From NCBI GenBank assembly GCA_943354045.1, contig CALRBF010000003.1, positions 4,703 through 68,702 on the forward strand: DNA of 64,000 nucleotides, read 5' to 3'. The DNA comes from Parcubacteria group bacterium (GTDB taxonomy: Bacteria; Patescibacteriota; Minisyncoccia; SW-4-49-11). Of the stretch, positions 1 to 64,000 are shown one piece after another (the first letter of the stretch is position 1; each line of letters begins with the position of its first letter). Under the pieces are notes generated by a model, which did not search any database, had not been told where the DNA came from, and saw only the letters and a program-made list of their open reading frames with translations. The position numbers were made by a program, and so were the translations under genes.

Positions 1-143
1 CCCCTGTTGGATCTATTCCAAATTTTACTCGAAGCTGTTTACCAGATACTAATTGAGCCTTTAGGTGTTCTTTATCTATATAATTTGTAACACCTCTTGT
101 TAGCCATTCTTGAACTTTACTCTCATCTGTTATTATTGCCATA
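1..143 (-). CDS. tyrS: Partial CDS, N-terminal ~47 aa of a class I aminoacyl-tRNA synthetase, most likely tyrosyl-tRNA synthetase; continues beyond the window start
   Basis: Reverse-complement translation from ATG at 143..141 reads MAIITDESKVQEWLTRGVTNYIDKEHLKAQLVSGKQLRVKFGIDPTG. The ...SGK.LRV.xGxDPT segment that precedes the HIGH motif is characteristic of TyrRS N-termini. The HIGH motif itself lies outside the window. Confidence 0.5.
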
Positions 144-205
144 TCTATTCACTTAATTATTGATTTGAGTATAGCATATCTCAATCATTTCGATAATATA
201 CAAGT

Positions 206-2260
206 TTATAATATTACTTTCAAATCTAATATATTGCCTCCTTTAGGATATACAATAATAGGATTTACATCCAATTCCTTTATACTTGGTACTGAATAGA
301 CTAATAAATTGAGTTGGAAAATAGTATCAATAAGCCAATTAATATCATATTCTATACCTCTTGTACCTGACAATATCGTATAGGCCTTAGTTTTTTTGAG
401 TGTTTTCAAGATATAAGGCTTCGTAATAGGCATACTTGCAAAAGCAATATCATTTATAGTCTCAGCATATATACCTCCGAGTCCCAATAATAATATATTT
501 CCTAATTGAGGGTCTCGCTTTACTCCTACAAATATCTCTACACCCTTATGAGCTTGCTCTTGTGCAATAATAATTCCGTTTTTATGTTTATGATAAAATG
601 CTTTGACTTCATCTAGGGTATTGATACCCACTTTTACGAGTCCCGTATCGGTACGATGTAATATATTGGGATTCACATCTTTTAATACTAAAGGATATTG
701 TAAATATTTTTCAATTTTCTGAATATCTTTATTATTATGTAATAATAATGTTTTGGGTAACTCCAAAGACAATTCTTTTGCAATTAAATTCACCGTATCC
801 CAAGAAGCACTAATCAGTCCCTTTTCTTTATCTTGGGCTAAAGCTTTATCTATATCTTGAATTGAAGTTTTCTTGACATAACTTGTAGGAGCATCCCATA
901 ATTTTGCATTACGGGCAATATGATTCCAATTATATAATTTTGATACTGCGGCTATAGCTCTTTCTGGACTTTCAAAATAAGGTAAATGGGGAATTTCTTT
1001 TATTACTTGTTCTGTAAGATTTCCTGCTACAATACTAGTAATAATAGGCTTATGAGGATTTTTCTTACTAATATCAGCAATTACTCTTCCAATAGCAGAT
1101 AGAGGCGTCATTACCTGTGGGGTAATTAAGATAATAATTGCTCCTACTGATTTTTCTTTTACCAAAACTTGCAATGTTTCACGATAGCGAGTATCATTAG
1201 CATCCCCCAATATATCTACTGGATTGGCGGTACTGGCAGCTGAGGGTAATGTTTTTTGCAAACGACTCACAGCTTTTGGTTCAATTTTGGTTAATTTCAC
1301 ATTATGTACTGACACTGCATCTATAGATAAGACGCCAAGCCCCCCCGCATTGGTAACAATTGCAAGTCCATGCCGAGATATATGTTGAAATCGAGAAAAT
1401 AATTGTACAGTATCAAATAATTCTTCTAAGGTATTAACAATAATTGCTCCTGCTTCTTGTAATAATATTTCTATTACAATTTCATCTCCAGCCAAAGATC
1501 CAGTATGTGATTGTATAGTCTTTTTTGCTTTAGTAGATTTACCAGCTTTCAGGATAATAATTGGCTTTTTAGCATCTTTAATTGTCTCAATAAATTCCTG
1601 GGGATGAGCTATACCCTCCAAATACAAGCTAATCACCTCAGTTTTACTATCTTTTTCGAGATATTGTATAATCTCAACTTCATTAATATCTAATTTGTTA
1701 CCAAGACTTACAATTTTATTAAATCCGATACCCAATGCATCTGCTCTATTAATAAAAGCTGATATCAGAGCTCCTGATTGTGAAATAAGAGAAATATTTC
1801 CTGATTTTGCTGATAATAATCCAAATGATCCATTATATGCATATTTATTTGAATCATTATTGATAATTCCAAGACAATTTGGACCTACAATACGAATATT
1901 ATATATCTGTATTAATTTTGCTAATTGCTTTTCACGGGCCCGTCCTTCTACTCCAGATTCTTTAAATCCTGCTGAGATAATAATAATATATTTTACTCCT
2001 TTTTTACCAAGCTCCTCTACTGATTCAAGTACAAGAGGTGCAGGTAATATTATGATTCCGACTTGTATTCCTTGGGGTAATTGACTAGTACCCTGATATA
2101 CAGGATATCCTTCAATTTTTCTTGCTGAAGGATTTACCAAAAAAATATCTCCCTTATAATTACTTTTTAGAATATTATGAAAAATAACTGAACCAATTTT
2201 AGCCTTATGCCGAGAGGCTCCGATAATTGCAATACTTTTGGGGTAAAATAATTCTTGCAT
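206..2260 (-). CDS. Acetate--CoA ligase (ADP-forming), fused alpha/beta (NDP-forming acyl-CoA synthetase)
   Basis: 684 aa. N-terminal CoA-binding Rossmann segment (IAIIGASRHKAKIGSVIFHNIL), succinyl-CoA-synthetase-like ligase-CoA domain, C-terminal ATP-grasp. Length and domain order typical of fused Acd enzymes. Confidence 0.75.
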   Translation of the reverse strand: MQELFYPKSIAIIGASRHKAKIGSVIFHNILKSNYKGDIFLVNPSARKIEGYPVYQGTSQLPQGIQVGIIILPAPLVLESVEELGKKGVKYIIIISAGFKESGVEGRAREKQLAKLIQIYNIRIVGPNCLGIINNDSNKYAYNGSFGLLSAKSGNISLISQSGALISAFINRADALGIGFNKIVSLGNKLDINEVEIIQYLEKDSKTEVISLYLEGIAHPQEFIETIKDAKKPIIILKAGKSTKAKKTIQSHTGSLAGDEIVIEILLQEAGAIIVNTLEELFDTVQLFSRFQHISRHGLAIVTNAGGLGVLSIDAVSVHNVKLTKIEPKAVSRLQKTLPSAASTANPVDILGDANDTRYRETLQVLVKEKSVGAIIILITPQVMTPLSAIGRVIADISKKNPHKPIITSIVAGNLTEQVIKEIPHLPYFESPERAIAAVSKLYNWNHIARNAKLWDAPTSYVKKTSIQDIDKALAQDKEKGLISASWDTVNLIAKELSLELPKTLLLHNNKDIQKIEKYLQYPLVLKDVNPNILHRTDTGLVKVGINTLDEVKAFYHKHKNGIIIAQEQAHKGVEIFVGVKRDPQLGNILLLGLGGIYAETINDIAFASMPITKPYILKTLKKTKAYTILSGTRGIEYDINWLIDTIFQLNLLVYSVPSIKELDVNPIIVYPKGGNILDLKVIL

Positions 2261-2265
2261 ATCTT

Positions 2266-3648
2266 TTAGCTTAATATAATTACTTGGTTTTCCTCGGGGA
2301 CTTTGGCTGTAATATGAAGTGTATCTTTTATGGCATTAGCTAAAGATTCAGAAGCTTCCTGCTCCCCCTGTACTACAAATATATTTTTAGTTTGCTTAAT
2401 ATGAGATAACCAATCGAGTAGCATTTCTTTATCCGCATGAGCAGAATACCCATCTACCTTCCTCACCTCTATCTTATTCTCAACTGGATGATTATGTATA
2501 TATACTGGATTCTCACCTTCCAGAATACGCCTTCCTAATGTACGAGGAGCCTGATACCCGACAAATAAAATAATATTATTTGGATCAGACAAATATCGCT
2601 CTTCATGATATAGTACTCTTCCTCCTGTTGACATACCAGATCCGGCCATAATCATTTTGGGCTGAGGTTGACTATTAATTTTCATAGAATCTTCTCTATG
2701 TTCCGTCATAGTTAAAAAAGGAAATTCAAAAATCTCATCGGTTTTGGCAAGTTGCTTTGCTTCTTGATTATAATATTGGGTATATTTAGCATGAATTCTG
2801 GTCGCCTTGATAGCTAAAGGTGAATCTAAATACACATCAATACGCCCTACTCTTCCTTGAGGGAGCCCCTCTCCTGAATGATTTTCTACAATATCATTAA
2901 GTTCATACAAAATATCCTGTGTACGCTCAATAGAAAAGGTTGGCATAATCAATACTGACTTTCGGTCTATAGTATCTTTAATAGCTTGTTTTAAAATTTC
3001 TTTTCTCTCAGCTAATTTTTGATGAATTCTATCCCCATAACAAGACTCTACAATCACATAGTCTGCCTCTTCAATATAATCATATTTACGTAATAATACC
3101 GATGGGACATTCCCCAAATCTCCTGAGAATACTAATTTGATACGCTTCCCTGTCTCAGGGTCTAATACCCAAATTTCAGTAATAGCTGAACCTAAAATAT
3201 GTCCTGCATCTTGAAAACGGAAAGATATATTCTCATCAATTTCATAAATTTCATGATATTCCTTACCCCTCCATTGAGCGACAGCCTTATCTACATCTTC
3301 TTCGGCAAAAAGAGGTAATTGACTATGATCATGTTCCATAATAGATACCGTATCCCTTAGAGATATTTCTGCAAATTCTTGGGTTGGATAAGTAGAATAT
3401 ATTTCTCCACTAAACCCATCTTTAACCAGTTTAGGAATTCGTCCAATATGATCAATATGGGTATGTGTTGATATCATAAAAGATATACTTTTAGGATCAT
3501 AAACAAAGGGCTTATAATTTATTTCATCAGCCTCTGAACTTCCCTGTACTAATCCACAATCGACAACAAATCGTATTTTTCCATTATCAATAACATAATT
3601 AGCTCCCGTAACTGAACCGGCTCCACCACAAAATTGAATACTGACCAT
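2266..3648 (-). CDS. MBL-fold metallo-hydrolase with beta-CASP domain (RNase J/CPSF-like RNA-metabolising nuclease)
   Basis: 460 aa. HxHxDH motif (HTHIDHIG) plus downstream Asp/His motifs typical of beta-CASP RNases. Confidence 0.7.
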   Translation of the reverse strand: MVSIQFCGGAGSVTGANYVIDNGKIRFVVDCGLVQGSSEADEINYKPFVYDPKSISFMISTHTHIDHIGRIPKLVKDGFSGEIYSTYPTQEFAEISLRDTVSIMEHDHSQLPLFAEEDVDKAVAQWRGKEYHEIYEIDENISFRFQDAGHILGSAITEIWVLDPETGKRIKLVFSGDLGNVPSVLLRKYDYIEEADYVIVESCYGDRIHQKLAERKEILKQAIKDTIDRKSVLIMPTFSIERTQDILYELNDIVENHSGEGLPQGRVGRIDVYLDSPLAIKATRIHAKYTQYYNQEAKQLAKTDEIFEFPFLTMTEHREDSMKINSQPQPKMIMAGSGMSTGGRVLYHEERYLSDPNNIILFVGYQAPRTLGRRILEGENPVYIHNHPVENKIEVRKVDGYSAHADKEMLLDWLSHIKQTKNIFVVQGEQEASESLANAIKDTLHITAKVPEENQVIILS

Positions 3649-3701
3649 TATTTGTATATTAGTTTACTATGTATTTATAGTATCACAAAGAATATCTTTT
3701 C

Positions 3702-6700
3702 TCAATAGATAATAATTACTATCTTTTTGTCCTGATTTACAATAATTTTCTTAATGCGTGTTTTATCTGTGATAATGGTATTTACTTTATCTGATTCTAA
3801 AGCTTTTTGTTGAATAGCCTCATTGTCTAATTGTGCATTAACCGTAATAATATCTCGCATTTTTCCATTAATATGAATTTGATAATCTGCCTCTGTCTGA
3901 ATTAATTTTGATTCATCAAATTGTGGCCAAATAGATTTATGCACTGATTCTGTCTTACCTAATATTTCCCATAATTCTTCCGCAATATGTGGAGCAAATG
4001 GAGCTAAAAGAGTAATATATGTGGTGATATATTCTTTACCAATATCTTTATTAATATAGGTATTGAGATATTCCATCAAACTACTAATACAGGTATTATA
4101 TTTTTGGTTTTCAATATCTTCAGTAATTTTACGTATTAATATATGTGTATCATAATCTAATTTGATTGTATCTACGGCTTTCTCCAATGTTTGAGTTTGC
4201 ATATCAGTAATCCATTGATATACTCGCTTCAAAAATCGACTACATCCAATAAGACCGCTTGTATCCCAAGCAATTGCCTCATCATAAGGTCCCATAAACA
4301 TTTCATAAATTCTCAAAGAATCGGCTCCGAATGATTCTACCATTTCAACTGGATCCACGGTATTACCCTTAGATTTGGACATCTTAATACCCCCTTCAGC
4401 CAAAATCATTCCATGTGCAATACGCTTTTGATAAGGTTCTATTGTCGGTACCAATCCGATATCATATAAGAATTTATGCCAAAAGCGTGAATACAAAAGA
4501 TGCAAAGTTACATGCTCCATACCTCCATTATATAAGTCCACTGGTAGCCATTGCTCTAAAGCAGCTTGGTTTGCTAATTCTTGAGTATTATGAGCATCAG
4601 CATATCTAAGATAATACCAAGAACTTCCTGCCCAATTAGGCATAGTATCTGTTTCTCTGATACCCTCCACCCATTTATCATCGGGCTTAGTCTCGCTACG
4701 AGGAAGTGTTTTACCTGTTTCAATATGATACCAAACTTGAACCCAATCTTTTGCAAGTGCTAATGGCCCCTCACCTTGTCCCTCTGGAATATATGATTCT
4801 ACTTCTGGTAATTCGAGCGGTAATTCTGTTGGAGCCAAGGGAACCGCATATTCCGTATTATTATTTTTTTGTCGAGTAATGGGATTTGCTGGTAGAAACT
4901 TAACAATTTCACCTGATATTTGTCCATAAGACTGCTCATTAATCCACACAATAGGAAATGGCTCTCCCCAATAGCGCTGACGTGAGAATACCCAATCACG
5001 AAGCTTATATTGGATTTTCTGATGACCTAGATTCTTAAATTCTAATTCTTGTGTTAGCTTTTGTTTAGCTTCTAATGTTGATAATCCGTTATATAAATCT
5101 GAGTTCTCTAAAATATTATCCTCTGTAATAACATTGATAATTGCTAAATTATATTTCTCAGCAAATTCTCTATCTCTCTCATCATGAGCGGGTACCGCCA
5201 TCACAGCTCCCGTTCCATAATTCATTAATACATAATCTGCAGTCCAAATAGGAATTTGTTCCCCTGTTAATGGATGTACAGCATAGGCTCCTGTGAATAC
5301 TCCCGTTTTTTCTTTTTCTTGCTGACGATCTAAATCACTTTTTGATTTTGTTTGCTTTTGATAAGTTTGTATTGCTTCTTTATATTCTGATGTGACAATA
5401 GTATCTAAAATTGGATGTTCTGGAGCTAATACCAAAAAGATAACACCAAATAAGGTGTCTATTCTGGTGGTAAAGACTTTTATATTTTTTTTCGGAAATA
5501 TATTCTTTATATCTTCAAATCTTTTTAAAACCTGTTGCTCAGGCAATAAATCAAGGAGAGGCTGTAATCCCATATGTCCCCACCCACAACCAATTAATTT
5601 GTTTTTATCACATAAATTTTCTAATTCATAAATATCGGCTTGTGAATCAGTAAAATAATAAATGTCTTTTTCAGAAACACCCCAATCATTACAGATTATT
5701 TCAATTTTTTCTTCTTTTGAATAATGATCTTCATATGTTAAAACATGTGTAGGATTTACTCCTAATTTTTTAATTTCTTCTATCATTGGAGTAATATATG
5801 CATGCGAACCTGAGGATACAATTGCTATTTTTGTATTTTGTAATTTTACTATTTCATCTATAAATCCATTAAAAATTTTAGGTTCTAATTTTGCAAGAAT
5901 TTCTCCAAACTTTAATGTCCATGCATCAATTCTTTTAATTTCAGAATCTTCAGCACCACGAGCATGTGATGGTTTTTTTGATAAATAATTAAAGTTCTTT
6001 TTAAGAGCTTCAGTTTCATCTATCTGACTTATTTCCATTATTGCTTGTATTGTTTCTTTTTCCGTATCTCCAAGAACTCCATCAAAGTCAAAAATAATAT
6101 ATTTTTCTGTTTGATGTTCTAATTTAAAATCAATCTCACTGCCCTCACTGCGGCCAATCCAATTTCGCTGTTGAGTTTTGATAACAGGCAAATAATCGAC
6201 AATATCTAAATCTTTATCCAATCTATCTGCATATTTGGTAATAGCCAACATCCATTGTGTTAATGACACCCTCTCACAGGGATGCCCCCCGCGCTCTGAC
6301 TTTCCATCAATAACTTCTTCATTAGCAAGAACCGTCTTTAATTCATCACACCACCAAACCTTAGTAGTATCTTGATAAGCAAGTCCAGCTTTATACATTT
6401 GTAGCCATATCCATTGAGTCCAGCGATAATATTGTGGATCAGTAGTATTAATTTCACGACTCCAATCAAAAGATAGTCCTAATAATGCTAATTGTTTTTT
6501 GAAAGTATTAATATTATTTTCTGTTGCAATAATAGGAGATATATTATTTTGAATAGCATAATTTTCTGTTGGTAGACCAAAAGCATCCCAACCTATTGGG
6601 TATAATACATTTTGCCCCTGCATACGATACATTCTTGCCTTTATATCCTGAGCCACATAACTACGAATATGCCCCACATGTAGTCCAGCTCCTGATGGAA

Positions 6701-6821
6701 AAGGAAATTCCACCAAAATATATTTACTTTCTTTACCTGAAGAATTATTAGCCGTATAATCTACAAAGCCTTCAGCCCAGCGCTGTATCCATTTTTGTTC
6801 AATAGTTCTGTGATTATACAT
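3702..6821 (-). CDS. leuS: Leucyl-tRNA synthetase carrying an inserted HAD-like domain
   Basis: 1039 aa. HIGH motif (HVGH), KMSKS motif (KMSKSKGN), editing-domain signatures (TTRIDTLFG; GTGAVMAVPAHDERD) and a bacterial LeuRS C-terminal domain. About 180 aa longer than typical bacterial LeuRS because of the insertion described separately. Confidence 0.92.
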   Translation of the reverse strand: MYNHRTIEQKWIQRWAEGFVDYTANNSSGKESKYILVEFPFPSGAGLHVGHIRSYVAQDIKARMYRMQGQNVLYPIGWDAFGLPTENYAIQNNISPIIATENNINTFKKQLALLGLSFDWSREINTTDPQYYRWTQWIWLQMYKAGLAYQDTTKVWWCDELKTVLANEEVIDGKSERGGHPCERVSLTQWMLAITKYADRLDKDLDIVDYLPVIKTQQRNWIGRSEGSEIDFKLEHQTEKYIIFDFDGVLGDTEKETIQAIMEISQIDETEALKKNFNYLSKKPSHARGAEDSEIKRIDAWTLKFGEILAKLEPKIFNGFIDEIVKLQNTKIAIVSSGSHAYITPMIEEIKKLGVNPTHVLTYEDHYSKEEKIEIICNDWGVSEKDIYYFTDSQADIYELENLCDKNKLIGCGWGHMGLQPLLDLLPEQQVLKRFEDIKNIFPKKNIKVFTTRIDTLFGVIFLVLAPEHPILDTIVTSEYKEAIQTYQKQTKSKSDLDRQQEKEKTGVFTGAYAVHPLTGEQIPIWTADYVLMNYGTGAVMAVPAHDERDREFAEKYNLAIINVITEDNILENSDLYNGLSTLEAKQKLTQELEFKNLGHQKIQYKLRDWVFSRQRYWGEPFPIVWINEQSYGQISGEIVKFLPANPITRQKNNNTEYAVPLAPTELPLELPEVESYIPEGQGEGPLALAKDWVQVWYHIETGKTLPRSETKPDDKWVEGIRETDTMPNWAGSSWYYLRYADAHNTQELANQAALEQWLPVDLYNGGMEHVTLHLLYSRFWHKFLYDIGLVPTIEPYQKRIAHGMILAEGGIKMSKSKGNTVDPVEMVESFGADSLRIYEMFMGPYDEAIAWDTSGLIGCSRFLKRVYQWITDMQTQTLEKAVDTIKLDYDTHILIRKITEDIENQKYNTCISSLMEYLNTYINKDIGKEYITTYITLLAPFAPHIAEELWEILGKTESVHKSIWPQFDESKLIQTEADYQIHINGKMRDIITVNAQLDNEAIQQKALESDKVNTIITDKTRIKKIIVNQDKKIVIIIY
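5487..6110 (-). other. In-frame HAD-superfamily (phosphatase/beta-phosphoglucomutase-like) domain inserted in LeuRS between the catalytic core and the CP1 editing domain (aa ~238-445)
   Basis: Four ordered HAD motifs: motif I FDFDGVLGDT (DxDGV), motif II IAIVSSGS, a Lys-containing KEEKIEII segment, motif IV FTDSQAD. The flanks align with E. coli LeuRS (RNWIGRSEG.EI.F ... TTRPDT). Confidence 0.6.
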
Positions 6822-6876
6822 AATAACAATAATTTATTGGTATTATTCTAGCATATATGTCTTATTTTGTCATTGA

Positions 6877-7557
6877 TTAGCGCAATCTTGACCCCAATAT
6901 TTCCCCTGTATTAATATTACAGTTTAAGATTATTGCTTGAGCTAATGGTAAATCTATTTGAAGAGTATCCTCTATTGAGGTTTTTTGAAAATAATGAATA
7001 AATCCTTTTATACTATCATGATGAGCAATAATAAGAATGTTTTTGTCCTGCTTTAATAAAGGAATTATAGTGTCCTCTATAAGACTATTTACTCTTTTTA
7101 CAACATCTTCTAAACTTTCTGCTGAAGGCAATAATTCTGGCGCAATATAAGCATATCTTCTATCCTTACTTGGATGATGAGCATCACTAATATCTACCGC
7201 TTCAGTTTTTTTATCCCAACTTGATACAATATTTTCAATATCTGGATATTGTAATAAAGCTTCTTGATGAGTAAGTCCTTGTATTTTCCCATAATGCCTT
7301 GGATTCAGTCTCCAATCATGTATTTCCGGCATCCAAGAATGATACATATTATTAAGTACCGTCCAACCACTTACAATAGATCGCTCTAATACTGAAGTAA
7401 TCATAATATCTATATGAAATCCTTTGTTTAAAAGTATATTACCCATATGCTGTAATGATTCTCTCGCATTAACTAATGGGACATCTTCCCAACCAATATA
7501 TCTATTTTCTTGAGCCCATACACTATCCCCATGTCTAATTAATATAATTTGTGCCAT
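6877..7557 (-). CDS. Histidine phosphatase superfamily protein (divergent phosphoglycerate-mutase-like paralog)
   Basis: 226 aa. RHG motif (ILIRHGDSVW) and overall dPGM-like layout. Lies directly downstream of gpmA on the same strand. Confidence 0.65.
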   Translation of the reverse strand: MAQIILIRHGDSVWAQENRYIGWEDVPLVNARESLQHMGNILLNKGFHIDIMITSVLERSIVSGWTVLNNMYHSWMPEIHDWRLNPRHYGKIQGLTHQEALLQYPDIENIVSSWDKKTEAVDISDAHHPSKDRRYAYIAPELLPSAESLEDVVKRVNSLIEDTIIPLLKQDKNILIIAHHDSIKGFIHYFQKTSIEDTLQIDLPLAQAIILNCNINTGEILGSRLR

Positions 7558-7563
7558 ATCTAT

Positions 7564-8313
7564 TTATTTAAACAAAGATTTAATTTTATCCCAAAATGTG
7601 ATATTTTTTTTCAAGGCATCATTAAGATAATAACGCTTCTCTACTTTTAAATCTGACTCCCTAAGATGATATATCAATGGCTGTCCAGTTGGAATTTCTA
7701 AATCAATAATTTTTTTATCTGAAATATGTTCAATAAATTTTACTAATGCTCTTAAACTATTCCCATGTGCTGAGATAATAATTCTTTTTCCTGACAATAT
7801 AGCTGGCTTTAATTCTTGTTCCCAATAAGGGGAAACTCTATCCAAAGTATCCTTAAGAGATTCTCCAATAGGTAATTTATCCTTAGGAATACTCTTATAC
7901 CTATCATCAGAGGCTGGATATCGTGAATCATATTCTGATAATAGCGGAGGTCTAATAGCAAAAGCTCTTCTCCACACCTTTACCTGATATTCTCCAAACT
8001 CTTCTATCGCATCAGTTTTATCTTTTCCTTGTAATCCCCCATAATGTCTCTCATTAAGATGCCAATTTTTAATAACTGGTATCCATGTCATATGAGCTGA
8101 TTCTAGCGCATATTGTAATGTATCAACAGCACGATCTAGAACAGAAGTATAAGCAATATCAAACTCAAAACCATTCTGCTTTAAAGCAATTCCCAATGTT
8201 TTAGCTTCTTGTATACCTTTAGCAGATAATTCTATATCAGTCCAGCCAGTAAATTTATCTAGCTGATTCCATACACTTTCGCCATGGCGAATAAGCACCA
8301 ATGTATAGGCCAT
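7564..8313 (-). CDS. gpmA: 2,3-bisphosphoglycerate-dependent phosphoglycerate mutase
   Basis: 249 aa. LVLIRHGESVWNQLDKFTGWTD catalytic His motif plus the conserved GpmA C-terminal region. Confidence 0.85.
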   Translation of the reverse strand: MAYTLVLIRHGESVWNQLDKFTGWTDIELSAKGIQEAKTLGIALKQNGFEFDIAYTSVLDRAVDTLQYALESAHMTWIPVIKNWHLNERHYGGLQGKDKTDAIEEFGEYQVKVWRRAFAIRPPLLSEYDSRYPASDDRYKSIPKDKLPIGESLKDTLDRVSPYWEQELKPAILSGKRIIISAHGNSLRALVKFIEHISDKKIIDLEIPTGQPLIYHLRESDLKVEKRYYLNDALKKNITFWDKIKSLFK

Positions 8314-8315
8314 AT

Positions 8316-9389
8316 TTATTCTTCAATTGAGCTAGTATCAAGACTAGGAGCTTCTTCAGTTACCTCAGAAATATCTTCTTTAGCTAACACATCCGTATAT
8401 AGTTTTTCTAATGTTTCTGGATTATCTCTTAATTCTTTACGGGCTGATTCTAATCCTTGTCCAAGAGTATTTCCTTCCAAATCCTGAATATAAGTACCTT
8501 TTTTCTTTAATACCCCTACTTTGAGAGCTAAATTAATTAAATCCGTTTCCAAAGAAACACCTTCATTATACATAATATCAAATTCAGCCACCTTAAATGG
8601 AGCTGCTACTTTATTTTTTACAATTTTAGCTTTAGTTCTTGCACCAATAACCTCTTCTCCTTTTTTAATTTGAGCAATACGCTTAATTTCAATTCGAACT
8701 GAAGCATAAAACTTCAAAGCCTTTCCCCCCGGAGTTTCAACTGGACTACCATACCCCATCATACCAATTTTCATACGAGTTTGATTGGTAAATAAAATCG
8801 TGGTATTAGCTTTGGCGGAAATAGCAGTTAATTTACGTAATGCCTGTGACATAAGACGAGCCTGAATAGCCACATGAGAATCTCCCATATCACCTTCAAT
8901 TTCTGCCTTTGGTACAATAGCAGCAACTGAATCTAAGACAATAATATCTACATTACCTGATTGCACTAAAGCTTCTACTATAGATAAAGCTTCTTCTCCT
9001 GTATTAGGCTGCGAAATAAGCAAATCATCGGTATTTACTTTAAGTTTTTTTGCATATTCTGGATCAAGAGCATGCTCAGTATCAATAAATGCAGCCACGC
9101 CTCCTTCTTTTTGTGCATTCGCAATAACCTGAAGACAAATAGTTGTTTTTCCACTCGATTCAGGGCCATATATTTCAACAATTCTTCCTTGCGGGATTCC
9201 GCCAATTCCAAGTGCTCGGTCTAGCGAAATAGATCCAGTTGAATAGGCATGAATATCTACCTTTTTTACCTCACCTAGTTTCATCATGGATTCATCACCA
9301 AATTTACTTTTGATATCATCTAATACCGATTGTATTTTATCTTGTTTACTTGCTATCTTATCAATTACTTTGGATTTAGTCTTTGCCAT
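8316..9389 (-). CDS. recA: Recombinase RecA
   Basis: 357 aa. Walker A (GPESSGKTT) and RecA L1/L2 loop regions, RecA-wide conservation. Confidence 0.95.
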
Positions 9390-9461
9390 ATCAGTATTGG
9401 TTAATATTATTTATAGTATATCACTCCCCCCTCATCTTGTATAGAGGGGGGAGTGATTCAT

Positions 9462-10322
9462 TTATTCTTGAAATCCATATTCTAATGCTGCTTTCCCAAG
9501 AATATATACCTTTTCTCGCTTTGATGTTCTCGCTCTTTTTGTTAACACATCATAATGATTTTGTTCAATTTTACCGAGAATCGCCTCATACATACGACTT
9601 GCCATAATAACGGCAAATCTTCCTTTTCTATTCAGATATTGGAGTCCCTTATCTGATTTCCGATATAATTCACGAGTATGCTGTATTTGATATTTGAGAC
9701 AATTCACAAATTCTTGTGTTACCTGATGCTTCTGAATCATATCTTCTGTAACTTTATACTTTGATAAATCATACTGGGGTATATATATTCTACCACGCTG
9801 ATCATAATCCTCACCGATATCTCGAATGAAATTTGTCATTTGCATCGCCTCTCCAAGTAAAGAGGCATATTCCAAAGCCTTATCATCCGTATATCCAATA
9901 ATATATGTCATCATAAGTCCAACTACTGAGGCCGAGCCATACATATATTGCTGCAAATCTTGATATGTTTTATATTCTTTAATTGTGATATCCTGTTTCA
10001 TAGCAGCAAGAAAATTTAGACTATATTGATAGGGAATATGATAGGTATGGAATACTTTTGAGGTCAAATTTAGTACCGGGTATTCTGTTATACCCCCATG
10101 ATACGCCCTTTCCCAAACTTCTTGCCAATTATTTAACTCAGCTAAAATATCTGCATCTGAACTATCTTTAGTATTGTCTACAATCTCATCTGGAATACGA
10201 AAAAAGCTATACAAAGCATACGTTGCTTGTCTCAAATCAGTAGGTAAAAATCGAGTGGCAAAATAGTAACTCGTACCAAACTGCTTAGTAATAGCCTCTA
10301 TTGACTTAGTGTATTTGTCCAT
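9462..10322 (-). CDS. Squalene/phytoene synthase family (trans-isoprenyl diphosphate synthase, head-to-head)
   Basis: 286 aa. Two Asp-rich motifs: FRIPDEIVD (DxxxD) and RDIGEDYDQRGRIYIP (matches RDVGED...GR.YLP). Confidence 0.8.
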   Translation of the reverse strand: MDKYTKSIEAITKQFGTSYYFATRFLPTDLRQATYALYSFFRIPDEIVDNTKDSSDADILAELNNWQEVWERAYHGGITEYPVLNLTSKVFHTYHIPYQYSLNFLAAMKQDITIKEYKTYQDLQQYMYGSASVVGLMMTYIIGYTDDKALEYASLLGEAMQMTNFIRDIGEDYDQRGRIYIPQYDLSKYKVTEDMIQKHQVTQEFVNCLKYQIQHTRELYRKSDKGLQYLNRKGRFAVIMASRMYEAILGKIEQNHYDVLTKRARTSKREKVYILGKAALEYGFQE

Positions 10323-10330
10323 ATATGTTT

Positions 10331-11392
10331 TTAATATGACCTATCAGCAATATATGTAATCAGAGCATTTAATGCAATTCTTGTGTCCTCTGTAATATTA
10401 TTCTCCGCTCGCGTAATTTGTCGGGCCTGCTCTAAATACGATTGCACTTTAGCTCTCGCATATGAAAGAGCACCTGTGCGTTCAAATAAATTAATAATAG
10501 AAATTTGATCTGCATCTGTAAAAAATTCATTTCCCCAATAAGTTTGTAATACAGCAATATCTTTATCATTCCCCTGTTCAAGCACATATTGAGTCAAAAA
10601 AGTATGCTGATGCTCCCTAATATCCGATAATACTGATTTTTTAATAATATTAGGGTCAGCAATAATATCTAAAATATCATCTTGAGTTTGAAAAGCAAGT
10701 CCCAAAGCAATACCAAAGTCAACACAAAACTGCTCTAATTCTTTTCCTTTGCCCACCAAAGTTACTCCTATTTGCATAGGGCGCACAAAAGTATAACCAG
10801 CTGTTTTTAATCGCATTTTTGTTTCAATCAAATCAGCGTCAATTGAGTCCCTCGTCATAACATTCACATCAATCATTTGTCCTACCGCAACCTCATCAAT
10901 CATTTGATAGAATATTTTCCAAGCAGCGTTATGATAAGGTAATTGCTGAAACTCATGAAATCGTCCAATAGCCCAAGAAAACAACAAGTCCCCAATCAAA
11001 ATTGCCTGAGAATGTCCATAATGCACTCTATTCCTAACACTTCTATGATTATCTTGTATACTATTGGATACAAAAGTATGTACGGTATCTACTCTATGCC
11101 GTATTTTTCCTTCATCAATTACATCATCATGCACCAAGGCAAAAGCATGAAAAATTTCAAGAGATACTAATAAATCTAAGATAATATCTGGACTTTCTCC
11201 CCCCAAGGTTTCATATAGAGTATAGGCCATATAAGGACGAATACATTTCCCCCCCCCAATAATAGCTTTGACATAATGAATAATATTTAAAATTTCCTCA
11301 TCTTGAGTATAAAGGGAATATTCTACAAATTTTTGATCAAGAGCTTTCTCAAGAAGAGGTTGAAATTTTTCTTTAAATATCTTTATATTCAT
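10331..11392 (-). CDS. Polyprenyl diphosphate synthase (FPP/GGPP synthase family)
   Basis: 353 aa. FARM (LVHDDVID) and SARM (QDDILD) motifs. Confidence 0.8.
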   Translation of the reverse strand: MNIKIFKEKFQPLLEKALDQKFVEYSLYTQDEEILNIIHYVKAIIGGGKCIRPYMAYTLYETLGGESPDIILDLLVSLEIFHAFALVHDDVIDEGKIRHRVDTVHTFVSNSIQDNHRSVRNRVHYGHSQAILIGDLLFSWAIGRFHEFQQLPYHNAAWKIFYQMIDEVAVGQMIDVNVMTRDSIDADLIETKMRLKTAGYTFVRPMQIGVTLVGKGKELEQFCVDFGIALGLAFQTQDDILDIIADPNIIKKSVLSDIREHQHTFLTQYVLEQGNDKDIAVLQTYWGNEFFTDADQISIINLFERTGALSYARAKVQSYLEQARQITRAENNITEDTRIALNALITYIADRSY

Positions 11393-11515
11393 GATTATCT
11401 ATACAATGACTATTAACATACTATACTTTATTTAGTCTATACTATATTCTTATTCTTGACAATAAAAACCGGTTTTACCCGGCTTTTATTGTCAGTCTTC
11501 TCAATTTAGATAAAA

Positions 11516-11755
11516 TTATTTCTTATCTTGTTGTAATTCCTTGAGAGAATCTTGCTGTTTTTGTTGAGCTTGATCTTGCTTATATTCTTGATATGCATTA
11601 AATCCTAATGCTGTCAAAACATAAACAGCTTGATACAATATTATTCCACCAGCAACTAATACAATCATTGATTTTAATGCATACCTTGTAACAATTTCAG
11701 TTCTTGCAATAAATTCTTTGTGACTTGGATGCTTTTCTAATAATTTTTTACTCAT
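11516..11755 (-). CDS. Small hypothetical protein with one predicted TM helix
   Basis: 79 aa ORF with a hydrophobic core (MIVLVAGGIILYQAVYVLTALGF). No recognisable family. Confidence 0.35.
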   Translation of the reverse strand: MSKKLLEKHPSHKEFIARTEIVTRYALKSMIVLVAGGIILYQAVYVLTALGFNAYQEYKQDQAQQKQQDSLKELQQDKK

Positions 11756-11906
11756 ATTTATGATTATTACTTAATATGATAATATTATATCATATTAACC
11801 ATTATCTTACAATATCTTACAATAGATACATTATATTTATGTACAAAATAGCAATTATAAGCTATACTATACTTAATTCTTATATCAAGGTAAATTTTAG
11901 TTTTAT

Positions 11907-12371
11907 ATGACACAGGGTAAATTACGGAAAAATGTACTTGCTATCATCTTTGATGCAGATGGCAATGTACTTATTGTATCAAGATCCAATGACCCTCTTC
12001 ATTGGCAATTTCCTCAGGGAGGAGTAAATGAGGGTGAGACCAATCAAGAGGCGGTACTACGGGAATTAGGAGAAGAACTACATACTACAGAATTTAATCT
12101 CTTGGCTGAGTGTTCTGAAAAACATATATATCGCTGGGCAAAAAAATTAATTCGTGATGAAAATCTAGGCCAGGAACAAACTATTATGTTACTCAAATTT
12201 ACGGGAAATACCAAATCAATACAAGTGGATCGCCGCGAACTTGGAGGGTTTTTATGGGTACCTCAAGATAAAATTGAAATTTTCCTACATGAATACCGTA
12301 AGCCCGTATGGAATATTGTATTAAAACATTATTCCAAAGAGCAAATTACTTCTTTATTGACTAATGAATAA
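11907..12371 (+). CDS. NUDIX hydrolase
   Basis: 154 aa. Nudix box GGVNEGETNQEAVLRELGEELH (Gx5Ex7REUxEExGU). Confidence 0.8.
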   Translation: MTQGKLRKNVLAIIFDADGNVLIVSRSNDPLHWQFPQGGVNEGETNQEAVLRELGEELHTTEFNLLAECSEKHIYRWAKKLIRDENLGQEQTIMLLKFTGNTKSIQVDRRELGGFLWVPQDKIEIFLHEYRKPVWNIVLKHYSKEQITSLLTNE

Positions 12372-12374
12372 TAT

Positions 12375-13598
12375 ATGTATCAATCATCTCTTATTTCTAA
12401 AACTCGCAAACAAATCAGCCAATCCGAGGAGTCTTTAAATGCCCAAATTCTTATCAAGGCTGGATTTGTTGATCAAGTTATGGCAGGAGTATATGCCTAT
12501 TTGCCTTTGGGTTATCGTGTTATTCAAAATATTGAAAAGATTGTAAGAGAAGAATTAGCAGCTATATCAGCTCAAGAAATTCTCTTACCAGCCCTACAAC
12601 CAAAATCTTATTGGGAAAAAACTGGGCGCTGGGATAATCTCGATGTTTTATATCGTTTTACCTCATATTATACTAATACTGAATTAGCTCTTGGCTCTAC
12701 CCATGAAGAAATTATCACCCCACTTGCTCAAAACTTAATTCAATCCTATCAAGATTTACCTTTGGCAGCCTATCAAATTCAAACTAAATTTAGAGATGAG
12801 AAACGAGCAAAATCTGGATTGCTACGGGGAAGAGAATTTATTATGAAAGATTTGTATTCTTTTCATAGTAATAGTGAAGATTTGGATGCATATTATGATA
12901 TTGTTATTCAAGCCTATATCAATATTTATAAGAGACTTGGACTTGGAGATAAGACGCTCAAAACATATGCTTCTGGTGGGAGTTTTAGTAAATATTCTCA
13001 TGAATTTCAGACTTTATCAGATATTGGAGAAGATACCATATTTGTATGTGAGAAATGTAATATTGCTATAAATCAAGAAATTATCGATGAGCAAAATACT
13101 TGTCCTGAATGTGGAAATAGTGATTTGATTGAAAAAAAAGCTATTGAAGTTGGTAATATTTTTAAATTACAAACAAAATATTCTGATGCTTTTGGACTTG
13201 AGTTTACTGATGATAAAGGACAAAATAAGCCCGTAATTATGGGATGTTATGGGATTGGGATTTCACGACTTATGGGAACTATCGTAGAAATATTTGCTGA
13301 GAATAATGCAAAAATGCTATGGCCAGCTGAAATAAGTCCTTTTGATACACATATTATTGTACTCAATACCGATTCTGCTGAAGTGAAAAATAAAGCTGAA
13401 GAGCTTTATCAGCAGTATCAAAAAAATGGAAAATCCGTATTATTTGACAGTCGTGATGAAAGACCAGGTGTTAAATTTGCTGATGCTGATTTGATTGGAA
13501 TTCCTGAAAGAATTATTATAAGTAAAAAAAGTTTAGAGCAAAATGGAGTCGAGATAAATGGGGTTATTATCCCTTTTGAAAAAATCTATAAATTCTAA
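12375..13598 (+). CDS. proS: Prolyl-tRNA synthetase, minimal bacterial-type lacking the INS editing domain
   Basis: 407 aa. Class II motif 2 YQIQTKFRDEKRAKSGLLRGREFIMKDLYSFH is near-identical to the E. coli ProRS motif 2. Motif 3 GCYGIGISR is present, as is a C-terminal class II anticodon-binding domain. An internal C-x2-C...C-x2-C zinc ribbon is also present. Confidence 0.8.
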   Translation: MYQSSLISKTRKQISQSEESLNAQILIKAGFVDQVMAGVYAYLPLGYRVIQNIEKIVREELAAISAQEILLPALQPKSYWEKTGRWDNLDVLYRFTSYYTNTELALGSTHEEIITPLAQNLIQSYQDLPLAAYQIQTKFRDEKRAKSGLLRGREFIMKDLYSFHSNSEDLDAYYDIVIQAYINIYKRLGLGDKTLKTYASGGSFSKYSHEFQTLSDIGEDTIFVCEKCNIAINQEIIDEQNTCPECGNSDLIEKKAIEVGNIFKLQTKYSDAFGLEFTDDKGQNKPVIMGCYGIGISRLMGTIVEIFAENNAKMLWPAEISPFDTHIIVLNTDSAEVKNKAEELYQQYQKNGKSVLFDSRDERPGVKFADADLIGIPERIIISKKSLEQNGVEINGVIIPFEKIYKF

Positions 13599-13600
13599 AT

Positions 13601-13640
13601 AAAAAATCTCTCTGTATAAAAGAGAGATTTTTTATTTATA
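13601..13640. terminator. Bidirectional rho-independent terminator between convergent proS and the S41 protease gene
   Basis: Stem of ~10 bp or more (aaaatctctct / agagagatttt) with a 7-nt loop, A-run upstream and T-run downstream. Confidence 0.7.
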
Positions 13641-13645
13641 GTCCT

Positions 13646-14833
13646 TTATAAGGTTTTAATAATTTCTAAAGCTTTATCTAATTGGGGATCTTTTTTATCT
13701 TTAATATCCTCTGCTTTTAACTCAACTTCTATATCAGGCTTAATACCTTCTTTATTGATAGCTTTCCCTGATGGAGTAAACCATTCAGCAATAGTATATT
13801 TGAGCACTGACCCATCTGGAAACTCTTGAATACTTTGTACCACACCTTTTCCAAAAGTCTTTTTACCGATCAGCTGAGTCTTTTTTAAATCTCTTAATGC
13901 ACCCGCTACAATTTCTGAGGCTGAGGCTGATCCCTCATTAACTAATACTACTAATTTAATATCACTATATTTGGGATTTTTTTTCGTTTTTAATTCTTCT
14001 AACACTTTATCATTTTTACTTTTTTCCGTTACGGCAATAGAGCCTTTAGGAGCAAATAATTCTATTATCTCTACTGCAGATTGTAAATATCCTCCAGGAT
14101 TATTCCTGAAGTCCAATACTACTTTTTTGACACCCTTTTGATTAAGTTCAGCTAATTTAGAATCTAATTCCTGAGCTGTCTCAGCTTGAAATTGAGAAAT
14201 AGAAATTATAGCAATACCATCTTTTTCCTCAATTTTAATATTAGGAATATCTATTATTTCCCTAATAATAGTAAATGTTTTAAGTCCATCTTGATCTTTT
14301 CTTGCTATTTCTAATTTAACTTCAGTTCCCTTTTCTCCTCTTATTTTAGTTACAGCTTTTTCTACACTAAGCCCAATAGTACTTTCCCCATTAATAGTCA
14401 CAATTTCATCCCCAGGTAATAAACCGGCCTTATTGGCTGGAGTTCCATCAATAGGGGCTACAATAATAAGTTTATCTTCCTTTAAGCCGATTTCCGCACC
14501 AATACCTTCAAATTTTCCCTCTAAATTCTCTTGAAATGAATTATATTCATCTTTTGAAAAATATACGGTATAGGGGTCATCAAGAGAATTCACTAAACCC
14601 TTAATTGAACCTAATTCTATATCTTTTTTATCATTAATTTGATCAGGATATAAATATTTATCTCGTAAAAAACTATATACATTTTGTAATCCTTTTGTTT
14701 CAAAATTATTAGAACTAGAAGATAAAGGAGTATTACCAATAAAACTATGCACATAATCATCGAAATACAAACCGCCTAATACAAAGGAGATTCCAAGTAA
14801 TATAATGGTAAAGAGAATATTGAGAGGTTTCAT
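13646..14833 (-). CDS. Carboxyl-terminal processing protease (S41 family) with PDZ domain
   Basis: 395 aa. N-terminal TM, PDZ (GLLPGDEIVTINGEST), S41 catalytic region (LVNEGSASASEIVAGAL). Confidence 0.85.
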   Translation of the reverse strand: MKPLNILFTIILLGISFVLGGLYFDDYVHSFIGNTPLSSSSNNFETKGLQNVYSFLRDKYLYPDQINDKKDIELGSIKGLVNSLDDPYTVYFSKDEYNSFQENLEGKFEGIGAEIGLKEDKLIIVAPIDGTPANKAGLLPGDEIVTINGESTIGLSVEKAVTKIRGEKGTEVKLEIARKDQDGLKTFTIIREIIDIPNIKIEEKDGIAIISISQFQAETAQELDSKLAELNQKGVKKVVLDFRNNPGGYLQSAVEIIELFAPKGSIAVTEKSKNDKVLEELKTKKNPKYSDIKLVVLVNEGSASASEIVAGALRDLKKTQLIGKKTFGKGVVQSIQEFPDGSVLKYTIAEWFTPSGKAINKEGIKPDIEVELKAEDIKDKKDPQLDKALEIIKTL

Positions 14834-14843
14834 AATGACAATT

Positions 14844-15665
14844 TTATGTTAATTGATGAGGATTAGGTCTTAGCCAAGTTTTAAGAAAAAATGTAATACC
14901 ATCTTGAATATGTATCCAATATGCTTTACTAAATAGTAATTTTAAGAATATTCCATTTTGACTTGATTTGCGATGATAATGATACATTTGTACTTCGGGA
15001 AAATATATAACTTTTTTCTTTATTGACCAAATTTGCCAAGCAAAATAGGTATCTGATAAATAGAGAAACATATCTTCATCTAAATATCCTATTTCCTCTA
15101 CAATAGCTTTTGGGAACATATAGGCAGCTCCCAATACCCAATCGACTTCTTTAGTTGAATTGTGATCCCAGTCAGCCATACGAAAATGGGCTAAAGCTTT
15201 TTGTGCAAATGGTAATAGCCCTATTGGGGTTCTACGATAAAGAGCAATGAATGGAGTTAAGAAGTGATAACTTGACTCTTGAATTGATCCATCAAAATTA
15301 AGAAGTTGTGGAGAAATAATTCCAACAGAAGGGTTATTATCTAAATATTCCACCATTTTCTCTACAATACCAGGTTCAATAAAGGCATCAGTATTCAGAT
15401 TAAATATATACTGAGCTTCAGCTTTCTTAACACAAGCATTTACCCCCTTAGTATAGCCGGTATTTTGTAGTTGTCTTAAAAAAATAATTTCTGGGTATTT
15501 GCTCCTAATTTCCTCCTCCACCTCTTCAGCATCTCGTGAAGCATTATCTAGTACGATAATTTGAAAAGGGATATTAATATGAGCCTGATAAATTTTTTTC
15601 AAACAGTAAAGTAATAATTCCTTTGTATTATAATTAACAATAGTTAATGCTACCTTATATTTCAT
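14844..15665 (-). CDS. Glycosyltransferase family 2
   Basis: 273 aa. GT-A fold N-terminal signature (VALTIVNYNTKE ... LDNASRD). Confidence 0.7.
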   Translation of the reverse strand: MKYKVALTIVNYNTKELLLYCLKKIYQAHINIPFQIIVLDNASRDAEEVEEEIRSKYPEIIFLRQLQNTGYTKGVNACVKKAEAQYIFNLNTDAFIEPGIVEKMVEYLDNNPSVGIISPQLLNFDGSIQESSYHFLTPFIALYRRTPIGLLPFAQKALAHFRMADWDHNSTKEVDWVLGAAYMFPKAIVEEIGYLDEDMFLYLSDTYFAWQIWSIKKKVIYFPEVQMYHYHRKSSQNGIFLKLLFSKAYWIHIQDGITFFLKTWLRPNPHQLT

Positions 15666-15666
15666 A

Positions 15667-16725
15667 TTATTTTTTGGTATCTTGAGTATTCACTATAGGG
15701 AAAATATCTTTAATATCCTCTTTAAAAGCATTAAAGTTACCCGTTTTTGGTATAATCACATATCCTATACCAGGTTCTGTTTTAGAGGTAAAAGGTCCAT
15801 CAGCAGATGTGTCATATCCTTTTTGAATCATTGCATCTAAATCAAGGTCATTGAGAGTATTTACTGTAGTCTTTAATTCATCTAATGTCATAGTTGTTTT
15901 AACATGACTTCCCAAATTATTTAATGTATTAATTAAAAATACCGGATTTTTAAGGGCGTCTGTTTGTTGGGCCTTATCTTTTATCGCAGTTAATACTTCT
16001 CTTTGTCTTCGAGAACGATCAAAGTCACTACTACTTAATCTCGCCCATACATATTTGAGAGCTCTATCACTATTCAAATCATTAGGTCCTTTTTTTACTC
16101 GAATCCCCCCCTCATAATTAGGATCATAAAAGTCACTCGCAGCATTGACTGTGATTCCCCCTAATGCATCGATAATTCCCTTGAAAGCAATAAAGTCTAC
16201 ACTAATTCCATAATGCATAGGAAGTCCTGTCATTTCCTCTAATACTTTCATAGTATATTGTAGTCCTTGAGGGGGCTTTTGTTGTGACCCTATGGCATGA
16301 GCAGAGTTTAATTTTCCATAATTTTGAGTGCCTGGAATTTTAATTTTTAAATCCCGAGGAATAGAAATCATAGCCACCTGCTTGCTATCATTCTTAATAG
16401 AGATAATCATTATAGAGTCTGATAATAATCCTCCATTGGGATCATTTTCTCCTCGCATACCCAATAATACAATATTAGTTCTGCCATCATCTGATTTTAA
16501 CTCTTTACTAGGTGCTCCTGGTAATAAAGAACGGGCTGTGTCAAAAATAGACTGCTTTTCTCCTGTGATATTATTAATTGATTTATTGGCCTGATATCCA
16601 AAATATCCAAGTACTGATATTGCTATCAACAAAGTTACCCCTAATACAATAAGAATTATTTTCTTCCAAGATTTCATCTTTTTCTTAGTTTTATGATGCT
16701 CATTTGTAGGAATAATTTTTCTCAT
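15667..16725 (-). CDS. LCP family (LytR-CpsA-Psr) cell-envelope phosphotransferase
   Basis: 352 aa. N-terminal TM and LCP core (RTNIVLLGMRGE ... ISIPRDL). Confidence 0.8.
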   Translation of the reverse strand: MRKIIPTNEHHKTKKKMKSWKKIILIVLGVTLLIAISVLGYFGYQANKSINNITGEKQSIFDTARSLLPGAPSKELKSDDGRTNIVLLGMRGENDPNGGLLSDSIMIISIKNDSKQVAMISIPRDLKIKIPGTQNYGKLNSAHAIGSQQKPPQGLQYTMKVLEEMTGLPMHYGISVDFIAFKGIIDALGGITVNAASDFYDPNYEGGIRVKKGPNDLNSDRALKYVWARLSSSDFDRSRRQREVLTAIKDKAQQTDALKNPVFLINTLNNLGSHVKTTMTLDELKTTVNTLNDLDLDAMIQKGYDTSADGPFTSKTEPGIGYVIIPKTGNFNAFKEDIKDIFPIVNTQDTKK

Positions 16726-17840
16726 AGTGTATCTACTTTTTTAATCACTTCAAGTGTTTCTTTGGCACATCTTTGCCAAGAAAATTGTTTAACTCGTTTT
16801 AAACCTTTTTGCCGCATTTCTTGTCTTAATTTTGAATTAGTACATACAGTATCTAATACTTTTACCATATCGTCAATATTATGAGGGTCAAAGGAAAGAC
16901 TTGCATCCCCTCCCACCTCTACAAGACTTGGAGTATTAGAGACCAGAGTAGGGACGCCGCAAGCCATAGCTTCTAGTATAGGTAAGCCAAATCCTTCATA
17001 AAAACTTGGTAATATGAATATATTAGCACCCCATAATAATGGACTTAATTCCGCATCTTCAAATCGCCCGGTAAAAATAATATCCCCGCTATAATCATCT
17101 CCTATATCCTTCATAACTTCTTCTACCATCCAAGCTTTTGCCCCTGCAATAACAAGTTGATATTCATGGGATGTATTGTGCCGTAACTTCTGATAGGCTT
17201 TGATTAATCCCTGAATATTTTTGCGGGGCTGCACATTACCAATATACAGTATATAAGGTTTTGTAATACCATACTTCACCTTAACTTCATCTACCATATG
17301 CTGCTCTCCATCTTTTATTAACCGAAATCTATCTGTATCCACCCCATGATACACAACGGTAATACGATTAGGGTTAATATGATAAAATTTAATAATATCT
17401 TGTTTTGTGGCTTCAGTAATTGCAATTAGATGATTTGCTTTAGTAATTGCTTCTCTAACATATAATTTATGTAAGAAGGCATCCCTAGCGGGAAATGTTT
17501 CTGGATATAAAAGAAACGCTAAATCATGAATAGTAACAACAGATTTTTGTTTACGTGGCTTTAAGAATGGAAGCATTTGAATGGGCATAAACAAAATATC
17601 TGGTTTATCACGCCGCAATAAAAAGGGGAATACTCTTTGTGTCCACATAAAAGGAGCCTGATTCACTTTATGTTCAAAATTAGGAGCTTCTACTCTTTTC
17701 CCATTGGGTTTATTATAATAAAACATATATTGATTTTCTGTATCAATATCCCGAAGACCTCGAAATAAATTAAGCATATAGGTTTGATTCCCATCTTCTC
17801 TTTCTTGACATAAATGTGAGGCATGTACTGCAATTTTCAT
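16722..17840 (-). CDS. Glycosyltransferase family 4 (GT-B, group 1)
   Basis: 372 aa. C-terminal EX7E-region signature GFGLPILEAMACGVPTLVS. Confidence 0.8.
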   Translation of the reverse strand: MKIAVHASHLCQEREDGNQTYMLNLFRGLRDIDTENQYMFYYNKPNGKRVEAPNFEHKVNQAPFMWTQRVFPFLLRRDKPDILFMPIQMLPFLKPRKQKSVVTIHDLAFLLYPETFPARDAFLHKLYVREAITKANHLIAITEATKQDIIKFYHINPNRITVVYHGVDTDRFRLIKDGEQHMVDEVKVKYGITKPYILYIGNVQPRKNIQGLIKAYQKLRHNTSHEYQLVIAGAKAWMVEEVMKDIGDDYSGDIIFTGRFEDAELSPLLWGANIFILPSFYEGFGLPILEAMACGVPTLVSNTPSLVEVGGDASLSFDPHNIDDMVKVLDTVCTNSKLRQEMRQKGLKRVKQFSWQRCAKETLEVIKKVDTL

Positions 17841-18907
17841 GAATTCTTTGTATTATTTTCAAGAGCTTGTATTCCGGGTAATTGCCCTTTTTGAGCTATA
17901 TACTCAAGTATAGCTCCACCCCCAGTTGAGATAAAATCTATTTTTGATTCTTGATGTAAATTATAAATTTCATCTACCGTTTCTCCCCCACCAAGTACGG
18001 AATAACTCGATTCATTCTGAGCAATAGCTTCCGCTATATATTGAGTTCCCTCATCATAGGGTTTTTCCTCAAAATAACCCAAAGGACCATTCCAAACAAT
18101 AGTTGCGGCTTTATGAATATATTCCCCAAACAATGCTCTTGTTTTTGGGCCAATATCATATTTTTCTGCCCCTACAAAATCAATGGGTAATATAATTTTT
18201 TCACTTTGCGCCTGACCATATTCATCAATATATTCATTAGCAATTTTACCTCCAACCAATACATAGTCAAATATTTCTTCTAATACCGCTATTACTGGTA
18301 ATTTGGTAGATATTTTAGCTCCTCCAATAATTGCTATTGCGGGTTTGTCGGGACTCATTAATATATGGGTCAATACTTCAATTTCTTGAGCTAATTGAAG
18401 ACCTGCAAATGATGGTAAATATTCCGTAATAGCGGATACCGAAGCATGTTCTCGATGAGATACTGAGAAAGCATCATTAACATATATATCTCCTAATTGT
18501 GCCAAAGAAAAAGCAAATTCTTTATCATTTGATTCTTCCCTGGCATCAAAGCGAATATTCTCCAAAAACACTATCTCCCCATCTTGAAGATTTGCAATAC
18601 TATCCGTACTGATTTCATTTATTGGTTTATCGATAAATGTTACTGGAAATTCCCCCAATTCTCCTAATACTTGCGCAATATATTTCAAAGATAATCCCTC
18701 AATTCCTGATTCTTGAGGATTTCCCAGATGCGCAATTAATATAATTTTAGTTTCTTTTTCTCGAAAATATTGAATGGTCGCTAAAGCTTTTTTAATACGA
18801 AAAGTATCCTGAGGATATCCTTCAGCATTAACAGGTTCATTAACATCAATTCGTATTAAAACGTTTTTTCCTTTAAGAGAATAAGGAATATCTGGAATAT
18901 ATTTCAT
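17837..18907 (-). CDS. pgk: Phosphoglycerate kinase (compact)
   Basis: 356 aa. N-terminal substrate-binding motif (LIRIDVNEPV), hinge and C-terminal nucleotide-binding region (NGPLGYFE). Confidence 0.85.
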   Translation of the reverse strand: MKYIPDIPYSLKGKNVLIRIDVNEPVNAEGYPQDTFRIKKALATIQYFREKETKIILIAHLGNPQESGIEGLSLKYIAQVLGELGEFPVTFIDKPINEISTDSIANLQDGEIVFLENIRFDAREESNDKEFAFSLAQLGDIYVNDAFSVSHREHASVSAITEYLPSFAGLQLAQEIEVLTHILMSPDKPAIAIIGGAKISTKLPVIAVLEEIFDYVLVGGKIANEYIDEYGQAQSEKIILPIDFVGAEKYDIGPKTRALFGEYIHKAATIVWNGPLGYFEEKPYDEGTQYIAEAIAQNESSYSVLGGGETVDEIYNLHQESKIDFISTGGGAILEYIAQKGQLPGIQALENNTKNS

Positions 18908-18998
18908 ATATTATTAGTATATCATATTCAATAATTATTGCCCATATAGTTTAGACAGGCTCAAAAGTATATGTTATACTAAATTATATATATATGCC

Positions 18999-21989
18999 AT
19001 GGCTTCAATAAATAAACAATCAAATCGTCAAAGTTTTCGAGAAAAACTCCAGACTAATACAACTGCGGGATCAAATTTAATATTAATTCGAAAGAAAGAA
19101 GAGGAGCTTGCCACACAAAGAAAGGCAAACTCTCTTGGAATTGCCTATATTAATCTTAAATTTATTCCTATTAATCCTGATGCTCTTAAAATATTAACAC
19201 AAGAACAAGCCAAGAAGGCTGGAATGATTATATTTCAGCGCTCAGGAATTCATCTCAAAATTGCTATTGCAGACATTAATAATCCCCTTACCAAAACAAT
19301 TCTTCAACAATTTTATCAAAAAGAATATCAGATAGAATTATATTTGGTATCAAAATATAGTCTCGAGAAAGGATATGCTTCTTATGATTTTCTTCAAGAT
19401 AGAGGGCAAATTGTAAAAGATAGACTACTTATTCCTGAGCATATGATAAAAGATGCTCAGAGTGATATTGTGAAACTTGAAGATTTTGCTGACAAAATTA
19501 ATTCTGTAGAAATTTCAGAATTAATTCAAATGATTTGTGCGGGAGCCATATCTTCTTTTGCTAGTGATATACATATCGAACCAAAAGCATCTCTTACTCG
19601 CCTACGCTATCGTATTGATGGAGTTTTACAGGATATTTTAAATTTTGATTCTAATTTATATAAATCTCTCATATCACGTATCAAAAATCTTGCGTCTTTG
19701 GTACTCAATGTTAAAAGCACCTCACAAGATGGAAGATTTAGTATTGTAATTATTGATAAAGATGGTGTTAATAAACAAACTATTGATGTAAGAGTTTCTA
19801 TACTTCCCAGCAAAACAGGTGAAATTATTGTAATGAGATTATTGAATACTGAAATCCATAATTTGGATATTCATTCATTTGGGATTAGACCTTCTTTTTT
19901 AGATATTATTATAAGAAATCTTGAAAAATCTCAAGGAATGATTATGTTATCAGGACCAACAGGATCAGGAAAAACTACAAGCCTTTATTCTTTCCTTAAT
20001 TATATCAATAAAAGTGAAACGAATATTATTACTCTTGAAGATCCAATTGAATATCGATTACCAAATATTAATCAAACTCAAGTTGATACAAAAAAAGGCT
20101 ATACGTTTGCTAATGGCTTAAAGGCAATAGTGAGACAAGATCCAGATGTGATTATGATTGGAGAAATTAGAGATAATGATACTGCCAATATTGCGATTAA
20201 TGCCTCTATTACAGGACATCTCGTATTCTCCACTATTCACACCAATGATTCTGTAGGTATTGTGACCAGATTACAAGAATTTGATGTAGCCCCTCCTCTC
20301 ATCATATCTTCTATGAATTTATTTATTGCTCAAAGATTATTAAGGCGATTATGTGAATGTAAAGAAGAATATATTCCTTCAGAAGAGGAAATAACAAGTA
20401 TTAATCATGCTCTTGCTATTATTTCACCTAAATCCAATATCACAATACCTAAAGAAGTAACCAAATTATATAGAGCTAAGGGATGTCCCAAATGTTATGG
20501 GCTTGGATATAAAGGACGACTTGCTATTTATGAATTATTTGAAGCTCGCGATAATATTAAAGAGTTAATTAGTGATAATACTCCTGAGTTTAAAATATTT
20601 CGTAAAGCTATAGAAAATGGAATGGTAACCTTATTTCAAGATGGTATTCTTCATGCTATTGATGGGGAAACTTCATTTGAAGAAGTAGTGACTGTAGCTG
20701 GAGATACCAATTATATTGAAGAATTATATGAATCAACTCTCACATCAGCCCTATCTCGCGGAATTCATATAAAAGCGAATAGTAATCCTCCTCAAATTAG
20801 TCAATTATCTGAATCTATGTCAATTAATGATCAGTTAACTGCTATCACTACAGCCGCTCTCTCAAAAAGAGCTACCGATATTCACCTTGAGCCTGATGAA
20901 GGGAATTTAATTATACGATTTCGTATTGATGGAGTACTCTATGAAGAAGCCCGTATTCCAAAATCTCTTTATCCTCAAATTCTAACTCAAATCAAAATAT
21001 TCTCAGGATTAGCTCTTGATATCAGTAATACCATTCAGGAGGGAAGATTCACTATCTTTGCTGAAAAGAATGTTGATGTGAGGGTTTCTATTATTCCGGG
21101 AGGATATGGACAAACTATTGTACTTCGTATACTAAGATCAGATATAGCAAAACTTGGTCTCAAAGATCTTGGAATGGATGAGTATAATATTGAACTTCTC
21201 AAAGCTCAACTCAAAGCTACTACTGGACTTATATTGGTAACAGGTCCTACTAGCGCTGGAAAATCTACAACCCTGTATGCAACTCTTAATACCCTCAATC
21301 AACCTGGAGTAAAAATCATTACCATTGAAGATCCAATTGAATATAAATTGTCAGGAATTCTCCAAACGAGTATTAATGAAGAAACCGGATATAATTTCCC
21401 CAATGCTATCAGAGCTTTACTTAGACAAAACCCTAATATTGTTCTTATTGGAGAAATTAGGGACAATGAGACCGCCAAAGTAGCCATGCAAACAGCTGCA
21501 ACTGGACATCTTTTGCTATCTACTCTCCATACCAATGATGCTGCTTCTGCAATTTTGAGATTATATGATTTGGGTATTGGTCTTTCTGAAATTGCTGCTT
21601 TTGTAAATGTGACTATTGCGCAGCGAATTATTCGCAAACTTGACCCCAATACTGCTACTACTATCACATTATCTCCTGAACAAAAGGATATTATTCGATC
21701 AAAATTACCAGAACATTATCATAATCTTATTCCTGACACCATATTACAAGCTAATTCAAGCCCTGATCATCCTGATGGATATCTTGGTATTATGGCTATA
21801 TTTGAAGTGCTTGTTATTAGCCCAACTATGAAAGAAATTATTATTAGTCAAGCATCCACTGCCCGTATTAAAGATTTAGCTATTGAAGAGGGAATGACAA
21901 CCTTGGAAGTTTCTGGTATTCTAAAAGTATTAGATCATACCACCGATTTTGCTGAAATCGAAAGAGTATTAGGTGTCACAATATTATAA
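18999..21989 (+). CDS. Tandem-fused double GspE/PilB-type secretion/type IV pilus assembly ATPase
   Basis: 996 aa. Two complete ATPase modules. Walker A motifs GPTGSGKTT and GPTSAGKST. Asp boxes IMIGEIRD and VLIGEIRD. His boxes STIHTNDS and STLHTNDA. Each module has its own N1E-like domain (ASDIHIEP / ATDIHLEP). Only the first carries a tetracysteine zinc motif (CxC...CxxC). A GSPII_E N-terminal domain sits at the start. Confidence 0.85.
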   Translation: MASINKQSNRQSFREKLQTNTTAGSNLILIRKKEEELATQRKANSLGIAYINLKFIPINPDALKILTQEQAKKAGMIIFQRSGIHLKIAIADINNPLTKTILQQFYQKEYQIELYLVSKYSLEKGYASYDFLQDRGQIVKDRLLIPEHMIKDAQSDIVKLEDFADKINSVEISELIQMICAGAISSFASDIHIEPKASLTRLRYRIDGVLQDILNFDSNLYKSLISRIKNLASLVLNVKSTSQDGRFSIVIIDKDGVNKQTIDVRVSILPSKTGEIIVMRLLNTEIHNLDIHSFGIRPSFLDIIIRNLEKSQGMIMLSGPTGSGKTTSLYSFLNYINKSETNIITLEDPIEYRLPNINQTQVDTKKGYTFANGLKAIVRQDPDVIMIGEIRDNDTANIAINASITGHLVFSTIHTNDSVGIVTRLQEFDVAPPLIISSMNLFIAQRLLRRLCECKEEYIPSEEEITSINHALAIISPKSNITIPKEVTKLYRAKGCPKCYGLGYKGRLAIYELFEARDNIKELISDNTPEFKIFRKAIENGMVTLFQDGILHAIDGETSFEEVVTVAGDTNYIEELYESTLTSALSRGIHIKANSNPPQISQLSESMSINDQLTAITTAALSKRATDIHLEPDEGNLIIRFRIDGVLYEEARIPKSLYPQILTQIKIFSGLALDISNTIQEGRFTIFAEKNVDVRVSIIPGGYGQTIVLRILRSDIAKLGLKDLGMDEYNIELLKAQLKATTGLILVTGPTSAGKSTTLYATLNTLNQPGVKIITIEDPIEYKLSGILQTSINEETGYNFPNAIRALLRQNPNIVLIGEIRDNETAKVAMQTAATGHLLLSTLHTNDAASAILRLYDLGIGLSEIAAFVNVTIAQRIIRKLDPNTATTITLSPEQKDIIRSKLPEHYHNLIPDTILQANSSPDHPDGYLGIMAIFEVLVISPTMKEIIISQASTARIKDLAIEEGMTTLEVSGILKVLDHTTDFAEIERVLGVTIL

Positions 21990-21991
21990 TT

Positions 21992-22426
21992 ATGAGTATA
22001 CTTTCTCATTCCACTATACAAACCCAAGAAATCGCCCAAACTCTTGCACGAGAAGTGTTGGAAGGGTTAAAACCTCGCCTTATATTATTAGATGGCGAAC
22101 TCGGAGGAGGAAAAACAACATTTAGTCAAGGATTCCTAAAATCTCTTGGTATTACTCAAATAGTCAATAGCCCTACCTTTGTGATTATGAAACCCTATAC
22201 TATTCCAAATTCTGAATATACGGTATATCATTTTGATTTATATCGCCTAGAGCAAGAATGGGAAGCATTAGAACTTGGTATTAATGATATTATACAAAAT
22301 CCAAAATCTATACTTCTTATTGAATGGGCTAATAAAACTCCTCGTCTCTGGGAAAATATTCCTCATATACAAATTACTTTTAATGTAATAAGCCCAGAAG
22401 AAAGATCTATTACTATTGAATTCTAA
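21992..22426 (+). CDS. tsaE: tRNA threonylcarbamoyladenosine biosynthesis ATPase TsaE
   Basis: 144 aa. P-loop LDGELGGGKTTFSQGF typical of YjeE/TsaE. Confidence 0.8.
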   Translation: MSILSHSTIQTQEIAQTLAREVLEGLKPRLILLDGELGGGKTTFSQGFLKSLGITQIVNSPTFVIMKPYTIPNSEYTVYHFDLYRLEQEWEALELGINDIIQNPKSILLIEWANKTPRLWENIPHIQITFNVISPEERSITIEF

Positions 22427-23393
22427 TATTATGAGTTATCAATGTGCTATTCTTGGAGATATTTCGCTTGATAGATTTTTATTATTACCAGAAACTCCTA
22501 TTATCCCCTCTCCCAATAATCCAGGAAACTTTGTATTTAACTTAGAATTAGGTCAAAAAATTCCTGTATCAGATATATATGAATCTCTGGGGGGGAATGC
22601 CTATAATATTGCGTATGGATTAACATTATTACAAATATCATCTGCGCTTATTACTTCGGTTGGTAATGATCAATTATCTCAATATATAGTAAATACTATT
22701 GCTGAGTCTCATATTAATACTGATCATATACATATTTCAGAAGATTCGGGCATTAATCAATCTACTATTCTCTCTCTGTCAGGTGAGCGAGTAGTATTAT
22801 CCTATCATACTCCCAAAAATTATAATTCCATACAAATTCCAGAAGCCGATTGGCTATATGTAACTTCACTTAGTCATGGAAGTGAGACACTCTTAGAATC
22901 TTTGATTGGACAAAATATTCCCCATAGAATTGCTTTTAATCCAGGATCCCATTTACTCAAAAATAATTTAGATTTAATACATAATCTTATTCCTAAAATG
23001 GAAATTATTTTTGTAAATAAAGAGGAGGCCCAATATATTATTAATAACTTCGAGGAGGAGTCTATACCCAATCTTATTCAATCCCTACATAGTTTAGGAA
23101 TTCCTATTATTGTAATCACTGATGGGAATAAAGGAGCTTATGTCAGCGCTGAGAATATTACTCTGTATCTTCCATCAAGGCCAGTTACCGTTGCTGAGAC
23201 AACAGGAGCAGGAGACGCCTTTGCGGCCGCTTTTCTTGCTTCATTTATTCAATCCAATGACATTTCACAATCCTTAATATGGGGTATTATTCAATCCTCT
23301 GCGGTGCTCCGAGAAGTAGGTTCAGTCAATGGACTATTATCTCTGGAGGAATTAATATCAATATCCGAAACCCTAACTCCGCAAGTTATATGA
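22416..23393 (+). CDS. PfkB-family carbohydrate/nucleoside kinase
   Basis: 325 aa. C-terminal ribokinase-fold motif TTGAGDAFAAAFLASF. Confidence 0.8.
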   Translation: MNSNIMSYQCAILGDISLDRFLLLPETPIIPSPNNPGNFVFNLELGQKIPVSDIYESLGGNAYNIAYGLTLLQISSALITSVGNDQLSQYIVNTIAESHINTDHIHISEDSGINQSTILSLSGERVVLSYHTPKNYNSIQIPEADWLYVTSLSHGSETLLESLIGQNIPHRIAFNPGSHLLKNNLDLIHNLIPKMEIIFVNKEEAQYIINNFEEESIPNLIQSLHSLGIPIIVITDGNKGAYVSAENITLYLPSRPVTVAETTGAGDAFAAAFLASFIQSNDISQSLIWGIIQSSAVLREVGSVNGLLSLEELISISETLTPQVI

Positions 23394-24379
23394 TTTTAAA
23401 GCCCGCAGATGTTTCGCCTCATAATATATCTGAATATTATCAATTGTCAGATTGGGCTCTATTAATTGAAAAAGATATATTAGCTGTTGAGCGAATATAT
23501 ATTATTGACAATGATAAACCGGTACTATTTGCACAAATATATATATACCATTTGATTGGATCATATACCCAATTATATATCCCTCGTGGACCAATACTGT
23601 ATCAAGATAATTTGAGTACAAAGCAAAAAGATGAATTTTGGGATAATATCAAAAGCATAGCAAATAAATATAAAGCTGTATTTACATTAATAGAACCTGC
23701 TGAGCTAAACCCCACTCAAATATGGGATGCTCATACAAAAATTAGCTCAACCGAGAGACTTCCCCATCAAACCCAAATACTGAATCTCGAGCAGGACGAA
23801 GAAAAATTATTCCAATCTATTCATTCTAAAATGCGGTATAATATCAAACTCGCTGAGCGTAAAGGGGTGATAATAAAAAAGATTAAGGCAGATGATGCTC
23901 AATTTGAAATATATTTTAATGCATTTTTTGAACTAATACAGCAAACAAGTATTCGTGGTAAATTTGCCATTCATAATAAAGAACATTATTATCATTTACT
24001 TACGCATAGCCTTACCACTATTCAAACATCACTCATCATTGCTGAATATGAATCTACTGTTTTAGCTGCTAATATTATTCTCGATACTCCTAATAGCCGT
24101 ATATATCTTCATGGGGCTTCCAGTAATCAATATCGCAATCTGATGGCTCCCACACTACTTCAATGGGAATCTATTAAGGAAGCCAGGAAACTTGGTAAAA
24201 CGATCTATGACTTTTGGGGAATTTCTATCACAAAAAAAAGCTGGCAAGGAATTTCTCGTTTCAAAATACAGTTTGGAGGGAAAACAATAGATTATCCTTC
24301 AAGCCACATTATTATTCATAACCATATAATATTTTCTCTATATAGCTTATTTCGTAAGTTGAGAGGCAAATCAATTTGA
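23390..24379 (+). CDS. FemAB-family peptidoglycan-bridge aminoacyltransferase (aminoacyl-tRNA dependent)
   Basis: ~329 aa. ATG at 23390 overlaps the pfkB stop (ATGA). The longer track ORF from 23279 would overlap pfkB by 115 nt and is rejected. FemAB/GNAT-like core (MRYNIKLAERKGV, LHGASSNQYRN). Confidence 0.65.
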   Translation: MILKPADVSPHNISEYYQLSDWALLIEKDILAVERIYIIDNDKPVLFAQIYIYHLIGSYTQLYIPRGPILYQDNLSTKQKDEFWDNIKSIANKYKAVFTLIEPAELNPTQIWDAHTKISSTERLPHQTQILNLEQDEEKLFQSIHSKMRYNIKLAERKGVIIKKIKADDAQFEIYFNAFFELIQQTSIRGKFAIHNKEHYYHLLTHSLTTIQTSLIIAEYESTVLAANIILDTPNSRIYLHGASSNQYRNLMAPTLLQWESIKEARKLGKTIYDFWGISITKKSWQGISRFKIQFGGKTIDYPSSHIIIHNHIIFSLYSLFRKLRGKSI

Positions 24380-24419
24380 TAATATATATAAGCTATAGTA
24401 CACTATACATAATACATAG

Positions 24420-26072
24420 ATGTCTGATATGCAATTAACTTGGAGTCACGTAAAAAAACCTATAGTCATCTCAGGAATTAGTCTTGGGATTATTGCTTTA
24501 TCTATTACAGGAACGGCATATGCCTATCGTGACTCAATTTATCCTAAAATATCTGTACAGGGCATAGATATCAGTTCCAAAAATCTCAAAGAAGCTTTTA
24601 CCATTTTACAAGAGCAAAATAAAACTTTAAGTGAGAAACCCATCATATTAACCTATGAAGATCAAGAATACTCTACTACTTTAACAGAACTTGGAATTAC
24701 CCTGAATACCGATGACACCTTAGTTAAAGCTTATAAAATAAAACGTGAAGGAAATATTATAGAACGACTCCAAAAACTCTTTCAACCTATTTCTGTAAAT
24801 TGGGTATATAGTTCTGACACTGAAAATATAGCGTCTTCACTGGGAGCAAAGGTCAATCCCGCTCTTAATACCCTAGCTGATGCTAAATTAGATTATATCA
24901 ATGAACAAGTTACTATTATTCCCGAACAAGCGGGAGAAAGTATTGATAGTGAGGCTATTGCCCCTCTTATTATTACTGAACTTAATAAAGATGATGTTCG
25001 TATTGAAATTCCCCTCAAAAAAGAATTACCCACCATTACCAGCGCTTCTTGGGAGGCTCAAAAGTCTGATTTAGATACTTTTCTTATTAAACATGAGATA
25101 TTCTTCAGTGAGACAACGATTACCATACCTACAGAAGAAATGATAACCTGGATTACTATTGACCCCAAAACGCGTAAACTTGGTATATCCCAAGATACTA
25201 TTAAAGAATATCTAAAATCCGTACAAAAAACTCTTACCAGCCAACCTGTAGATGCTAAACTTAGATTTGATTCAGCTACCCAACAAATTCAAATTGTCCA
25301 AGAAGGAAAAGAAGGTGCTCAGCTTATGATTGATGAAAGTTCCAGACGTATTCGAGATGATATATTGGCTGGAGTCGCGAAAACTGAGTTATTCGTAGCA
25401 ATTACCTCACCCCTTATTGATGAGTCTCAATTTGATGCACTTGGACTAAAAACTCTATTAGGGAGAGGAGAATCTAATTTCCGTGGCTCAAGCAAAAGTC
25501 GAGTCAAGAATATTAATGTTGCAGCAGATAAAATTTCAAGCACTCTTATTAAGCCAGGAGAAGAATTTTCTTTTGTGAATACCTTAGGTAAAGTTGATGC
25601 TCGTAGTGGATATCTTCCTGAACTTGTAATTAAAGGTAAAAAAACTATTCCAGAATATGGAGGAGGTATTTGCCAAGTATCTACCACCTTATTCCGAGCC
25701 GCCCTCAATGCTGGACTTCCTATTACTGCAAGACAAAATCATTCTTATATTGTTAATTATTATGGGAAGCCAGGTCTTGATGCTACTATTTATATTCCAA
25801 AACCTGATTTCAAATTCAAAAATGACACCAATAATTATATTCTCCTTCAACATTATATCGTAGGAACTATAATTTATTATGAAATTTATGGAACATCTAC
25901 TGGTAAAACAGCTAAGACAATAGACCCCGTTGTACTTGAATCCAGTCCAGATGGATCTATGAAAACCGTAGCCTATCGTGAAATTTATGAGGGAGAAAAT
26001 ATGATAAAAAGAGATGCATTTTATTCCACATATCGCCCACCCAATAAAGCGACATCTAATCCTCTTCAATAA
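24420..26072 (+). CDS. VanW-domain protein with N-terminal TM anchor
   Basis: 550 aa. VanW-like core (GGGICQVSTTLFRAALNAGLPITARQNHSY) and upstream putative peptidoglycan-binding repeats. Confidence 0.7.
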   Translation: MSDMQLTWSHVKKPIVISGISLGIIALSITGTAYAYRDSIYPKISVQGIDISSKNLKEAFTILQEQNKTLSEKPIILTYEDQEYSTTLTELGITLNTDDTLVKAYKIKREGNIIERLQKLFQPISVNWVYSSDTENIASSLGAKVNPALNTLADAKLDYINEQVTIIPEQAGESIDSEAIAPLIITELNKDDVRIEIPLKKELPTITSASWEAQKSDLDTFLIKHEIFFSETTITIPTEEMITWITIDPKTRKLGISQDTIKEYLKSVQKTLTSQPVDAKLRFDSATQQIQIVQEGKEGAQLMIDESSRRIRDDILAGVAKTELFVAITSPLIDESQFDALGLKTLLGRGESNFRGSSKSRVKNINVAADKISSTLIKPGEEFSFVNTLGKVDARSGYLPELVIKGKKTIPEYGGGICQVSTTLFRAALNAGLPITARQNHSYIVNYYGKPGLDATIYIPKPDFKFKNDTNNYILLQHYIVGTIIYYEIYGTSTGKTAKTIDPVVLESSPDGSMKTVAYREIYEGENMIKRDAFYSTYRPPNKATSNPLQ

Positions 26073-26078
26073 TATTAT

Positions 26079-27494
26079 ATGATAAAACTATATAATACCC
26101 CAGCCAAGGCAATAGTCCCTTTCAAATCCATACACCCAAAAAGAGTATCCTTATATAGTTGTGGACCAACCGTATATGATAGACAGCATATTGGGAATTT
26201 ACGCAAAGGTTTATTTGATGATTTACTCAAAAGAACTCTGCAATTACATAGCTATAATGTCTATTCTGTTACTAATATTACTGATGTAGGGCATCTGGTT
26301 AGTGATGAGGATACCGGAGAAGATAAATTAGAAAAAGGAGCCAAAAGAGAAAATCTCACAGCATTAGAAATCGCCGAGAAATACACCAAACTTTGGCAAG
26401 AAGATTTAGAAAAACTCAATATTATACCCTCTGACCATTATCCGAAAGCCACTGAATATATCAAAGAACAAATTAATCTTATCAAGAGATTAGAGCGCAA
26501 AGGATATACCTATATTACCAGTGATGGAGTATATTTTGATACGAGCAAATTCCCTGAATATGCTGACTTTGCGCATCTCAATCTCAAAGCTCAAGAAGCA
26601 GGAGCTCGAGTAGATATGGGAGATAAAAAATCCCCCTCAGATTTTGCCCTCTGGAAATTCTCCCCTAAAGGAGAGACAAGACAAATGGAATGGGATAGCC
26701 CTTGGGGAATTGGCTTCCCGGGATGGCATTCTGAATGTGTAGTAATGGCAGACTCACTACTCCATGCACCTTTTGATATACATACCGGAGGTAAAGATCA
26801 TATCCCAATTCATCACACCAATGAAATAGCTCAGTTCAAAGCAGATACCGGTAAGCCTATGGCGCATTATTGGCTACATAGTTATTTTCTCACCGTCAAT
26901 ACAGCTAAAATGTCCAAATCAGCGGGAACTTTTATTACTCTTGATGATATTATTGCTCAAGGTTATTCCCCACTAGACTTGAGATTATTGGTTTTAATGG
27001 CACATTATCGCTCAGACATAGACTTCTCTTGGGAGTCTCTGACTCAAGCCAAACAAACCCGCCAGCGAATTATAGACTTTATCAATAGAGTGAATACTAT
27101 CAAGCCACATCGCAAAAACCTAAAACTCCAAAAACTAATCCGAGATACTTATAATAATTTCAAAAAATCTCTTTTCTCTGATCTAGACTCCCCCAAGGCC
27201 ATTGCCCATATATTTGATTTTATAAAAGAAGTCAATAGCTCAATAGATGCTGGAGACCCCATACCAAGACGCCATATAATCAAATTATTCCAGAGACTAG
27301 AGCGAGTACTGTCTCTAGATTTACCCCTCACTAAACCAGACATCCCCGCTGAGATAATGCTCATTTTCAATAATCGCAATCAAGCGAGAGCCAATAAAGA
27401 CTTCGCCCAAGCTGACAAATTAAGACAAGAATTGTCCAACTTAGGCTACACTATCCAAGACAAAGATGGACAAAGTGTAATTATTAAGACATAA
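26079..27494 (+). CDS. cysS: Cysteinyl-tRNA synthetase
   Basis: 471 aa. HIGH-type motif (HIGNLR), KMSKS motif (KMSKSAGT), zinc-binding Cys residues, CysRS-like anticodon-binding C-terminus. Confidence 0.9.
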   Translation: MIKLYNTPAKAIVPFKSIHPKRVSLYSCGPTVYDRQHIGNLRKGLFDDLLKRTLQLHSYNVYSVTNITDVGHLVSDEDTGEDKLEKGAKRENLTALEIAEKYTKLWQEDLEKLNIIPSDHYPKATEYIKEQINLIKRLERKGYTYITSDGVYFDTSKFPEYADFAHLNLKAQEAGARVDMGDKKSPSDFALWKFSPKGETRQMEWDSPWGIGFPGWHSECVVMADSLLHAPFDIHTGGKDHIPIHHTNEIAQFKADTGKPMAHYWLHSYFLTVNTAKMSKSAGTFITLDDIIAQGYSPLDLRLLVLMAHYRSDIDFSWESLTQAKQTRQRIIDFINRVNTIKPHRKNLKLQKLIRDTYNNFKKSLFSDLDSPKAIAHIFDFIKEVNSSIDAGDPIPRRHIIKLFQRLERVLSLDLPLTKPDIPAEIMLIFNNRNQARANKDFAQADKLRQELSNLGYTIQDKDGQSVIIKT

Positions 27495-27512
27495 TATTAT
27501 TGTCTATATATA

Positions 27513-27541
27513 TTGACATTTTGGCAATTTTGTGATATGAT
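27513..27541 (+). promoter_or_regulatory. Consensus sigma70 promoter: TTGACA - 17 nt - TGn-TATGAT
   Basis: -35 TTGACA at 27513..27518, 17-nt spacer, extended -10 tgaTATGAT at 27533..27541. Confidence 0.6.
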
Positions 27542-27566
27542 TTATTTTGTTCATTCACAAGGTTTT

Positions 27567-28007
27567 ATGCCCTCCCCATTCCGAATCCGTGAACGCCTTC
27601 GTTTACTCCTCCCCCCAACTCTGGATGATATTCAGAAAATGGTAGAAGAAGAGATGGAGCCAGAGCTTCAGCCACTCGAAATTCCCGAGGCCGAAGCACC
27701 CCCCATTCCAGGGAATCTCAATACCCAGCAATTTCCCCAAAAGAAGTTTGTAGCTGGAGTAGAAGCTCTACTCCCTGAGATCTTGGAGGAATCCAAGAAG
27801 TATGGGGGGGTGGTTCAGATTTTCGTGGCACTCACCCTGCTAGAAACAGTCGAGGAGACTGAAGCAAAATTCTTTTTCCTGGAGGAGCAGGCCCAGGGAA
27901 TTGAGCCTATTATTTTATTATGGGCTCAAGCTTACCAAAACAAAAATTACATGTTGCCACCTCTAACGGCAACAGTGCACTGGGGTTTTACCCCCATCAT
28001 CTGGTGA
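27567..28007 (+). other. GC/C-rich ~0.5 kb transcription unit of unknown nature: either an acidic Pro/Glu-rich protein (~147 aa from ATG 27567) or a structured non-coding RNA
   Basis: Composition clearly departs from the flanking AT-rich DNA. The track ORF starts at a TTG coinciding with the -35 box, so its N-terminus is spurious. The predicted protein is low-complexity (EEEMEPELQPLEIPEAEAPPIPG). Multiple short GC hairpins are present. A strong terminator follows. Confidence 0.3.
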
Positions 28008-28027
28008 TCAAGCCTCCACTCATACCC

Positions 28028-28060
28028 AAGCCCCGCAATACGCGGGGCTTTTTTTCTTTT
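28028..28060 (+). terminator. Rho-independent terminator
   Basis: Perfect 9-bp GC-rich stem (aagccccgc / gcggggctt), 5-nt loop, then tttttt. Confidence 0.8.
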
Positions 28061-28112
28061 GACAAATAGTATAGTCTCTGTTAATATATTTTGTGATGTC
28101 CTGCTATTTACA

Positions 28113-28409
28113 ATGACAACAAAATTGACTTTCGCTCTTGAAGACTGGGATACCATACTGAATCATTTGGAAAAATATGCAATACCCAAACTCCCTATCA
28201 CTCAATTAAGTGGTATTGAGAAAAGAAAAGCTCGGCAGAATATATTCAGTCTAGGGCGTCCTCATACAAGAGATCTCATAAGACCAACTATTAATGAGAT
28301 TCAAAGAGAATGTGATAAGAACAGAAAAAACTTTCAACCCGAAGCTACGGTATTCGTACATGATAATATTGTAAAACTTATCAATCGAATACCAGCCACA
28401 TCCTCATGA
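28113..28409 (+). CDS. Hypothetical protein (~98 aa from the internal ATG; track ORF starts at 28059)
   Basis: Open frame with lysine/arginine-rich C-terminal half, no recognisable family. Located between the terminator and tRNA-Thr. Confidence 0.3.
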   Translation: MTTKLTFALEDWDTILNHLEKYAIPKLPITQLSGIEKRKARQNIFSLGRPHTRDLIRPTINEIQRECDKNRKNFQPEATVFVHDNIVKLINRIPATSS

Positions 28410-28500
28410 GGAAATATTTTAATCATATTAATTCGGCATCACCATGATGTCGAATTTTTCTTCTTGCTCTTGCAGCCATTTTAGACTATACTATGCTTAT

Positions 28501-28575
28501 GCCAATGTAGCTTAGTTCTGGTAGAGCAATGCATTCGTAACGCATAGGTCGTGGGTTCGATCCCCACCATTGGCT
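28501..28575 (+). tRNA. tRNA-Thr (anticodon CGT); CCA is encoded immediately 3' (28576..28578)
   Basis: Manual fold. Acceptor stem GCCAATG/CATTGGC, 7 bp. D-arm GCTT/AGAGC with GG in the loop. Anticodon arm with loop TTCGTAA (anticodon CGT, one A-C mismatch at the stem end). 5-nt variable loop. T-arm GTGGG-TTCGATC-CCCAC. Discriminator T. Confidence 0.75.
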
Positions 28576-28597
28576 CCATTATTTATATGAAAAAATT

Positions 28598-30040
28598 ATG
28601 TCTTATTCTATACCTAATCATATTATTTTAATATTGAATACACTCGAAAAAGCGGGGTATGAAGCTTTTATTGTTGGGGGTAGTGTTCGTGATCTTGTGA
28701 GAGGTTCAAATCCCGTAGATTGGGATATCACTACTAATGCTCTTCCCAATCAAATTCAAGAATTATTTCCTGACTCTGTTTATGAGAATAGTTTTGGAAC
28801 TGTAGGGGTCAAGTATCGCCGTCCGGATGATACGACAGAGATTATTGAAGTTACCACTTATCGCAAAGAATCTCAATATACCGATAAGAGGCATCCTGAA
28901 CAAATTGAATTCGTCTCTGAACTCTCTCTTGACCTTGCCCGCCGAGACTTTACCGTCAATGCCCTTGCTATGAATGCCAGATTAGAAATACAAGATTTCT
29001 TTGGGGGGTTATCTGACTTAGAAAAAGGTATTATTCGTACTGTGGGTGAGCCAAAAGACAGATTTGGGGAAGATGCATTGAGACTAATGCGAGCTGTGAG
29101 ATTTGCAGTGCAATTAGATTTCACCATTGAACCTAAAACCTTGCAAGCTATTCAAGATTTAGCTCCTAATCTCGAACATATTGCGCAGGAGCGAATTCGA
29201 GATGAGCTCACCAAAATGATGCTAACCCCGCGAGCAATTAATGGCTATATATTATTAAGAGATACTCATCTATTACCTTTCATAATGCCCGAATTATTAG
29301 AAGGTATAGGAGTAGAACAAAATGGACATCATATTTATGATGTTTGGGAACATCTTTTGAGGACTATGCAACATGCTTGTGATATGTCTTGGAGCTTTGA
29401 TTTGAGAATGGCAGGATTATTACATGATATTGCAAAACCTCGTACCAAGGAAGGTGTGGGGAAAACCTGTACTTTTCATAATCATGAAGTTGTAGGTGCT
29501 AGTATGGCTTATGAAATTCTCAATAGACTTCATTATCCTAAAAAATTTGCAGCCCGAATTTCAAAATTAGTGCGTTATCATATGTTTTATTATGATACCA
29601 ATGAAGTGACTGAATCCTCTATTCGTAAGCTTATTCGTAATGTAGGAGTTGAGAATATCAAGGACTTGATTAAGCTAAGAGAATGTGACCGTATTGGTTC
29701 TGGAACTCCTAAGGCTCGCCCCTATCGCCTACGGCATTTTGAATATATGACAGAAAAAGTTATGTTAGATCCTATAGATTTATCTATGCTCAAAATAGAT
29801 GGAAATACTTTAATTAAAGAATTAAAAATTCCAGCAGGACCTATGATAGGTATGATTCTAAATGTTTTATTAGCAGAAATATTAGAGAATCCCAGTAAAA
29901 ACAATCTCGATTATCTTAAATCACAAGCTCAGATTCTGGCTACCCAAGACCTAAAGGACTTGAAGATAAAAGCTATCAATTTAATTGAAGAGAAACAAAG
30001 AGAACAAGATGAAACTATCCGCAAAAAGTTTTTTGTGTAG
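28598..30040 (+). CDS. cca: CCA-adding tRNA nucleotidyltransferase with C-terminal HD domain
   Basis: 480 aa. Pol-beta NTase head (GGSVRDLVRGSNPVDWDITT), tRNA-NT body, HD motif (LLHDIAKP). Confidence 0.85.
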   Translation: MSYSIPNHIILILNTLEKAGYEAFIVGGSVRDLVRGSNPVDWDITTNALPNQIQELFPDSVYENSFGTVGVKYRRPDDTTEIIEVTTYRKESQYTDKRHPEQIEFVSELSLDLARRDFTVNALAMNARLEIQDFFGGLSDLEKGIIRTVGEPKDRFGEDALRLMRAVRFAVQLDFTIEPKTLQAIQDLAPNLEHIAQERIRDELTKMMLTPRAINGYILLRDTHLLPFIMPELLEGIGVEQNGHHIYDVWEHLLRTMQHACDMSWSFDLRMAGLLHDIAKPRTKEGVGKTCTFHNHEVVGASMAYEILNRLHYPKKFAARISKLVRYHMFYYDTNEVTESSIRKLIRNVGVENIKDLIKLRECDRIGSGTPKARPYRLRHFEYMTEKVMLDPIDLSMLKIDGNTLIKELKIPAGPMIGMILNVLLAEILENPSKNNLDYLKSQAQILATQDLKDLKIKAINLIEEKQREQDETIRKKFFV

Positions 30041-30148
30041 GGATTTTATGTATGAAAAGACAATATAATAGATTGTCCAAAAAGTTATACAATGGTGGTT
30101 TTTGGTATTTTGTTACTGTGTGCGTAGATGATATGAAGTGTATATTTG

Positions 30149-30170
30149 TAGAGTCGGCGACCCCGCCGAC
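30149..30170. repeat. GC-rich palindrome tagagTCGGCGaccccGCCGAc inside the RAYT-like CDS (copy 1)
   Basis: 7-bp perfect stem GTCGGCG/CGCCGAC with a 4-nt loop. GC-rich in an AT-rich gene. The reading frame is maintained through it. Confidence 0.8.
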
Positions 30171-30429
30171 ATATATAGAAGATGTTTATAAATTTAAATT
30201 AAATAATATTGGCAATATTGTAGAAAGTACTTGGCTTGATATACCAAAGTATTATTCTAATATTACATTAGATAGATATGTATTGATGCCAAATCATTTT
30301 CATGGAATAATTGGTATAGACAAAAATTCATATTCTTTAGGTACTAGTAAAAAAGTTTCTTTGGGAGACATAATCTCTAGCTTTAAACAAATATCATTGA
30401 GGAATGTAAAAAAATACAATAATCCTAAT

Positions 30430-30451
30430 GTCGGCGAGGCCGCCGACTCTA
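30430..30451. repeat. Inverted copy of the same palindrome, GTCGGCGaggcCGCCGACtcta, inside the RAYT-like CDS (copy 2)
   Basis: Reverse complement of copy 1 including the tagag/ctcta flanks, differing only in the loop. Lies 260 bp downstream of copy 1. Confidence 0.8.
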
Positions 30452-30613
30452 CGAAAAATATAATGAATAAATATAATACTTTTTGGCAAAAATCTTTCTA
30501 TGATCATATCATTCGTAATAATACTGATTTACTAAGAATTCAAGAATATATTATGAATAATCCTATAAACTGGGAATGAGACGCTCTCAATCCCAATAAT
30601 CCCATACAAATAA

Positions 30614-30642
30614 TTGACAAATAAAATTCTGTGAACTATAAT
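30614..30642 (+). promoter_or_regulatory. Perfect consensus sigma70 promoter (TTGACA - 17 nt - TATAAT) upstream of the V/A-ATPase operon
   Basis: TTGACA at 30614..30619, 17-nt spacer, TATAAT at 30637..30642. Confidence 0.6.
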
Positions 30643-30663
30643 GAATTGTATTTATAAACACCT

Positions 30664-30930
30664 ATGAAAAAACTTGTTGAACTGATTGAAATTGAAAAGT
30701 CTTTTAATCATAATAAGAAATCTTTACAAAAAACCTATATTACCCAATCTCAAGATTATATTGCTCGAGCTAAAGAGAATATTGCAGTTCTTCAAAGAGA
30801 GATTCTGAACAAGAATCAGATTGTGAGTGAAAGATTAGCTTCTTATGAAAAACAGTCTAATGATTCTAATTCAACTGAAATTAAATTAGATGTTCAAAAA
30901 ATTAAAAAACTTATTTTAAGTCAATTATAA
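30664..30930 (+). CDS. Small coiled-coil protein, probable V/A-ATPase peripheral stalk subunit (G/H-like)
   Basis: 88 aa, helical and charged. First gene of the operon, which is the usual position of the G/H stalk subunit in ntp/atp V-type operons. Confidence 0.4.
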   Translation: MKKLVELIEIEKSFNHNKKSLQKTYITQSQDYIARAKENIAVLQREILNKNQIVSERLASYEKQSNDSNSTEIKLDVQKIKKLILSQL

Positions 30931-30936
30931 ATTTGT

Positions 30937-32973
30937 ATGGGAGTTAAAGCGGCTAAATTAATTCAAATCACTGTTCCAAATAATACTCAATTAGAATTAT
31001 TAGCCTATATTCAAAAGCATCAGGTTGGAGAAATTATAGAAAGAGTAGAAAGAACTCCTCTAACTAAAAAATATTTGCATAAACAGGAGGATTTATTAGA
31101 GAATTTAGATATTATCAATAAAGCTTTTGATGTTTATAAAACATATAATCAGCAGAAAAAATCTATTTTAACTAGTCTTATAGATAATCGATTTAGTATT
31201 ACTGAACCTATATTTGAGCATTATGATAAGAATCAAGATCTTATCATTGCCAAAGCCAAAGAAATTGTTGAAAAGGCTGAATTAAAAGATGATTTAACTA
31301 CTCGCCAAGAAATTCTACAAGATATTATTGCTAAATCAGAACCTCTCAAAGATATTGAGCTTAACATTTTTAAGCCCTATTCTTATATTGCTTTTATCCC
31401 CTTCTTGATTGATGAGTCTCGAGCACATTATCTGACAGATCAATTAGAGCATAGTCTCTCTCCTGTAGTTTTAGAATCTGTCAAAAAAGTTGGTACTGAT
31501 TATGTATATATTCTAGCCGTCCCCAAAAATCAGGCTAAAATTGCCCTGGATATAATTCAGAATCAAGCTACCCTGATTCAATTCTCAGCAGAAGTGAAAG
31601 GATCTTTTTATGATGTTTATCATAATAGTAAACAAGAGCTCAATGCCAATACTAAGAAAATTAATACATTAAATCGAGAGTTAAAAAAATCTCCCGTTAA
31701 AATGAAAGACTTAGCTATTTTAGTTGATGTATTAAACTCTCAATTAAATTTAATCTCTTATTTACACTCTTTTAATCCTGAGTCGGAGACTACTTCCTCA
31801 ATACAATTATGGGTAGATGCGGAAAAATTCAACTCAACCAAACAACCTATTTTAGGTATTTCAGAGGATATTACAATTGTAGAATTACCTTCTGATGCTG
31901 AGAATACTCCGATTATATTAAAAAATTTACCGATTATTAGACATTTTGAGACTGTGACCAAAATTATGGGCTATCCGCAAGCTGGTAAAATTGACCCGAC
32001 TTTGTCTATTGCTATATTCTTTACCTTTATGTTTGGATTAGCTTTATCTGAGGCTGGATATGCTTTAATCTTGATTGTTTTGACTGGGCTTGGTTTATTA
32101 AATCCTAGATTAAAATCAGGAATTCGAGATATCTTTGCGGTAGTATTTATTGCTTCTATCTCCACTTTGATTATAGGAGCTCTCTTTGGTAGTTGGTTTG
32201 GAATTACTCCAGATGCAGTTGACTATGCTACTGCCTCTCCTCATATGAAATTCTTGATTAGTATTGGACTGATCCCTTTCTTACAACAATTACAAATTAT
32301 CAACCCTATGGACAGTGTAATTGCCTTGATGGGATTCACTATTGTATTAGGTATTATTCATCTTTTATTTGGTTTGGTTCTCAATATTGTACAGGCTTTC
32401 AATCAAAAATCATTCTGGGATGCTAGCCTAGATTCTATTCTTTGGGCTTTGGCTTTAATCTTTGGAATATTCTTATTAGTGATTAACTTTGGATTATTAG
32501 GAGATGGTTTCAAACTTCTTATTGATCCTCTACTTTACTCCTATATTGCTTATGTTTTTGTGATGACATATCTACTAGGGCGAGAAATGAAGTCTATTTT
32601 TACTAAATTTGGTAAAGGAGCTTATGATGTTTTCTTTGGAGTTGTAGGATATTTGTCAGATATACTATCATACACTAGATTAGTAGCTCTGGGTCTTGCA
32701 ACCGGTATTATTGCTGGTGTAGTAGGAACCTTAGCTAATTTAGCTGGTGGTGGTTTGGTAGAAAAAGGGGGTGCCTGGCTCATTATTGGTTATATTATTA
32801 TGACTGTCATCTTTATTGCTGGAAATATATTTAATATTGCTTTGAATGTACTTGGTACTTATATTAATGTAGGTAGATTACATTTTGTAGAATTCTTTAG
32901 TAAATTCTTCCAATCCGGGGGGAAACCTTTACAAGTTGTCACAAGATCTCAAGAGTACAGTATTATTGAATAA
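30937..32973 (+). CDS. atpI: V/A-type ATPase subunit I (a-subunit, membrane stator)
   Basis: 678 aa. Soluble N-terminal half and polytopic C-terminal half with the conserved Arg-containing helix (SYTRLVALGLATG). Confidence 0.8.
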   Translation: MGVKAAKLIQITVPNNTQLELLAYIQKHQVGEIIERVERTPLTKKYLHKQEDLLENLDIINKAFDVYKTYNQQKKSILTSLIDNRFSITEPIFEHYDKNQDLIIAKAKEIVEKAELKDDLTTRQEILQDIIAKSEPLKDIELNIFKPYSYIAFIPFLIDESRAHYLTDQLEHSLSPVVLESVKKVGTDYVYILAVPKNQAKIALDIIQNQATLIQFSAEVKGSFYDVYHNSKQELNANTKKINTLNRELKKSPVKMKDLAILVDVLNSQLNLISYLHSFNPESETTSSIQLWVDAEKFNSTKQPILGISEDITIVELPSDAENTPIILKNLPIIRHFETVTKIMGYPQAGKIDPTLSIAIFFTFMFGLALSEAGYALILIVLTGLGLLNPRLKSGIRDIFAVVFIASISTLIIGALFGSWFGITPDAVDYATASPHMKFLISIGLIPFLQQLQIINPMDSVIALMGFTIVLGIIHLLFGLVLNIVQAFNQKSFWDASLDSILWALALIFGIFLLVINFGLLGDGFKLLIDPLLYSYIAYVFVMTYLLGREMKSIFTKFGKGAYDVFFGVVGYLSDILSYTRLVALGLATGIIAGVVGTLANLAGGGLVEKGGAWLIIGYIIMTVIFIAGNIFNIALNVLGTYINVGRLHFVEFFSKFFQSGGKPLQVVTRSQEYSIIE

Positions 32974-33078
32974 GACTATTATCTCTTTCATTGTATTTTT
33001 GATTAAGTTCAAGAGTATAGTGACAGAGATGGCAGTAATATCAATCTCTGTCACTTATTAAGAGTTAAAGTTAAATAT

Positions 33079-33558
33079 ATGGAAATATTAGGTGTGAGTT
33101 TAGCGGTACTTGGAGCTGCTTTAGCCGCTGGTTTAGCTGGGGCGGGTTCATCAATTGGAGTAGCTACTGCTGGAAAAACGGGAGCGGGGCTTGTTGCTGA
33201 AGATGACTCTCAATTTGGAAATATACTTTTATTATCAGCCCTACCAGGATCACAGGCTATTTATGGTCTTTTGGCAGCTGTTTTGATTTTGCAAAATACT
33301 GGAGTCTTATCTGGTGAATTTGCAAATTTAAGCTGGCAAAATGGTATGATTCTAGCATTTGCTGGGATTCCAGTGGGACTTACTTGTTTAGCTTCAGGAA
33401 AATATCAAGGGGATGTAATTGCTAGTGGAGTGCAGTTGATTGCTAGAGATAAATCCAAAATTGGACAAGTAATTATCTTAGCTGCTTTAGTAGAGACTTT
33501 TGCTGTATTCGGATTACTGGTTTCTATCTTAATTATTAATGGAGTATCAGTAGGATAA
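33079..33558 (+). CDS. atpK: V/A-type ATPase proteolipid subunit K (c-ring)
   Basis: 159 aa. Duplicated hairpin proteolipid rich in Gly/Ala, with a conserved acidic residue in the distal helix. Confidence 0.8.
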   Translation: MEILGVSLAVLGAALAAGLAGAGSSIGVATAGKTGAGLVAEDDSQFGNILLLSALPGSQAIYGLLAAVLILQNTGVLSGEFANLSWQNGMILAFAGIPVGLTCLASGKYQGDVIASGVQLIARDKSKIGQVIILAALVETFAVFGLLVSILIINGVSVG

Positions 33559-33560
33559 AT

Positions 33561-34097
33561 ATGACTTTAGCAGATTTAATACAATCTCAGAGCAATAAGG
33601 ATATTGAGAAATTAGAAGCTCAATATAAAGCTGAATTCAAAGAGACCAAAAATACTTGGGACTCCGCCTTAGCTGAGGTCAAAAAATTACATACTGAAAA
33701 AATTGAAGAGGCTGTCCAAACTCAAATTAATTTTCAAAAATTCCAAAATAGCAAAACTACTAAATTTACTTTTGGTTATGCCATACAATCTCAACTAACC
33801 CAAATTTATATTGAATCTTTATCAGAAATCCTAGCTTCTAACTTTGTAAAAACCTTAATTCAAGATACTCTTAAGGATATCCCTCAAACTGCAACTTTAA
33901 CTATAACTGGGCAATATGCCAAAGATTTACAAACTATTATCAGTAGTCTTGGATATATATCTAATTCAACTAAAGATAATTCTAATTTAGGTAAAATTAG
34001 CGCTTCATTGGATCATATTCGTCTCGAAATTACTGTTGAGGACATTCTTAATACTGTCAAGCAAGCAACATTAGCCTCCGTAATCAATGAACTATGA
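33561..34097 (+). CDS. V/A-type ATPase subunit E (peripheral stalk)
   Basis: 178 aa helical protein, assigned from its position in the conserved operon order. Confidence 0.55.
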   Translation: MTLADLIQSQSNKDIEKLEAQYKAEFKETKNTWDSALAEVKKLHTEKIEEAVQTQINFQKFQNSKTTKFTFGYAIQSQLTQIYIESLSEILASNFVKTLIQDTLKDIPQTATLTITGQYAKDLQTIISSLGYISNSTKDNSNLGKISASLDHIRLEITVEDILNTVKQATLASVINEL

Positions 34098-35035
34098 GTT
34101 TACAAATTCCTCTAATTGGTGTTGCTAGTAAATATGTCTCTCGATTAGGGCATTTACCCTCCTCTACCGAGGCCAAAAACCTACTCAATACAGATAATAT
34201 TGACGCTATTTTGATTATGATTAGAGATTCTTTTGGAATAGCAGATATTAGTCTAGATAATGTAATTGAGAAATTAAATAATTATTCTCCCACCCAAATT
34301 GAGGAAATTTTGTCCCTTTTACCAGATAATTCCGCTCCTTTTGTCTATTTAACTCTTGCTCAAGACTTTGAAAAATTAAAAACTCTAGCCCTAAGTAAAA
34401 CTATTTATGGCGAGGCTTTGGGAGATAAAGCTTTTGAGCAAATTTTAGCCGAGACTACCACTCATTTACATTATGCTTCTCAATTTAAGTCTAAATTATT
34501 GGCTAAAGAGGAAAAATTAATTCACTCTCATGATAGCTTTAGTCTAATTTCTTATTTAGAGGAAATATTTTTGACTTTACTTTTTGAAAATCTAAGTAAA
34601 AGCAGTGATATTATGCGAGACTTTGTCTTAGCAAAAATAGATAGCTATACCCTACTCAATGTCCTCACCAGAACCCAAAAAGGGCAGTCCAAAGAGCATA
34701 TTCTAAGGCATCTCTTACCAATTCAAGGTAGTCTCGCTATCAATGCAGTAAAGAGCTTTAGCTTTGGAGATATTCTAGGAGATATTGGGCAATATCTAAA
34801 TCTAGCTCCTGTAGATATCAATATCATCAATATTGAAAATACTTTAATTCAAAATGAAATCAAAACTCTACATAGAGCTCAATTTACTGGGATGTCTGGT
34901 GATAGAATTATTCAATATACCGAGAGATTACAATATTCGATTTCAAACTTTAAATTACTTATTTTGCAAAATTCCAAACAAATAGACTCCAAACAAGCTA
35001 AATTAAGATTTATAGATTATTCCAATATATGTTAG
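34094..35035 (+). CDS. V/A-type ATPase subunit C (d-subunit, central socket)
   Basis: 313 aa, all-helical. Assigned from operon position between E and F. Confidence 0.55.
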   Translation: MSLQIPLIGVASKYVSRLGHLPSSTEAKNLLNTDNIDAILIMIRDSFGIADISLDNVIEKLNNYSPTQIEEILSLLPDNSAPFVYLTLAQDFEKLKTLALSKTIYGEALGDKAFEQILAETTTHLHYASQFKSKLLAKEEKLIHSHDSFSLISYLEEIFLTLLFENLSKSSDIMRDFVLAKIDSYTLLNVLTRTQKGQSKEHILRHLLPIQGSLAINAVKSFSFGDILGDIGQYLNLAPVDINIINIENTLIQNEIKTLHRAQFTGMSGDRIIQYTERLQYSISNFKLLILQNSKQIDSKQAKLRFIDYSNIC

Positions 35036-35352
35036 ACTATAAAAAACCCGTTGTAATTGCTGAATCAGATATTATTCTTTTATTTCAATTATTTGGATTT
35101 GAGACTTTCAATAGTGAGAATATTTCATTAGATATTATCATTCAATCTATTGAGAAAGATATAGAGCAATATGCTATTCTCTTTATATCTTCCTCCATTA
35201 TACTTAATCCAAAACAACGAAAAATTATGAACTCATTTAATATCCCTATTTCAGAGCTCCCTATCAGCAGCGATAGCTCTTCTGTAGATGAGCTAAAACG
35301 GCTCACTGAGAAAGCTGTGGGAATGAGCCTCGACACATTATTCGCGTCTTGA
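35029..35352 (+). CDS. V/A-type ATPase subunit F
   Basis: 107 aa. Small alpha/beta protein sitting immediately upstream of the catalytic A subunit. Confidence 0.55.
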
Positions 35353-37181
35353 TTAATCTAACTATTATGAATACTGGAACAATTATCAAAATCTCTGGCC
35401 CCCTTGTTATCGCTGACTCTATGAAAGGCAGTAAAATGTATGATTTGGTTAAAGTAGGAAAGCTGGAATTGATGGGAGAAATTATTGAGCTCAAGGATGA
35501 TACCGCCTCTATTCAAGTATATGAAGATACTTCTGGGCTTCGTGTTGGAGAACCGGTATATTCAACTGGTGAACCTCTTAGTATTGAGTTAGGACCTGGA
35601 CTTTTGACTGCTGGATTATTTGATGGAATTTTGCGCCCGCTTAATGTTATTGCTGAAAAAACTGCTGCTAATGGGTTAAATCCAGGATATATTGAAAAAG
35701 GTGTTACTGCTCCCAGCCTCAACCGAGAGACAAAATGGGAATTTAAACCTCTGCTCAAAAAAGGAGACAAGGTAATTGCCGGAGATATACTAGGAACAGT
35801 ACAAGAAACTGAGTTGATAACTCATAAAATTCTAGTACCTTTTGGAGTAGAGGGAGAAATTACCGAGATTAAAACTGGAGCATTTACCGTCACTGAGACA
35901 GTAGCCACTATTGGAGATAATCCCGTACAATTAATGCATAAATGGCCAGTACGTACTCCCCGACCTTATCAAGCCAAACAAATTCCTACTACTCCTCTTA
36001 TTACTCAGCAAAGAATTATTGATACCTTTTTCCCTGTACCAAAAGGAGGAGCTGCTGCGGTACCAGGACCTTTTGGAGCAGGAAAAACCGTTATTCAACA
36101 ACAATTAGCAAAATGGTCTGATGCTGATATTGTGGTTTATGTTGGTTGTGGAGAGCGTGGAAACGAAATTACCGATGTATTAGTAGAATTCCCTCATTTA
36201 AAAGACCCGAATTCTGGCCGACCTCTGATGGAAAGAACTATTTTGGTAGCCAATACTTCCAATATGCCAATTGCTGCTCGTGAAGCTTCTGTCTATACCG
36301 GTATTACCCTAGCTGAATATTATCGAGATATGGGATACAATGTAGCTATGATGGCTGACTCTACTTCTCGATGGGCCGAAGCTATGCGTGAAATGTCAGG
36401 AAGATTAGAAGAAATGCCAGGAGAAGAGGGGTATCCTGCCTATCTTGGATCTCGAATTTCAGCCTTTTATGAAAGAGCAGGTATTGTGACAACCCTTGGA
36501 TCTGAGGGAAGAACTGGATCAGCTACTATTATTGCAGCTGTATCGCCTCCAGGAGGAGATTTATCTGAGCCTGTTAGTCAAGCTACCCTTAAAGTAACCA
36601 AAGCTTTTTGGGGATTAGACGCTTCTTTGGCTGCAAAAAAACATTTTCCATCTATTCATTGGCTTAATAGTTACAGTCTTTATAAGGACAATGTGGAAGA
36701 ATATTTTATCAATGCAACCGATGCTGATTGGAAAGAATTGCGTGATCTTGCTATGCAAATTTTACAAAAAGAAAATGAACTTGATGATATTATAAAATTA
36801 GTGGGAATGGACGCCCTATCTAGCGCTGAGAAAATTCTCCTAGACACTGCTCGTGGTCTCAGAGAAGATTATCTTCAACAAAATGCCTTCGATGAAGTTG
36901 ACGCTTTTGCCTCTACGCGAAAAATGTATCTGATGCTCAAAGCGATGTTAACCTTCCATCAAGAAGCTTTGGCATTCACTCAAGGTAATACTCAAATTGA
37001 AATTAATGATATATTAGAGCTCCCAATAAGAGAGTCTATTAGTCAACTCAAGAACATACCTGAATCTAATATAGAGTCAATTGTTACTTTAATTGATTCT
37101 ATTGCTCCTATCATCAAAAATCTCAAAGAGAATAATCAAGACTCAGACTTTGGTATTAATAAAGTAATCAACGGAATTTAG
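35349..37181 (+). CDS. atpA: V/A-type ATPase catalytic subunit A
   Basis: 610 aa. Walker [10 protein letters not shown], Walker B region, A-subunit-specific non-homologous insert. Confidence 0.9.
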
Positions 37182-37190
37182 GATAATTAT

Positions 37191-38576
37191 ATGAAGAAAT
37201 GGTATAACACAATCAAAGAAATTGCCGGACCACTCGTAGTAGTGGAAAAGGTACCCGAAGTTGCATTTGAGGAAATTGTAGAAATTCGAGATGCAAAAGG
37301 AAATATTCGCCGAGGAAGAGTACTTGAGGCTGGTAAAGATACCGCCATTGTTCAACTATTTACCAATACTGAAGGACTTGATACCAAAACAGCTGAAATT
37401 GCATTTCTTGGAGAAACACTCAGATTTGGTGTTGCAGAATCAATGCTTGGAAGAGTATTCACCGGAGCTGGTGAGGTCAAAGATGGTGGACCCGAGATTA
37501 TTGCTGAAAAATATGTAGACATCAATGGCGCCCCTATCAATCCTGGACAAAGACAATTCCCTAGTGAATTTATTCAAACAGGAATTTCTACCATTGATGG
37601 ATTAAATGCTCTTGTACGAGGTCAAAAACTCCCTATATTTTCTGGAGCTGGACTACCTCATGCTGAACTTGCTGCCCAAATTGCAGAACAATCTCGTGTG
37701 GTTGAAGTAAAAAATGGTACTGATTTGGTAGAGTCAGATGAACCATTTGCTGTTATTTTTGCAGCTATGGGAGTTACTTTTGAAGAAGCACAATTCTTTA
37801 TCGATTCATTTGAAAAGACAGGAGCTATGGAGCGAGCCGCTCTCTTTATCAATACCGCCAGCGACCCTATCGTAGAGCGTATTACCCTACCAAGACTAGC
37901 ACTTACTCTGGGAGAATATCTTGCCTTTGAGAAAAATATGCATGTATTAGTTATATTAACCGATATGACCAATTATGCTGATGCCCTCCGTGAAGTATCG
38001 GCCTCCAGAAAAGAAATTCCTGGAAGAAGAGGATATCCAGGGTATCTCTATACCGATTTAGCGACTCTTTATGAAAGAGCGGGACTTATCAAGGGATCTA
38101 CTGGTTCATTGACGCAAATTCCTATACTCACTATGCCTGATGATGATAAACAACATCCAATCCCCGATCTTACAGGATATATCACAGAAGGGCAAATTAT
38201 GGTAAATAGAGAGCTTCATAATCAAGGGATTTATCCTCCAATTCAACCAATTGGATCTCTTTCTCGTATTGCAGTAAATAAAAAATATACCCGTGAAGAT
38301 TTATCTGCCGTCAAAGAGCAAATGGCCTCCTCATATGCCAAAGGAATGGAAATCAAAGAATTAGCCCTCATACTTGGTGAATCAGCCCTATCCGAGACAG
38401 ATAAAGCCTATATCCGATTTGCTGAGGCTTTTGAGACAAGATATATTACTCAGGGTCGCCGAGAGAACCGTTCTATATTAGATACGCTTGATTTATCTTG
38501 GGAATTATTATCCATTCTTCCTAAAAAAGAATTAAAGAAAATCAAGCCTGAATTTATTGAGAAATATTCCAAATAA
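37191..38576 (+). CDS. atpB: V/A-type ATPase regulatory subunit B
   Basis: 461 aa. Conserved B-subunit core with a degenerate P-loop. Confidence 0.9.
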
Positions 38577-38578
38577 AT

Positions 38579-39193
38579 ATGCCAGCAGTAAAGCCTACCA
38601 GACAAGAGGCCCTAAGACTTAAGAAGAAAATTAAAACAGCTTCCAGAGGACATAATTTGCTTACCGATAAAAGAGATGGCCTAATTCAAGAATTCCTCGC
38701 TATTATCCAAGAAGTAATAAAACTTCGAGGAGAATTAACACCAAAAATGGTAGAAGCAATACAATTATTCCGATTTGCACAAACCAAAATTTCAGAAGAA
38801 GCTATTCAAGAATTAATTCATCTCTCACAAGCCAAAACATATTTAGAATTACAGAAAAAATCCATTATGGGAGTAAAAATACCCCATATTATACCCCATA
38901 TTACTGGAGACCCTTTCCAATATGGAACCTTTGGTACCCCCAAAGATTTAGATCAATCCTTATCATTATTACAATCCATATTACCCCTCATTATACAATT
39001 AGCGGAAATAGAATTCACCGCCAGACTACTCGCCGAGGAAATTGAAATAACCCGCCGAAGAGTGAATGCGCTAGAATATGTCATAATACCCGAGATGAAG
39101 CAAAACTTGAAGTCAATTCAAAGCTCACTCGACGAACTCACCCGCCAAGAAAAAGTCACTATTATGAAAGTCAAAGAAATTTTGGGATTGTAA
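38579..39193 (+). CDS. atpD: V/A-type ATPase subunit D (central rotor stalk)
   Basis: 204 aa coiled-coil. Its last 56 nt are repeated at 41281..41336. Confidence 0.8.
   Translation: MPAVKPTRQEALRLKKKIKTASRGHNLLTDKRDGLIQEFLAIIQEVIKLRGELTPKMVEAIQLFRFAQTKISEEAIQELIHLSQAKTYLELQKKSIMGVKIPHIIPHITGDPFQYGTFGTPKDLDQSLSLLQSILPLIIQLAEIEFTARLLAEEIEITRRRVNALEYVIIPEMKQNLKSIQSSLDELTRQEKVTIMKVKEILGL
39137..39192 (+). repeat. 56-bp direct repeat, copy 1 (3' end of atpD): boundary of a 2.1 kb inserted islet
   Basis: ctcacccgccaagaaaaagtcactattatgaaagtcaaagaaattttgggattgta, identical to 41281..41336. Confidence 0.9.
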
Positions 39194-39207
39194 TTAAGTA
39201 TACTTAC

Positions 39208-40287
39208 TTAGCTCTGACTATTGCTTGAATATTTTTCCTTTACAGACTCCCACAGTTTTTGTGCAAAGGCTACTTTTTGCTCATCCTTAGCATTTTTTAT
39301 AAATGGTATTCTTTTACCTAAATAGTTATAGTTATCTAAATTATATAGGAAATGATTTATAAATTGCTCTTCAGTTGGATTAGGCGATTGTTGAATAAAC
39401 TTACTTCTTAGTGCTTTATCATTTTCGTTTTTCTCCTCTTCAATATGTTTTAGTTCTTCCATTCTATCTCTAAAACTATTCAGTACTGCATTTTCTCCAT
39501 AAATACTAGCCTCAATTTCATTCACTGCTGGTATCAGATCCTTATTTTTTTCAATCCCAGAAGTCGTGAATTCTTCATTTCCATTCAAAGCGGCTGCTAC
39601 ATTTCCCAAATATACCCTCCCCCTACCTTCTTGTGCTGGCATTACTACAAAATGGTCAAAGACCGTGCTAGTCCCATCCAAAAAATCTGACTCTCTTGGA
39701 GTATATTCTTGTATTTTACATTCAGCCATTGTCTTAATATCCTGATAACCTTCCAAAGCTTGTTTTGGAAAAGTAAAATAAAGATTATCATTAGCATCAA
39801 AATAAACTAAAGTATCCCCTGCCTGTTCTATAATTAAGAAAGTATGTCCAGGAGCCTGGATGGTAGTATGCTCAATATTATGACTTTGTAAATAAGTCGA
39901 AGCTATCAATGTCCTACCTGCACATTCCAAATGTCCCGATTGCATAGACTTAATCAATACTCCATCTTGAGGGGCATCTGGATCAAGTTCCTCTGTATCA
40001 GCCTTGCTTTGCAAAAGCTTAAATATCTCATAAGGCAAATCCTGTGCCTCTACTACCTCAAGACTTTGCTCAATTTTCTGATATCTTGGTAAAGCTTTGG
40101 TAGCCTCTATCAGTGTACCTTCAAAATCATCTAATTTAATCTCCTCACTAATTCCCAAACTCTCTAAAACGACCTTATTACCCTCCTCCACTTGCTCTGG
40201 AGTAACTTCCTGTTCTACACCTGAGCTCTCAGCCACTTCTTCAGTTTCCTCAATTTTCCTAAAATTAGCTCCATTTTCAACACCCAT
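39208..40287 (-). CDS. Hypothetical acidic protein inside the islet; possible Cys-His-Asp (transglutaminase/papain-like) core
   Basis: 359 aa. Very acidic N-terminus. Central segment SGHLECAGRTLIASTYL...GHTFLIIEQ...VYFDAND resembles the Cys...His...Asp layout of transglutaminase-like peptidases. Weak match only. Confidence 0.35.
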   Translation of the reverse strand: MGVENGANFRKIEETEEVAESSGVEQEVTPEQVEEGNKVVLESLGISEEIKLDDFEGTLIEATKALPRYQKIEQSLEVVEAQDLPYEIFKLLQSKADTEELDPDAPQDGVLIKSMQSGHLECAGRTLIASTYLQSHNIEHTTIQAPGHTFLIIEQAGDTLVYFDANDNLYFTFPKQALEGYQDIKTMAECKIQEYTPRESDFLDGTSTVFDHFVVMPAQEGRGRVYLGNVAAALNGNEEFTTSGIEKNKDLIPAVNEIEASIYGENAVLNSFRDRMEELKHIEEEKNENDKALRSKFIQQSPNPTEEQFINHFLYNLDNYNYLGKRIPFIKNAKDEQKVAFAQKLWESVKEKYSSNSQS

Positions 40288-40341
40288 AAGTTTTAGTTTA
40301 CTATATTAATAATATCATATTATGTGGGAGACTATTAAGAT

Positions 40342-41190
40342 TTAGACTTTTTTATCTTGATCTAAATAATTTTTAGACCTTTGTAATTGTGTTGCATTTT
40401 TAGGAGAAATAATACTTTTTCCTGTTTGTTTCTCTAATGTTATTCTTGCTTGTTTAGCAACATTGCCCCCTTCTTTTGCTACTTTTTTGTTTTCATTCAA
40501 TCCTTTTGGCTTTTGTTCTTTTGAAATTTCGGCAGTAGAGGCTTCGGCTAACATATTCAAAACTAGCTCAAGATTAGTCATATTATCTCTTAGATTTTGT
40601 TTTTTGAGACCTTTAAAATTTTTATATTGCCTTACTGATTTATCTGCCCAGGCTTTTGTGATTTCATCTGTTAAAATTGCATATTCTAAACCTTCTTGAA
40701 CCCCTCTTTCATCCCATTCATCAGTTAACTCTTTTCTAATCTCAATACTTTTTAATCTTTGATTAATCCAATTTGGAGAATATCCTTTCTTGAAATAAGT
40801 TTTCATTGCTCTTTCAAAAGCAAGCTCTGGATCCTCAGTCTCCTCTATTCTCTCATATCCAACCTTTGCTAACCAAAGTTTGAAAGGTTCAGCTTTTGGC
40901 GATGGAATTGATTGAATTAGTCTTAAAATATTTTCTGTGTCTAAGACATCGGTAAGGTAGCTTTTACCATCAGACGATTGCATTTTCAGTTGTCCCATAT
41001 TTTGGGACAACTGACTTCCTTCATTGTTTAACTTTGTTTTTAAAGCATTCCAATACTTTCGTGGTCTAGGACTTTCTGTTAAAATCTCAATTACATCCAC
41101 AACAGAAAAATACCAAAGCTCTTTTTCATTATCCCAAGCCCTACGAACTTGCTTTTGATTGAATATTATTATGGAATTTTCTTTTTTCAT
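40342..41190 (-). CDS. DinD-like (DNA-damage-inducible protein D) / Bro-N domain protein
   Basis: 282 aa. C-terminal segment VRQYKNFKGLKKQNLRDNMTNLELVLNMLAEAST parallels E. coli DinD (KGLKKNQKILDHMGSTELAANLFRAT). The N-terminal region is Bro-N-like. Confidence 0.6.
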   Translation of the reverse strand: MKKENSIIIFNQKQVRRAWDNEKELWYFSVVDVIEILTESPRPRKYWNALKTKLNNEGSQLSQNMGQLKMQSSDGKSYLTDVLDTENILRLIQSIPSPKAEPFKLWLAKVGYERIEETEDPELAFERAMKTYFKKGYSPNWINQRLKSIEIRKELTDEWDERGVQEGLEYAILTDEITKAWADKSVRQYKNFKGLKKQNLRDNMTNLELVLNMLAEASTAEISKEQKPKGLNENKKVAKEGGNVAKQARITLEKQTGKSIISPKNATQLQRSKNYLDQDKKV

Positions 41191-41280
41191 AATTTTTTAT
41201 TACCATCTTTGATTACTATGATACCACAATTCATGCTTCTCTTCCAATTTATGTACTAGCTGACTACACTTTGTAGTCAC

Positions 41281-41336
41281 CTCACCCGCCAAGAAAAAGT
41301 CACTATTATGAAAGTCAAAGAAATTTTGGGATTGTA
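41281..41336 (+). repeat. 56-bp direct repeat, copy 2: orphan 3' fragment of atpD (last 18 codons, ending TAG)
   Basis: Perfect identity to 39137..39192. Divergence begins 1 nt after the repeat on both sides. Confidence 0.9.
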
Positions 41337-41421
41337 GGAAAATATCTTCAATAAAAATTATAAAATTGACTCAAATACTATAATTCTTTATACTATAGTT
41401 ATAAATATATAATTCCACCCT

Positions 41422-42060
41422 ATGAATAAACAGCGTTTCGAAGCATTAACCGAAGGAATATTTGCGATTGTAATGACTTTGCTTGTGATTGAGATTAAAG
41501 TCCCTGAAATCCATCATATTGCAACTAATCTTGAGTTATGGGAGGCTATCAAAGAATTAACTCCCCTATTCTTAAGTTTTATATTGAGTTTTACGGTACT
41601 TGCAACTCTTTGGAGAGCTCATGTATTTATGATTTCCTATTATGCCAAATCAATAGATACTCATATGATAAACATAAATATTATATTCTTTATTTTGGTA
41701 GCCTTATTGCCTTTTTCAGCCCATCTATTGGGAGCATATCATTATACTCAATTTGCTATTATTTTTTATGGACTCAATATATCTCTATTGAGCTTAACCC
41801 TGTATGGTCTCAGGACATATATGCGAATTTCTGGGAATATTGATACTGAGAGATTCGATACCTCTGATCGTAAATATACTCGAATTCGTATTTTACTTCC
41901 GCTTTTATGTTCTATGCTCGCTATTCCCCTATCATTCTGGAATACTAATATTTCTATTATTATGTATACTTTTGTGGTACTATTCAATTTCTTACCAGGA
42001 GGAATTGTCTTTATTGAAAATATAGTTAATAAAATATTAGGCCGAAATATTGAGGTGTAA
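41422..42060 (+). CDS. DUF1211/TMEM175-family membrane protein (putative K+ channel)
   Basis: 212 aa. N-terminal signature RFEALTEGIFAIVMTLLVIEIKVP (RxxxFSD/GxFAI motif of TMEM175/DUF1211) and 6 predicted TM helices. Confidence 0.65.
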   Translation: MNKQRFEALTEGIFAIVMTLLVIEIKVPEIHHIATNLELWEAIKELTPLFLSFILSFTVLATLWRAHVFMISYYAKSIDTHMININIIFFILVALLPFSAHLLGAYHYTQFAIIFYGLNISLLSLTLYGLRTYMRISGNIDTERFDTSDRKYTRIRILLPLLCSMLAIPLSFWNTNISIIMYTFVVLFNFLPGGIVFIENIVNKILGRNIEV

Positions 42061-42098
42061 ATTGTGGATATGTTAATTATTGACATATTTAAAATATA

Positions 42099-42428
42099 TT
42101 GATATTATTTTATTATACAGTTATAGTTTATATAATGAATTATCTCAAACTTATTCTGAATGGATTTCTCTCAACGATTACCATAATTATAGTATTGGGA
42201 GTTTTATATTTTTTCTGGGCAACCCAATCTAATAGCTCTCTATTAAATTTGTCATTTGGGAGTTTACTTATATACAAATATCAGCCCGATCCTCCTGGAT
42301 TTGCTTTTGGGAATGGATTATTTCTCATAAGTTTATTGGGTGGTTTATTGAATGCTCTTTTCATAAAATTTCAAAAGCCCAAATCAAAAAAAGGAGAGGA
42401 GGTGAATACAAATGGACAATCTCAATAA
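42099..42428 (+). CDS. Small hypothetical membrane protein
   Basis: 109 aa, two hydrophobic helices, no recognisable family. Confidence 0.3.
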   Translation: MILFYYTVIVYIMNYLKLILNGFLSTITIIIVLGVLYFFWATQSNSSLLNLSFGSLLIYKYQPDPPGFAFGNGLFLISLLGGLLNALFIKFQKPKSKKGEEVNTNGQSQ

Positions 42429-42645
42429 CACTCAATCTACCAGCTCTGCAGTTCTCTATGTAGGTATTGCTTTGGTTTTACTTTTTGGAGTATGGGGATT
42501 TTGTATGAGTAAAGGTTATCGTGGTGGTAAAATTCTTTTTCAACCAACAAAAGGAATATATGCCATTGAATGTGTTAAGTAAAGTGATTCTATCCTAGTA
42601 TTATCTGAGGCCTCAGATATCCGACCTAATAATATTATAATCTAA

Positions 42646-43419
42646 ATGTATATATTTAAAGCTCAGCATATTTCCAAACAATTCCAAGACACTCCTATTT
42701 TACATAATATTTCTTTTGAACTTTCTAATCAAAATAATATTATTGGGTTAATTGGTCCAAATGGCTCAGGAAAAACGACATTACTCAAATGCTTATCTGG
42801 GTATTTGGAATCGACCTATTCAATATTAGAAGTATATCCTCATATATCTTTAGCTCAAAATCCTGATTTGTATCAGGAGAATATTTCTTTTGTCCCAGAT
42901 ATTGATTCTATTTCTCCATTTTTAACTGGTAGAGAATTTTTGAATCTTGTGATAGATATGCGTAAATTATATTCCTCTAAAATACAAAAAAGGCTTCATT
43001 TACTTTGTGATTATTTTGATATATCAAATGACTTGGATAGATTGATGAAGGAATATTCACATGGAATGATAAAAAAGATATCCCTTATTGCTGGATTTCT
43101 TCCTTCGGCAAAAGTCTTATTATTAGATGAGCCCTTTAATGGACTTGATCCTGAAATGATTACTTTGACCCAAAATCTCATTCGCCAATACTCAACAGGA
43201 GACAAAGCCTGTCTCTTATCTTCTCATTATCTTCAAGGGATTGAGGAGCTTTGTAGTTCAATTATTGTTTTAGATAAAGGGCATATTCACTATAAAGGTA
43301 CCGTGAATAGCTTTATTCAACAATATCAAACAAAAAATCTCGAGACCTCATGGATACAATATTTAGGAATTTCTGATGAAAAAAATGAACTTATTCAAAA
43401 AATTATTGATTGCAATTAA
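42646..43419 (+). CDS. ABC transporter ATP-binding protein
   Basis: 257 aa. Walker A GPNGSGKTT, signature/Walker B region (LLLDEPFNGLD). Confidence 0.85.
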   Translation: MYIFKAQHISKQFQDTPILHNISFELSNQNNIIGLIGPNGSGKTTLLKCLSGYLESTYSILEVYPHISLAQNPDLYQENISFVPDIDSISPFLTGREFLNLVIDMRKLYSSKIQKRLHLLCDYFDISNDLDRLMKEYSHGMIKKISLIAGFLPSAKVLLLDEPFNGLDPEMITLTQNLIRQYSTGDKACLLSSHYLQGIEELCSSIIVLDKGHIHYKGTVNSFIQQYQTKNLETSWIQYLGISDEKNELIQKIIDCN

Positions 43420-44503
43420 GTTAAATATTCTCGAGAATAAAAACTATATTCGAGAATTAGCTAAAAGTAATATTTTTGTATATATAATACCGATATTATT
43501 GATAGCTTTGTCTATTTTTTATATATTATTTTGGCAATTATTAATAGATACATACTTTGAAAATATACAACTTTCAATACAAAATATATTCAAGTTATCT
43601 ATATTAACACTCTGTATTATTTCTGTAGCACAGGTATTATTATTAGGGATATTCTATAAAGACACCCCCATATCTCCACTTGTCAGTAATTTAGATAATA
43701 AAGAAAAATATTGGTTTAATCTCATATCAATACTATATATTCAGGTTATCATAAGTAGTATTTTACTTTGTCCTATATTTTTTATTTATCATATAGTATT
43801 CTCAATACCTATTTCTCTTATATATTATATTGTACTTATTACTGCTATTCATAGTCTTAGCATACTATTATTTACCCTAATACTTAGATACCCCATTATA
43901 TTTAAAACTTTTACCATCTCTCACAAAAACACTCCCCTTTATAATGGATTATTACGTATGCCCTTTTTTGGAATTGAAATTATCTCAATACTCTTTTTAC
44001 AAATTATTCTGATTATAGTTCTCAAAACAGTATCTCTAGATTGGCTTGATTCTATATTATCTCAACTTATTATTATATTCCCCTATCTCATTATATTTTT
44101 TGCTTTACTAATTCAATCTATTTACCAGTCTTTATACCCAATTATTATACCCTACCCCAAATCAAAACAGTATTTATTACAATTACATATTAATACCCTC
44201 ATAATAATATGGATACTATTTAGTATAAGCACTTTATTCAATGCCCTAATATATGACATACACAATTATACTACATTTATAGAGGGTTTAATATTAATTA
44301 TACTAGCTTATAGCATAAGTAAGTTTTTTACTTTACTACATTCTGACCAAATTGCAATTCTTATTATGGGAATGATTTTAATTATATTAAATAATTATTT
44401 TATCCAAATTATTCCTAGTATCTGGATACGGTTAGGAATAGCTTTTACTCTTTGTGTATTTAGTACTATTGTTAATAAAAACTCAGCTTATGAGTCTCGT
44501 TAA
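43376..44503 (+). CDS. Polytopic membrane protein, probable permease partner of the upstream ABC ATPase
   Basis: 375 aa, extremely hydrophobic with ~10 predicted TM segments. Overlaps the ATPase gene end. Confidence 0.45.
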   Translation: MKKMNLFKKLLIAIKLNILENKNYIRELAKSNIFVYIIPILLIALSIFYILFWQLLIDTYFENIQLSIQNIFKLSILTLCIISVAQVLLLGIFYKDTPISPLVSNLDNKEKYWFNLISILYIQVIISSILLCPIFFIYHIVFSIPISLIYYIVLITAIHSLSILLFTLILRYPIIFKTFTISHKNTPLYNGLLRMPFFGIEIISILFLQIILIIVLKTVSLDWLDSILSQLIIIFPYLIIFFALLIQSIYQSLYPIIIPYPKSKQYLLQLHINTLIIIWILFSISTLFNALIYDIHNYTTFIEGLILIILAYSISKFFTLLHSDQIAILIMGMILIILNNYFIQIIPSIWIRLGIAFTLCVFSTIVNKNSAYESR

Positions 44504-44963
44504 TTATATACATCTCATCAAGTCAATTATATTTGCCTATCGATTAATATGGTTTATATCTATTGCCTTGATATTCTCTTCTCTGTGGATACAGAATATA
44601 TTCATTTTTAGTATTATTTCTACTTTTGGTTTATTTAGTGCTATATTTATTCATGAAATTGCTCACTTATTATTGGCATATTATTTTCATTCTCCAAAAT
44701 TAATAAAGATTCAATACCAGCACAATCATCTTAATATATCCTATCCCTTTCATCCTATTCCTAGTATTATCATTAGTTTAGCAGGACCCTTATCCAATAT
44801 CATAATTGCTATTATAGCTAGTATACTTACTCAAGATATATTTAATATTATTGTCATTATTAACATCATATTTGGAATAGGCAATTTCTTCCCACCCAGT
44901 AATGATGGCAAAGAGATATTCAAAGGATTAAAAATACTTATCCGAGATACGATATCAAAATGA
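44454..44963 (+). CDS. Site-2-protease-like (M50 family) intramembrane zinc metalloprotease, short form
   Basis: 169 aa. HExxH within a TM helix (IHEIAHLL) and NxxPxxxxDG motif (GNFFPPSNDGKE). Confidence 0.55.
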   Translation: MYLVLLLIKTQLMSLVNYIHLIKSIIFAYRLIWFISIALIFSSLWIQNIFIFSIISTFGLFSAIFIHEIAHLLLAYYFHSPKLIKIQYQHNHLNISYPFHPIPSIIISLAGPLSNIIIAIIASILTQDIFNIIVIINIIFGIGNFFPPSNDGKEIFKGLKILIRDTISK

Positions 44964-44965
44964 TA

Positions 44966-47677
44966 TTACTTCGCCCCTAATCTCACTCGCCATTTGTAGA
45001 CTTCGGCGACGGCGATGACGACAGCGATGGAGATAAAGCCATAATAAATAGAATCATATAGCGAGACTGGGGTGAATTGTAATATTCTCTGGAGGAATGG
45101 GAGGGTTATCATAGCGACTAAGATGAGAGCTGAGGCGGCGACAGCTAGGTTGATCATACGATTGGAGAAGAAGCCGATGCTGAATAGAGATTCTTTTGGG
45201 GATCGCATATTATAGCTATTGGCTAATTGCATCAAGGCTAAGCAGAGGAAAAACATTGTTCTGGCCTGTTCAATTCCATTAACTAAATAAGCTAGATAAA
45301 TCCAGAAGCCTATTACGGTCATAATTAAAGTCATAACTATAATATAGGGATAGGTATTGGGTGAGACTACTTTCATATTGGCTGACAGTGGTTTTTCTAA
45401 CAAAATTCCTTTATGACTTCGCTCGGTAGCAAGGGCAATATCTGAAATTCCATTGGTAACTAAGTTTAGGCACAAAACTTGTATAGCTAAAAGTGGTAAT
45501 GGCAGCCCTAAGCTGAGGCTTAATATAAAGAGTAAAATCTCCGCAATACTGGTAGTGATGAGGAAAATACTAGTTTGTTGTATATTCCTGAATATAACTC
45601 TTCCCTCTTCCAGAGCCGAGATAATACTGACAAAATTATCATCAGTAAGTACAATATCACTGGCTTCCCGAGCTACATCAGTACCTCTGATACCCATAGC
45701 TATACCTATATCGGCTTTTTTGAGAGCTGGGGCATCATTTACCCCGTCTCCCGTCATAGCCACGATATGCTTATGTTTTTGTAGGATAGTGGCTACTCTG
45801 AGCTTACTTCTTGGACTTAACCTAGCTAGTACAGAAATATGCTTGAGTTTTTTATATAATTCCTTATCAGATAACTTTTGAATCTCATCATCGGTCAAAG
45901 CTTCTCCTGTCTCGTCTATCAAACCAATGGATTTAGCAATGGCCAGAGCAGTGTCTTTATGGTCTCCAGTTGCCATAATTACTCTGACTCCTGCTTTTTT
46001 AGCCTGTGCAATAGCATCAGCTACTTCAGCTCGAGGCGGATCGATAATCCCAACTATACCTACAAATACTAAATCTTGCACTTGCTCGGCTTGAATAGCT
46101 TTTAGTCCCGCTGATTCATCTCTATAGGCAAGGGCTATAACCCTCATAGCTTGTTTAGAGAATTGAACTATTTGCTGATTAACCTTCTCAATATGATTGT
46201 CTGTTAAATCAATTATATTACCTTTTTTATCTAAAATTTTATTACTTAATTTCAGCAAAGTTTCACTAGCTCCTATCACCATCATCTGATATAAGTCCTG
46301 ATCTTGATTATACACATAGCTGGCTCTCAATTTATTCTCAGAGCGAAAAGGTAAATCTGCTAATCTATGCCATTCATTGTCAAGTAAATCTTTATTAAGT
46401 CCAGACTTGTTAGACAATACTGCTAAAGATACTTCTGTGGGGTCTCCAAGACTCTTGATTGTAGGCGTTACACTCTCTATAACTTCTTCATATACCTGCC
46501 CATTATGAGCAAGCCCTGCTATATGCAATAATTTAGCAATTGCAGGATAATCTAAAGGAATAATAATATTATTACCTTGTTTAAAGTCACCTATAGGAAT
46601 AAGCCCTCGACCAGTAATATCTATTATTGGCTCATCCAAAACCCATAATTTTTGAACCGTCATATTATTCTCAGTCAAAGTTCCCGTTTTATCTGTAATA
46701 ATAGTATCCATCACAGCAAGAGATTCTGTGACTGGAAGAGACCTTATAATAGCCTTTTTATCACTCATTCTTTTAGCTCCTATTGCTAATACCACTACCA
46801 AAACTACTGGTAAACTCTCTGGGATACCACCCACTAGAGCAGACAAAGTAAAGCTTATCATTTCATCTAGAGGTAGTCCCCGAAACCAAAATCCAATCAC
46901 AAACAGAATAGCTGCTGAGCTAAAAGCAAAAATAGCTAATTGTCGAGCTAAAGTAGCAGTTTGAGTATGGAAATGAGTCTTTTCTACTGGTAATTTTTGA
47001 ATATCCTCGGCAATTGTCCCGATTTGAGTATTCATACCTGTAGCAACTACCACAGCTTTTGCCCAGCCAGTAGCTACCAGAGTTCCCATCCAAACGGAAT
47101 TCACCATATCTCCAATACCAACTTCTTTTGTAATTATTTCTAAGGATTTTTGAATTGGTTGCGACTCCCCCGTCAAAGCCGACTCTATGATCTGTAATTC
47201 TACAGCCTCAATCAGCCTTGCATCAGCCGGAACCTTATCTCCCTCCTCCAAAATAATAATGTCCCCAGGTACTAAGTCCTTGGCATCATGCTCTTCCAAA
47301 TGCCCATCACGATACACCTTAGTTTTGACCAAAATTTTCTGAGCCAGAGCCGATACCGCTTTCTCTGCCCTATACTCTTGGGAAAACCCAATAATAGAAT
47401 TTATCAACACAATAACAATAATAATCCAAAAGTCTACCCAATGATTAAATACAGCCGAAAGTATAGCAGATAAAATCAACACATAGACTAATCCATTATG
47501 AAATTGTTTTAGAAATGTCCAAATAGGTGAGGTACTCTGTTTAGGAGTTAATATATTTTTACCATATTGTACTTGTCTAACTTCTATCTCTTGAGAAGTT
47601 AGACCCCCTGTATTAGTAGCTAATAATCCTAATATTTCTTCTATCGTAAGTTGATAATATTCTTTTCTTTTTTTCAT
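44966..47677 (-). CDS. P-type cation-transporting ATPase (Ca2+/Mg2+-type, P2)
   Basis: 903 aa. DKTGTLT phosphorylation motif, TGDGVNDAPALKKADIGIAMG hinge, 10 TM layout. Confidence 0.9.
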   Translation of the reverse strand: MKKRKEYYQLTIEEILGLLATNTGGLTSQEIEVRQVQYGKNILTPKQSTSPIWTFLKQFHNGLVYVLILSAILSAVFNHWVDFWIIIVIVLINSIIGFSQEYRAEKAVSALAQKILVKTKVYRDGHLEEHDAKDLVPGDIIILEEGDKVPADARLIEAVELQIIESALTGESQPIQKSLEIITKEVGIGDMVNSVWMGTLVATGWAKAVVVATGMNTQIGTIAEDIQKLPVEKTHFHTQTATLARQLAIFAFSSAAILFVIGFWFRGLPLDEMISFTLSALVGGIPESLPVVLVVVLAIGAKRMSDKKAIIRSLPVTESLAVMDTIITDKTGTLTENNMTVQKLWVLDEPIIDITGRGLIPIGDFKQGNNIIIPLDYPAIAKLLHIAGLAHNGQVYEEVIESVTPTIKSLGDPTEVSLAVLSNKSGLNKDLLDNEWHRLADLPFRSENKLRASYVYNQDQDLYQMMVIGASETLLKLSNKILDKKGNIIDLTDNHIEKVNQQIVQFSKQAMRVIALAYRDESAGLKAIQAEQVQDLVFVGIVGIIDPPRAEVADAIAQAKKAGVRVIMATGDHKDTALAIAKSIGLIDETGEALTDDEIQKLSDKELYKKLKHISVLARLSPRSKLRVATILQKHKHIVAMTGDGVNDAPALKKADIGIAMGIRGTDVAREASDIVLTDDNFVSIISALEEGRVIFRNIQQTSIFLITTSIAEILLFILSLSLGLPLPLLAIQVLCLNLVTNGISDIALATERSHKGILLEKPLSANMKVVSPNTYPYIIVMTLIMTVIGFWIYLAYLVNGIEQARTMFFLCLALMQLANSYNMRSPKESLFSIGFFSNRMINLAVAASALILVAMITLPFLQRILQFTPVSLYDSIYYGFISIAVVIAVAEVYKWRVRLGAK

Positions 47678-47689
47678 ATATCAACAATA

Positions 47690-49309
47690 TTATTGCCCCT
47701 CATATTTATCCAGATTAGCAGTTTTAGGTATTTTTACCACAAATACTGCTCCATGTGAAGAACCAGGATTTTTGAGTTTTAATGTACCATGATGTAGCTC
47801 AACAATAGTACGAGAAATAAATAATCCAAGACCAGAACCATTTGGATTTTGATCCCCTACTCCTCGAGCACGGAATCGATATGTAAAAATTTTATCTTTT
47901 ATAGTAAAATCTATTCCAGGCCCATTATCTCTAAAGAGAATTTTTAATCTATCCCCCTCATCAACCACTGTAATCCAAATTTTTCCTTTTCCATAATAAA
48001 TCGCATTGAATAACAAATTCTGAAAAACCTCCTTCATTCTTATACTATCCATGGATACTTTAAAATCTTTTCCTATTGATTTTAAAATAGTTTCTGTTTC
48101 AAAATACTCTAATATATATTTACTATCTTCTAGCAAATATTGTAATTCATCTTTTACATCAACTTCCAGACGTATAGTAACTCCAAATCTATTAGCTTTT
48201 ATTGCATTAAAGGCTAATAAATCATTTACAATAACAATGAGTCTCTGAGCATTCAAATATACTTTTATCAAATCATCATGAGTGGCTTGATTCATTTTAT
48301 ATTTACCTTGCCATTGCTCTAAAATCAAAGAAAGAAATCCATTTAATGATGTAAGTGGTGTACGTAATTGATGAGATGTCATACGAAGAAACAAATCTTT
48401 TGACTCAATTATCTCAATTAATTTATTATTAGTTTTCTCTAATTGATGTTCTCGCTTAATACCCTTCAATAATTCTTGTATTAAGGTATAGGCTAATCCA
48501 GTAAATAGTAAAAAGAATATCACGCTCACTATTACCTCATAGGTATTCTTTGCAATAAAAATATAGATAAATAAAATAATACCCATTAATCCGAGTAATA
48601 TTTCTGATAAAATCATCTTAATATCAAAAAGATGATGTTTTAAGATAGCATAGGTGGTGAAGATAGTTAAAAATATTGAGCATAATTGACCAACCCAATT
48701 AAATGTAAATACTCCTATCCATGGTAAAATTAAATTAGTTACAAAGGCTGGATATGTTGATAAAGTAGTCCCTAAGATAATAAATAAAATTTGATTTTGT
48801 TTAACTCCTTTAAACTCTTTATACTTGAGCCTTAATTCATAAAAGGCAAGATTAAATGTTACTATTATAAATATAGCATATATCCAAAATAATTCCCCAA
48901 AAATAATTTTATGTTCCAGACCATCTTGTAGAACAACTGAGCTAATTATATAAGGGGTAGTCCATGTTAATATAAGTAAAAAACCTAAGAAAATTAATAA
49001 AGCTTTTTCTAATATTTTATTCTTTTTTACATATATAAAACGATTTACAAAAAGTAAAAATACCATTGGGATAAAAAGAGCAGAAATATATAATAATTTT
49101 GTAATCCCTAAGAGCCCATCTATATTATTAGTAGAGCGGTATATAGTTATCATTGTAATCCAACCTACCACTGTTAGTATCACGAGTGAGAACAACCTCT
49201 TGCTTGAATCTTGTTTTTGATCTGAGCTAAAAAAAAGTAGCAACCCTAAAGCAAAATTTGTTACTCCAATCGTAATTAATAATATATTTATTACATCAAA
49301 TCCAACCAT
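47690..49309 (-). CDS. Sensor histidine kinase with multi-TM N-terminal sensor domain (no response regulator in window)
   Basis: 539 aa. H-box RMTSHQLRTPLTSLNGF, N/G boxes (GSGLGLFISRTIVELHHG). Confidence 0.8.
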   Translation of the reverse strand: MVGFDVINILLITIGVTNFALGLLLFFSSDQKQDSSKRLFSLVILTVVGWITMITIYRSTNNIDGLLGITKLLYISALFIPMVFLLFVNRFIYVKKNKILEKALLIFLGFLLILTWTTPYIISSVVLQDGLEHKIIFGELFWIYAIFIIVTFNLAFYELRLKYKEFKGVKQNQILFIILGTTLSTYPAFVTNLILPWIGVFTFNWVGQLCSIFLTIFTTYAILKHHLFDIKMILSEILLGLMGIILFIYIFIAKNTYEVIVSVIFFLLFTGLAYTLIQELLKGIKREHQLEKTNNKLIEIIESKDLFLRMTSHQLRTPLTSLNGFLSLILEQWQGKYKMNQATHDDLIKVYLNAQRLIVIVNDLLAFNAIKANRFGVTIRLEVDVKDELQYLLEDSKYILEYFETETILKSIGKDFKVSMDSIRMKEVFQNLLFNAIYYGKGKIWITVVDEGDRLKILFRDNGPGIDFTIKDKIFTYRFRARGVGDQNPNGSGLGLFISRTIVELHHGTLKLKNPGSSHGAVFVVKIPKTANLDKYEGQ

Positions 49310-49336
49310 TATATTAATTTTATTTTTATGTGAAAA

Positions 49337-50440
49337 TTATAATTGTGTTATTTTTACCTCTAAATTGTCACTATCCCAACTAGCACAACATGGTATTCCT
49401 CCTCTATAAGCTCTTGGGAAATTTGGAAAAGATTTTCCTTTTACTCCAATAATATGGAATAATTGCACCCCTTTTCCTGTGAGACTATGGGTTAACTCTC
49501 GGGAAGGTTCTGGATACACTTCATTTATTATGATAACTTTTTCATTAAAATAAAGCAAATTTTCTTGTAATGCCTTTTGATTTGCAACATTAAGAATAAT
49601 AACTTTTTCTTTTACTTTTTTCAAAATATCTTCAATAGAGTGTGAGTCTGAATCTTGTTTGTCTACACAATACACCTCTCTATCTGACATTTCAGCTACA
49701 AATTTATTCCCTATAAAGCCTTTGCCTCCTAATACAATAATAGGAGTTGTATTAGGAAGCTTTAACTCATCAATAGCTTTCAATACTGCTTGCTTCACTG
49801 CTTTTACTGTAACATCTAATTCTATTGGCAGTGTATGAATAATATTTTTTTTATAGAATAAACCAGGTAATATTCCTGCAAAAGTCATTTGATCGGCTTC
49901 TAATAAAGATTTGAGATAATTCATTCTCAGCCATAATATTCGTAAATTTTCAATATTATTTTCATCTCTAAAATCTTCTTCTGTAGAAGATATTGCAAAT
50001 TGAATACCAATTTTTCCATTTTGAATAAAAAACCCCGTAAACCATGGGTTCCATTTAGTCTCCTCTAAAACATTATCAAATACATATTCTGTCGCAAATT
50101 TATGATTAGCAGGATATGCTAAAAATACTGTTTTAATAATAGGAAATCGTTTATTTATAGTCCCTACTAAAGCCCATACCATACGATTATTCAATATAAG
50201 ATTGATGCTCAAAACAAATAATCGGCGTATTCGCCGCTTCACAGACTTTATTTTTAATAATAGATAGGTAATCCAAATAATACCAAATAGACTCAATGCT
50301 AAAAGCCATAGAGATATAAGTAAATCACTTTCTCTAGTTGCAAATAAATATATAACTAATATGATATATCCTATATATACTGCTATCAATAAAGAGAGCT
50401 CAGCTAAAAATAATAATTTCTGGGCAGAAAATCTAGCCAT
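49337..50440 (-). CDS. Hypothetical membrane-anchored protein with Rossmann-like GxGxxG segment
   Basis: 367 aa. Two N-terminal TM helices. IIVLGGKGFIGNKFV suggests a nucleotide-binding fold. Confidence 0.35.
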   Translation of the reverse strand: MARFSAQKLLFLAELSLLIAVYIGYIILVIYLFATRESDLLISLWLLALSLFGIIWITYLLLKIKSVKRRIRRLFVLSINLILNNRMVWALVGTINKRFPIIKTVFLAYPANHKFATEYVFDNVLEETKWNPWFTGFFIQNGKIGIQFAISSTEEDFRDENNIENLRILWLRMNYLKSLLEADQMTFAGILPGLFYKKNIIHTLPIELDVTVKAVKQAVLKAIDELKLPNTTPIIVLGGKGFIGNKFVAEMSDREVYCVDKQDSDSHSIEDILKKVKEKVIILNVANQKALQENLLYFNEKVIIINEVYPEPSRELTHSLTGKGVQLFHIIGVKGKSFPNFPRAYRGGIPCCASWDSDNLEVKITQL

Positions 50441-50529
50441 ACGATCAAATCATTAATTGCCCCCACCATAACATATCTTTTATATTTTGTCAATACCTGA
50501 CAGTCAAATTAATTCATTTCGAATTCTTT

Positions 50530-51315
50530 CTATTTGAGTACAATAGTCATAGACTTGATTTCACGGCGAGTAAATTCACTGAGAGCATACAGGGCTAGTA
50601 TAAGACCCATTATTTCGAGAAACTCTTCGATATGAGATAGTTGTACATACCAATTAGTAAGCCCCTCCGTGCTCAATACTAGACCTCCAATAGCCTCCAC
50701 TCCAATAACACCAAGAACATATATGATACCCCCTGTTATCAAATAAAATCGTATATTACGTGGTAATCGGAATAAAAATTGTATATAAGCAAGTCCCACA
50801 ATCAAGGCAATAGCCAGCCCTACTATTATCCATGACTGATATAACCAACCGGTTAATCCAAATGCATTACGCAAAGGCTCTATCAATAATTCATGCAAAC
50901 CTCCCACCTCATCCAAAGCAATATATACAAATAAACAAGCCAGCCCTCTCCAACCAGCAGATTTTTTCCCTTGAGACTTCATACTAGATGCAATCAAGGA
51001 AGCCATCAAAGCAGTATATAATGCAATAGAAGCGGTAAACCATGTCGGAATATTCGCCTCCTGATCTACATTGAATACTCGGCTCGGCTCTGACATAATA
51101 CTATAGGAGAGTGAAGCTTTTTTCTCCAATAATTCATCCCCTTGGGGAGATACAATAGCACTAATCACAATTAATATTACTGCAATCAATACCATTCCAA
51201 TTATCACCATTCTTTGATTCCAGTATATCATTTCTATTCTTATCGATTCTGTCTCTCGTATTGTATATATTGTATTATAAAATAACGTATTTAGATAGAG
51301 AAAAGCCCGACACAT
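50530..51315 (-). CDS. Hypothetical polytopic membrane protein
   Basis: 261 aa, ~7 predicted TM helices, no recognisable family. Confidence 0.35.
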   Translation of the reverse strand: MCRAFLYLNTLFYNTIYTIRETESIRIEMIYWNQRMVIIGMVLIAVILIVISAIVSPQGDELLEKKASLSYSIMSEPSRVFNVDQEANIPTWFTASIALYTALMASLIASSMKSQGKKSAGWRGLACLFVYIALDEVGGLHELLIEPLRNAFGLTGWLYQSWIIVGLAIALIVGLAYIQFLFRLPRNIRFYLITGGIIYVLGVIGVEAIGGLVLSTEGLTNWYVQLSHIEEFLEIMGLILALYALSEFTRREIKSMTIVLK

Positions 51316-51349
51316 GGTGCCGGGCTGATAGAGTTTTAGTTGAGACGAA

Positions 51350-51823
51350 TCAATCTCCAGTCTTCATTCCTTCAATCTTGATAGCTGCTTTTTGAACTTC
51401 CATGAGCTGATCCGAGATAAAGAACTCATCATCTCCTGTAGTGAAACAATTACAGCAGATATTCCCTAATTGAATGGAACAATTGTGGAGCCCTGAAACA
51501 TAGCGGGACAATGCCTGATTCAGAGCGCAATCTCCCAGAATCTGACTAATTTGTTCAGCTAATGTATCTTGTTCATCAAGGTAAACAAGCCTATACTGCC
51601 CCTCTCCAGCCAGAGCTTTGACTTGCTTATCGAATTCTCCTCCAGGACAGTTCTCTGCAAAGCATTTAGCTTTCTGAAGAATAAACTGTAGTGCTTCAGG
51701 GAAGTATTGCATCAATCCTTCAATTGGATTCCCCTTTCCCCAAACTTTTTGGGCATCTTGGCATTTCATCAGATTAAAGTCAAAGGACAGAGCTGGTAAT
51801 GTTCCCATTACCAAAGAACCCAT
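51350..51823 (-). CDS. Cysteine-rich hypothetical protein, candidate metal-binding
   Basis: 157 aa with many Cys, including a CCNC cluster. Immediately downstream of two metallocenter-assembly NTPase genes. Confidence 0.35.
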   Translation of the reverse strand: MGSLVMGTLPALSFDFNLMKCQDAQKVWGKGNPIEGLMQYFPEALQFILQKAKCFAENCPGGEFDKQVKALAGEGQYRLVYLDEQDTLAEQISQILGDCALNQALSRYVSGLHNCSIQLGNICCNCFTTGDDEFFISDQLMEVQKAAIKIEGMKTGD

Positions 51824-51849
51824 TCTCGCGAGCTCTTTGGTAACGGCAA

Positions 51850-52704
51850 CTAATTATGAGAGAATTCGTGATTACGTTGAAATTTCTTTATGGTTCTTTC
51901 TAAACGATTATTCTGAGATAGCTTTTGTGCATGTTCGAATATCATGGACAGCTCATCACTCCACTCTGAAACTAAGAGCGAGGGATTTCTTTTTAAATTC
52001 GTACTTTCCATTAAGTAAGCAATAGGAACCTCCCCCAAACTTTCCTCAATAAAGTTTTTATCTTCACTTGAAGCTATTTTATTCCCTACAAACATATAAG
52101 GGGTTTTATAAAATTTCATTAATTCTGCAATTTGCTTTGCAGTTTTGATACTATGTAATGCTGGTTCACAAACTATTACTCCAATATCCACCCCTGTAAT
52201 AATTCCTGTAGATACTCCATCTGCCCCAGCTTTCTCATCAATTACCACAACCTCATTTTCTTGAAGCTCTAATAAAGGAAGAAGAAGTTTTAATGGAGTA
52301 GTTAAAATATGACTACAAGCTTTTCCATACAGAACATCATCAGTTTGAGGTCCAGCAATCATCAATCGAATACCATTCTCTAATTTCACAGAATACTTCT
52401 CAATTTCAGAAGATAATGGAGATAGAGTGAATCGATGAGTAATCTTTTTAAGAAAGGCCGCAGAATACTTTTCTCCTTTATCCAATCCAACTGCTAATTG
52501 CAAATCCATTAAAGCATTTCCATAATACATTATATCCTTTACATCATCTCCCCCCAGATTATACGAAAGATCCATATTATGATCAGCATCAATAGCTAAA
52601 ACCGATTTATGTTGAGAGTTAAGGTAAAGAGCAATCTGACTAGAAACAGAAGACTTACCACTTCCACCCTTACCCAAAAATGCTAAAATCACATCACCAA
52701 ACAA
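51850..52704 (-). CDS. CooC/MinD-like P-loop ATPase (deviant Walker A)
   Basis: 284 aa. GKGGSGKSS deviant Walker A and LAIDADHN motif as in CooC-type Ni-insertion ATPases. Confidence 0.65.
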   Translation of the reverse strand: MFGDVILAFLGKGGSGKSSVSSQIALYLNSQHKSVLAIDADHNMDLSYNLGGDDVKDIMYYGNALMDLQLAVGLDKGEKYSAAFLKKITHRFTLSPLSSEIEKYSVKLENGIRLMIAGPQTDDVLYGKACSHILTTPLKLLLPLLELQENEVVVIDEKAGADGVSTGIITGVDIGVIVCEPALHSIKTAKQIAELMKFYKTPYMFVGNKIASSEDKNFIEESLGEVPIAYLMESTNLKRNPSLLVSEWSDELSMIFEHAQKLSQNNRLERTIKKFQRNHEFSHN

Positions 52705-53765
52705 TTATCTAATGACTCTATAATCGCTTTTTTATCCATATCAGCTCCAATAAAGACAATTTTCTGTTCCCCCTTGCTCTCTCCAACTTTAGATTTACTC
52801 CAATATCCATACGGATCAAGATTAATAATATTCCCCGCTTGAGACCATAATAAGGCTGTTGTAAGGTCAGAATTATCCCAAGCAAAACCTTTAGACCTCA
52901 CCACTCCTTGTAATGTTCCATTTTGTAATAATTCCATCAACTTTTGTCTATCAAAAGGCTTTTTACTCTCATAGACAAAGCTACTAATCCCATATTCTTC
53001 AGTCTCTGGAGTGTGTTCTCCTCGCATTTCTTTGAGCCACCCTACATTTTGAGAAGCCTTATCAAAATCAAATAATCCCGTATTGAGAATTTGGTCAAGA
53101 GGAATATCCCCTTTGACCGCCTCAATAATTCGAGCATCAGGATTGAGTTTCGCGACAATACCTCGAATAGTTCCTACGGTACCTTTAGAAACCAAGTCAA
53201 CTTTAGATAATACAATTACATCAGCAAATTCAATTTGATCTGTGAGGAGCCCCACAATAGTTCGAGTATCTTCTTCACCAAGAGATTCATCAGTATCCTT
53301 CAGCTGATCCTCTGAGGCAAGATAATTCATAAAGTTAGCAGTATCAACCACCGTCACCATAGTATCTAAGCGAGCAAAATGAGACAAGATATCTCCCGAT
53401 TCATCATCAAAAGTAAAAGTCTCCGCAATAGGTAATGGCTCAGAAATTCCCGTAGACTCAATCACCAGATAATCAAATCGGTTCTCTAAAGCAAGTTTTT
53501 TGACCTCCACCAATAAATCCTCTCTCAGAGTACAACAAATACATCCATTGCTAAGCTCTACCAATTTTTCTTCTGTTTTACTCAGAGATACCTCATTATT
53601 AGCTACCAACTCAGCATCGATATTCACCTCAGACATATCATTCACAATCACCGCAACCTTAAGACCCTGCCTATTTTTGAGAATAGCATTAAGAATAGTG
53701 GTTTTTCCACTACCTAAAAATCCAGATAATACCGTCACTGGTAAACGAGACAAAGTTTCAGACAT
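52689..53765 (-). CDS. COG0523 (CobW/ZigA/YciC-family) metallochaperone GTPase
   Basis: 358 aa. GFLGSGKTT P-loop, CICC metal-binding motif, C-terminal CobW_C-like domain. Confidence 0.85.
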   Translation of the reverse strand: MSETLSRLPVTVLSGFLGSGKTTILNAILKNRQGLKVAVIVNDMSEVNIDAELVANNEVSLSKTEEKLVELSNGCICCTLREDLLVEVKKLALENRFDYLVIESTGISEPLPIAETFTFDDESGDILSHFARLDTMVTVVDTANFMNYLASEDQLKDTDESLGEEDTRTIVGLLTDQIEFADVIVLSKVDLVSKGTVGTIRGIVAKLNPDARIIEAVKGDIPLDQILNTGLFDFDKASQNVGWLKEMRGEHTPETEEYGISSFVYESKKPFDRQKLMELLQNGTLQGVVRSKGFAWDNSDLTTALLWSQAGNIINLDPYGYWSKSKVGESKGEQKIVFIGADMDKKAIIESLDNCLVM

Positions 53766-53807
53766 AGAATATTCTTATATCTGTACAGTATATCGTATAT
53801 GCATATA

Positions 53808-53828
53808 TAATGCAAATCATTTGCAATA
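53808..53828. promoter_or_regulatory. 21-bp palindrome taaTGCAAATcATTTGCAata in the divergent promoter region upstream of the COG0523 gene; candidate metalloregulator operator
   Basis: 7-1-7 perfect inverted repeat (9 of 10 with flanks), overlapping a plausible minus-strand promoter (TTGCAT-17-TATACT). Confidence 0.4.
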
Positions 53829-53883
53829 GGATATAGAGAGTATACTTAATTATGCTATAATATTATTATCAACTAAATTTAAA

Positions 53884-54168
53884 ATGATGGCACATACAGA
53901 TTCTAAAGACTTACAAGCCAAACTTGAACCAACTCAATATAATATAGAAGTCGGAGCTTATTATTATCATTACAAAAACCCCCAAACTCATTACCAAGTT
54001 CTCCATATAGCCCTGTCCGAATGGGATGAAGAGCCAGTAGTAGTCTACCAAAGTCTAGCCGACTCAATCATCTGGGTAAGGAAAGTAAGTGGCGAAAATG
54101 GCTGGGACACCCCCATCACCCTAGCTGACGGTGAAGTGGTGAATAGATTTGAGAGAGTGAGGGGGTAA
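53884..54168 (+). CDS. DUF1653-family small protein
   Basis: 94 aa. YYHYKNPQTHYQVLHIA...VVVYQSL matches the DUF1653 core. Confidence 0.55.
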   Translation: MMAHTDSKDLQAKLEPTQYNIEVGAYYYHYKNPQTHYQVLHIALSEWDEEPVVVYQSLADSIIWVRKVSGENGWDTPITLADGEVVNRFERVRG

Positions 54169-54170
54169 GC

Positions 54171-54515
54171 CTATTTTCTATTTTTCCCCAATCCAAAACT
54201 AACTACATAGAAGGAGATAAAAATTGCAACACTATGAGTGAGTTGACTAGAGGGAATTTGTACTTCCTTATCAACCACATTGTCTAATTGATCCATCTCT
54301 AAATATAACATTTGTAGAGCATACCAATACAAGACTATAGCTACTAAAACTAATATAATTTTATCTAAACTTTTTGCTTGTAGGGACATTTTTAAGCCGA
54401 TCAGAATTATAAAAGGTATTATAAACTGACCAAACATAAATGGTAAAAAGTATAATATTATTGCTATTACTAATATTATTGTAAGTTTTAGAAGGTTAAT
54501 TTTGATTATATTCAT
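54171..54515 (-). CDS. Small hypothetical membrane protein
   Basis: 114 aa, 3 TM helices. Confidence 0.3.
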   Translation of the reverse strand: MNIIKINLLKLTIILVIAIILYFLPFMFGQFIIPFIILIGLKMSLQAKSLDKIILVLVAIVLYWYALQMLYLEMDQLDNVVDKEVQIPSSQLTHSVAIFISFYVVSFGLGKNRK

Positions 54516-54544
54516 TTACTATTTACTAAATATTTTTAATTTCT

Positions 54545-54853
54545 TTACTTCTTCAAATCTCTTGCCTTACGAACAAGATATAATTGTCTTAACATGAGAA
54601 TATAATTAATAGTCATCCATGTAATATGTTTTACCCAACTAGATTCTCCTTCAACTCCAGATACAATCTCCATACCAATACTAAAATTTACTCCCATAAT
54701 AGATACAAAGAATATTCCTACCACCCAAAGTAATCTTCTCTGATATTTCAATATAGATATTTGTAACCATAATAACAGAATAAATGGGAAAAACTGTATA
54801 TATAATAATAGTATTACTACTATTATGTTTTCCCATATAATATTCCATTCCAT
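54545..54853 (-). CDS. Small hypothetical membrane protein
   Basis: 102 aa, 2-3 TM helices. Confidence 0.3.
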   Translation of the reverse strand: MEWNIIWENIIVVILLLYIQFFPFILLLWLQISILKYQRRLLWVVGIFFVSIMGVNFSIGMEIVSGVEGESSWVKHITWMTINYILMLRQLYLVRKARDLKK

Positions 54854-54861
54854 ATATTTAC

Positions 54862-55392
54862 TTACTCAATACTAAACTCTATTTTTGCTCCCATACCAGG
54901 TGATATATATTCAATAATATTTTCTCTTTTTTTAGTACCCTCAAATATATAATTAATATCTATAGAACAATCTTCTGGGATCTTAATCCAAATTGTCTTC
55001 TTATCCTCTTTTTCTAATTTACCAATCATTTTTTCTTCACATCCTAAAATTTGTATATCTGTCACTGTGCTTGAGGTAGAATTAATCAAGTTAATTCTTA
55101 CATAATTAGTCAACATTATAGCAAAATAACTATATGCAATTACTATCAAAATATTTAGTACTATTATACTACAAGATTTTAGCTTTATATTTGTACTATT
55201 TTTACTAAAAATTATGATACATCCTAAAATAATACTTATTATAAGAATTATTATCCCTATAAAATAACTTATAAAAATAATATCTATTGATAAAGTTATA
55301 TAATACATCCCAAATAAAACTGTCTCTATCAGGAAAAATATTAGTGCTGTTATGACTGTAAATTTTTGTAAGCTCATATAATCTAATACCAA
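54862..55392 (-). CDS. Hypothetical membrane-anchored protein
   Basis: 176 aa. N-terminal TM helices then a soluble beta-rich tail. Overlaps the upstream gene by 10 nt. Confidence 0.3.
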   Translation of the reverse strand: MVLDYMSLQKFTVITALIFFLIETVLFGMYYITLSIDIIFISYFIGIIILIISIILGCIIIFSKNSTNIKLKSCSIIVLNILIVIAYSYFAIMLTNYVRINLINSTSSTVTDIQILGCEEKMIGKLEKEDKKTIWIKIPEDCSIDINYIFEGTKKRENIIEYISPGMGAKIEFSIE

Positions 55393-56420
55393 ATTAATAA
55401 TTTACTCTGAACTCCACTCACACACCTTTCGCGCAAAAAATTTGTTGATCCAGACCATGCTCCTATAACTCTTCCTACTGCATTATTATGTAAATCCATA
55501 TTTCTATATATACCACTACTTCCTGATTCATGCCTAGTACCTATTTCATATGAATGCTTTGCACCAATAACTTGGACCATTCTTCCACTCCAATAACAAT
55601 GTCTAACTGCATCTGCCCCACCATTACTAAGCGACCACCCATATTGTCTATGGATAGATAGGGCTACGTTTTCCGCCTCTTTTCTAATAGATCCACTGGC
55701 TAATCTACATGCATTTGTATTCCAGGGCAATGCACAATACTGTATTTCACTCCAAGTAGGATCCGCCACCACAGGGTAAACAACACCAGGAACATTATGT
55801 TCTACATGTTGTATGAGAGTAAGTCCATCAGTACTAAACCACGTTTTTACTTCTTTTCCATTAGCATCTTTTGCCCAAGGTTTCCCAATAATAGATATAG
55901 CAGTATTGCTATTATCATATAATACCGCACTCCCATCAGATTGCAACTCTATTTTTCCACCCGCTGGTAAATCTACCTTATACTCATATTCAGTAGGAGC
56001 ATCGGGATTATCTATGATGGTGGTCATTCTTACTGAGCCATCATTATTGGCTTGTACAGTATTACTAAAGTCTGATTCGCTAGCATAAGCAACTACTCCT
56101 TTTGCTATGATTGCTCCTTCTTGAGGCTTGTCTAATTCTGGTAACATAATATTAATAGATGCCCCCCCTGCTTTTATATTTACTGCCTCATCTGGATTCT
56201 TTGGAATATCTATTGTACTATTATTTGTCTTGACTATTCCTGCAGAATCTTGATCTGATTTGAGATTTACTTGTGACGATTCTTGTAATAAACCTTCTAT
56301 TCCTTCTAATGATTGCTTAATTTCAACTGTCTCAGTGTCTATTGCTTGAGCTAATGTTATTGGATATACTTGAACTAACCCAATAGCTATTACCATTATC
56401 TGTATAAGTCTCTTTCTCAA
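55383..56420 (-). CDS. Secreted protein with signal peptide and a conserved-looking C-terminal His/Cys/Trp-rich domain
   Basis: 345 aa. Signal peptide MRKRLIQIMVIAIGLVQVYPITLAQA. C-terminal ~110 aa contain RHCYWSGRM...AKHSYEIGTRHESG, suggestive of a catalytic module of unknown type. Confidence 0.45.
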   Translation of the reverse strand: MRKRLIQIMVIAIGLVQVYPITLAQAIDTETVEIKQSLEGIEGLLQESSQVNLKSDQDSAGIVKTNNSTIDIPKNPDEAVNIKAGGASINIMLPELDKPQEGAIIAKGVVAYASESDFSNTVQANNDGSVRMTTIIDNPDAPTEYEYKVDLPAGGKIELQSDGSAVLYDNSNTAISIIGKPWAKDANGKEVKTWFSTDGLTLIQHVEHNVPGVVYPVVADPTWSEIQYCALPWNTNACRLASGSIRKEAENVALSIHRQYGWSLSNGGADAVRHCYWSGRMVQVIGAKHSYEIGTRHESGSSGIYRNMDLHNNAVGRVIGAWSGSTNFLRERCVSGVQSKLLIWY

Positions 56421-56483
56421 ACTCTTAAATTTAACTTTAATTTATATTTAAATTCTATATAATTTGTCAGCTACTGTCAAGTT

Positions 56484-57254
56484 TTAACTCCTCAATCCAA
56501 CACCTCGGCGGAGTAGCATTAAGTCTGTAATAGAGAGTACCAGGACGAGCATTATGAGAATGGTGACAGATATTCCAATATTGACATCAGATATTCCAAA
56601 AAATCCATATCTGAATCCATTTACCATATAGAGAATAGGATTGAATTTGGATATATTTTGCCAGAATTCTGGGAGAGCATTAACAGAATAGAATACTCCT
56701 CCAAGATAAGTAAGCGGGGTCAAGACAAAGGTCGGGACAATAGCAGTATGGTCAAATTTTTTAGCAAATACGGCATTCATAAGCCCCCCTAGTGAGAATA
56801 CTACAGCTGTTAGAACTGAGAACAGAATTACTGCCCATAAATTTACAATCGTAAGCTTGGTAAATAATAATGAGATAATCAGTACCAGAACTCCCACCAC
56901 AAGTCCTCGTACAACACCCCCAATCACATAACCCCAGACAATCACCCAGTTTGGGGTTGGAGAAACTAATGTATCCTCTATCCCTTTACTAAGTTTTGCC
57001 CCAAAAAATGATCCCACTACATTCATAAAAGCATTGGTAATAATCGCCATCATCACCAGTCCCGGGACAATGAACTGCATATAACTCACACCCTGTATAT
57101 CCTGAATTTGTGAGCCTACAAATGAACCAAAAATGAGAAAATAGAGACTTGTCGTAATCACCGAAGGCAATAATGTTTGTGTCCAGATTCGGAAGATTCG
57201 AATCATTTCTTTATTGACAATAGTATATAATGGTATCCAAATAGGTGCTTTCAT
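56484..57254 (-). CDS. ABC-2 type transporter permease
   Basis: 256 aa, 6 TM helices. Adjacent to its ATPase. Confidence 0.7.
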   Translation of the reverse strand: MKAPIWIPLYTIVNKEMIRIFRIWTQTLLPSVITTSLYFLIFGSFVGSQIQDIQGVSYMQFIVPGLVMMAIITNAFMNVVGSFFGAKLSKGIEDTLVSPTPNWVIVWGYVIGGVVRGLVVGVLVLIISLLFTKLTIVNLWAVILFSVLTAVVFSLGGLMNAVFAKKFDHTAIVPTFVLTPLTYLGGVFYSVNALPEFWQNISKFNPILYMVNGFRYGFFGISDVNIGISVTILIMLVLVLSITDLMLLRRGVGLRS

Positions 57255-57255
57255 A

Positions 57256-58161
57256 TTAATCCTTCACTTTATTAATAAATACTTCTTCTAACCTGTTCGT
57301 CTTATTCCTAATTCCTGTCACTTGTAACCCCTTGCTATGGAGTTCATTAGTAATAGTATACAAATCCTCACCCTGTAATAAATCTGTCTCTAGTCTCCCT
57401 TCTTCTATAACTCTATACCTTTTAGGCAATCCCTTAATCTCTCCAACCGTATCTAGAACCAAAGTATCTTTTTTAAGCTCTGATAATAATGCTTTGACCG
57501 TACCAATTTCTAAGATATTACCTTTATTAATAATTCCTACTCTATCGCATAGATTCTCCGCCTCCTCCAGATAATGGGTAGTCAGGATAATAGTTACCCC
57601 TTCCTGATTTAGCTCCCTCACAAATTCCCACATCTCACGCCTCAAGTCCACATCCACTCCTGCTGATGGCTCATCCAGTATAAGTATTTCTGGTTTATGA
57701 ATCAGAGCACGGACAATCATCAGACGCCTTTTCATACCTCCAGATAGCTTCATCGAGACAGTATCTTTTTTGTCCCAAAGTCCCAGTCGTTTTAGTAAAA
57801 TTTCAGCCCGCTCTTTAGCCTCCCCTGCTGGCATACCATAATATCCCGCTTGCTGTACTACAATATCCTCCACCTTTTCAAACCAATGAAAATTAAATTC
57901 CTGTGGCACCACCCCTAGATAAGTCTTGGCCTCTGAGGGAAATTTTGCAAAATCCAAACCATTAATTATAATCTCTCCTGAAGTTTTATTAGCAAGAGTA
58001 GTGAGTACATTAATTAATGTTGACTTTCCCGCTCCATTTGGCCCGAGTAACCCGAATATCTCTCCTTTATATATAGTTAAATCTACTCCATTGAGAGCTT
58101 TTACCTTACCATCGCTATAGGTCTTATATAACCCCTTTATATCTAATGCAATATCTACCAT
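57256..58161 (-). CDS. ABC transporter ATP-binding protein
   Basis: 301 aa. Walker A GPNGAGKST, signature LSGGMKRRL, Walker B ILILDEPSAGVD. Confidence 0.85.
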   Translation of the reverse strand: MVDIALDIKGLYKTYSDGKVKALNGVDLTIYKGEIFGLLGPNGAGKSTLINVLTTLANKTSGEIIINGLDFAKFPSEAKTYLGVVPQEFNFHWFEKVEDIVVQQAGYYGMPAGEAKERAEILLKRLGLWDKKDTVSMKLSGGMKRRLMIVRALIHKPEILILDEPSAGVDVDLRREMWEFVRELNQEGVTIILTTHYLEEAENLCDRVGIINKGNILEIGTVKALLSELKKDTLVLDTVGEIKGLPKRYRVIEEGRLETDLLQGEDLYTITNELHSKGLQVTGIRNKTNRLEEVFINKVKD

Positions 58162-58164
58162 ATA

Positions 58165-59067
58165 TTATACTTTATCTGAATACTTTTTGAATACTGCAAT
58201 TAATCCAATTCCAATCAATATACTAATCCCTATTCCAAGTATATATTCTGAATCCCATGGAGTTTGTAATATATAACTTTTATCATTTACCTCAAAAAAT
58301 GGCCACATTGCCCGTAATGATGCCAAGAGAATTCCCGTAATAATAGCCATAATAATACTATGATAAGAAGCTAAGGCTTTTTTGATTAAATTAATGAAGA
58401 GTAAAAATCCCACTCCAAGTCCACTAAAAAATACAATCAGTGGTAAAAGAGCAGTAAAATCTAATCCCACAATATCCCCCACTAACCCAAGAATATACTG
58501 ATATAATCCCATTGCAACCAAAACAGTAGAACCACCTGATCCGAGTAACATAGAAGCAACCCCCAAAACTCCCCCAATAAAAATATATCCATAAGATGGG
58601 CTCGCAACAAGCTCAGTAGGAGTCAATGAGAATACTCCAAAGAAAACAATACTAGATACGATAAAAAGAATATAATGCAATGATTCTTTTTTATGAATAC
58701 TTGCCCATGGCACTGAGATAGATGCCAAAATAAGCCCAAAGAAAAACCCATATACATATTGAGGTGCAATATCTAATAATGTATGCAAAAGCTGAGATAA
58801 TCCAATTACCGCAATCAAGGTTCCAATACATAATGAAATCCCAAATCCCCAAGGAATAGCCTGAGCCACCGCCTTAACTTCAGACCATTTCCCACGACGC
58901 AATATGATGACAGCAAATCCCGTTTTAATCAACTGAGAAATCTGAAAAAGAATATCAATGAATTTTTCATATATTCCCAAGACCAAAGCCAATGTTGCGG
59001 CATTAAGTCCAGGGATAAGCTCTGCTACCCCCATCGCAATTCCTTGTAATACGGTAATTAAATTCAT
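58165..59067 (-). CDS. Polytopic membrane protein, possibly DUF368-like
   Basis: 300 aa. N-terminal GVAELIPGLNAATLALVLG segment resembles the DUF368 signature. Weak match only. Confidence 0.4.
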   Translation of the reverse strand: MNLITVLQGIAMGVAELIPGLNAATLALVLGIYEKFIDILFQISQLIKTGFAVIILRRGKWSEVKAVAQAIPWGFGISLCIGTLIAVIGLSQLLHTLLDIAPQYVYGFFFGLILASISVPWASIHKKESLHYILFIVSSIVFFGVFSLTPTELVASPSYGYIFIGGVLGVASMLLGSGGSTVLVAMGLYQYILGLVGDIVGLDFTALLPLIVFFSGLGVGFLLFINLIKKALASYHSIIMAIITGILLASLRAMWPFFEVNDKSYILQTPWDSEYILGIGISILIGIGLIAVFKKYSDKV

Positions 59068-59154
59068 ATACTTTTATACTAAAATATTAGACCTATTATA
59101 GCATAAAGTATGAGACAATGATATAATAGATACAATTGTCAGTAAAAACATGTT

Positions 59155-60438
59155 ATGGTGAAAGCCTTTATAAAAAAACAATATCATAGCCCCCTATTTC
59201 GTGGAGGTATGATTGTATTTATGGGATCATTTGGAGTGGGAGCTCTCAATTATATATTCAATATTATTGTCGCTCGTATACTCGACAAAGAGCAACTTGG
59301 TACTTTTGCAAGTTTATTCTCCCTACTCACCATCATCATCGTATTAGGAGGTGCCTTGAGTTTAGTCGTAATCAAATTCTCCTCGGTACTCTATGCCAAA
59401 AAAGATTATCCCGCACTTGCTTCTTTTATACGAGCTTTATCCTATTATCTTGGACTCATATCACTCGGGCTTATTATTCTATTTGGTATTGCAAGCCCCT
59501 TTATTTATCGATTTCTCCATCTTGAATCCTTTGGTCCACTTATCATACTCGCCTTGGCTCTCGGACTATCCCTCATAGGTTCTCTGGGTGGCAGTGTATT
59601 ACAAGGAACCCAAAGATTTGTCGGGTTTTCTCTATCCAGCCTATTTGGAGTAATAGCAAAAATACTAGCACTGATTATATTCACCCTACCTTTTTGGCCT
59701 ATGTCACCCGTGACTGGAGCAATGCTCGCGGTACCAATATCTAGTGTATTAATGCTAGTACTATCCCTTTATTTTCTCCGAGATATTTTAAAGGCATACA
59801 ATCCAGAAGCACCCCAATTACCCCATTTCAAATGGAAGGATATTATAATTTATACCATACCCACTACGGTTGCTGTATTAGGAATTACTCTCCTCAATTC
59901 TGTTGATATAATACTCGCCAAACATTATCTAATAGATGAGACATCTGGAGATTATGCAGGACTTGCCACATTAGGTAAAATAATATTCTTTGCTACTTCC
60001 GCCATTCCTGTTGCTATGTTCCCAATAGTATCCGCCCGCCACGCCGTCAATGAGCCTCATCACAAAATGCTGTATGCCTCACTCGCCTCAGTAGGACTGA
60101 TGAGCGTAATTGCATTTATATGTTATCAATATTTCCCCGAACTTATTGTCAAAATTTTATTAGGAGACAAATTCCTCCCTATTGTCCCATTACTTGGAAA
60201 ATTTGCCCTTATTATGGGAATGTATTCTCTTATCAATGTACTCGTCAATTATAATCTCTCTATTCAAAAATATAGTCTCAGTGTATTCCCTATTATAGGA
60301 AGCATTACTATGGCCATTGCCATTGTATATAATAATTCCTCCCTGGAGAGCATTGTGAATGCCGTATTCTGGAATATGACAGGACTATTTGTAATAATGT
60401 CATTGGTAAGCATATATCAAAATCGTAAAAGCACTTGA
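59155..60438 (+). CDS. MOP-superfamily oligosaccharide flippase (Wzx/MurJ-like)
   Basis: 427 aa, ~12-14 TM helices with flippase-like topology. Confidence 0.65.
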   Translation: MVKAFIKKQYHSPLFRGGMIVFMGSFGVGALNYIFNIIVARILDKEQLGTFASLFSLLTIIIVLGGALSLVVIKFSSVLYAKKDYPALASFIRALSYYLGLISLGLIILFGIASPFIYRFLHLESFGPLIILALALGLSLIGSLGGSVLQGTQRFVGFSLSSLFGVIAKILALIIFTLPFWPMSPVTGAMLAVPISSVLMLVLSLYFLRDILKAYNPEAPQLPHFKWKDIIIYTIPTTVAVLGITLLNSVDIILAKHYLIDETSGDYAGLATLGKIIFFATSAIPVAMFPIVSARHAVNEPHHKMLYASLASVGLMSVIAFICYQYFPELIVKILLGDKFLPIVPLLGKFALIMGMYSLINVLVNYNLSIQKYSLSVFPIIGSITMAIAIVYNNSSLESIVNAVFWNMTGLFVIMSLVSIYQNRKST

Positions 60439-60520
60439 TACAAATAATTTGTTCCTCGCTGGCGAGAGGCCCACATTAGCGAAATTAGATACGGGTCTTT
60501 TCTTAATATGTTATTATGTA

Positions 60521-60549
60521 TTTACAAATTAGCTAATCCATGATATAAT
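60521..60549 (+). promoter_or_regulatory. Near-consensus sigma70 promoter TTTACA - 17 nt - TGn-TATAAT
   Basis: TTTACA at 60521..60526, 17-nt spacer, tgaTATAAT at 60541..60549. Same extended -10 architecture as the promoter at 27513. Confidence 0.55.
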
Positions 60550-60555
60550 GTTTAT

Positions 60556-60740
60556 TATCCTATCATGGTAAATCCATGAAACTCCGTGAAACCCCTCCCA
60601 AAAACCCGCCAAAGGAGAATAAGGAGTCTAGCATGGAACCGGCCCCAAAGCCTATCGTGCAAGAACAGAGGAACACAATCCCTCCAAATAAAGTTTAATC
60701 CCTCCCCGACACCTTAACTTGGTGCTCGGGGAAATTTTTT
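60556..60740 (+). ncRNA. Candidate ~185-nt C-rich small RNA (or mRNA of a 40-aa Pro-rich peptide, ORF 60576..60698) between consensus promoter and terminator
   Basis: C-rich runs (cccctccc, ccctcccc, ccggcccc) in an AT-rich genome. Terminator hairpin 60704..60731 (ccccgacacc / ggtgctcgggg, loop ttaactt) followed by a T-run. The alternative peptide reads MKLRETPPKNPPKENKESSMEPAPKPIVQEQRNTIPPNKV. Confidence 0.3.
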
Positions 60741-60790
60741 ATTCCACAACTCAAATATGATATACTATAATAGCACCTTGTAAAAAAGTC

Positions 60791-61411
60791 ATGTTATCCC
60801 AACTTCCGAAAACTCTCCGATTTGGACTTCAAGACCTGATTAATTTGATTCGTGAAACAAATCCTAGTATTAACCTTAGCTTATGGGGAAAGGGTGATGC
60901 AAAAACAGCAACACACCTTATTGATGAAGTAAATAATGGAGAATGTACCCTCGAATTGATTAATGGAGTATTGTATCGGAATATTAACGTTGTCAGTATT
61001 ACCATCACTTATCTTTCTCCAAATGGGTTACTCCATCTACAAGAAAAATATCAAATATTCACTGATAGCCGGCCACGTACTCGCAAGCTCCCCGACCGAT
61101 GTTCTGTCGCAGAGAAGATAAAGATCGGTAAAGAAGAACCTCGCCTAGAAGCAGCCCTAAGAGCTATCAATAGAGAAGAGTTGAGTGAAATTCAAGCCGT
61201 CCCCGTTATTGCAAGTCAATTACAATTTATCAGGACGATTCAGGGAGAAAACCACTCATCAAGTTATCCTGGCATTATCACTGATAAGACAGTTCATATT
61301 TTTGAATGTGTATTTACGGACGTGCAATTCAATCCGAAAGGTTATACCGAAATTCAAGACGATAAAAAAACTCATTTTCATTGGGTACCTGTGCCCTCTC
61401 AGCCAGTTTAG
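60791..61411 (+). CDS. Hypothetical protein
   Basis: 206 aa, GC-elevated. A degenerate Nudix-box-like stretch (GKEEPRLEAALRAINREELSEI) is too weak to rely on. Confidence 0.35.
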   Translation: MLSQLPKTLRFGLQDLINLIRETNPSINLSLWGKGDAKTATHLIDEVNNGECTLELINGVLYRNINVVSITITYLSPNGLLHLQEKYQIFTDSRPRTRKLPDRCSVAEKIKIGKEEPRLEAALRAINREELSEIQAVPVIASQLQFIRTIQGENHSSSYPGIITDKTVHIFECVFTDVQFNPKGYTEIQDDKKTHFHWVPVPSQPV

Positions 61412-61477
61412 CGACTGGCTTTTTCTTTACTTTTTTATCATAATATGCTAATATTGCTCTGATTTGCACCTTCCCAA

Positions 61478-62347
61478 TTGGGAGATATTATGAAACCTTT
61501 TCGACTTGTGTCCTGGAATATTGGTGAAGGAGGACAACCGTCTTACCTCATCAAAGAAAGCTATATATGGACTCCACGACTTACATCCATCGCTAATTCA
61601 ATCAACTTTCTAAAAGCAGATGTCGTGGGGGTGATTGACGCTTTTGGCTGGAATAAATGGCCAAAAGGATTGTTTGAGGAAAAATTTCCTGAATACCGGC
61701 TTTCCCTCTATCCTCTAGGAGATATTGAAGACATTAATTATGCCATTTTGGTGAAAAAAGATATTTCTCCTGAGGAAGTCTCAATTAAGTCCGTACATTT
61801 GTTTAGAGATCGCAACGTTATAGAAATATCATTATATGGAGTAAATATTACGGTGGCTTATCTGGATGCCAATGATGCTGACAAAAGAAGAGGGGAATTT
61901 TCTTGCTTACTCTCCACAATCAAGCAAGATATCATTTTTGGTGATTTCAATACCATATTTTTTGACACCAATATTCTCTTTAGCTCTATTCCAAAATTCT
62001 TCCAATATTGGAGAACATTTGGACTATGGCTTTGTAGTAAAGATGTAAGAGAGATGTTTGTTCATCCCAAAGTCTTAGAGGCTCAAGGATGGATACAAAT
62101 GGTCAATACTTCAAGTTTCCCATTACCCCATTTCTGGACGGGATTTTTGGCGAAAGGGATCAAATACCGTACAGCCTGGCTATGGAGGAATTTCTTCTTC
62201 CCTTGCCCGGCGCTTCAACTGGATCATTGTCTATGGAATACCCTGTCTAAGACACGAAGAGAAAATTTCCAGGTAGAAATAGTCTCCAGTACGTCAATTC
62301 AGAAGGCCTCAGATCACTGCCCCATTGTGATTGACTACACACCCTAG
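61478..62347 (+). CDS. Endonuclease/exonuclease/phosphatase (EEP) family protein
   Basis: 289 aa. N-terminal LVSWNIGEGG and C-terminal SDHCPIVIDY catalytic motifs of the EEP fold. Confidence 0.7.
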   Translation: MGDIMKPFRLVSWNIGEGGQPSYLIKESYIWTPRLTSIANSINFLKADVVGVIDAFGWNKWPKGLFEEKFPEYRLSLYPLGDIEDINYAILVKKDISPEEVSIKSVHLFRDRNVIEISLYGVNITVAYLDANDADKRRGEFSCLLSTIKQDIIFGDFNTIFFDTNILFSSIPKFFQYWRTFGLWLCSKDVREMFVHPKVLEAQGWIQMVNTSSFPLPHFWTGFLAKGIKYRTAWLWRNFFFPCPALQLDHCLWNTLSKTRRENFQVEIVSSTSIQKASDHCPIVIDYTP

Positions 62348-62380
62348 CCACTCCCCCTTACGGAGTGGCTTTTTTATTTT
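62346..62380 (+). terminator. Rho-independent terminator after the EEP gene
   Basis: 9-bp stem agccactcc / ggagtggct with a 7-nt loop, then tttttt. The 3' arm overlaps the end of the convergent GT2 gene. Confidence 0.7.
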
Positions 62381-63110
62381 TTAATTTTTTAACTTGCTTC
62401 TGATAATATCTCAAAATTCTAAGGCGATAAAATATTCCAAGGGTGTCAACAAAAGTATCTCGGGTAGTTTTATATGTCACACCACTTGCAGTTAGGTTGA
62501 GATATAATCTTACTGGCACTTCCAAAATAACATATTTATAATAGCGAGCTAATACCAACATCTCTATATCAAAAGCATAACGCTTTACCACCATTTGATC
62601 CATAATAAAGGTGATTTTCTCCCGCTCAAACCCCTTGAGACCCACCTGTGTATCGCTAACCCCCAATCCGAATAATGCAAAAGTAGTAAGTTGCGCACAA
62701 GCACTAATAACTCGTCGGAAAAAAGGATATTGAATCACCGAACCTCGAGCCCGTTTTGACCCAATCACCACAGGGGCTTCGGTAATCTGTAGGGTTGCAA
62801 TCACCAAAGAAATATTCTCAACCGGAAAATCAAGACCCGCATCATAGAAAACCACATATTTACCCTTAGCAAATTGCAATCCATACTTCAGAGCCCAACC
62901 CTTACCTTGATTCGGGGTAGAGAGATTAACGGAGGTCAACTCTGACTCATAGGGGTAGGCCGCATCAAAAGTCTCCTGACATCCATCAATTGCAATAATA
63001 ATTTCTATATTTTCTGGCTGTTTGATAGCATAAGCCTCGAGAGCTAGAATTGTTTTGGCGATATTCTCCTTCTCCTTATAAGCCGGTACAACAATACTAA
63101 TATCAACCAT
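62358..63110 (-). CDS. Glycosyltransferase family 2 (polyprenyl-phosphate glycosyltransferase-like)
   Basis: 250 aa. ISIVVPAYKEKENI and DxD region of GT-A/DPM1-like enzymes. Confidence 0.75.
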   Translation of the reverse strand: MVDISIVVPAYKEKENIAKTILALEAYAIKQPENIEIIIAIDGCQETFDAAYPYESELTSVNLSTPNQGKGWALKYGLQFAKGKYVVFYDAGLDFPVENISLVIATLQITEAPVVIGSKRARGSVIQYPFFRRVISACAQLTTFALFGLGVSDTQVGLKGFEREKITFIMDQMVVKRYAFDIEMLVLARYYKYVILEVPVRLYLNLTASGVTYKTTRDTFVDTLGIFYRLRILRYYQKQVKKLKNKKATP

Positions 63111-63174
63111 ATATTATGATAAATTCTTATCCTTATAATAGCATAGAAATTATATTTTATGCAAAAATATCTTA

Positions 63175-63984
63175 TTATTTTCTCCCCCAAAACCAAACTG
63201 TTTGAATCCCTAGCCACACAAAACCTAATATTGCGAGGATAATGAGTCCATAGGATATAATCTCTGCAATTACTACATTCCGAGCTTTATGATAACCAAA
63301 TTCACATTCTGAATTAGCGGGTAATATGGCTGATTGAGTAAGCCCATTGAGCTCAGACTTGGTATTAATAGTTTTATCTCCACAAGCCCATTTGAATTGA
63401 GGATTATAGACTTCTGCCACATTGACATTTCTCTCCTTATCCCCCGTTCTCACCATGGGACTATAAGAAAATCCAACCTCCATTTTATCTCCAGAGATAT
63501 ATTCTTTTACATCTGGTACTTCATAAATACGATATCCCTCTATAGTAGATTTCACCCATTTTAATTCTGACTTCCTATCTAGGAGATAGCAAGCTACCAG
63601 ATTTCGATTTTCCTTGAATCTATCATCACAATAATTATCGTAGCTCGTCGTCACAATATATTTGACATTATTTTCTCGTAGTATAGGGACCCATTCTGGA
63701 ACAGAATATTGAAGGAGTATTTTTTCAAAATTATTAAATACTCTCTGATCAATAGCCATAGCTCGCGTATGATTCCAAGCCCCATCATCATCCCGCGTTA
63801 AGTCAAGAATACGATATTCCTGATTAGGATTAAGTTTATCTATTATTTTTTTTGCCCTATCAATACCAGGATAATGATCCTCCATAGAAGGTACCGTATA
63901 AAATGTATACATTTTTAGACCCTGATACCGAGCTGAAACTAATATCATTATCAGGAATACAGGAATAGAAAATACCCCCACCAT
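63175..63984 (-). CDS. Hypothetical protein with N-terminal TM anchor
   Basis: 269 aa. One N-terminal and one C-terminal hydrophobic helix, no recognisable family. Confidence 0.35.
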   Translation of the reverse strand: MVGVFSIPVFLIMILVSARYQGLKMYTFYTVPSMEDHYPGIDRAKKIIDKLNPNQEYRILDLTRDDDGAWNHTRAMAIDQRVFNNFEKILLQYSVPEWVPILRENNVKYIVTTSYDNYCDDRFKENRNLVACYLLDRKSELKWVKSTIEGYRIYEVPDVKEYISGDKMEVGFSYSPMVRTGDKERNVNVAEVYNPQFKWACGDKTINTKSELNGLTQSAILPANSECEFGYHKARNVVIAEIISYGLIILAILGFVWLGIQTVWFWGRK

Positions 63985-64000
63985 ACGCCATTGCTTTGCC

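What the first reader, a model, noticed from the sequence alone, without database searches (positions are those of the whole stretch)
5487..6110. HAD-phosphatase-like domain inserted in frame into leucyl-tRNA synthetase
LeuRS here is about 180 aa longer than the bacterial norm. The extra ~205 aa sit between the conserved RNWIGRSEG.EI.F strand and the TTRxDT start of the CP1 editing domain. They contain all four HAD-superfamily motifs in order (FDFDGVLGDT; IAIVSSGS; a Lys segment; FTDSQAD). Catalytic HIGH and KMSKS motifs and the editing residues are intact, so this looks like a functional domain acquisition, not decay. To my knowledge a HAD-type phosphatase/mutase module inside an aaRS is not a described architecture. 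It sits next to two phosphoglycerate-mutase-family genes, which may be coincidence.
Basis: partly seen in the sequence, partly recalled or inferred. Interest (0 to 1): 0.7.

Follow-up and report, generated by a model that had tools for sequence, protein, structure and literature searches.

The report
Phosphatase domain nested inside leucyl-tRNA synthetase
A complete, apparently active HAD-type phosphatase sits in frame inside the editing domain of an otherwise normal leucyl-tRNA synthetase. It is one case of a wider habit, which I could not find described, of ultra-small (Patescibacteria) bacteria plugging this same phosphatase into essential translation and nucleotide enzymes.

Summary

It is not a chimera. 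Independent assemblies carry the same allele in identical synteny. Near-identical genomes carry an insert-free 833-aa allele or a NUDIX-bearing allele at the same locus. The insert is under purifying selection (omega about 0.2). It is much younger than the host gene (dS 0.2 against 0.7-0.9), which indicates lateral exchange by recombination.

The insert belongs to a small Patescibacteria HAD family. Members occur as stand-alone genes of about 205 aa, which in 15 of 37 informative clusters lie one or two genes upstream of leuS. Others are nested at four or more different LeuRS loops. The family also occurs in ValRS, AlaRS, a class II aaRS, EngA, PNPase and CTP synthase, often with NUDIX, Ham1 or alpha/beta-hydrolase modules.

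The substrate is unknown; a nucleotide-derived small phosphate compound is my best guess. I found no published description. Verdict: a real new domain architecture. Interest 0.68.

The parts
3702..6821 (-). leuS CDS, 1039 aa plus stop; a bacterial-type LeuRS carrying a nested HAD domain
   Evidence: ORF; TIGR00396 898 bits, Pfam tRNA-synt_1, tRNA-synt_1_2 and Anticodon_1; PDB LeuRS hits at E 6e-177
6141..6821 (-). LeuRS N-terminal catalytic part (aa 1-227) up to RNWIGRSEG, including HIGH (HVGH aa 48-51 = 6669..6680)
   Evidence: Aligns to T. thermophilus LeuRS 4-238; about 98% DNA identity to the insert-free allele L001; motif positions
5481..6140 (-). Allele-specific segment (aa 228-447): hairpin strand 1 (SEIDFKLE), the HAD domain, and hairpin strand 2 (NIKVF). 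It replaces the 13 aa VQLKFQILDSDAS of the insert-free allele
   Evidence: DNA and protein alignment with L001 and L003; lower GC of 26-30%
5487..6110 (-). HAD-IA phosphatase domain with a C1 helical cap (aa 238-445)
6063..6092 (-). HAD motif I FDFDGVLGDT (nucleophile D245, acid/base D247)
   Evidence: D/D conserved in 28 of 28 LeuRS-embedded and 185 of 187 stand-alone copies
5805..5828 (-). HAD motif II IAIVSSGS (S336)
5706..5729 (-). HAD motif III region DHYSKEEK (K369), a family-specific signature
5634..5654 (-). HAD motif IV FTDSQAD (D392, D396)
5172..5471 (-). Core of the CP1 editing domain downstream of the insert: Thr-rich TTRIDT (5454..5471) to GTGAVMAVPAHDERD (5172..5216)
   Evidence: Pfam tRNA-synt_1_2, aa 444-607, 194 bits; alignment to PDB editing domains
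4371..4385 (-). KMSKS loop (aa 813-817)
3819..4148 (-). Anticodon-binding domain (aa 892-1001)
   Evidence: Pfam Anticodon_1 70.9 bits

Best explanation
The 208 extra residues are a complete, catalytically competent HAD-IA phosphatase with a C1 cap, which typically limits such enzymes to small-molecule substrates. The domain is nested in frame into the loop of the first beta-hairpin of the LeuRS CP1 editing domain. The protein stays one polypeptide: there are no intein features. The surrounding LeuRS is intact and presumably charges and edits tRNA-Leu normally, while the HAD domain works as a tethered accessory hydrolase.

The domain belongs to a small Patescibacteria-specific HAD family with a marked affinity for LeuRS. 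As a free gene of about 205 aa it often lies one or two genes upstream of leuS. It has been nested independently at four or more LeuRS loops. It also occurs in ValRS, AlaRS, a class II aaRS, EngA/Der, PNPase and CTP synthase, usually alongside NUDIX, Ham1 or alpha/beta-hydrolase modules.

In the window's lineage the cassette is a recent, laterally exchanged allele. Near-identical genomes carry an insert-free or a NUDIX-bearing leuS at the same locus.

The most likely chemistry is Mg-dependent hydrolysis of a nucleotide-derived small phosphate compound (an NMP-type or PPi-type substrate). This would act as nucleotide house-cleaning or product removal, together with the NUDIX/Ham1 partners.

Shown: architecture, fold, motif conservation, purifying selection, distribution, gene linkage and lateral exchange. 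Inferred: enzymatic activity, substrate class and any kinetic coupling to LeuRS.

For: Catalytic residues: D245, D247, S336, K369, D392 and D396 are kept in 28 of 28 LeuRS-embedded copies and in 73-75 of 77 embedded copies overall.

Selection and age: omega is 0.19-0.23 in the insert. dS is 0.16-0.21 in the insert against 0.67-0.91 in the flanking leuS for window versus L003. The window's leuS flanks are about 98% (N-terminal) and 93% (C-terminal) identical to the insert-free L001.

Not an artefact: the same allele occurs in four or more contigs from ENA and JGI with identical synteny. The exact protein is also in NCBI, ENA and Logan.

Recurrent association with LeuRS: insertion sites A, B, C and D. 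The HAD domains cluster by site, at 60-73% identity within a site and about 50% across sites, which is the same as to stand-alone copies. 18 of 23 embedded copies in the metagenome sample are in LeuRS. 13 of 41 non-redundant stand-alone genes have leuS as the next gene on the same strand and 2 more have it second, that is 15 of the 37 with an assessable downstream gene (also L025).

Nucleotide link: there are Ham1-NUDIX-HAD and HAD-NUDIX fusions. One stand-alone copy lies in a thyA-dcd-HIT-CYTH-DHFR cluster. Neighbours include Ham1, dUTPase and dCTP deaminase. All identified hosts are nucleotide-using enzymes. 19 of 27 complete HAD-linked LeuRS also carry a NUDIX insert.
Against: The substrate is not established. 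No curated equivalog model reaches its cutoff, the closest solved structures are only 13-20% identical, and a profile search of PDB sequences gives only E about 1e-3.

Insert-free alleles at about 98% DNA identity show that LeuRS does not need the domain.

The variety of hosts (GTPase, phosphorylase, amidoligase) does not fit a single product-channelling story.

The HAD-leuS gene order may partly reflect inherited synteny within one clade rather than selection. The loci were also found with patterns biased to close relatives of this insert.

In the full-length model the HAD region has only pLDDT 57-80, because just four sequences cover it. No coordinates were available to measure how the HAD active site sits relative to the editing or synthetic sites.
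Confidence: 0.6

Rival explanations
1. Hitch-hiker or carrier model. The HAD domain is an ordinary housekeeping phosphatase whose function has nothing to do with leucylation. LeuRS, like ValRS, EngA, PNPase and CTP synthase, is only a large, constitutively expressed, loop-rich scaffold that tolerates nested domains. The fusion is neutral, or merely saves a promoter in a streamlined genome.
For: Insert-free and insert-bearing alleles coexist at about 98% DNA identity. The same family sits in many unrelated hosts. Many stand-alone copies lie in unrelated contexts: 22 of 37 informative clusters are not next to leuS. The insertion points are variable surface loops.
Against: Hosts are not random large proteins but almost only aaRSs and nucleotide or translation enzymes. 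LeuRS alone accounts for 18 of 23 embedded copies in the metagenome sample, with four or more independent insertion sites. 15 of 37 stand-alone genes sit one or two genes upstream of leuS. NUDIX co-occurs in 19 of 27 linked LeuRS.
Confidence: 0.3
2. Non-catalytic insert. The HAD fold is retained only as a structural or regulatory module, for example to modulate CP1 swivelling or tRNA 3'-end shuttling, and does not hydrolyse anything.
For: It is attached six residues before the Thr-rich editing motif, directly after the RSEG beta-strand linker that tethers CP1. That this linker acts as the CP1 hinge is my own knowledge and was not tested here.
Against: Every catalytic residue of the four HAD motifs is conserved in essentially all embedded copies, as strictly as in the free enzymes. 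omega is about 0.2. The same domain works as a free protein.
Confidence: 0.05
3. Intein-like or otherwise excised selfish element: the insert is removed from the mRNA or the protein, so mature LeuRS is canonical.
For: Patchy presence/absence among near-identical strains, location in a conserved essential gene, and the insert being younger than the host gene resemble intein or homing-element population genetics.
Against: There is no Hint or endonuclease domain. The junction residues are K/Y and K/N rather than Cys/Ser...His-Asn + Cys/Ser/Thr. The whole insert is accounted for by the HAD fold. No Rfam intron family hits the window. No significant terminal repeats were found.
Confidence: 0.02
4. 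Assembly chimera or decaying pseudogene.
For: The insert has lower GC (26-30%) than the flanking leuS.
Against: The 3117-nt reading frame is uninterrupted. The same architecture was assembled independently in several ENA and JGI samples at 79-87% protein identity with identical synteny. Selection is purifying. The junctions fall exactly at a structural hairpin.
Confidence: 0.01

Closest known systems
Canonical bacterial leucyl-tRNA synthetase (TIGR00396; T. thermophilus 1H3N/2BYT, E. coli 4AQ7)
   Same: Class Ia Rossmann core with HIGH and KMSKS, a CP1 editing domain inserted after the Zn-1 region with the Thr-rich and GTG...AHDxRD motifs, an anticodon-binding domain and a C-terminal domain. 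Scores are far above the equivalog cutoff.
   Different: It carries a 208-aa enzymatic domain nested within CP1, a domain within a domain within a domain. Solved LeuRS have a turn of 3 to about 8 residues at that position.
HAD superfamily subfamily IA phosphatases with a C1 cap (COG0546/Gph-like, e.g. 2HSZ, 2HI0, 2HDO; BT2127 pyrophosphatase 3QU2; PpaX)
   Different: Only 13-20% identical. No curated equivalog model reaches its cutoff. The family has its own signatures (KPxHxR in the cap, DHHSKEEK, GCxWG) and is largely confined to Patescibacteria. It is frequently nested in other proteins rather than free.
aaRSs that have acquired extra catalytic domains (e.g. NCBIfam NF040702, IleRS with an N-acetyltransferase domain; trans/cis editing modules)
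   Same: An essential synthetase that carries an additional enzyme domain in the same polypeptide (NF040702 is listed).
   Different: Here the added domain is a phosphatase nested internally at a CP1 loop, not a terminal appendage. It is interchangeable with NUDIX, alpha/beta-hydrolase or no insert among close relatives.
Inteins and homing elements in conserved essential genes
   Same: In-frame insertion in highly conserved genes, patchy strain-level distribution, and an insert younger than its host gene.
   Different: No splicing or endonuclease domain and no splice-junction residues. The insert is an ordinary metabolic enzyme that must stay in the mature protein.

Membership tests
Bacterial-type LeuRS (TIGR00396 leuS_bact) | Whole-protein score above the curated equivalog cutoff | tested here: met
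   898.4 bits against a cutoff of 548.4, in two stretches flanking the insert
Bacterial-type LeuRS (TIGR00396 leuS_bact) | Class I signature motifs HIGH and KMSKS | tested here: met
   HVGH aa 48-51; KMSKS aa 813-817
Bacterial-type LeuRS (TIGR00396 leuS_bact) | CP1 editing domain with the Thr-rich motif and the conserved Asp region | tested here: met
   PF13603 193.7 bits; TTRIDT 451-456, GTGAVMAVPAHDERD 536-550
Bacterial-type LeuRS (TIGR00396 leuS_bact) | Leucylation and editing activity | not testable with these tools
   Inferred from intact motifs and omega of 0.04-0.14 in the LeuRS body
HAD superfamily (PF13419 HAD_2 / PF00702) | Profile score above the Pfam gathering threshold | tested here: met
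   HAD_2 44.4 bits (39.0 in the full protein) against 23.8; PF00702 27.3 against 26.4 for the insert alone
HAD superfamily (PF13419 HAD_2 / PF00702) | Four motifs in order: DxD, S/T, K, and an acidic pair | tested here: met
   D245/D247, S336, K369, D392/D396
HAD superfamily (PF13419 HAD_2 / PF00702) | Rossmannoid alpha/beta core with a cap inserted after strand 1 (C1) | tested here: met
HAD superfamily (PF13419 HAD_2 / PF00702) | Mg-dependent phosphoryl transfer activity | not testable with these tools
   Inferred from conserved catalytic residues only
HAD-IA variant 1 (TIGR01549) | Score above the subfamily cutoff | tested here: inconclusive
   26.0 bits against 23.3 for the insert alone, but 20.3 when scored within the full protein
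Specific HAD enzymes (phosphoglycolate phosphatase, PpaX pyrophosphatase, beta-PGM, MtnX, HxpB) | Score above the equivalog cutoff | tested here: not met
   All 11-24 bits against cutoffs of 81-368
Intein | Hint domain and splice-junction residues (Cys/Ser at the N-end, His-Asn plus Cys/Ser/Thr at the C-end) | tested here: not met
   No Hint or intein Pfam hit; the junctions read ...TEK|YII... and ...PKK|NIK...
Known anti-phage defence proteins (PADLOC-DB) | Match to any defence-system model | tested here: not met
   No hit at E <= 0.01 for the insert or for two stand-alone homologues

The most novel reading that the evidence does not exclude
Patescibacteria possess a previously unrecognised system of interchangeable, laterally exchanged hydrolase plug-in cassettes. 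These comprise one dedicated HAD phosphatase family plus NUDIX, Ham1 and alpha/beta-hydrolase modules. They are nested in frame into surface loops of essential nucleotide-using enzymes (LeuRS above all, then ValRS, AlaRS, EngA, PNPase and CTP synthase). There they give the host enzyme a linked second activity, for example destroying nucleotide by-products or analogues (AMP, PPi, Ap4A, non-canonical NTPs) at the site where they are made or would do harm. Strain-level gain, loss and swapping of cassettes by recombination would make this a new kind of domain-level mobile variation in core translation genes.
Probability: 0.25. Interest if true: 0.85.

Novelty: new variant of a known kind. Interest (0 to 1): 0.68.

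Why it matters
aaRS domain accretion is usually described as a eukaryotic trend involving non-catalytic modules. Here, a minimal-genome bacterial lineage repeatedly nests real hydrolytic enzymes inside the editing domain and other loops of a core synthetase, and swaps them between strains.

If the phosphatase (with its NUDIX partner) acts on nucleotide by-products of aminoacylation or on damaged nucleotides, it would show a new way of coupling translation to nucleotide quality control in organisms that scavenge their nucleotides.

Even if it is only a passenger, three things follow. It identifies permissive insertion sites in LeuRS that are useful for engineering. It gives a natural example of three-level domain nesting. 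It also warns annotators and phylogeneticists that leuS, valS, der, pnp and pyrG of Patescibacteria carry mobile foreign segments that distort alignments and length-based quality checks.

Tried and rejected
1. Full-length alignment including stand-alone HADs (A2). MAFFT smeared the short proteins over the whole LeuRS, so A2 was discarded and A3 used instead. As a result the HAD part of the full-length model rests on 4 sequences and has pLDDT of only 57-80.

2. GTDB genome scan with the whole-domain alignment. I therefore re-ran on metagenome contigs with a C-terminal sub-alignment (A4), which gave 76 loci.

3. The short-word protein search with the insert returned only stand-alone proteins and missed the 87-93% identical embedded copies. 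The exhaustive representative search was needed to see the other hosts.

4. Repeats at the insert boundaries. Only AT-rich imperfect matches were found, including a 20-nt, 80% inverted repeat near both ends. I judged this to be chance, with no target-site duplication.

5. Rfam scan of the window: only one tRNA, and no intron or ribozyme.

6. PADLOC defence models: no hit.

7. NCBIfam on the NUDIX inserts and on stand-alone HADs, to get a substrate: nothing near any cutoff.

8. PDB profile search: only two marginal hits.

9. The afdb50 fold library was unavailable.

10. Second HAD copy in the window: none.

11. Eight literature searches and two papers checked (AARS Online PMC11580382; domain-insertion survey PMC13114784). 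None mentions HAD or NUDIX domains inside LeuRS.

12. Strict complementarity between stand-alone and embedded copies is rejected. L034 has both, side by side, and tandem stand-alone paralogues exist.
Full report
**1. What is in the sequence**

Window 3702..6821 (minus strand) is one uninterrupted ORF of 1039 aa. It is a bacterial-type leucyl-tRNA synthetase:
- TIGR00396 scores 898 bits (cutoff 548), and Pfam finds tRNA-synt_1, the LeuRS editing domain PF13603 and Anticodon_1.
- The best solved relatives are T. thermophilus and E. coli LeuRS (E 6e-177).

Both the profile match and the PDB alignment are split. Query 2-236 aligns to Tt 4-238 and query 446-627 to Tt 242-439. About 208 residues therefore sit where solved enzymes have a three-residue turn.

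The LeuRS motifs are all present: HIGH (HVGH 48-51), KMSKS (813-817), the Thr-rich editing motif (TTRIDT 451-456) and GTGAVMAVPAHDERD (536-550).

**2. The insert is a real HAD domain**

On its own the insert scores as follows:
- Pfam HAD_2 44.4 bits (cutoff 23.8), PF00702 27.3 bits (26.4) and TIGR01549 HAD-IA-v1 26.0 bits (23.3).
- Stand-alone proteins of about 205 aa from Patescibacteria at E 1e-55, 45-48% identity, covering 97-99% of its length. A whole gene's worth of protein is therefore nested here.

With an alignment of 116 homologues, AlphaFold2 gives pLDDT 96.8 and pTM 0.92. The model shows a central strand carrying the DxD motif, a four-helix C1 cap and an alternating strand/helix Rossmannoid core.

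The four motifs are D245/D247, S336, K369 and D392/D396. These residues are conserved in 28 of 28 LeuRS-embedded copies and in 73-75 of 77 embedded copies overall, as strictly as in 187 free copies.

No curated equivalog (phosphoglycolate phosphatase, PpaX, beta-PGM, MtnX and others) comes near its cutoff. A PDB sequence-profile search gives only two marginal hits. This is an uncharacterised HAD-IA subfamily.

**3. It is neither an artefact nor decay**

The closest database proteins include two 1039-aa LeuRS with the same insert, at 87% and 79% identity. One of them occurs on four or more contigs from ENA and JGI samples. The gene order is the same as in the window: recA, two His_Phos_1 genes, leuS, a beta-CASP RNase, a CoA ligase and tyrS. 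The window protein itself is on record in NCBI, ENA and Logan.

In the full-length AF2 model (pLDDT 85.7, pTM 0.73) the LeuRS parts are confident. Strands 224-234 and 446-451 flank a separately folded HAD unit. That unit has lower confidence (57-80) because only four sequences cover it.

**4. Strain-level polymorphism and lateral exchange**

Thirteen LeuRS that are 84-96% identical to the window's over the aligned LeuRS portion are only 833 aa (one truncated at 797 aa) and lack the insert. Another set at 68-88% identity is about 990 aa and carries a NUDIX domain instead, late in CP1. All three alleles sit in the same syntenic locus.

At the DNA level:
- The window's leuS is about 98% identical to the insert-free L001 upstream of the insert and about 93% downstream.
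- It is only about 85-88% identical to the insert-bearing L003 in those flanks.
- Inside the insert, window and L003 are 93-100% identical.

Nei-Gojobori estimates for window versus L003:
- dS is 0.16-0.21 in the insert, against 0.91 (N-terminal) and 0.67 (C-terminal) in the LeuRS body.
- omega is 0.19-0.23 in the insert, against 0.04-0.14 in the body.

The cassette is therefore under purifying selection and is far younger than the divergence of its host genes. It has been moved between lineages, most simply by homologous recombination within leuS.

The exchanged tract runs from just after RSEG to just before VFTTR. It carries its own versions of the two hairpin strands (SEIDFKLE ... NIKVF) and replaces VQLKFQILDSDAS of the insert-free allele. 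Its GC content (26-30%) is below that of the flanking leuS (35-41%). No terminal repeats or target duplications beyond AT-rich chance matches were found. Nothing intein-like is present.

**5. The same HAD family is tied to LeuRS again and again**

Among LeuRS homologues and fetched loci the family is nested at four or more different positions:
- Site A: the first CP1 hairpin (window, P0121, P0122, P0183 and a Saccharibacteria LeuRS, L010).
- Site C: late CP1, after AHDERDxEFAxK, which is the same loop that takes NUDIX (P0201, P0206, L005).
- Site B: after a CxxC knuckle just before RETDTMP (P0185, P0187-P0190, P0197, P0200 and others).
- Site D: between the KMSKS region and the anticodon-binding domain (L009, P0278, P0280, P0287, P0303).

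Every copy starts near K-x-K-Y-[LI]-I-F-D-F-D-G and ends near D-[IV]-x-x-[IF]-F, which are the ends of the free protein.

The domains cluster by site: 60-73% identity within a site, and about 50% across sites, which is the same as to free copies. This indicates independent insertion events.

Some LeuRS reach 1518-1722 aa, carrying HAD plus one to three NUDIX domains plus an alpha/beta-hydrolase. The alpha/beta-hydrolase occupies the window's site A.

**6. The family is small and has other hosts**

An exhaustive HMMER pass over 1.84 billion cluster representatives found only 178 proteins at E <= 1e-3. Of the 150 listed, 53 are 300 aa or longer. By comparison with the LeuRS body and Pfam these are:
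- about 19 LeuRS
- 5 ValRS/IleRS-like
- 12 EngA/Der GTPases, some with two or three HAD copies
- 3 AlaRS-like
- 1 class II Asp/Lys/Asn-type aaRS with an HD domain
- 2 PNPases
- 1 CTP synthase
- fusions of Ham1-NUDIX-HAD, HAD-NUDIX and Ser_hydrolase-HAD
- 7 unassigned

All identified hosts are nucleotide-using enzymes of translation, RNA or nucleotide metabolism. The recurring companion domains are nucleotide pyrophosphatases.

**7. Gene neighbourhood of the free form**

A metagenome scan with family-specific patterns returned 76 loci.
- 23 ORFs carry an embedded copy, 18 of them in LeuRS.
- 50 complete stand-alone genes fall into 41 clusters at 90% identity.
- In 13 clusters leuS is the very next gene on the same strand, and in 2 more it is the second gene.
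- 22 clusters have other neighbours and 4 end at the contig edge.
- A Kaiserbacteria contig shows the same HAD-leuS(NUDIX) arrangement.

Other contexts:
- An overlap with a HisRS-like gene.
- A thyA / dCTP deaminase / HIT / CYTH / DHFR cluster.
- A GATase gene.
- Across 64 neighbours: DUF5671 (15), pseudouridine synthase (7), HisRS-like (4), Ham1 (3), dCTP deaminase (2) and dUTPase (2).

Of the complete LeuRS in these loci, 10 of 12 next to a free HAD and 9 of 15 with a nested HAD also contain a NUDIX insert.

Two caveats apply. The search patterns favour relatives of this insert. Part of the HAD-leuS adjacency may be inherited synteny.

Free and nested copies are not mutually exclusive: L034 has both, and tandem paralogues exist.

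**8. How it most likely works**

Shown:
- An intact LeuRS.
- An intact, selected HAD-IA fold with all catalytic residues, nested at a naturally variable hairpin loop six residues ahead of the Thr-rich editing motif.
- Recurrent, independent physical linkage of this HAD family, and of NUDIX, to LeuRS.

Inferred:
- The protein is a bifunctional single chain. LeuRS works normally, since insert-free alleles at about 98% identity show that the insert is dispensable for leucylation.
- The HAD domain hydrolyses a small phosphorylated metabolite. C1-capped HADs typically exclude macromolecules; this is my own knowledge of the superfamily.

I favour a nucleotide-derived substrate (NMP-type or PPi-type), acting downstream of or alongside NUDIX/Ham1 in house-cleaning or product removal. 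The reasons are the fusion partners, the nucleotide-metabolism neighbourhoods and the nucleotide-using hosts. This is a weak inference, at about one chance in three.

Whether there is kinetic coupling to LeuRS, or whether LeuRS is only a favoured carrier, remains open. The host spectrum (GTPase, phosphorylase, amidoligase) argues against a single channelling mechanism. The strong LeuRS bias and the operon linkage argue against pure chance.

**9. Comparison with what is known, and novelty**

As a LeuRS and as a HAD the two parts each pass their family tests; see the membership table. The combination resembles other aaRSs that have picked up enzymatic domains, for example the NCBIfam model for IleRS with a GNAT domain listed. 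Its population behaviour resembles that of inteins, but it has none of the defining features of an intein.

Eight full-text searches and two targeted papers gave no description of HAD or NUDIX domains within LeuRS. Automated annotations do exist in public data, for example JGI's 'leucyl-tRNA synthetase/phosphoserine phosphatase'.

I rate it a new variant of known kinds: real, widespread in Patescibacteria and apparently unreported, with the function still to be established.

Noticed in passing
window 11907..12371 (+) and 12375..13598 (+): A 154-aa stand-alone NUDIX gene with an intact Nudix box ends 3 nt before a 407-aa class II aaRS gene. The counterparts in L003 and L103 carry tRNA-synt_2b + HGTP_anticodon. 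The pair is conserved in relatives and is a second hydrolase-aaRS pairing in the same window.
   Followed up: partly
L103:10001-12979 (P0136) and relatives P0137-P0146, P0170-P0173: Close relatives (68-88% identical LeuRS) carry a NUDIX domain nested late in CP1, after AHDERDxEFAEK, instead of the HAD. The synteny is the same. So leuS has three alleles (none, HAD, NUDIX) in one genus-level group.
   Followed up: partly
P0197 (1518 aa), P0200 (1722 aa; also L006:2455-7623): These giant LeuRS carry an alpha/beta-hydrolase at the window's insertion site A, one to three NUDIX domains elsewhere, and the HAD before RETDTMP. That makes up to five foreign enzymatic domains in one synthetase.
   Followed up: partly
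P0241, P0243, P0254, P0282, P0288, P0305 and others (EngA/Der); P0253, P0255, P0267 (ValRS); P0260, P0313 (PNPase); P0290 (CTP synthase); P0345, P0355 (AlaRS); P0299 (class II aaRS + HD); P0251 (Ham1-NUDIX-HAD): The same HAD family is nested in or fused to several other essential nucleotide-using proteins, sometimes in two or three copies per protein.
   Followed up: partly
window 6877..7557 (-) and 7564..8313 (-): Two tandem His_Phos_1 (phosphoglycerate-mutase family) genes lie directly upstream of leuS. They are present identically next to the insert-free, HAD-bearing and NUDIX-bearing alleles, so they are not linked to the insert. The 226-aa copy is divergent and its function is unknown.
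   Followed up: partly
window 18918..21986 (+): A 1023-aa T2SSE/PilB-type ATPase with two T2SSE-matching stretches, roughly twice the usual length. It may be an internal duplication or an insertion.
   Followed up: no
window 30931..32970 (+), 35310..37178 (+): V/A-type ATPase subunit genes (an I-like subunit and the catalytic A subunit) rather than F-type.
   Followed up: no
L048:1760-2995, L076:3252-4990, L090:1-1159, L095:69-2503: Tandem arrays of two or three stand-alone paralogues of the HAD family, some fused to an extra C-terminal region of about 170 aa. In L048 the pair sits directly upstream of leuS.
   Followed up: no
window 5496-5515 / 6085-6104: A 20-nt, 80% complementary inverted repeat lies a few bases inside each end of the insert. 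The sequence is AT-rich, so I judged it to be chance.
   Followed up: no
window 5550..6000: GC content of the insert (26-30%) is clearly below that of the flanking leuS sequence (35-41%). This is consistent with a foreign origin of the cassette.
   Followed up: partly
L099, L044, L046, L043, L040, L068 and others, upstream of stand-alone HAD: A DUF5671 protein of about 300 aa is the commonest upstream neighbour of the free HAD gene (15 of 64 neighbours). This gives a recurrent DUF5671-HAD-leuS gene order.
   Followed up: no

What the first reader, a model, noticed from the sequence alone, without database searches (positions are those of the whole stretch)
18999..21989. Single 996-aa polypeptide comprising two complete GspE/PilB secretion ATPases
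Both halves carry an N1E-like domain, Walker A (GPTGSGKTT / GPTSAGKST), Asp box and His box. Only the first half has the tetracysteine zinc motif. GspE/PilB proteins normally function as homohexamers of single-module chains. A covalently duplicated chain implies an obligate pseudo-heterohexamer (a trimer of tandem dimers) with possibly asymmetric roles. There are no pilM/N/O/C or pilin genes nearby: the flanks are pgk and tsaE.
Basis: seen in the sequence. Interest (0 to 1): 0.55.

Follow-up and report, generated by a model that had tools for sequence, protein, structure and literature searches.

The report
Tandem double PilB-type pilus motor ATPase
One gene of an ultra-small (Patescibacteria) bacterium encodes two complete pilus-assembly motor ATPase units joined head to tail. 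The design is conserved across a whole bacterial class but apparently undescribed, and it could serve as a natural test of how these ring motors divide labour between subunits.

Summary
The 996-aa ORF at 18999-21989 (+) is real. It holds two full PilB/GspE-type ATPase modules (N2E+CTE; aa 171-566 and 609-992, 35-37% identical). They are joined by a conserved 42-aa segment containing a helix.

It is not an assembly artefact. More than 100 protein clusters (40-97% identity, ~1000 aa, full coverage) from independent JGI, ENA, NCBI and Logan assemblies share the architecture, and every named one is Patescibacteria (Minisyncoccia, Moranbacteria, Parcubacteria). dN/dS against the nearest relative is 0.04-0.09 in both modules and the linker.

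The catalytic set is invariant in both modules in 109 homologues: Walker A Lys, Asp-box Glu, Walker B Glu, both His, and both Arg fingers.

The module-2 zinc tetracysteine is lost only in this window's clade; 87 of 109 relatives keep it.

Module-specific conserved residues cluster on the N2E surface that a published model assigns to platform-protein binding.

Best reading: three chains form a six-module ring driving type IV pilus assembly. Oligomeric state was not testable here. I found no description of the architecture in the literature. Verdict: new variant of a known kind, moderate interest.

The parts
18952..18980 (+). Promoter-like site (TAGACA-17-TATACT with TG) in the 91-bp divergent spacer between pgk and the ATPase gene
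   Evidence: Consensus scan. Such matches were not enriched over shuffles (27 found vs 21 expected), so this is only a candidate.
18999..21989 (+). Whole gene: 996-aa tandem PilB/GspE-type ATPase, stop codon included
   Evidence: ORF. Two T2SSE domains. Full-length homologues.
19134..19394 (+). Single N1E / MshEN-type N-terminal domain (aa 46-132), preceded by a low-confidence N-terminal tail (aa 1-45)
   Evidence: PF05157, 27.2 bits (cut-off 23.1), aa 46-122. AF2 shows a beta/alpha fold at aa 60-132 and pLDDT <50 for aa 1-21.
19509..19868 (+). N2E-1 (aa 171-290). Carries Arg fingers R265 and R280, the third arginine R246, and module-1-specific conserved R227, N237 and Q243.
   Evidence: Mapped to PilB of G. 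metallireducens from PMC5424180.
19869..20696 (+). CTE-1 (aa 291-566). Carries Walker A 319-327, Asp box E347/E351, Walker B G388-E389 and His box H407/H414.
   Evidence: Fold match to PilB 5TSG/5TSH with TM up to 0.93.
20352..20495 (+). Zinc-binding tetracysteine of module 1 (C452, C454, C496, C499)
   Evidence: Invariant in 109 of 109 homologues.
20697..20822 (+). Inter-module segment (aa 567-608). Contains a conserved helix at aa 571-586 (YIEELYESTLTSALSR; Y577 and L585 conserved in at least 90%).
   Evidence: Segment length is 42-53 aa across the family and the motif is conserved. Helix seen in AF2 models. dN/dS 0.087.
20823..21158 (+). N2E-2 (aa 609-720). Carries Arg fingers R695 and R710, invariant R683, and module-2-specific L662, G670 and G702. 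No N1E precedes it.
21159..21986 (+). CTE-2 (aa 721-996). Carries Walker A GPTSAGKST 749-757, Asp box E777/E781, Walker B G818-E819 and His box H837/H844.
   Evidence: Best PDB matches are PilB and GspE; no PilT chain scores at E <= 1e-30.
21642..21770 (+). Degenerate zinc site of module 2 (D882, T885, S921, H924 in place of four Cys)
   Evidence: these columns are Cys in 87-90 of 109 homologues; stepwise loss along the lineage, CCCC -> CSTC -> PC(T/N)C -> none.

Best explanation
This is a genuine, conserved gene for a tandem-duplicated extension-type (PilB/GspE-clade) secretion ATPase of a Patescibacteria (class Minisyncoccia) bacterium. One chain carries one membrane-anchoring N1E domain and two complete, catalytically competent motor cores (N2E+CTE), joined by a conserved 42-53-residue segment containing a helix.

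Most likely three chains assemble into one six-module ring, a pseudo-hexamer in which module 1 and module 2 alternate. That ring would power assembly of type IV pili (or competence-type pseudopili) through the platform protein PilC.

The platform protein is itself an internal duplication. It is modelled as a trimer presenting six alternating Cyto1/Cyto2 domains, each contacting one ATPase N2 domain. The fusion would therefore fix a 3:3 chain stoichiometry and let N2E-1 and N2E-2 specialise for the two platform domains.

Shown here: the gene, its architecture, its conservation, catalytic integrity of both modules, and asymmetric divergence between them. Inferred: ring stoichiometry, the PilC pairing and the pilus function.
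For: Reality and conservation:
- Uninterrupted ORF.
- The best 120 database clusters are ~1000 aa with 95-100% coverage at 40-97% identity, apart from one 763-aa fragment. They come from JGI, ENA, NCBI and Logan.
- About 15 of the top 150 clusters at 50% identity have two modules.
- dN/dS against a 97%-identical relative is 0.063 for module 1, 0.040 for module 2 and 0.087 for the linker.

Catalytic integrity:
- K325/K755, E347+E351/E777+E781, E389/E819, H407+H414/H837+H844 and R265+R280/R695+R710 are invariant or at least 99% conserved in 109 sequences.
- The ring-interface residues T405/T835 and R449/R879 are conserved. They correspond to T411 and R455 of PilB(Gm), PMC5424180.

Extension type:
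- Each module scores about twice as high on the PilB and GspE models as on the PilT model.
- PDB sequence and fold hits are PilB, GspE and PilF.

Asymmetry:
- Only one N1E is present.
- The module-2 Zn site is lost in the window's clade, and module-1 R246 is lost in 65 of 109. No sequence has lost both.
- 6 of 12 module-specific conserved positions fall in the N2E alpha2 helix to beta4 stretch, about 7% of the module. The PulE6:PulF3 model gives the alpha2 helix and alpha2-beta4 loop as the platform-binding surface (PMC10790770).

Support from relatives:
- An unrelated bacterium encodes two soluble PilC-type domains plus two ATPase modules in one chain.
- PilC lies 5 kb from the fused gene in a Moranbacteria genome.
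- A prepilin-type protein lies 9.8 kb from it in the 97%-identical relative.

Structure prediction:
- AF2 of CTE-1+linker+N2E-2 gives pLDDT 91.9 and pTM 0.72. This is compatible with these two domains forming a defined unit.
Against: - Oligomeric state was not tested. No multimer prediction, coordinates or PAE were available. Full-length pTM is only 0.53, and a pTM of 0.72 for the sub-construct has no control.
- No PilC, PilM, PilT, PilD or pilin was found in the 64-kb window. The link to a pilus is therefore by homology and by relatives only.
- The gene is not in a pilus operon in any locus examined.
- Whether the genome also has a canonical single-module PilB is unknown.
- Zinc coordination is essential in EpsE (PMC5061722), so the zinc-less module 2 of this clade might be impaired despite its intact catalytic motifs.
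- Assigning alpha2/beta4 to the PulE interface relies on secondary-structure order in my AF2 model, not on a superposition.
Confidence: 0.58

Rival explanations
1. Stacked double ring. Six chains assemble, with module 1 forming one hexameric tier and module 2 a second coaxial tier, as in the two-tier AAA+ machines ClpB, p97 and NSF. Only one tier touches the platform protein; the other regulates or adds force.
For: Both modules keep the full catalytic and ring-interface residue sets, so each could form its own hexamer. The 42-53-aa inter-module segment is long enough to connect two tiers. There is only one N1E per chain, as expected if only one tier is anchored.
Against: No stacked arrangement is known for PilT/VirB11-like ATPases in the solved structures recovered. 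In the second tier the N2E surface, which diverges in a module-specific way, would have no platform partner. The chain found in another bacterium with two PilC-type domains and two ATPase modules fits side-by-side pairing better.
Confidence: 0.17
2. Bifunctional motor. Module 1 is the extension unit. Module 2 lacks N1E and zinc, as retraction ATPases do, and acts as a built-in retraction or regulatory unit that replaces PilT.
For: Module 2 lacks N1E and, in this clade, the tetracysteine. That motif is present in assembly but not retraction ATPases (PMC5061722). No PilT gene is in the window. Single bifunctional motors exist, for example CpaF of Tad pili (PMC12019362 abstract).
Against: Module 2 scores 356-366 bits on the PilB and GspE models against 168 on PilT, whose cut-off is 319. 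Its PDB sequence hits at E <= 1e-30 are all PilB, GspE or PilF. 87 of 109 relatives keep the module-2 tetracysteine, so zinc loss is a late, clade-specific event. The zinc-subdomain-length insert is retained.
Confidence: 0.1
3. Artefact: two adjacent pilB genes joined by a sequencing or assembly error, or a decaying duplicate.
For: None beyond the rarity of the architecture.
Against: The same continuous architecture occurs in more than 100 clusters from four independent data sources down to 40% identity. The junction carries a conserved motif. Strong purifying selection acts on both modules and the linker. Catalytic residues are invariant. The apparent module-2-only protein P0129 sits in the same 90% cluster as a 999-aa protein and comes from a 4.7-kb contig, so it is a fragment.
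Confidence: 0.01
4. The protein works outside pilus biogenesis, for example in DNA uptake or processing or another translocation task. It would be an orphan ATPase that uses the PilB fold but not a PilC/pilin machine.
For: The gene is never in a pilus operon in the loci examined. In Moranbacteria-type genomes it is consistently followed by ruvB, with ruvA and ruvC nearby. recA lies 10 kb away in the window. Saccharibacteria link a pilus locus with recA/recX (PMC11623550).
Against: Synteny with ruvB is confined to one order-level group and is absent in the window, where the neighbours are pgk and tsaE. Competence pili are themselves type IV filaments, so this overlaps with the main model. N1E and the platform-facing N2E surface are conserved.
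Confidence: 0.1

Closest known systems
PilB, type IVa pilus extension ATPase (G. metallireducens 5TSG/5TSH/6OLJ; M. xanthus 3JC8)
   Same: Each module has the N2D+CTD fold (TM up to 0.93, 41-42% identity). Each has Walker A, Asp box, Walker B Glu, His box, two Arg fingers and the inter-chain Arg. Module 1 also has the N1 domain and the tetracysteine.
   Different: PilB is a single-module chain of ~560-590 aa that forms a homohexamer. Here two motor cores share one chain and one N1 domain, and module 2 of this clade has no zinc site.
GspE/EpsE, type II secretion ATPase (V. cholerae 1P9R, 4KSR; V. vulnificus 4PHT)
   Same: It gives the highest NCBIfam score (TIGR02533) and the same domain set. 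Zinc coordination is essential in EpsE (PMC5061722).
   Different: Each half alone scores below the equivalog cut-off (436.7 and 366.5 against 630.25). As general knowledge, not tested here, Patescibacteria are not known to have an outer membrane or a T2SS. The tandem architecture is absent in GspE.
PilF of Thermus thermophilus (6F8L, 913 aa)
   Same: An unusually long PilB-clade ATPase produced by internal domain duplication. It is a sequence hit.
   Different: As I recall, PilF multiplies the N-terminal GSPII/N1-type domains and keeps a single ATPase core. In one search only its C-terminal part (aa 369-885) matches one module. Here the ATPase core itself is duplicated and N1 is single.
PilB plus TfpB of Acinetobacter baylyi (two extension motors; PMC8213720)
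   Same: Two diverged PilB-clade paralogues are both needed for efficient extension and have distinct roles. This is a precedent for division of labour between extension ATPases.
   Different: They are separate genes and proteins. How they share the machine is unknown, and no covalent linkage exists.
Platform protein PilC/GspF (PulF trimer model; PMC10790770)
   Same: A partner protein built by internal duplication (two T2SSF repeats). It is modelled as a trimer whose six alternating Cyto domains each bind one ATPase N2 domain. The tandem ATPase would mirror this arrangement.
   Different: It is a membrane protein of a different fold. The pairing with the tandem ATPase is my inference and has not been observed.
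Two-tier AAA+ machines (ClpB, p97, NSF) and KaiC
   Same: Two ATPase modules in one chain that form ring assemblies (general knowledge).
   Different: They belong to different ATPase clades, and their modules stack in two tiers rather than alternating in one ring. This is relevant only to the rival model.

Membership tests
PilT/VirB11-like secretion ATPases (Pfam T2SSE, PF00437) | Significant match to the family profile over the N2D+CTD core | tested here: met
   Two stretches, E 4.2e-112 (aa 171-564) and E 4.6e-96 (aa 605-989). The cut-off is 24.9 bits.
PilT/VirB11-like secretion ATPases (Pfam T2SSE, PF00437) | Walker A Lys, Asp-box Glu, catalytic Walker B Glu, His-box His and two arginine fingers (the fully conserved residues listed in PMC5424180) | tested here: met
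   Present in both modules and invariant or at least 99% conserved in 109 homologues. Mapped to PilB(Gm) by motif spacing.
PilB/GspE clade (extension / assembly ATPases) | Tetracysteine zinc-binding motif in the CTD | tested here: met
   Module 1 has C452, C454, C496 and C499, invariant in 109 of 109. Module 2 of this window does NOT have it (D882, T885, S921, H924), although 87 of 109 relatives do. The protein qualifies through module 1.
PilB/GspE clade (extension / assembly ATPases) | N-terminal N1E / GSPII-type domain that anchors the ATPase to PilM/GspL | tested here: met
   PF05157 at aa 46-122, 27.2 bits against a cut-off of 23.1. It occurs once per chain and module 2 has none.
PilB/GspE clade (extension / assembly ATPases) | Clade-specific arginine that makes the inter-chain contact in the hexamer (R455 of PilB Gm) | tested here: met
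   R449 is invariant and R879 is at least 90% conserved. The mapping is by spacing from the His box.
Type IV-A PilB equivalog (TIGR02538) / T2SS GspE equivalog (TIGR02533) | Score above the curated whole-protein cut-off (675.65 / 630.25 bits) | tested here: inconclusive
   The whole protein exceeds both cut-offs (777.5 and 791.5), but only because two modules add up. Each half alone is below them: 432.6/436.7 and 356.3/366.5. It cannot be assigned to PilB rather than GspE, and 'GspE/PulE family' is the safe name.
PilT/PilU retraction ATPases (TIGR01420), considered for module 2 | Score above the subfamily cut-off (319.1 bits) | tested here: not met
   Module 2 scores 168.1 bits and module 1 scores 166.5 bits. 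No PilT chain is among the PDB sequence hits at E <= 1e-30.
Type IV pilus system | Co-encoded platform protein PilC, PilM/N/O, prepilin peptidase and pilins | tested here: not met
   None was detected in the 64-kb window. In relatives, PilC lies 5 kb away and a prepilin-type protein lies 9.8 kb away. The rest of the genome is not available.
Hexameric ring assembly | Six ATPase cores per ring | not testable with these tools
   Only monomer AF2 without coordinates or PAE was available. pTM was 0.53 for the full length and 0.72 for the sub-construct.

The most novel reading that the evidence does not exclude
The tandem ATPase forms a three-chain, six-module ring that pairs chain-for-chain with a trimeric PilC. 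N2E-1 and N2E-2 would each be dedicated to one of the two PilC cytoplasmic domains, and the two modules would have non-equivalent catalytic roles, as hinted by zinc-site loss in module 2 or R246 loss in module 1, never both. It would then be a natural covalently linked heterodimeric pilus motor. It would fix the debated 6:3 ATPase:platform stoichiometry and force an alternating (C3-type) rather than purely C2 firing pattern.
Probability: 0.3. Interest if true: 0.7.

Novelty: new variant of a known kind. Interest (0 to 1): 0.55.

Why it matters
How hexameric pilus motors coordinate ATP turnover (C2 versus C3 conformations) is still debated, as is how six ATPase subunits engage a platform protein of uncertain stoichiometry (dimer, trimer or tetramer) (PMC5424180, PMC6858323, PMC10790770).

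A natural chain that links two non-identical motor cores gives a handle that otherwise has to be engineered. Each ring position can be mutated independently. The particle mass distinguishes ring models directly. Module-specific surface divergence points to the partner-binding face.

It also shows that Patescibacteria, whose episymbiotic lifestyle depends on type IV pili (PMC11623550, PMC9894109), have remodelled the core motor in one large class. Automated annotation simply labels these genes 'GspE/PulE family protein'.

Tried and rejected
- The GTDB genome scan was meant to map taxonomy and find single-module paralogues in the same genomes. Other long matches are separate pilB-pilT-pilB genes (L068) or pilB with a separate PilT-sized ORF downstream (L067).
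- The AlphaFold database search (afdb50) was not available.
- Model coordinates and PAE are not exposed, so the relative placement of the modules could not be measured. The pTM of a sub-construct is only a soft indicator.
- 'Independent duplications': in P0130, P0132 and P0135 the two modules of one protein are each other's nearest relatives (bootstrap 97-100). P0130 shares the ruvB synteny of the main family, so gene conversion between modules is equally possible. Only P0135, in a non-CPR context, is clearly a separate origin.
- The main-family module-2 clade has weak NJ bootstrap support (7-36%; modules 1 and 2 mix in 31 of 100 replicates), so I make no claim about the exact origin of module 2.
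- I first took R246 (the QDGR arginine) for a catalytic arginine finger. Spacing against PilB(Gm) shows it corresponds to R257, which forms a salt bridge only in the open ATP-analogue state. The true fingers, R271 and R286, correspond to R265 and R280 and are invariant.
- Six literature searches, plus term searches within a 2024 PilB review and a Saccharibacteria pilus paper, found no description of a tandem PilB/GspE. One further search failed on syntax.
- Rfam and tRNA scans found only tRNA-Thr at 28501-28578.
Full report
**Observation**

The ORF listing returns one uninterrupted ORF at 18999-21989 (+) of 996 aa.
- Pfam finds two T2SSE (PF00437) stretches. Scanned separately, aa 1-575 gives E 4.2e-112 (aa 171-564). 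Residues 576-996 give E 4.6e-96 (residues 30-414 of that piece).
- BLASTP of the two halves gives 35% identity over 405 columns (E 1e-83). The alignment starts at aa 169 of half 1, the beginning of N2E.
- The MshEN/N1E domain (PF05157) is found only at aa 46-122.
- All five cysteines lie in half 1, four of them as C452-x-C454 and C496-x-x-C499.
- The flanks are pgk (17837-18907, -) and tsaE (21992-22426, +, 2 bp after the stop).
- A promoter-like site lies at 18952-18980, and no terminator-like site separates the gene from tsaE.

The claim that both halves carry an N1E-like domain is wrong. The architecture is N1E - N2E - CTE - linker - N2E - CTE.

**Artefact or real gene**

A search of 5.8 billion proteins returned, among its best 120 clusters, almost only ~1000-aa proteins covering 95-100% of the query at 40-97% identity.
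- They come from JGI, ENA, NCBI and Logan assemblies.
- Where named, they are Patescibacteria, Parcubacteria, Moranbacteria or Minisyncoccia. In NCBI taxonomy the class Minisyncoccia contains Moranbacterales.

An exhaustive HMMER search with module 2 against 1.84 billion representatives gave 12,510 hits at E <= 1e-30. About 15 of the best 150 clusters at 50% identity are two-module proteins. Apparent single-module members of the module-2 group come from 2.6-4.7-kb contigs, and one sits in the same 90% cluster as a 999-aa protein. They are fragments.

Against the 97%-identical relative L001, dN/dS is 0.063 for module 1, 0.040 for module 2 and 0.087 for the linker. The junction carries a conserved motif, G-x3-[YF]-[IL]-x2-[IL]-Y-[ED]-x2-[LM]-x2-[AST]-L-[SG]-R. 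The segment is always 42-53 residues long. An assembly or frameshift artefact is excluded for practical purposes.

**Catalytic competence**

An alignment of 109 two-module proteins (A1) shows these residues invariant or at least 99% conserved in both modules:
- Walker A G-P-T-x-x-G-K (K325/K755)
- Asp box E-D-P-I-E (E347, E351 / E777, E781)
- Walker B G-E (E389/E819)
- His box (H407, H414 / H837, H844)

I used the residue numbers given for G. metallireducens PilB in PMC5424180 and the spacing of the motifs.
- The two fully conserved arginine fingers R271 and R286 correspond to R265 and R280 in module 1 and R695 and R710 in module 2. All four are invariant.
- The ring-contact residues T411 and R455 correspond to T405/T835 (invariant) and R449 (invariant)/R879 (at least 90%).

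**Which family**

- Each half scores about 360-440 bits on the GspE and PilB equivalog models and about 167 on the PilT model. All are below the respective cut-offs when a half is taken alone. The whole protein passes the PilB and GspE cut-offs only because two modules add up.
- PDB sequence hits for module 2 at E <= 1e-30 are all PilB, GspE or PilF.
- The AF2 model (pLDDT 84.9, pTM 0.53) matches PilB of Geobacter with target-normalised TM up to 0.93.

Both modules are extension-type. Module 2 is not a PilT.

**Asymmetry between the modules**

1. There is only one N1E per chain.
2. The module-2 tetracysteine is present in 87-90 of 109 relatives. It is lost stepwise along the lineage leading to the window: CCCC, then CSTC at 51% identity, then PC(T/N)C at 54-56%, then none at 60% or more. 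Zinc coordination is essential in EpsE, and the motif is typical of assembly rather than retraction ATPases (PMC5061722).
3. In module 1, R246 is replaced by His, Thr or another residue in 65 of 109 sequences. R246 corresponds to R257 of PilB(Gm), which bonds the Asp-box Glu only in the open AMP-PNP state. The module-2 equivalent R683 is invariant. No sequence has lost both the module-1 arginine and the module-2 cysteines.
4. Twelve positions are conserved at 90% or more in one module and below 50% in the other. Six of them lie between the N2E alpha2 helix and the start of beta4: R227, N237 and Q243 in module 1, and L662, G670 and R683 in module 2. That stretch is about 7% of a module (secondary structure).
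5. Module 2 has diverged more than module 1. Mean identity is 42% between module-2 copies against 49% between module-1 copies. Module 1 is also closer to single-module PilBs, at 45% against 41%.

**Mechanism**

[quoted passage not shown] A tandem chain turns every second such contact into an intra-chain one, so three chains suffice for a six-module ring.

A published AlphaFold-Multimer and cross-linking study models the platform protein PulF as a trimer with a ring of alternating Cyto1 and Cyto2 domains. Each Cyto domain binds one PulE N2D through the alpha2 helix and the alpha2-beta4 loop, giving E6:F3 (PMC10790770). The module-specific divergence found here falls on that same element. This fits N2E-1 and N2E-2 having specialised for the two platform domains, with a fixed 3:3 chain stoichiometry.

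Two side observations agree with this.
- P0135 comes from a non-CPR genome whose neighbours are sulfatases, an ECF sigma factor and BatA. It carries two soluble PilC-type T2SSF domains followed by two ATPase modules in one chain.
- AF2 of CTE-1 + linker + N2E-2 gives pLDDT 91.9 and pTM 0.72.

These steps are inference. Oligomeric state, PilC binding and pilus function were not tested.

**Context**

Pfam scans of the window's ORFs, plus motif and phmmer searches, found no PilC, PilM, PilT, PilD or prepilin signal in 64 kb. A few short ORFs remain unannotated.

In relatives the fused gene is also outside pilus operons.
- The window's clade has pgk on one side and tsaE on the other.
- Moranbacteria-type genomes have the fused gene followed by ruvB, with ruvA and ruvC nearby.
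- PilC lies 5 kb upstream in one of these genomes.
- In the 97%-identical relative, a 413-aa protein with a textbook prepilin N-terminus (KKG|FTLLEILLVIAAIG) and an FGE-sulfatase domain lies 9.8 kb upstream. The window has recA at that position.

The lineage therefore has type IV pilin-like substrates, but the link between this ATPase and a pilus rests on homology.

**Evolution**

An NJ tree of modules places main-family module-1 copies among single-module PilB representatives and groups module-2 copies together. Bootstrap support is weak.

In P0130, P0132 and P0135 the two modules of one protein are sisters (bootstrap 97-100; 55%, 73% and 44% identity). P0130 shares the ruvB synteny, so homogenisation by gene conversion is as likely as re-duplication. 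P0135 is an independent origin outside the CPR.

**Novelty**

Six full-text searches, plus term searches within a 2024 PilB review and a Saccharibacteria pilus paper, found no description of a tandem PilB/GspE. The proteins are in public databases under generic names such as 'GspE/PulE family protein'.

I rate this a new variant of a known kind. The fold, chemistry and probable role are those of PilB. The covalent two-core design, with one anchor domain and diverging modules, is what is new.

Interest is moderate (0.55). It is not a new mechanism class, but it is a natural tool for open questions on motor symmetry and ATPase:platform stoichiometry.

**Confidence**

| Claim | Confidence |
|---|---|
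| The gene and its architecture are real | ~0.98 |
| Both modules are active ATPases | ~0.75 |
| Single six-module ring of three chains | ~0.55-0.6 |
| Chain-for-chain pairing with PilC | ~0.3 |

Noticed in passing
L088:10001-13144 (protein P0135, NCBI GCA_964384625.1, contig CAYLNH010000035.1): A 1047-aa protein from a non-CPR genome (neighbours: sulfatases, ECF sigma factor, BatA/VWA). It carries two soluble PilC-type T2SSF domains (aa ~6-94 and ~103-201) followed by two T2SSE ATPase modules. Its first module has lost the Walker A lysine (GPTGSGTTT) and the second Asp-box Glu (EDPVQ). This is an independent origin of the tandem design, fused to platform-protein domains.
   Followed up: partly
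L002:13470-14459, L085:13450-14445, L086:13418-14428, L087:13639-14613: In Moranbacteria-type genomes the tandem ATPase gene is consistently followed by ruvB. ruvA and/or ruvC lie within 10 kb in L085 and L086. This could be plain conserved synteny or a hint of a DNA-uptake or recombination link.
   Followed up: partly
L001:1-205 (-) versus window 8316-9389 (-): The 97%-identical relative encodes a 413-aa protein with a classic prepilin N-terminus (MQRDKRVKKGFTLLEILLVIAAIG...) and an FGE-sulfatase domain, 9.8 kb upstream of the ATPase. The window has recA at that position, so synteny breaks there. No prepilin motif occurs anywhere in the window.
   Followed up: partly
P0130 (L087:10001-12985) and P0132: The two ATPase modules of the same protein are each other's closest relatives (55% and 73% identity; bootstrap 98-100), although P0130 shares the main family's ruvB synteny. 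This suggests gene conversion between the modules or repeated re-duplication.
   Followed up: partly
window 3702-6821 (-): A 1038-aa leucyl-tRNA synthetase with a HAD-like hydrolase domain hit (PF13419, E 1.2e-9) at aa 241-396, ahead of the editing domain. The LeuRS in L087 is 931 aa and has no recorded HAD hit.
   Followed up: no
window 30937-39193 (+): A V/A-type ATPase operon: subunit I-like, c, F-like, A, B and D, with two unannotated ORFs (33561-35035) in between. No F-type synthase genes are in the window.
   Followed up: no
window 39208-44963: A Bro-N domain protein (40342-41190, -) is flanked by ORFs with no Pfam match (39208-40287, 42099-42428, 43376-44963). GC dips to 0.28 at 42-44 kb. 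This may be a remnant of a mobile element or phage.
   Followed up: no
window 50530-51823 and 54171-56420 (-): Runs of small to medium ORFs with no Pfam match or only weak ones (260, 156, 113, 101 and 175 aa), next to a DUF6973 protein (55383-56420). None has a prepilin-type N-terminus.
   Followed up: partly

Follow-up and report, generated by a model that had tools for sequence, protein, structure and literature searches.

A GC-rich 0.5-kb unit beside cysS in a Parcubacteria group bacterium is probably a small, clade-restricted protein gene with its own promoter and terminator, and neither an RNA gene nor a recent insertion

The window analyzed here is a 64,000-nt stretch of DNA from a Parcubacteria group bacterium (GCA_943354045.1, CALRBF010000003.1:4703-68702). 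Downstream of cysS, an ORF called at 26079-27494, we observe a compact unit that lies entirely on the + strand. It consists of a predicted sigma-70-type promoter with an extended -10 (27513-27541, from a motif scan and conservation in ten orthologues), a short putative 5′ UTR (27548-27566, a block 3′ of the -10 and 5′ of the ATG that is conserved in alignments), a CDS of 146 codons ending in TGA (27567-28007, stop codon at 28005-28007, identified by codon-level conservation), and an intrinsic terminator (28028-28057, from a terminator scan and the orthologues). We refer to the encoded protein as X. Its N-terminal tail (residues 1-44, 27567-27698, + strand) was delimited using pLDDT and the distribution of indels, and its folded domain (residues 45-146, 27699-28004, + strand) using an AlphaFold2 model. 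The + strand continues with a second small unit, ORF2 (28059-28456, from motif and terminator scans), which has a predicted promoter at 28059-28087, a CDS at 28113-28409 and a terminator at 28430-28456, and then with tRNA-Thr(CGU) at 28501-28578 (Rfam and ARAGORN), a conserved downstream landmark. An initial annotation had described the promoter, the GC-stem terminator and the position between cysS and a tRNA correctly, and had left it open whether the content was an acidic disordered protein, a horizontally acquired remnant, or a structured RNA.

The promoter contains TTGACA (27513-27518) and TATGAT (27536-27541) separated by a 17-nt spacer whose 3′ end is TGa. It matches 11 of 12 consensus positions with the TG extension in place, and is one of three matches in the window with a single mismatch to TTGACA-N14-TGnTATAAT. 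Both hexamers and the TG are kept in all ten orthologues, with the -35 reading TTGGCA in L014. We infer sigma-70 promoter activity for this segment, and transcription would start at about 27548, judging from the position of the -10 only. When up to two mismatches are allowed, the same pattern is found nine times in the window versus 2.0 ± 1.5 expected, so the consensus is apparently used by the organism, suggesting that extended -10 promoters may be in wide use in this CPR genome. Matches to the pattern start at 6845, 11784, 18952, 28059, 30614, 42080, 50465, and 60521. The 5′ UTR carries a conserved TTGTTCATT(T)CACA motif, alignments of the ten sequences show a conserved block, TTGTTCATTTCACA, and a Shine-Dalgarno-like AAGG is present at 27559-27562, its counterpart in relatives being GGAG. 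At the other end of the unit, the terminator reads AAGCCCCGC-AATAC-GCGGGGCTT followed by T7, yielding a stem of 9 pairs, 7 of them G-C, and a 5-nt loop. The stem is kept in the ten orthologues with 97.8% of cells paired: seven of the nine pairs are invariant, one pair in the G-C core varies between C-G and U-G, and the basal A-U becomes an A-C mismatch in two orthologues. Since the terminator scan detected no terminator in the interval from cysS to the X promoter, read-through transcription from cysS may also stop at the X terminator.

Using ten distinct orthologous DNA sequences, the window included, from related Paceibacterota (CPR) genomes, we were able to examine how the unit evolves. The start codon at 27567 is an invariant ATG in 10 of 10 orthologues; the TTG within the -35 box (27513), at which the ORF had previously been started, is an artefact of choosing the first possible start. 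In every pair of orthologues substitutions are most frequent at the third codon position, then at the first, then at the second, and between the window and L001 the differences at positions one, two and three are 0.295, 0.144 and 0.521. This order is seen in all five sub-regions of X, including the low-complexity N-terminus. The median dN/dS of X is 0.27 at a pS of 0.55, as compared with 0.076 at a pS of 0.52 for cysS (both Nei-Gojobori). A nucleotide alignment made without codon guidance has 45 gaps within the ORF, each of them a multiple of three in length. Frame +1 has no stops in any of the ten orthologues and the other five frames have 2-13; an overlapping or antisense gene as the source of synonymous constraint was rejected because of these stops in all other frames. 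One locus, L012, is an exception: codon 17 of X is a TAG there (TTC TTT TAG CCA, at ~2920-3000), and the gene is called from an internal ATG (3001-3387) to give the 128-aa protein P0024, which three contigs carry. It may be that X can do without its N-terminal tail, or that this allele is in decay. The initial annotation had reasoned that codon-periodic conservation across homologues would make the unit a protein gene, and by that reasoning the ten orthologues identify it as one.

Protein X has 146 aa, a pI of 4.5 and a net charge of about -11, and includes the peptide FVAGVEALLPEILEESK. Its first 44 residues contain a conserved basic MPSPLRIRERLR motif followed by a variable acidic and Pro-rich linker. 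In an AlphaFold2 model built from a 25-sequence alignment, residues 1-40 have pLDDT below 50, and most of the in-frame indels among orthologues are located in this N-terminal tail. Residues 45-146 have a pLDDT of ~90 (mostly 87-96 per 10-residue block, with one block at 77; pTM 0.64) and are confidently modelled as a domain with the element order beta-alpha-beta-beta-alpha-beta, a putative ferredoxin-like topology, with strands at residues 52-57, 83-90, 101-104 and 134-143 and helices at 58-79 and 106-125. Of the three initial suggestions, that of an acidic, partly disordered protein is the one supported, above all by the codon-periodic conservation; disorder and low complexity are limited to the ~40 N-terminal residues, the remaining ~100 being the modelled alpha/beta domain. 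A Foldseek search of the PDB and BFVD with the X model gave no matches at E ≤ 1e-3, and the best-scoring structures, designed ferredoxin folds and the little-finger domains of polymerases, match it in generic topology only. With such small domains (the designed 7dkk_A and the little finger of Y-family polymerases) X shares the order of elements and the domain size, but at E values of at least 0.015, query-normalised TM scores of at most 0.42 and identities of 7-16% the likeness is one of topology only, and profile searches found no sequence-level kinship of X to any Pfam or PDB family. Sequence-profile searches of the PDB from alignments A1 and A3 gave one match at E 0.12, then none. Seven residues are invariant even in remote homologues: Q58, L69, F102, F104, I116, W119 and W139. 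Since these are mostly core-type hydrophobic or aromatic residues, except Q58, and none looks catalytic, we infer a non-enzymatic binding or adaptor role, and X would most likely be an abundantly expressed protein of this kind in one genus- or family-level Paceibacterota clade.

The family to which X belongs is small and narrowly distributed. In a collection of 5.8 billion sequences we found 30 homologous predicted proteins with 54-80% identity to X, in which the substitutions are conservative, in addition to P0001, an identical truncated copy of X. Pattern scans of genomes and of metagenomes found one and two loci, respectively. The close homologues all fall within a narrow clade of Candidatus Paceibacterota (CPR), to which L008 is assigned by name. 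A family HMM matched only nine of 1.84 billion protein representatives. Four of these nine are remote homologues with profile E values of 1e-4 to 1e-7. In three of them (P0032, P0033 and P0035) the alignment is limited to the folded domain, and the fourth, P0034, seems spurious: this protein of 1518 aa matches profile positions 77-115 ten times in short repeats. P0031 is a more divergent relative, apart from the ~30 close members. Rebuilding the profile with the remote members added no new proteins, and a search seeded with the remote member P0033 found three proteins only. The genomic contexts of the remote homologues are uninformative, with a neighbor of the beta-lactamase family or many domain-free genes. 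Pfam, NCBIfam, PHROGs and PADLOC gave nothing significant for X, its homologues, or ORF2. One homologue, P0005 (144 aa), carries the JGI label 'NifB/MoaA-like Fe-S oxidoreductase'; since this protein has no precomputed Pfam domain and its close homologues have no family match in any library searched, the label looks like an annotation error. Altogether, the ~30 close members, P0031, and the four remote matches constitute a protein family that had not been annotated before, and its alpha/beta domain is predicted with confidence. Most lineage-specific CPR proteins are uncharacterised, and a literature search for expression data on hypothetical proteins of Paceibacteria found no papers. X resembles the lineage-specific hypothetical proteins of CPR/Patescibacteria in being short, domain-free, limited to a narrow clade and labelled 'hypothetical protein' at source; unlike them, it has its own terminator and consensus promoter, is modelled with a confident fold, uses codons foreign to its genome, and shows signs of allele exchange.

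We therefore favor, with a probability of roughly 0.85, the reading that this 0.5-kb unit is an independently transcribed gene, bounded by a promoter and a terminator of its own, whose small acidic product combines a disordered tail with a predicted ferredoxin-like domain and is confined to one Paceibacterota clade, and that it is neither an RNA gene nor a recent insertion. Transcription would be driven by the near-consensus extended -10 sigma-70 promoter from a start ~19 nt 5′ of the ATG at 27567 and would end at the strong intrinsic terminator, 20 nt 3′ of the stop codon. Translation through the AAGG/GGAG Shine-Dalgarno-like motif would yield the 146-aa, strongly acidic and presumably cytoplasmic protein X, in which a disordered tail, made up of the basic motif and a Glu/Pro linker, would precede the domain of ~100 residues. 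What had been suspected to be an orphan RNA or an island would then be an ordinary clade-restricted small protein gene, and a false non-coding RNA call is avoided.

The most unusual property of the unit is its composition, which had been called foreign to this AT-rich genome with good reason. The GC content is 0.49-0.50 over 27600-28050 versus 0.30-0.39 in the flanks, and the 300-nt value of 0.50 in the X region is the maximum of the 64-kb window (mean 0.34, sd 0.048). Runs of C and G are present as described (for example GCCCTCCCC, CTCCTCCCCCC, CACCCCCC, and ATGGGGGGG). The GC contents at codon positions one, two and three are 0.62/0.34/0.50 in X versus 0.48/0.35/0.32 in cysS. GC3 is 0.44-0.53 in all X orthologues versus 0.17-0.38 in all other genes of the window; it is 0.26-0.34 in cysS across related loci, and 0.19-0.25 in the putative V-type ATPase genes of the window, which were considered in asking if high expression alone could raise GC3. 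Codon choice in X departs from that of the genome for Lys (AAG 0.65 versus 0.21), Gln (CAG 0.58 versus 0.21), Leu (TTA 0.08 versus 0.41) and His (CAC 0.80 versus 0.05). Under the protein-gene reading the GC-richness would come from two sources. One would be the amino acid composition of X, whose Glu, Leu, Pro, Ala and Gln content accounts for the GC1 of 0.62. The other would be a preference for G/C-ending synonymous codons that is kept in all orthologues and gives the mRNA, as well as the DNA, an unusual degree of self-complementarity. Since GC3 is kept at a pS of 0.55, which is near saturation, the composition looks maintained and not like a decaying relic. Such G/C-rich synonymous sites, and the folding excess described below, would not be expected of a plain protein gene in a genome of 34% GC, which points to some extra nucleotide-level constraint or process. 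A polarised-singleton test for equilibrium GC3 gave 3 versus 7, on few sites. Together with the self-complementarity and the promoter-to-terminator allele exchange described below, this anomaly offers a compact, testable case in which to study how local GC is maintained in reduced, AT-rich genomes; selection on the structure of the mRNA, biased conversion of genes, and an origin in foreign DNA are the candidate causes.

One possible cause is that the transcript has two functions: X is translated, and the RNA or the DNA is also selected for G/C-rich secondary structure, for instance to make a long-lived, RNase-resistant mRNA, to control translation, or to serve in a separate RNA role. We regard this as unlikely, though it would account both for the foreign codon usage and for the persistence of a high GC3 at nearly saturated synonymous sites. 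It is also consistent with the folding data, which bear out the many GC hairpins noticed at the outset. When codons were permuted synonymously within each sequence, preserving the protein and the codon counts, all ten orthologues were found to fold more stably than their permutations (MFE z -1.9 to -4.8), as compared with a mean z of 0.02 (sd 0.89) for sixteen control gene segments of the window. The whole transcript has an MFE z of -3.84 versus dinucleotide shuffles. We observed ten base pairs with changes on both sides versus 5.4 ± 1.5 in shuffles, with 92.6% of cells paired, an example being the replacement of TTGCC/GGCAA by TTACC/GGTAA in L009; however, the ten related sequences themselves had supplied the structure on which these pairs were counted, which inflates the score and makes it suggestive at most. 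Several further observations weaken the dual-function reading. RNAalifold gave no global conserved architecture for the ten orthologues, with 69 shared pairs over ~500 nt and a covariation term of -0.55 kcal/mol. The antisense strand has an equally strong folding excess (z -1.5 to -4.5), indicating Watson-Crick self-complementarity and nothing specific to the sense RNA. Because Glu (GAG) and Leu (CTC) codons, and likewise Pro (CCC) and Gly (GGG) codons, are complementary to each other, part of the self-complementarity follows from the composition of the protein together with the choice of GC-ending codons. Lastly, the synonymous sites of X are no more conserved than those of cysS (pS 0.55 versus 0.52). 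Overall there is a low but appreciable chance that the transcript or the DNA has an additional nucleic-acid-level function. The stronger form of this proposal, in which the ~50% GC at synonymous sites is held by selection on nucleic-acid structure, is more doubtful; the transcript would then serve as an mRNA and at the same time as a functional or unusually stabilised structured RNA, or else the DNA would form a structured cassette for recombination that lineages retain and pass to one another as a module from promoter to terminator.

Exchange of this kind is suggested by the relationships among the loci. L001 and L002 have 100% identical X DNA from 60 nt 5′ of the ATG to the terminator, but their cysS DNA is 90% identical and their downstream sequences are unrelated. 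Between the window and L011 the relation is reversed, with 97% amino acid identity in CysS and 64% in X. The X phylogeny is incongruent with that of cysS, and cysS itself is a mosaic of 100% identical stretches interspersed with stretches of 68-75% identity (L001 versus L002; L010 versus L001). Thus, the alleles of X appear to be exchanged between lineages by homologous recombination, with the gene itself vertically anchored 3′ of cysS. Since recombining bacterial genes tend to have a higher GC3 (Lassalle et al. 2015, PMC4450053), GC-biased gene conversion is a plausible contributor to the high GC3 of X. That the synonymous GC-richness is altogether a functionless by-product of such frequent recombination is improbable but deserves consideration: the incongruent trees, the X cassettes that are identical despite a 10% nucleotide difference in cysS, the mosaic of identical and ~70% identical tracts, and a cysS GC3 of 0.32 that is itself relatively high for the window all fit this explanation, as does the trend across recombining bacterial genes. 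However, gene conversion raises GC and alone predicts no folding excess over synonymous permutations, and GC3 steps abruptly from 0.32 in cysS to 0.50 in X, though both recombine.

A foreign origin, in which X was acquired horizontally from a donor of ~50% GC, inserted beside tRNA-Thr, and retained the composition of the donor, appears distinctly less probable. The composition and codon usage of X are indeed foreign to the genome, its distribution is very narrow, and its remote homologue P0033 lies on a contig of ~50% GC with a gene GC1/2/3 of 0.59/0.33/0.56, close to X, which leaves some probability for an ancient foreign origin. As in tRNA-adjacent genomic islands, the composition is atypical and a tRNA lies ~0.5 kb downstream. 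Unlike such islands, X has no adjoining integrase or mobility gene, the nearest being an IS200-like ORF beyond cca at 30052, and it lies in conserved synteny anchored to cysS and not to the tRNA. The order VanW-cysS-X is found in all loci examined, and X is 3′ of cysS in every related genome examined. ORF2, tRNA-Thr(CGU) and cca follow X in L002, L008, L012, L013 and L014; in L009 tRNA-Thr comes after X, ORF2 and cca not being identified there, and L001, L005 and L015 are rearranged directly 3′ of the X terminator. The anchoring to cysS and the recurring order cysS-X-ORF2-tRNA-Thr-cca argue against a recent island, a reading that is effectively refuted. Since the arrangement is common to lineages that have diverged almost to saturation at the synonymous sites of cysS, any acquisition would be old, and over such a time the GC3 of X would be expected to drift to the genomic 0.2-0.3 unless maintained. 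The promoter is of a host-type consensus and conserved in all orthologues. Nor is X the acquired remnant that had been proposed, since its gene has remained intact and purifying selection acts on it.

The earlier proposal of a structured RNA fared worst. In a covariance-model scan of the kind the initial annotation had proposed, RNase P, tmRNA, SRP and 6S RNAs were all without a match: the tRNA alone passes the Rfam 15 gathering thresholds in the whole window, all matches in 27400-28200 at E up to 10 score <22 bits against thresholds of 33-233 and mostly overlap the terminator, and ARAGORN found no tmRNA. A non-coding RNA with a fortuitous ORF, whether a novel large RNA or a diverged form of RNase P, tmRNA, SRP or 6S RNA, is effectively refuted: in AT-rich genomes a GC-rich island with a strong promoter and terminator is often an RNA gene, X shares the GC island, strong promoter, intrinsic terminator and tRNA-adjacent position of the RNase P, tmRNA, SRP and 6S RNA genes, and its folding energy is low, but Rfam offers only terminator look-alikes and, unlike those genes, X evolves as a codon-structured ORF: its substitutions have a 3-nt periodicity, it is under purifying selection, its gaps keep the frame, one frame alone is open, and its protein is modelled with a confident fold.

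The gene for X is thus best read as a small protein gene in a neighborhood with several features of its own. ORF2 encodes a protein of 98 aa with a pI of 9.7, and its predicted promoter is of the extended -10 type. It had been called an orphan; however, L002, L013, L012, L008, L014 and L005 each have a fast-evolving homologue in the corresponding place 3′ of X, so it is not one. The acidic X and the basic ORF2 product could form a functional pair, to judge from their charges and adjacency. Directly 3′ of the X terminator, several relatives contain arrays of short GC-rich hairpins (for example CGTAGCGGAGGGTTTACCCCTCC and GAGTCGGCGACCCGCCGAC, with spacers TTTTCGTAGGG), located in L008 at 3490-3720, in L005 at 6517-6533, in L007 likewise at 6517-6533, in L006 at 2966-2982, in L012 at 3449-3465, and in L001 after 6480. 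These arrays look like REP- or MITE-like insertions, and the same search found none in the window. A 175-aa ORF (30052-30579) directly follows the gene of the CCA-adding enzyme in the window, and a homologue of it follows cca in L014 (5712-6284). It has a weak match to the IS200-like Y1 transposases (PF01797, E 1.4e-3, below the cut-off) and could be a REP-associated tyrosine transposase tied to the hairpin arrays of the relatives. Further downstream, a run of same-strand ORFs occupies 30937-39193 of the window. Their counterparts in L002 match Pfam V_ATPase_I (faintly) and ATP-synt_C, and by these matches the run is apparently a V/A-type ATPase operon.

What the first reader, a model, noticed from the sequence alone, without database searches (positions are those of the whole stretch)
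30052..30579. Solitary RAYT/IS200-like HUH transposase gene carrying two inverted GC-rich palindromes within its own reading frame
The gene has the HUH motif and catalytic Tyr region of Y1 transposases but no tnpB and no flanking IS ends, and it sits 11 nt after cca in a housekeeping context, which is the domesticated RAYT pattern. Two copies of a 22-bp element (tagagTCGGCGnnnnCGCCGAc), in inverted orientation 260 bp apart, lie inside the CDS without breaking the frame. They bracket the HUH motif. REP hairpins recognised by RAYTs normally flank the gene. Here they are embedded in it, reminiscent of in-frame palindromic-element insertions (RPE-like) or of a self-targeting arrangement.
Basis: seen in the sequence. 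Interest (0 to 1): 0.55.

Follow-up and report, generated by a model that had tools for sequence, protein, structure and literature searches.

The report
RAYT transposase gene carrying its own REPs
This is a domesticated REP-associated tyrosine transposase (RAYT) gene whose two target hairpins (REPs) sit in frame inside the gene, a published oddity of this RAYT subclass; what looks new is that the stretch carrying the two hairpins is inherited and swapped separately from the rest of the gene.

Summary
ORF 30052-30579 encodes a 175-aa HUH/Y1 protein with motifs NHFH, WQ and YIMNNP. It holds two copies of GTAG-A-GTCGGCG-N4-CGCCGAC, at 30148-30170 (+) and 30430-52 (-). They are in frame and lie in predicted loops.

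These are genuine REPs. The same element is dispersed about 10 times per genome in related Paceibacteria MAGs, mostly between genes. The window has none outside the gene.

In-frame REPs inside tnpA_REP genes are already published as the hallmark of subclass 2.4 / RAYT Group 4 (Quentin et al. 2018). The core finding is therefore a new member of a known kind. It differs in using the beta1-alphaA and alphaC-beta4 loops and in having no extragenic flanking REPs.

The new part concerns the REP-to-REP stretch.
- It is 2.3-3.3% diverged between three lineages, against about 20% for neighbouring genes and 7-23% for the rest of the gene.
- At the same locus in other metagenomes a slightly longer cassette (30148-30483) is replaced by a cassette only 33% identical in protein, which carries a different REP type at the same two sites.

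So the REP-containing core behaves as an exchangeable specificity cassette. Whether the RAYT itself catalyses the exchange is not shown. The window copy also has a premature TGA.

The parts
30052..30579 (+). RAYT / tnpA_REP gene (175 aa), the last gene of the tRNA-Thr-cca unit. It is cut short by TGA relative to its orthologs.
   Evidence: ORF. Pfam Y1_Tnp E = 1.4e-3. NCBIfam REP_Tyr_transpos E = 2.4e-16. AF2 model pLDDT 82.9 with Foldseek hits to ISDra2/IS608 TnpA and to 4ER8. Profile hit to 4ER8, E = 4.9e-8.
30148..30170 (+). REP-A: GTAG foot 30148-51, spacer A, stem 30153-59 / 30164-70, loop ACCC. It encodes V33-T40 in the beta1-alphaA loop.
   Evidence: pLDDT is below 50 at residues 37-44.
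30430..30452 (-). REP-C: the same element on the minus strand. On the plus strand the foot reads CTAC at 30449-52, and the loop is GCCT on the minus strand. It encodes V127-T134 in the alphaC-beta4 loop.
   Evidence: pLDDT is below 50 at residues 127-129.
30148..30483 (+). REP-containing core cassette (aa 33-144: REP-A, alphaA, beta2, beta3 with HUH, the alphaC DNA-binding helix, REP-C and a linker). This is the segment with its own evolutionary history.
   Evidence: Segment divergences. Two-rate scan. Replacement in L129/L130.
30295..30303 (+). HUH motif H82-F83-H84 within MPNHFHGI.
   Evidence: H82 and H84 are invariant in 35 homologs.
30484..30516 (+). WQKSFYDHIIR, the counterpart of E. coli TnpA_REP W94-R104, which contacts the GTAG foot. 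Part of the conserved scaffold.
   Evidence: Alignment to 4ER8. Residue roles from PMC6006769 Fig. S11 and PMC8266576.
30547..30564 (+). YIMNNP, with the catalytic Tyr166.
   Evidence: Y166 and N170 are invariant and P171 is conserved in at least 90% of homologs. It aligns to the E. coli YIYINP motif.
30577..30579 (+). Premature TGA. Orthologs read TTA (Leu) here and continue for 11 more residues (LDxLNPxN...). The decayed tail can still be read downstream.
   Evidence: DNA alignments.

Best explanation
WHAT IS SHOWN. The gene is a domesticated REP-associated tyrosine transposase, TnpA_REP subclass 2.4 / RAYT Group 4. It is vertically inherited at the cca / V-ATPase junction of a Paceibacteria (Patescibacteria) lineage.

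Its two cognate REPs (GTAG foot plus a 7-bp G+C hairpin) do not flank the gene. They lie in frame in two surface loops, in inverted orientation with the feet pointing outward.

The same REP is a dispersed, mostly intergenic family in related genomes, where it often sits in BIME-like clusters with two other GTAG-REP types.

The stretch that carries the two REPs (aa 33-144) evolves as a separate unit. It is nearly identical among lineages whose flanking DNA is about 20% diverged. At the same locus in other populations it is replaced wholesale by a distant cassette that carries a different REP type at the same two sites.

WHAT IS INFERRED. By homology with E. coli TnpA_REP, the enzyme binds the folded REP on single-stranded DNA, then cuts and rejoins next to it. 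That activity spreads REPs.

The conserved scaffold (beta1, the WQ..H..R motif, the Tyr helix) would read the invariant GTAG foot and carry out the chemistry. The cassette holds the HUH strand and the alphaC helix, which would read the hairpin.

Placing the REPs inside the cassette locks each hairpin-reading module to the hairpin it reads, so that recombination moves both together. Whether the exchange is done by the RAYT at the GTAG feet or by ordinary homologous recombination in the conserved scaffold codons is open.
For: Identity of the protein:
- Motifs NHFH / WQ / YIMNNP match the subclass 2.4 signature NH[IFV]H / WQ / YIxNNP (Table 1 of PMC6006769).
- The predicted fold matches Y1 transposases and 4ER8.
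- dN/dS is 0.12-0.19.
- Synteny holds in L001-3, L021 and L129/130.

REP nature of the palindromes:
- The exact pattern GTAGAGTCGGCG-N4-YGCCGAC recurs 10-12 times per set of loci in two Paceibacteria MAGs. Most copies have no spanning ORF.
- A REP pair is present in JBIKVS01 but absent at the syntenic window site.

The arrangement is a known trait of the subclass: PMC6006769 states that REPs are inserted within tnpA_REP genes of subclass 2.4 without disrupting the frame. My own sample agrees. Perfect GTAG-tagged hairpins occur at 2.06/kb in 80 RAYT ORFs against 0.48/kb in other ORFs.

The REPs lie in loops: low pLDDT at residues 37-44 and 127-129.

The constraint is on the DNA, not the peptide. 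The stems are 100% identical between genes whose proteins are 54% identical. Other homologs carry other palindromes at the same sites.

The cassette has its own history:
- Interior divergence is 2.3% / 3.3%, against 12.5-22.9% in the RAYT 5' part and about 20% in cca and atpI. Fisher p = 3e-4 and 2.5e-8.
- An unsupervised scan puts the left edge at 30148, the first base of GTAG.
- L129 is 85-95% identical to L001 except between the REPs, where it drops to 43-63%.
- The P0006 N-terminus is 94% identical to P0001, but its core is 33% identical to P0001 and 81% to P0009.

The two sites are paired: a 69-nt perfect inverted repeat sits at the same two sites in P0016.

Structural logic: GTAG contacts come from beta1, W94-R104 and the C-terminus; stem contacts come from the alpha3 helix.
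Against: - The Pfam and NCBIfam scores are below the curated cut-offs (19.2 against 23; 59.9 against 80).
- No REP copy lies outside the gene in the 64-kb window, so dispersal in this very genome is inferred from a relative whose neighbouring genes are about 80% identical in DNA.
- The right edge of the cassette lies 30-50 nt beyond the REP-C foot, in the WQ-motif codons. That fits homologous recombination better than symmetric RAYT cleavage.
- Low divergence could in principle reflect nucleotide-level constraint rather than lateral spread.
- The structural assignment rests on a Group 2 enzyme that is only about 16% identical.
- The window allele has a premature stop and may be impaired.
- No activity data exist for any Group 4 RAYT.
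Confidence: 0.78

Rival explanations
1. Neutral hitch-hikers. The two REPs are ordinary products of REP proliferation that happened to land in tolerant loops of the nearest gene. They have no role, and the cassette pattern is a by-product of strain-level homologous recombination.
For: This is the published reading for subclass 2.4 and for intragenic REPs in general (PMC6006769; PMC3733652). The inserts lie in low-confidence loops. REPs also sit in frame in unrelated genes such as hsdS (L004 7895) and a 295-aa ORF. The right edge of the cassette falls in conserved codons, as expected if homology guides the exchange.
Against: The same two loops are occupied, in the same inverted orientation, in every clade member examined and by two different REP types. 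The arms can be perfect 69-nt inverted repeats that include the spacer sequence. The stems are invariant across genes whose proteins are 54% identical. In both the L129-L001 and the window-L021 comparison the left edge coincides with the GTAG foot.
Confidence: 0.3
2. Autoregulatory RNA or DNA hairpins. The in-frame REPs are kept because stable hairpins in the mRNA, or RAYT binding to its own gene, throttle expression of a potentially genotoxic nuclease.
For: The hairpins are stable. The single strand is predicted to pair REP-A with REP-C (-41.6 against -23.6 kcal/mol). Regulation of RAYT and IS200 transposase expression by hairpins has been proposed (PMC3733652 discussion). The gene has no promoter-like site of its own and is read through from cca.
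Against: There is no expression data and no Rfam family. Regulation alone does not explain the low divergence of the 255 nt between the hairpins or the allelic replacement.
Confidence: 0.2
3. Self-mobilising mini-element. The inverted REP pair makes the RAYT core a REPIN-like or IS-like cassette. The enzyme excises it and pastes it (homing) into other RAYT scaffolds.
For: On one strand the layout is foot-hairpin ... hairpin-foot, as at IS200/IS605 ends. The left boundary is at GTAG in two comparisons. The cassette is nearly identical across diverged lineages. The single strand folds in a REPIN-like way.
Against: The right boundary is not at the foot. No free or ectopic cassette copies were found in the loci held (tblastn). 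There are no viral or other vectors. In P_PACE2 the whole ORF was duplicated, not the cassette.
Confidence: 0.25
4. Decaying insertion sequence or chance palindromes.
For: The window copy carries a premature TGA. The Pfam score is sub-threshold.
Against: Synteny, dN/dS of 0.12-0.19, intact orthologs, no IS ends and no tnpB. The palindromes are far beyond chance and recur in relatives.
Confidence: 0.03

Closest known systems
TnpA_REP subclass 2.4 (Quentin, Siguier, Chandler & Fichant 2018, BMC Genomics 19:475) = RAYT Group 4 (Bertels et al. 2017)
   Same: Signature motifs NH[IFV]H / WQ / YIxNNP. Length about 190 aa. REPs with a 5' GTAG foot inserted in frame inside the tnpA_REP gene. Low copy number. 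Slow evolution relative to housekeeping genes. Scattered across phyla.
   Different: - The published insertions are 'generally between HuH and Y', in the beta3-alphaC loop, and occur in addition to flanking REPs. Here one REP lies upstream of HUH (beta1-alphaA loop), the other lies in the alphaC-beta4 loop, and no extragenic REP flanks the gene.
- The REP is short (7-bp stem, single foot), not 'long' or 'double foot'.
- The host is a Patescibacteria genome.
- The separate history and allelic replacement of the REP-containing core are not described in that paper.
E. coli REPtron (yafM/TnpA_REP with REP/BIME; PDB 4ER8)
   Same: HUH-Y1 fold. Conserved WQ..(W/Y)(E/D)H..R GTAG-binding motif. YIxxNP catalytic helix. 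An inverted REP pair associated with the gene. A single-copy domesticated gene.
   Different: About 16% identity. The E. coli REPs are extragenic, long and bulged, and present in hundreds of copies. Activity is demonstrated only for the E. coli, Stenotrophomonas and Marinomonas enzymes.
IS200/IS605 insertion sequences (IS608, ISDra2)
   Same: Y1 HUH transposase fold. Subterminal hairpins with a tetranucleotide guide or cleavage site on a single strand.
   Different: The Tyr motif is YIxxNP, not Y...Q. There are no element ends outside the gene, no tnpB and no multiple identical copies. The gene is syntenic across lineages.
In-frame palindromic insertions in other genes (Rickettsia RPEs; intragenic GTAG/CGTC REPs, Di Nocera et al. 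2013)
   Same: Short palindromic repeats inserted in frame in loops without destroying the host protein.
   Different: Here the host gene is the enzyme thought to mobilise the repeat. The insertions are paired, inverted and fixed in position, and they co-vary with the protein segment between them.

Membership tests
RAYT / TnpA_REP (HUH-Y1) | HUH motif and a single catalytic Tyr in a YxxxNP helix | tested here: met
   H82-F-H84 and Y166-IMNNP. The residues are invariant in 35 homologs and align to 4ER8.
RAYT / TnpA_REP (HUH-Y1) | Y1 transposase fold | tested here: met
   AF2 pLDDT 82.9. Foldseek hits 2XM3, 2VJV and 4ER8 at E of about 1e-5 to 1e-6, with 4ER8 TM 0.55 over 173 columns.
RAYT / TnpA_REP (HUH-Y1) | Passes the curated family HMM thresholds | tested here: not met
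   NCBIfam NF047646 scores 59.9 bits against a cut-off of 80 (E = 2.4e-16). Pfam PF01797 scores 19.2 against 23. These are significant E-values but below the curated cut-offs. The REP-encoded inserts break up the match.
RAYT / TnpA_REP (HUH-Y1) | Associated with a cognate GTAG-footed REP family dispersed in the genome | tested here: inconclusive
   The association is met: two copies lie in the gene. Dispersal is shown in close relatives (JBIKVS01, JAULZW01). No extra copy was found in the 64-kb window, and the rest of this genome was not available.
RAYT / TnpA_REP (HUH-Y1) | Single-copy, vertically inherited (domesticated) rather than multi-copy like an IS | tested here: met
   The same cca-RAYT-orf88-atpI context occurs in L001-3, L021, L129, L130 and the P0009 contig. 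Exception: P_PACE2 has two paralogs.
TnpA_REP subclass 2.4 / RAYT Group 4 | Motif signature NH[IFV]H, WQ, YIxNNP (Table 1 of PMC6006769) | tested here: met
   NHFH, WQ and YIMNNP in the window protein.
TnpA_REP subclass 2.4 / RAYT Group 4 | REP sequences inserted in frame within the tnpA_REP gene | tested here: met
   REP-A and REP-C are in frame. The same holds in about 55 of 80 sampled relatives.
TnpA_REP subclass 2.4 / RAYT Group 4 | REPs of the 'long canonical' or 'double foot' type | tested here: not met
   The window REP has a 7-bp stem and a single GTAG foot with a 1-nt spacer. Double-foot REPs are seen in many metagenomic relatives but not in this clade.
TnpA_REP subclass 2.4 / RAYT Group 4 | Assignment by the authors' MCL clusters or subclass HMM | not testable with these tools
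IS200/IS605 insertion sequence | Transposase flanked by LE/RE subterminal hairpins, multi-copy, Y...Q motif, often with tnpB | tested here: not met
   There are no hairpins or repeats outside the ORF and no tnpB. The Tyr motif is YIxxNP. The gene is single-copy and syntenic.
REPIN | Two inverted REPs separated by a short spacer, replicated as a unit in many copies | tested here: inconclusive
   The inverted pair is present and is predicted to pair in single-stranded DNA. However, the spacer is 255 nt of coding sequence, and no second copy of the unit was found in the loci held.

The most novel reading that the evidence does not exclude
The internalised inverted REP pair turns the hairpin-reading core of the RAYT (HUH strand plus alphaC helix) into a REPIN-like cassette. 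The enzyme itself, cutting at the GTAG feet, copies this cassette between RAYT scaffolds within and between genomes. One event then switches both the REP specificity of the enzyme and the master copies of the REP. This would be a concrete mechanism for RAYT-REP co-evolution and for the birth of new REP families.
Probability: 0.25. Interest if true: 0.75.

Novelty: new variant of a known kind. Interest (0 to 1): 0.5.

Why it matters
How REPs and their RAYTs stay matched, and how new REP families arise, are open questions in bacterial genome biology. In-gene REPs of subclass 2.4 have been noted but treated as tolerated insertions.

Two observations here point the other way. In this lineage the REP-containing core has its own evolutionary history. 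And at one locus there are two alleles with different cores and matching different REPs.

That gives a natural experiment. Swapping cassettes between otherwise near-identical scaffolds should swap REP specificity. This is directly testable in vitro with the cleavage/strand-transfer assay already established for other TnpA_REP enzymes.

The finding also extends REP/RAYT systems, including BIME-like REP clusters, to Patescibacteria genomes.

Tried and rejected
- Chance palindromes were rejected by shuffles and by their recurrence in relatives.
- Peptide-level conservation was rejected. Homologs carry different palindromes, read in different frames, at the same loops.
- A known RNA family was rejected. 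The Rfam E-value scan of 28000-32000 finds only tRNA-Thr.
- Intrinsic terminators were rejected. There is no T-tract after either REP, and the two true terminators lie elsewhere.
- A viral origin or vector was rejected. The REP pattern is absent from IMG/VR, which holds only one distant RAYT relative.
- A search for other GTAG-tagged hairpins or other REP types in the window found nothing convincing ([timed out], 37, 69).
- A look-up of P0009 DNA returned gene order but no sequence.
- A test of whether the two P_PACE2 paralogs show the cassette pattern did not show it. There the similarity covers the whole ORF from ATG to stop.
- A literature search for RAYT mosaicism or cassette exchange found no report in the held library.

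Full report
OBSERVATION

The ORF at 30052-30579 (+, 175 aa) starts 11 nt after the stop of a CCA-adding enzyme gene. It is followed by an 88-aa ORF and a V-type ATPase operon.

Two exact TCGGCG-N4-CGCCGA palindromes lie at 30154-30169 and 30431-30446. At up to 2 mismatches the window holds 4 matches against 0.15 expected. The repeated unit is longer than reported. The inverted arms are 30145-30172 and 30428-30455, 28 nt and 89% complementary, with the differences mainly in the loop.

Each unit is GTAG, then A, then a 7-bp stem GTCGGCG/CGCCGAC, with a 4-nt loop. Each is stable as DNA at -9.4 to -9.5 kcal/mol, z = -4 to -5.8. Apart from two T-tailed terminators, they are the only strong G+C hairpins in 64 kb of 34%-GC DNA.

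Both units are in frame, encoding V33-T40 and V127-T134. They bracket the HUH codons.

WHAT THE GENE IS

The protein gives weak but specific matches to Pfam Y1_Tnp (E = 1.4e-3) and to NCBIfam REP-associated tyrosine transposase (E = 2.4e-16). Both are below the curated cut-offs.

There are 132 homologs. Among the 35 aligned, H82, H84, W145, Q146, H152, R155, Y166 and N170 are invariant, and P171 is conserved in at least 90%.

An AlphaFold model (pLDDT 82.9) matches ISDra2/IS608 TnpA and the E. coli TnpA_REP-REP complex 4ER8. A profile of the family hits 4ER8 at E = 4.9e-8.

The motifs NHFH / WQ / YIMNNP equal the signature that Quentin et al. 2018 give for TnpA_REP subclass 2.4, which corresponds to RAYT Group 4 of Bertels et al..

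The gene is syntenic, in the order cca, RAYT, orf88, atpI. This holds in ENA contigs (P0001, 94% identical), in a GTDB Paceibacteria MAG (JBIKVS01, 89%), and in contigs carrying P0006 and P0009.

dN/dS is 0.12-0.19. The gene is therefore a domesticated, vertically inherited RAYT, not an IS.

WHAT THE PALINDROMES ARE

They have the architecture of REPs, a 5' GTAG foot plus a hairpin (PMC2817692, PMC3733652).

An exact-pattern scan of one genome per GTDB species found 44 loci. The high-GC hits are single chance matches. Low-GC Patescibacteria MAGs carry many copies: 12 in the JBIKVS01 loci and 10 in the JAULZW01 loci.

Outside RAYT genes most copies have no spanning ORF. A few sit in frame in other genes, namely hsdS, a 295-aa ORF and a 332-aa ORF.

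They typically occur just downstream of genes, in tandem BIME-like clusters with two other GTAG-footed hairpin types:
- type 2: GTAGGGGCGAC-N6-GTCGCC
- type 3: GTAGCGGAGGG-TTTAT-CCCTCC

One such pair in JBIKVS01 lies in a 1.7-kb insertion that is absent from the syntenic site of the window.

This is a dispersed REP family, although the window itself holds only the two in-gene copies.

ARE THE SEGMENTS INSERTIONS?

Yes. In the protein alignment both peptides fall in hypervariable indel sites. In the model they fall in the only internal low-confidence segments, residues 37-44 and 127-129.

Close homologs carry arrays of full and half REPs at the second site.

In 80 metagenomic relatives (27-40% identity, locus GC 31-67%), perfect GTAG/CTAC-tagged hairpins occur at 2.06 per kb of RAYT ORF, against 0.48 per kb in other ORFs. 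Their stems differ between loci and are read in different frames. What is conserved is the DNA structure, not the peptide.

THIS IS ALREADY KNOWN IN OUTLINE

Quentin et al. [quoted passage not shown] Di Nocera et al. 2013 describe in-frame REPs in other genes.

The headline of the finding is thus a new member of a known kind. It has three particularities.
- One REP lies upstream of HUH. Only 3 of 98 hairpins in my family sample fall in that interval.
- The other lies in the alphaC-beta4 loop.
- No extragenic REP flanks the gene.

WHAT APPEARS NEW

(i) Every member of this clade has one REP in + orientation at the first site and one or more in - orientation at the second. In the 40%-identical P0016 the two sites carry a perfect 69-nt inverted repeat that includes the spacer between two hairpins. 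The two sites are therefore a paired structure. Across the family, 19 of 80 genes have an exact inverted repeat of at least 14 nt bracketing the HUH codons, against 0 in random controls.

(ii) Divergence by segment, for window vs L001 and window vs L021:

| Segment | vs L001 | vs L021 |
|---|---|---|
| cca | 20.6% | 22.5% |
| RAYT 5' part | 12.5% | 22.9% |
| REP-to-REP interior | 2.3% | 3.3% |
| RAYT 3' part | 7.3% | 13.7% |
| atpI | about 20% | about 19% |

Fisher tests of the interior against the RAYT flanks give p = 3e-4 and 2.5e-8. An unsupervised two-rate scan puts the left edge at 30148, the first base of GTAG, for L021. It puts the right edge at about 30503. Whole-gene dS is 0.20-0.31, against 0.5-2.0 for the neighbours.

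(iii) At the same locus, L129 and L130 are 85-95% identical to L001 in DNA, except from the GTAG of the first REP to about 35 nt past the second REP. There identity drops to 43-63%. In that stretch they carry type-3 REPs at both sites and a core only 33% identical to P0001 but 81% identical to P0009. The N-terminus stays 94% identical to P0001.

The unit exchanged is aa 33-144 (30148-30483, 112 codons).

MECHANISTIC READING (INFERRED)

In E. coli TnpA_REP the GTAG foot is contacted by beta1, by W94-R104 and by the C-terminus. The hairpin stem and bulge are contacted by helix alpha3 residues K82, T85 and H86 (PMC8266576; PMC6006769 Figs S7 and S11).

These map as follows onto the window protein.
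- The foot-binding elements, beta1 and W145-R155, lie in the conserved scaffold.
- The hairpin-binding helix (residues 104-122) and the HUH strand lie in the cassette.

The invariant GTAG would therefore be read by the invariant part, and the variable hairpin by the exchangeable part. The exchangeable part carries two copies of the hairpin it reads.

This gives a rationale for keeping the REPs inside the gene. The specificity module and its substrate stay linked, and the master copies are protected because deleting them would disrupt the gene.

How the exchange happens is open. The left edge is at the foot, but the right edge is in the conserved WQ codons. Homologous recombination or gene conversion in the scaffold is therefore at least as likely as RAYT cleavage at both feet. 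The single strand is predicted to pair the two REPs in a REPIN-like stem. No ectopic cassette copies or vectors were found.

CAVEATS

- All related sequences are metagenomic, though independently assembled.
- Dispersal in the window's own genome is inferred from relatives.
- Low divergence could be nucleotide-level constraint rather than transfer.
- The structural mapping relies on a distant homolog.
- The window allele has TGA where four orthologs have TTA, so it lacks the conserved 11-residue tail. It may be impaired or deregulated. In E. coli a 13-residue C-terminal deletion raises activity.

VERDICT

The phenomenon is already described for TnpA_REP subclass 2.4.

This instance is a variant. 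Both REPs are internal, they use different loops, the REP is short, and the host is a Patescibacteria genome. It also yields an apparently unreported observation worth following up: the REP-containing core is a separately inherited, swappable cassette.

Noticed in passing
window 30577-30621: The RAYT ends at TGA, where orthologs L001, L021, L129 and L130 read TTA and continue for 11 residues (LDxLNPxNxxK). The tail is still recognisable after the stop but has a 1-nt indel. This looks like a recent nonsense mutation that removes a tail conserved across the family.
   Followed up: partly
window 30614-30642: A perfect sigma-70 consensus (TTGACA-17-TATAAT, 12 of 12) lies just after the RAYT and before orf88 and the V-ATPase operon. 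It is conserved in L001 and L129. The RAYT has no comparable promoter of its own and probably rides on the tRNA-Thr-cca transcript.
   Followed up: partly
window 28501-28578: A tRNA-Thr (CGT) gene lies immediately upstream of the CCA-adding enzyme gene. Terminator-like hairpins sit at 28028-28050 and 28430-28456.
   Followed up: no
L013, L015, L020, L036, L040, L042, L044, L048 (e.g. L048 6241-6296): Related Paceibacteria genomes hold BIME-like tandem clusters of three different GTAG-footed hairpin types, spaced by about 10 nt and usually just downstream of genes. REP systems with several families therefore exist in Patescibacteria genomes.
   Followed up: partly
L004 4945-13862 (GCA_032117235.1): A RAYT paralog (P0002) sits inside a type I restriction-modification operon, between an hsdS-linked ORF and hsdR. 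In-frame REPs are present in hsdS (7895-7917) and in the 295-aa ORF (9490-9512). A second paralog (P0003) in the same genome is similar exactly from ATG to stop and nowhere beyond.
   Followed up: partly
L133 3187-3255 and 3491-3559: A 69-nt, 100% complementary inverted repeat lies entirely inside a RAYT ORF. Each arm encodes two REP hairpins plus a spacer, and both arms are in frame.
   Followed up: partly
L048 4610-6359 vs window 18926-19014: JBIKVS01 has an extra 472-aa gene with a pilin-like N-terminus, followed by a REP pair. The syntenic site in the window has only about 90 nt.
   Followed up: no
L007, L012, L029, L032, L033 (CAJXTH01, GC 0.44): The same type-1 REP occurs in a higher-GC uncultured bacterium within a larger composite repeat (...GATGACAGnn-REP-AAGGAnGGGGTCGGGAAAC-N-GTTTCCC...). 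No RAYT was seen in the loci held.
   Followed up: no
L049-L128: In many distant relatives a single 'double-foot' hairpin (GTAGGGGC....GCCCCTAC) just after the HUH strand is translated in different frames in different genes. This gives recurrent peptides such as VGAGLKPAPT, GRGTARRAPT and VGTGRDLSL, which could be mistaken for a conserved protein motif.
   Followed up: partly
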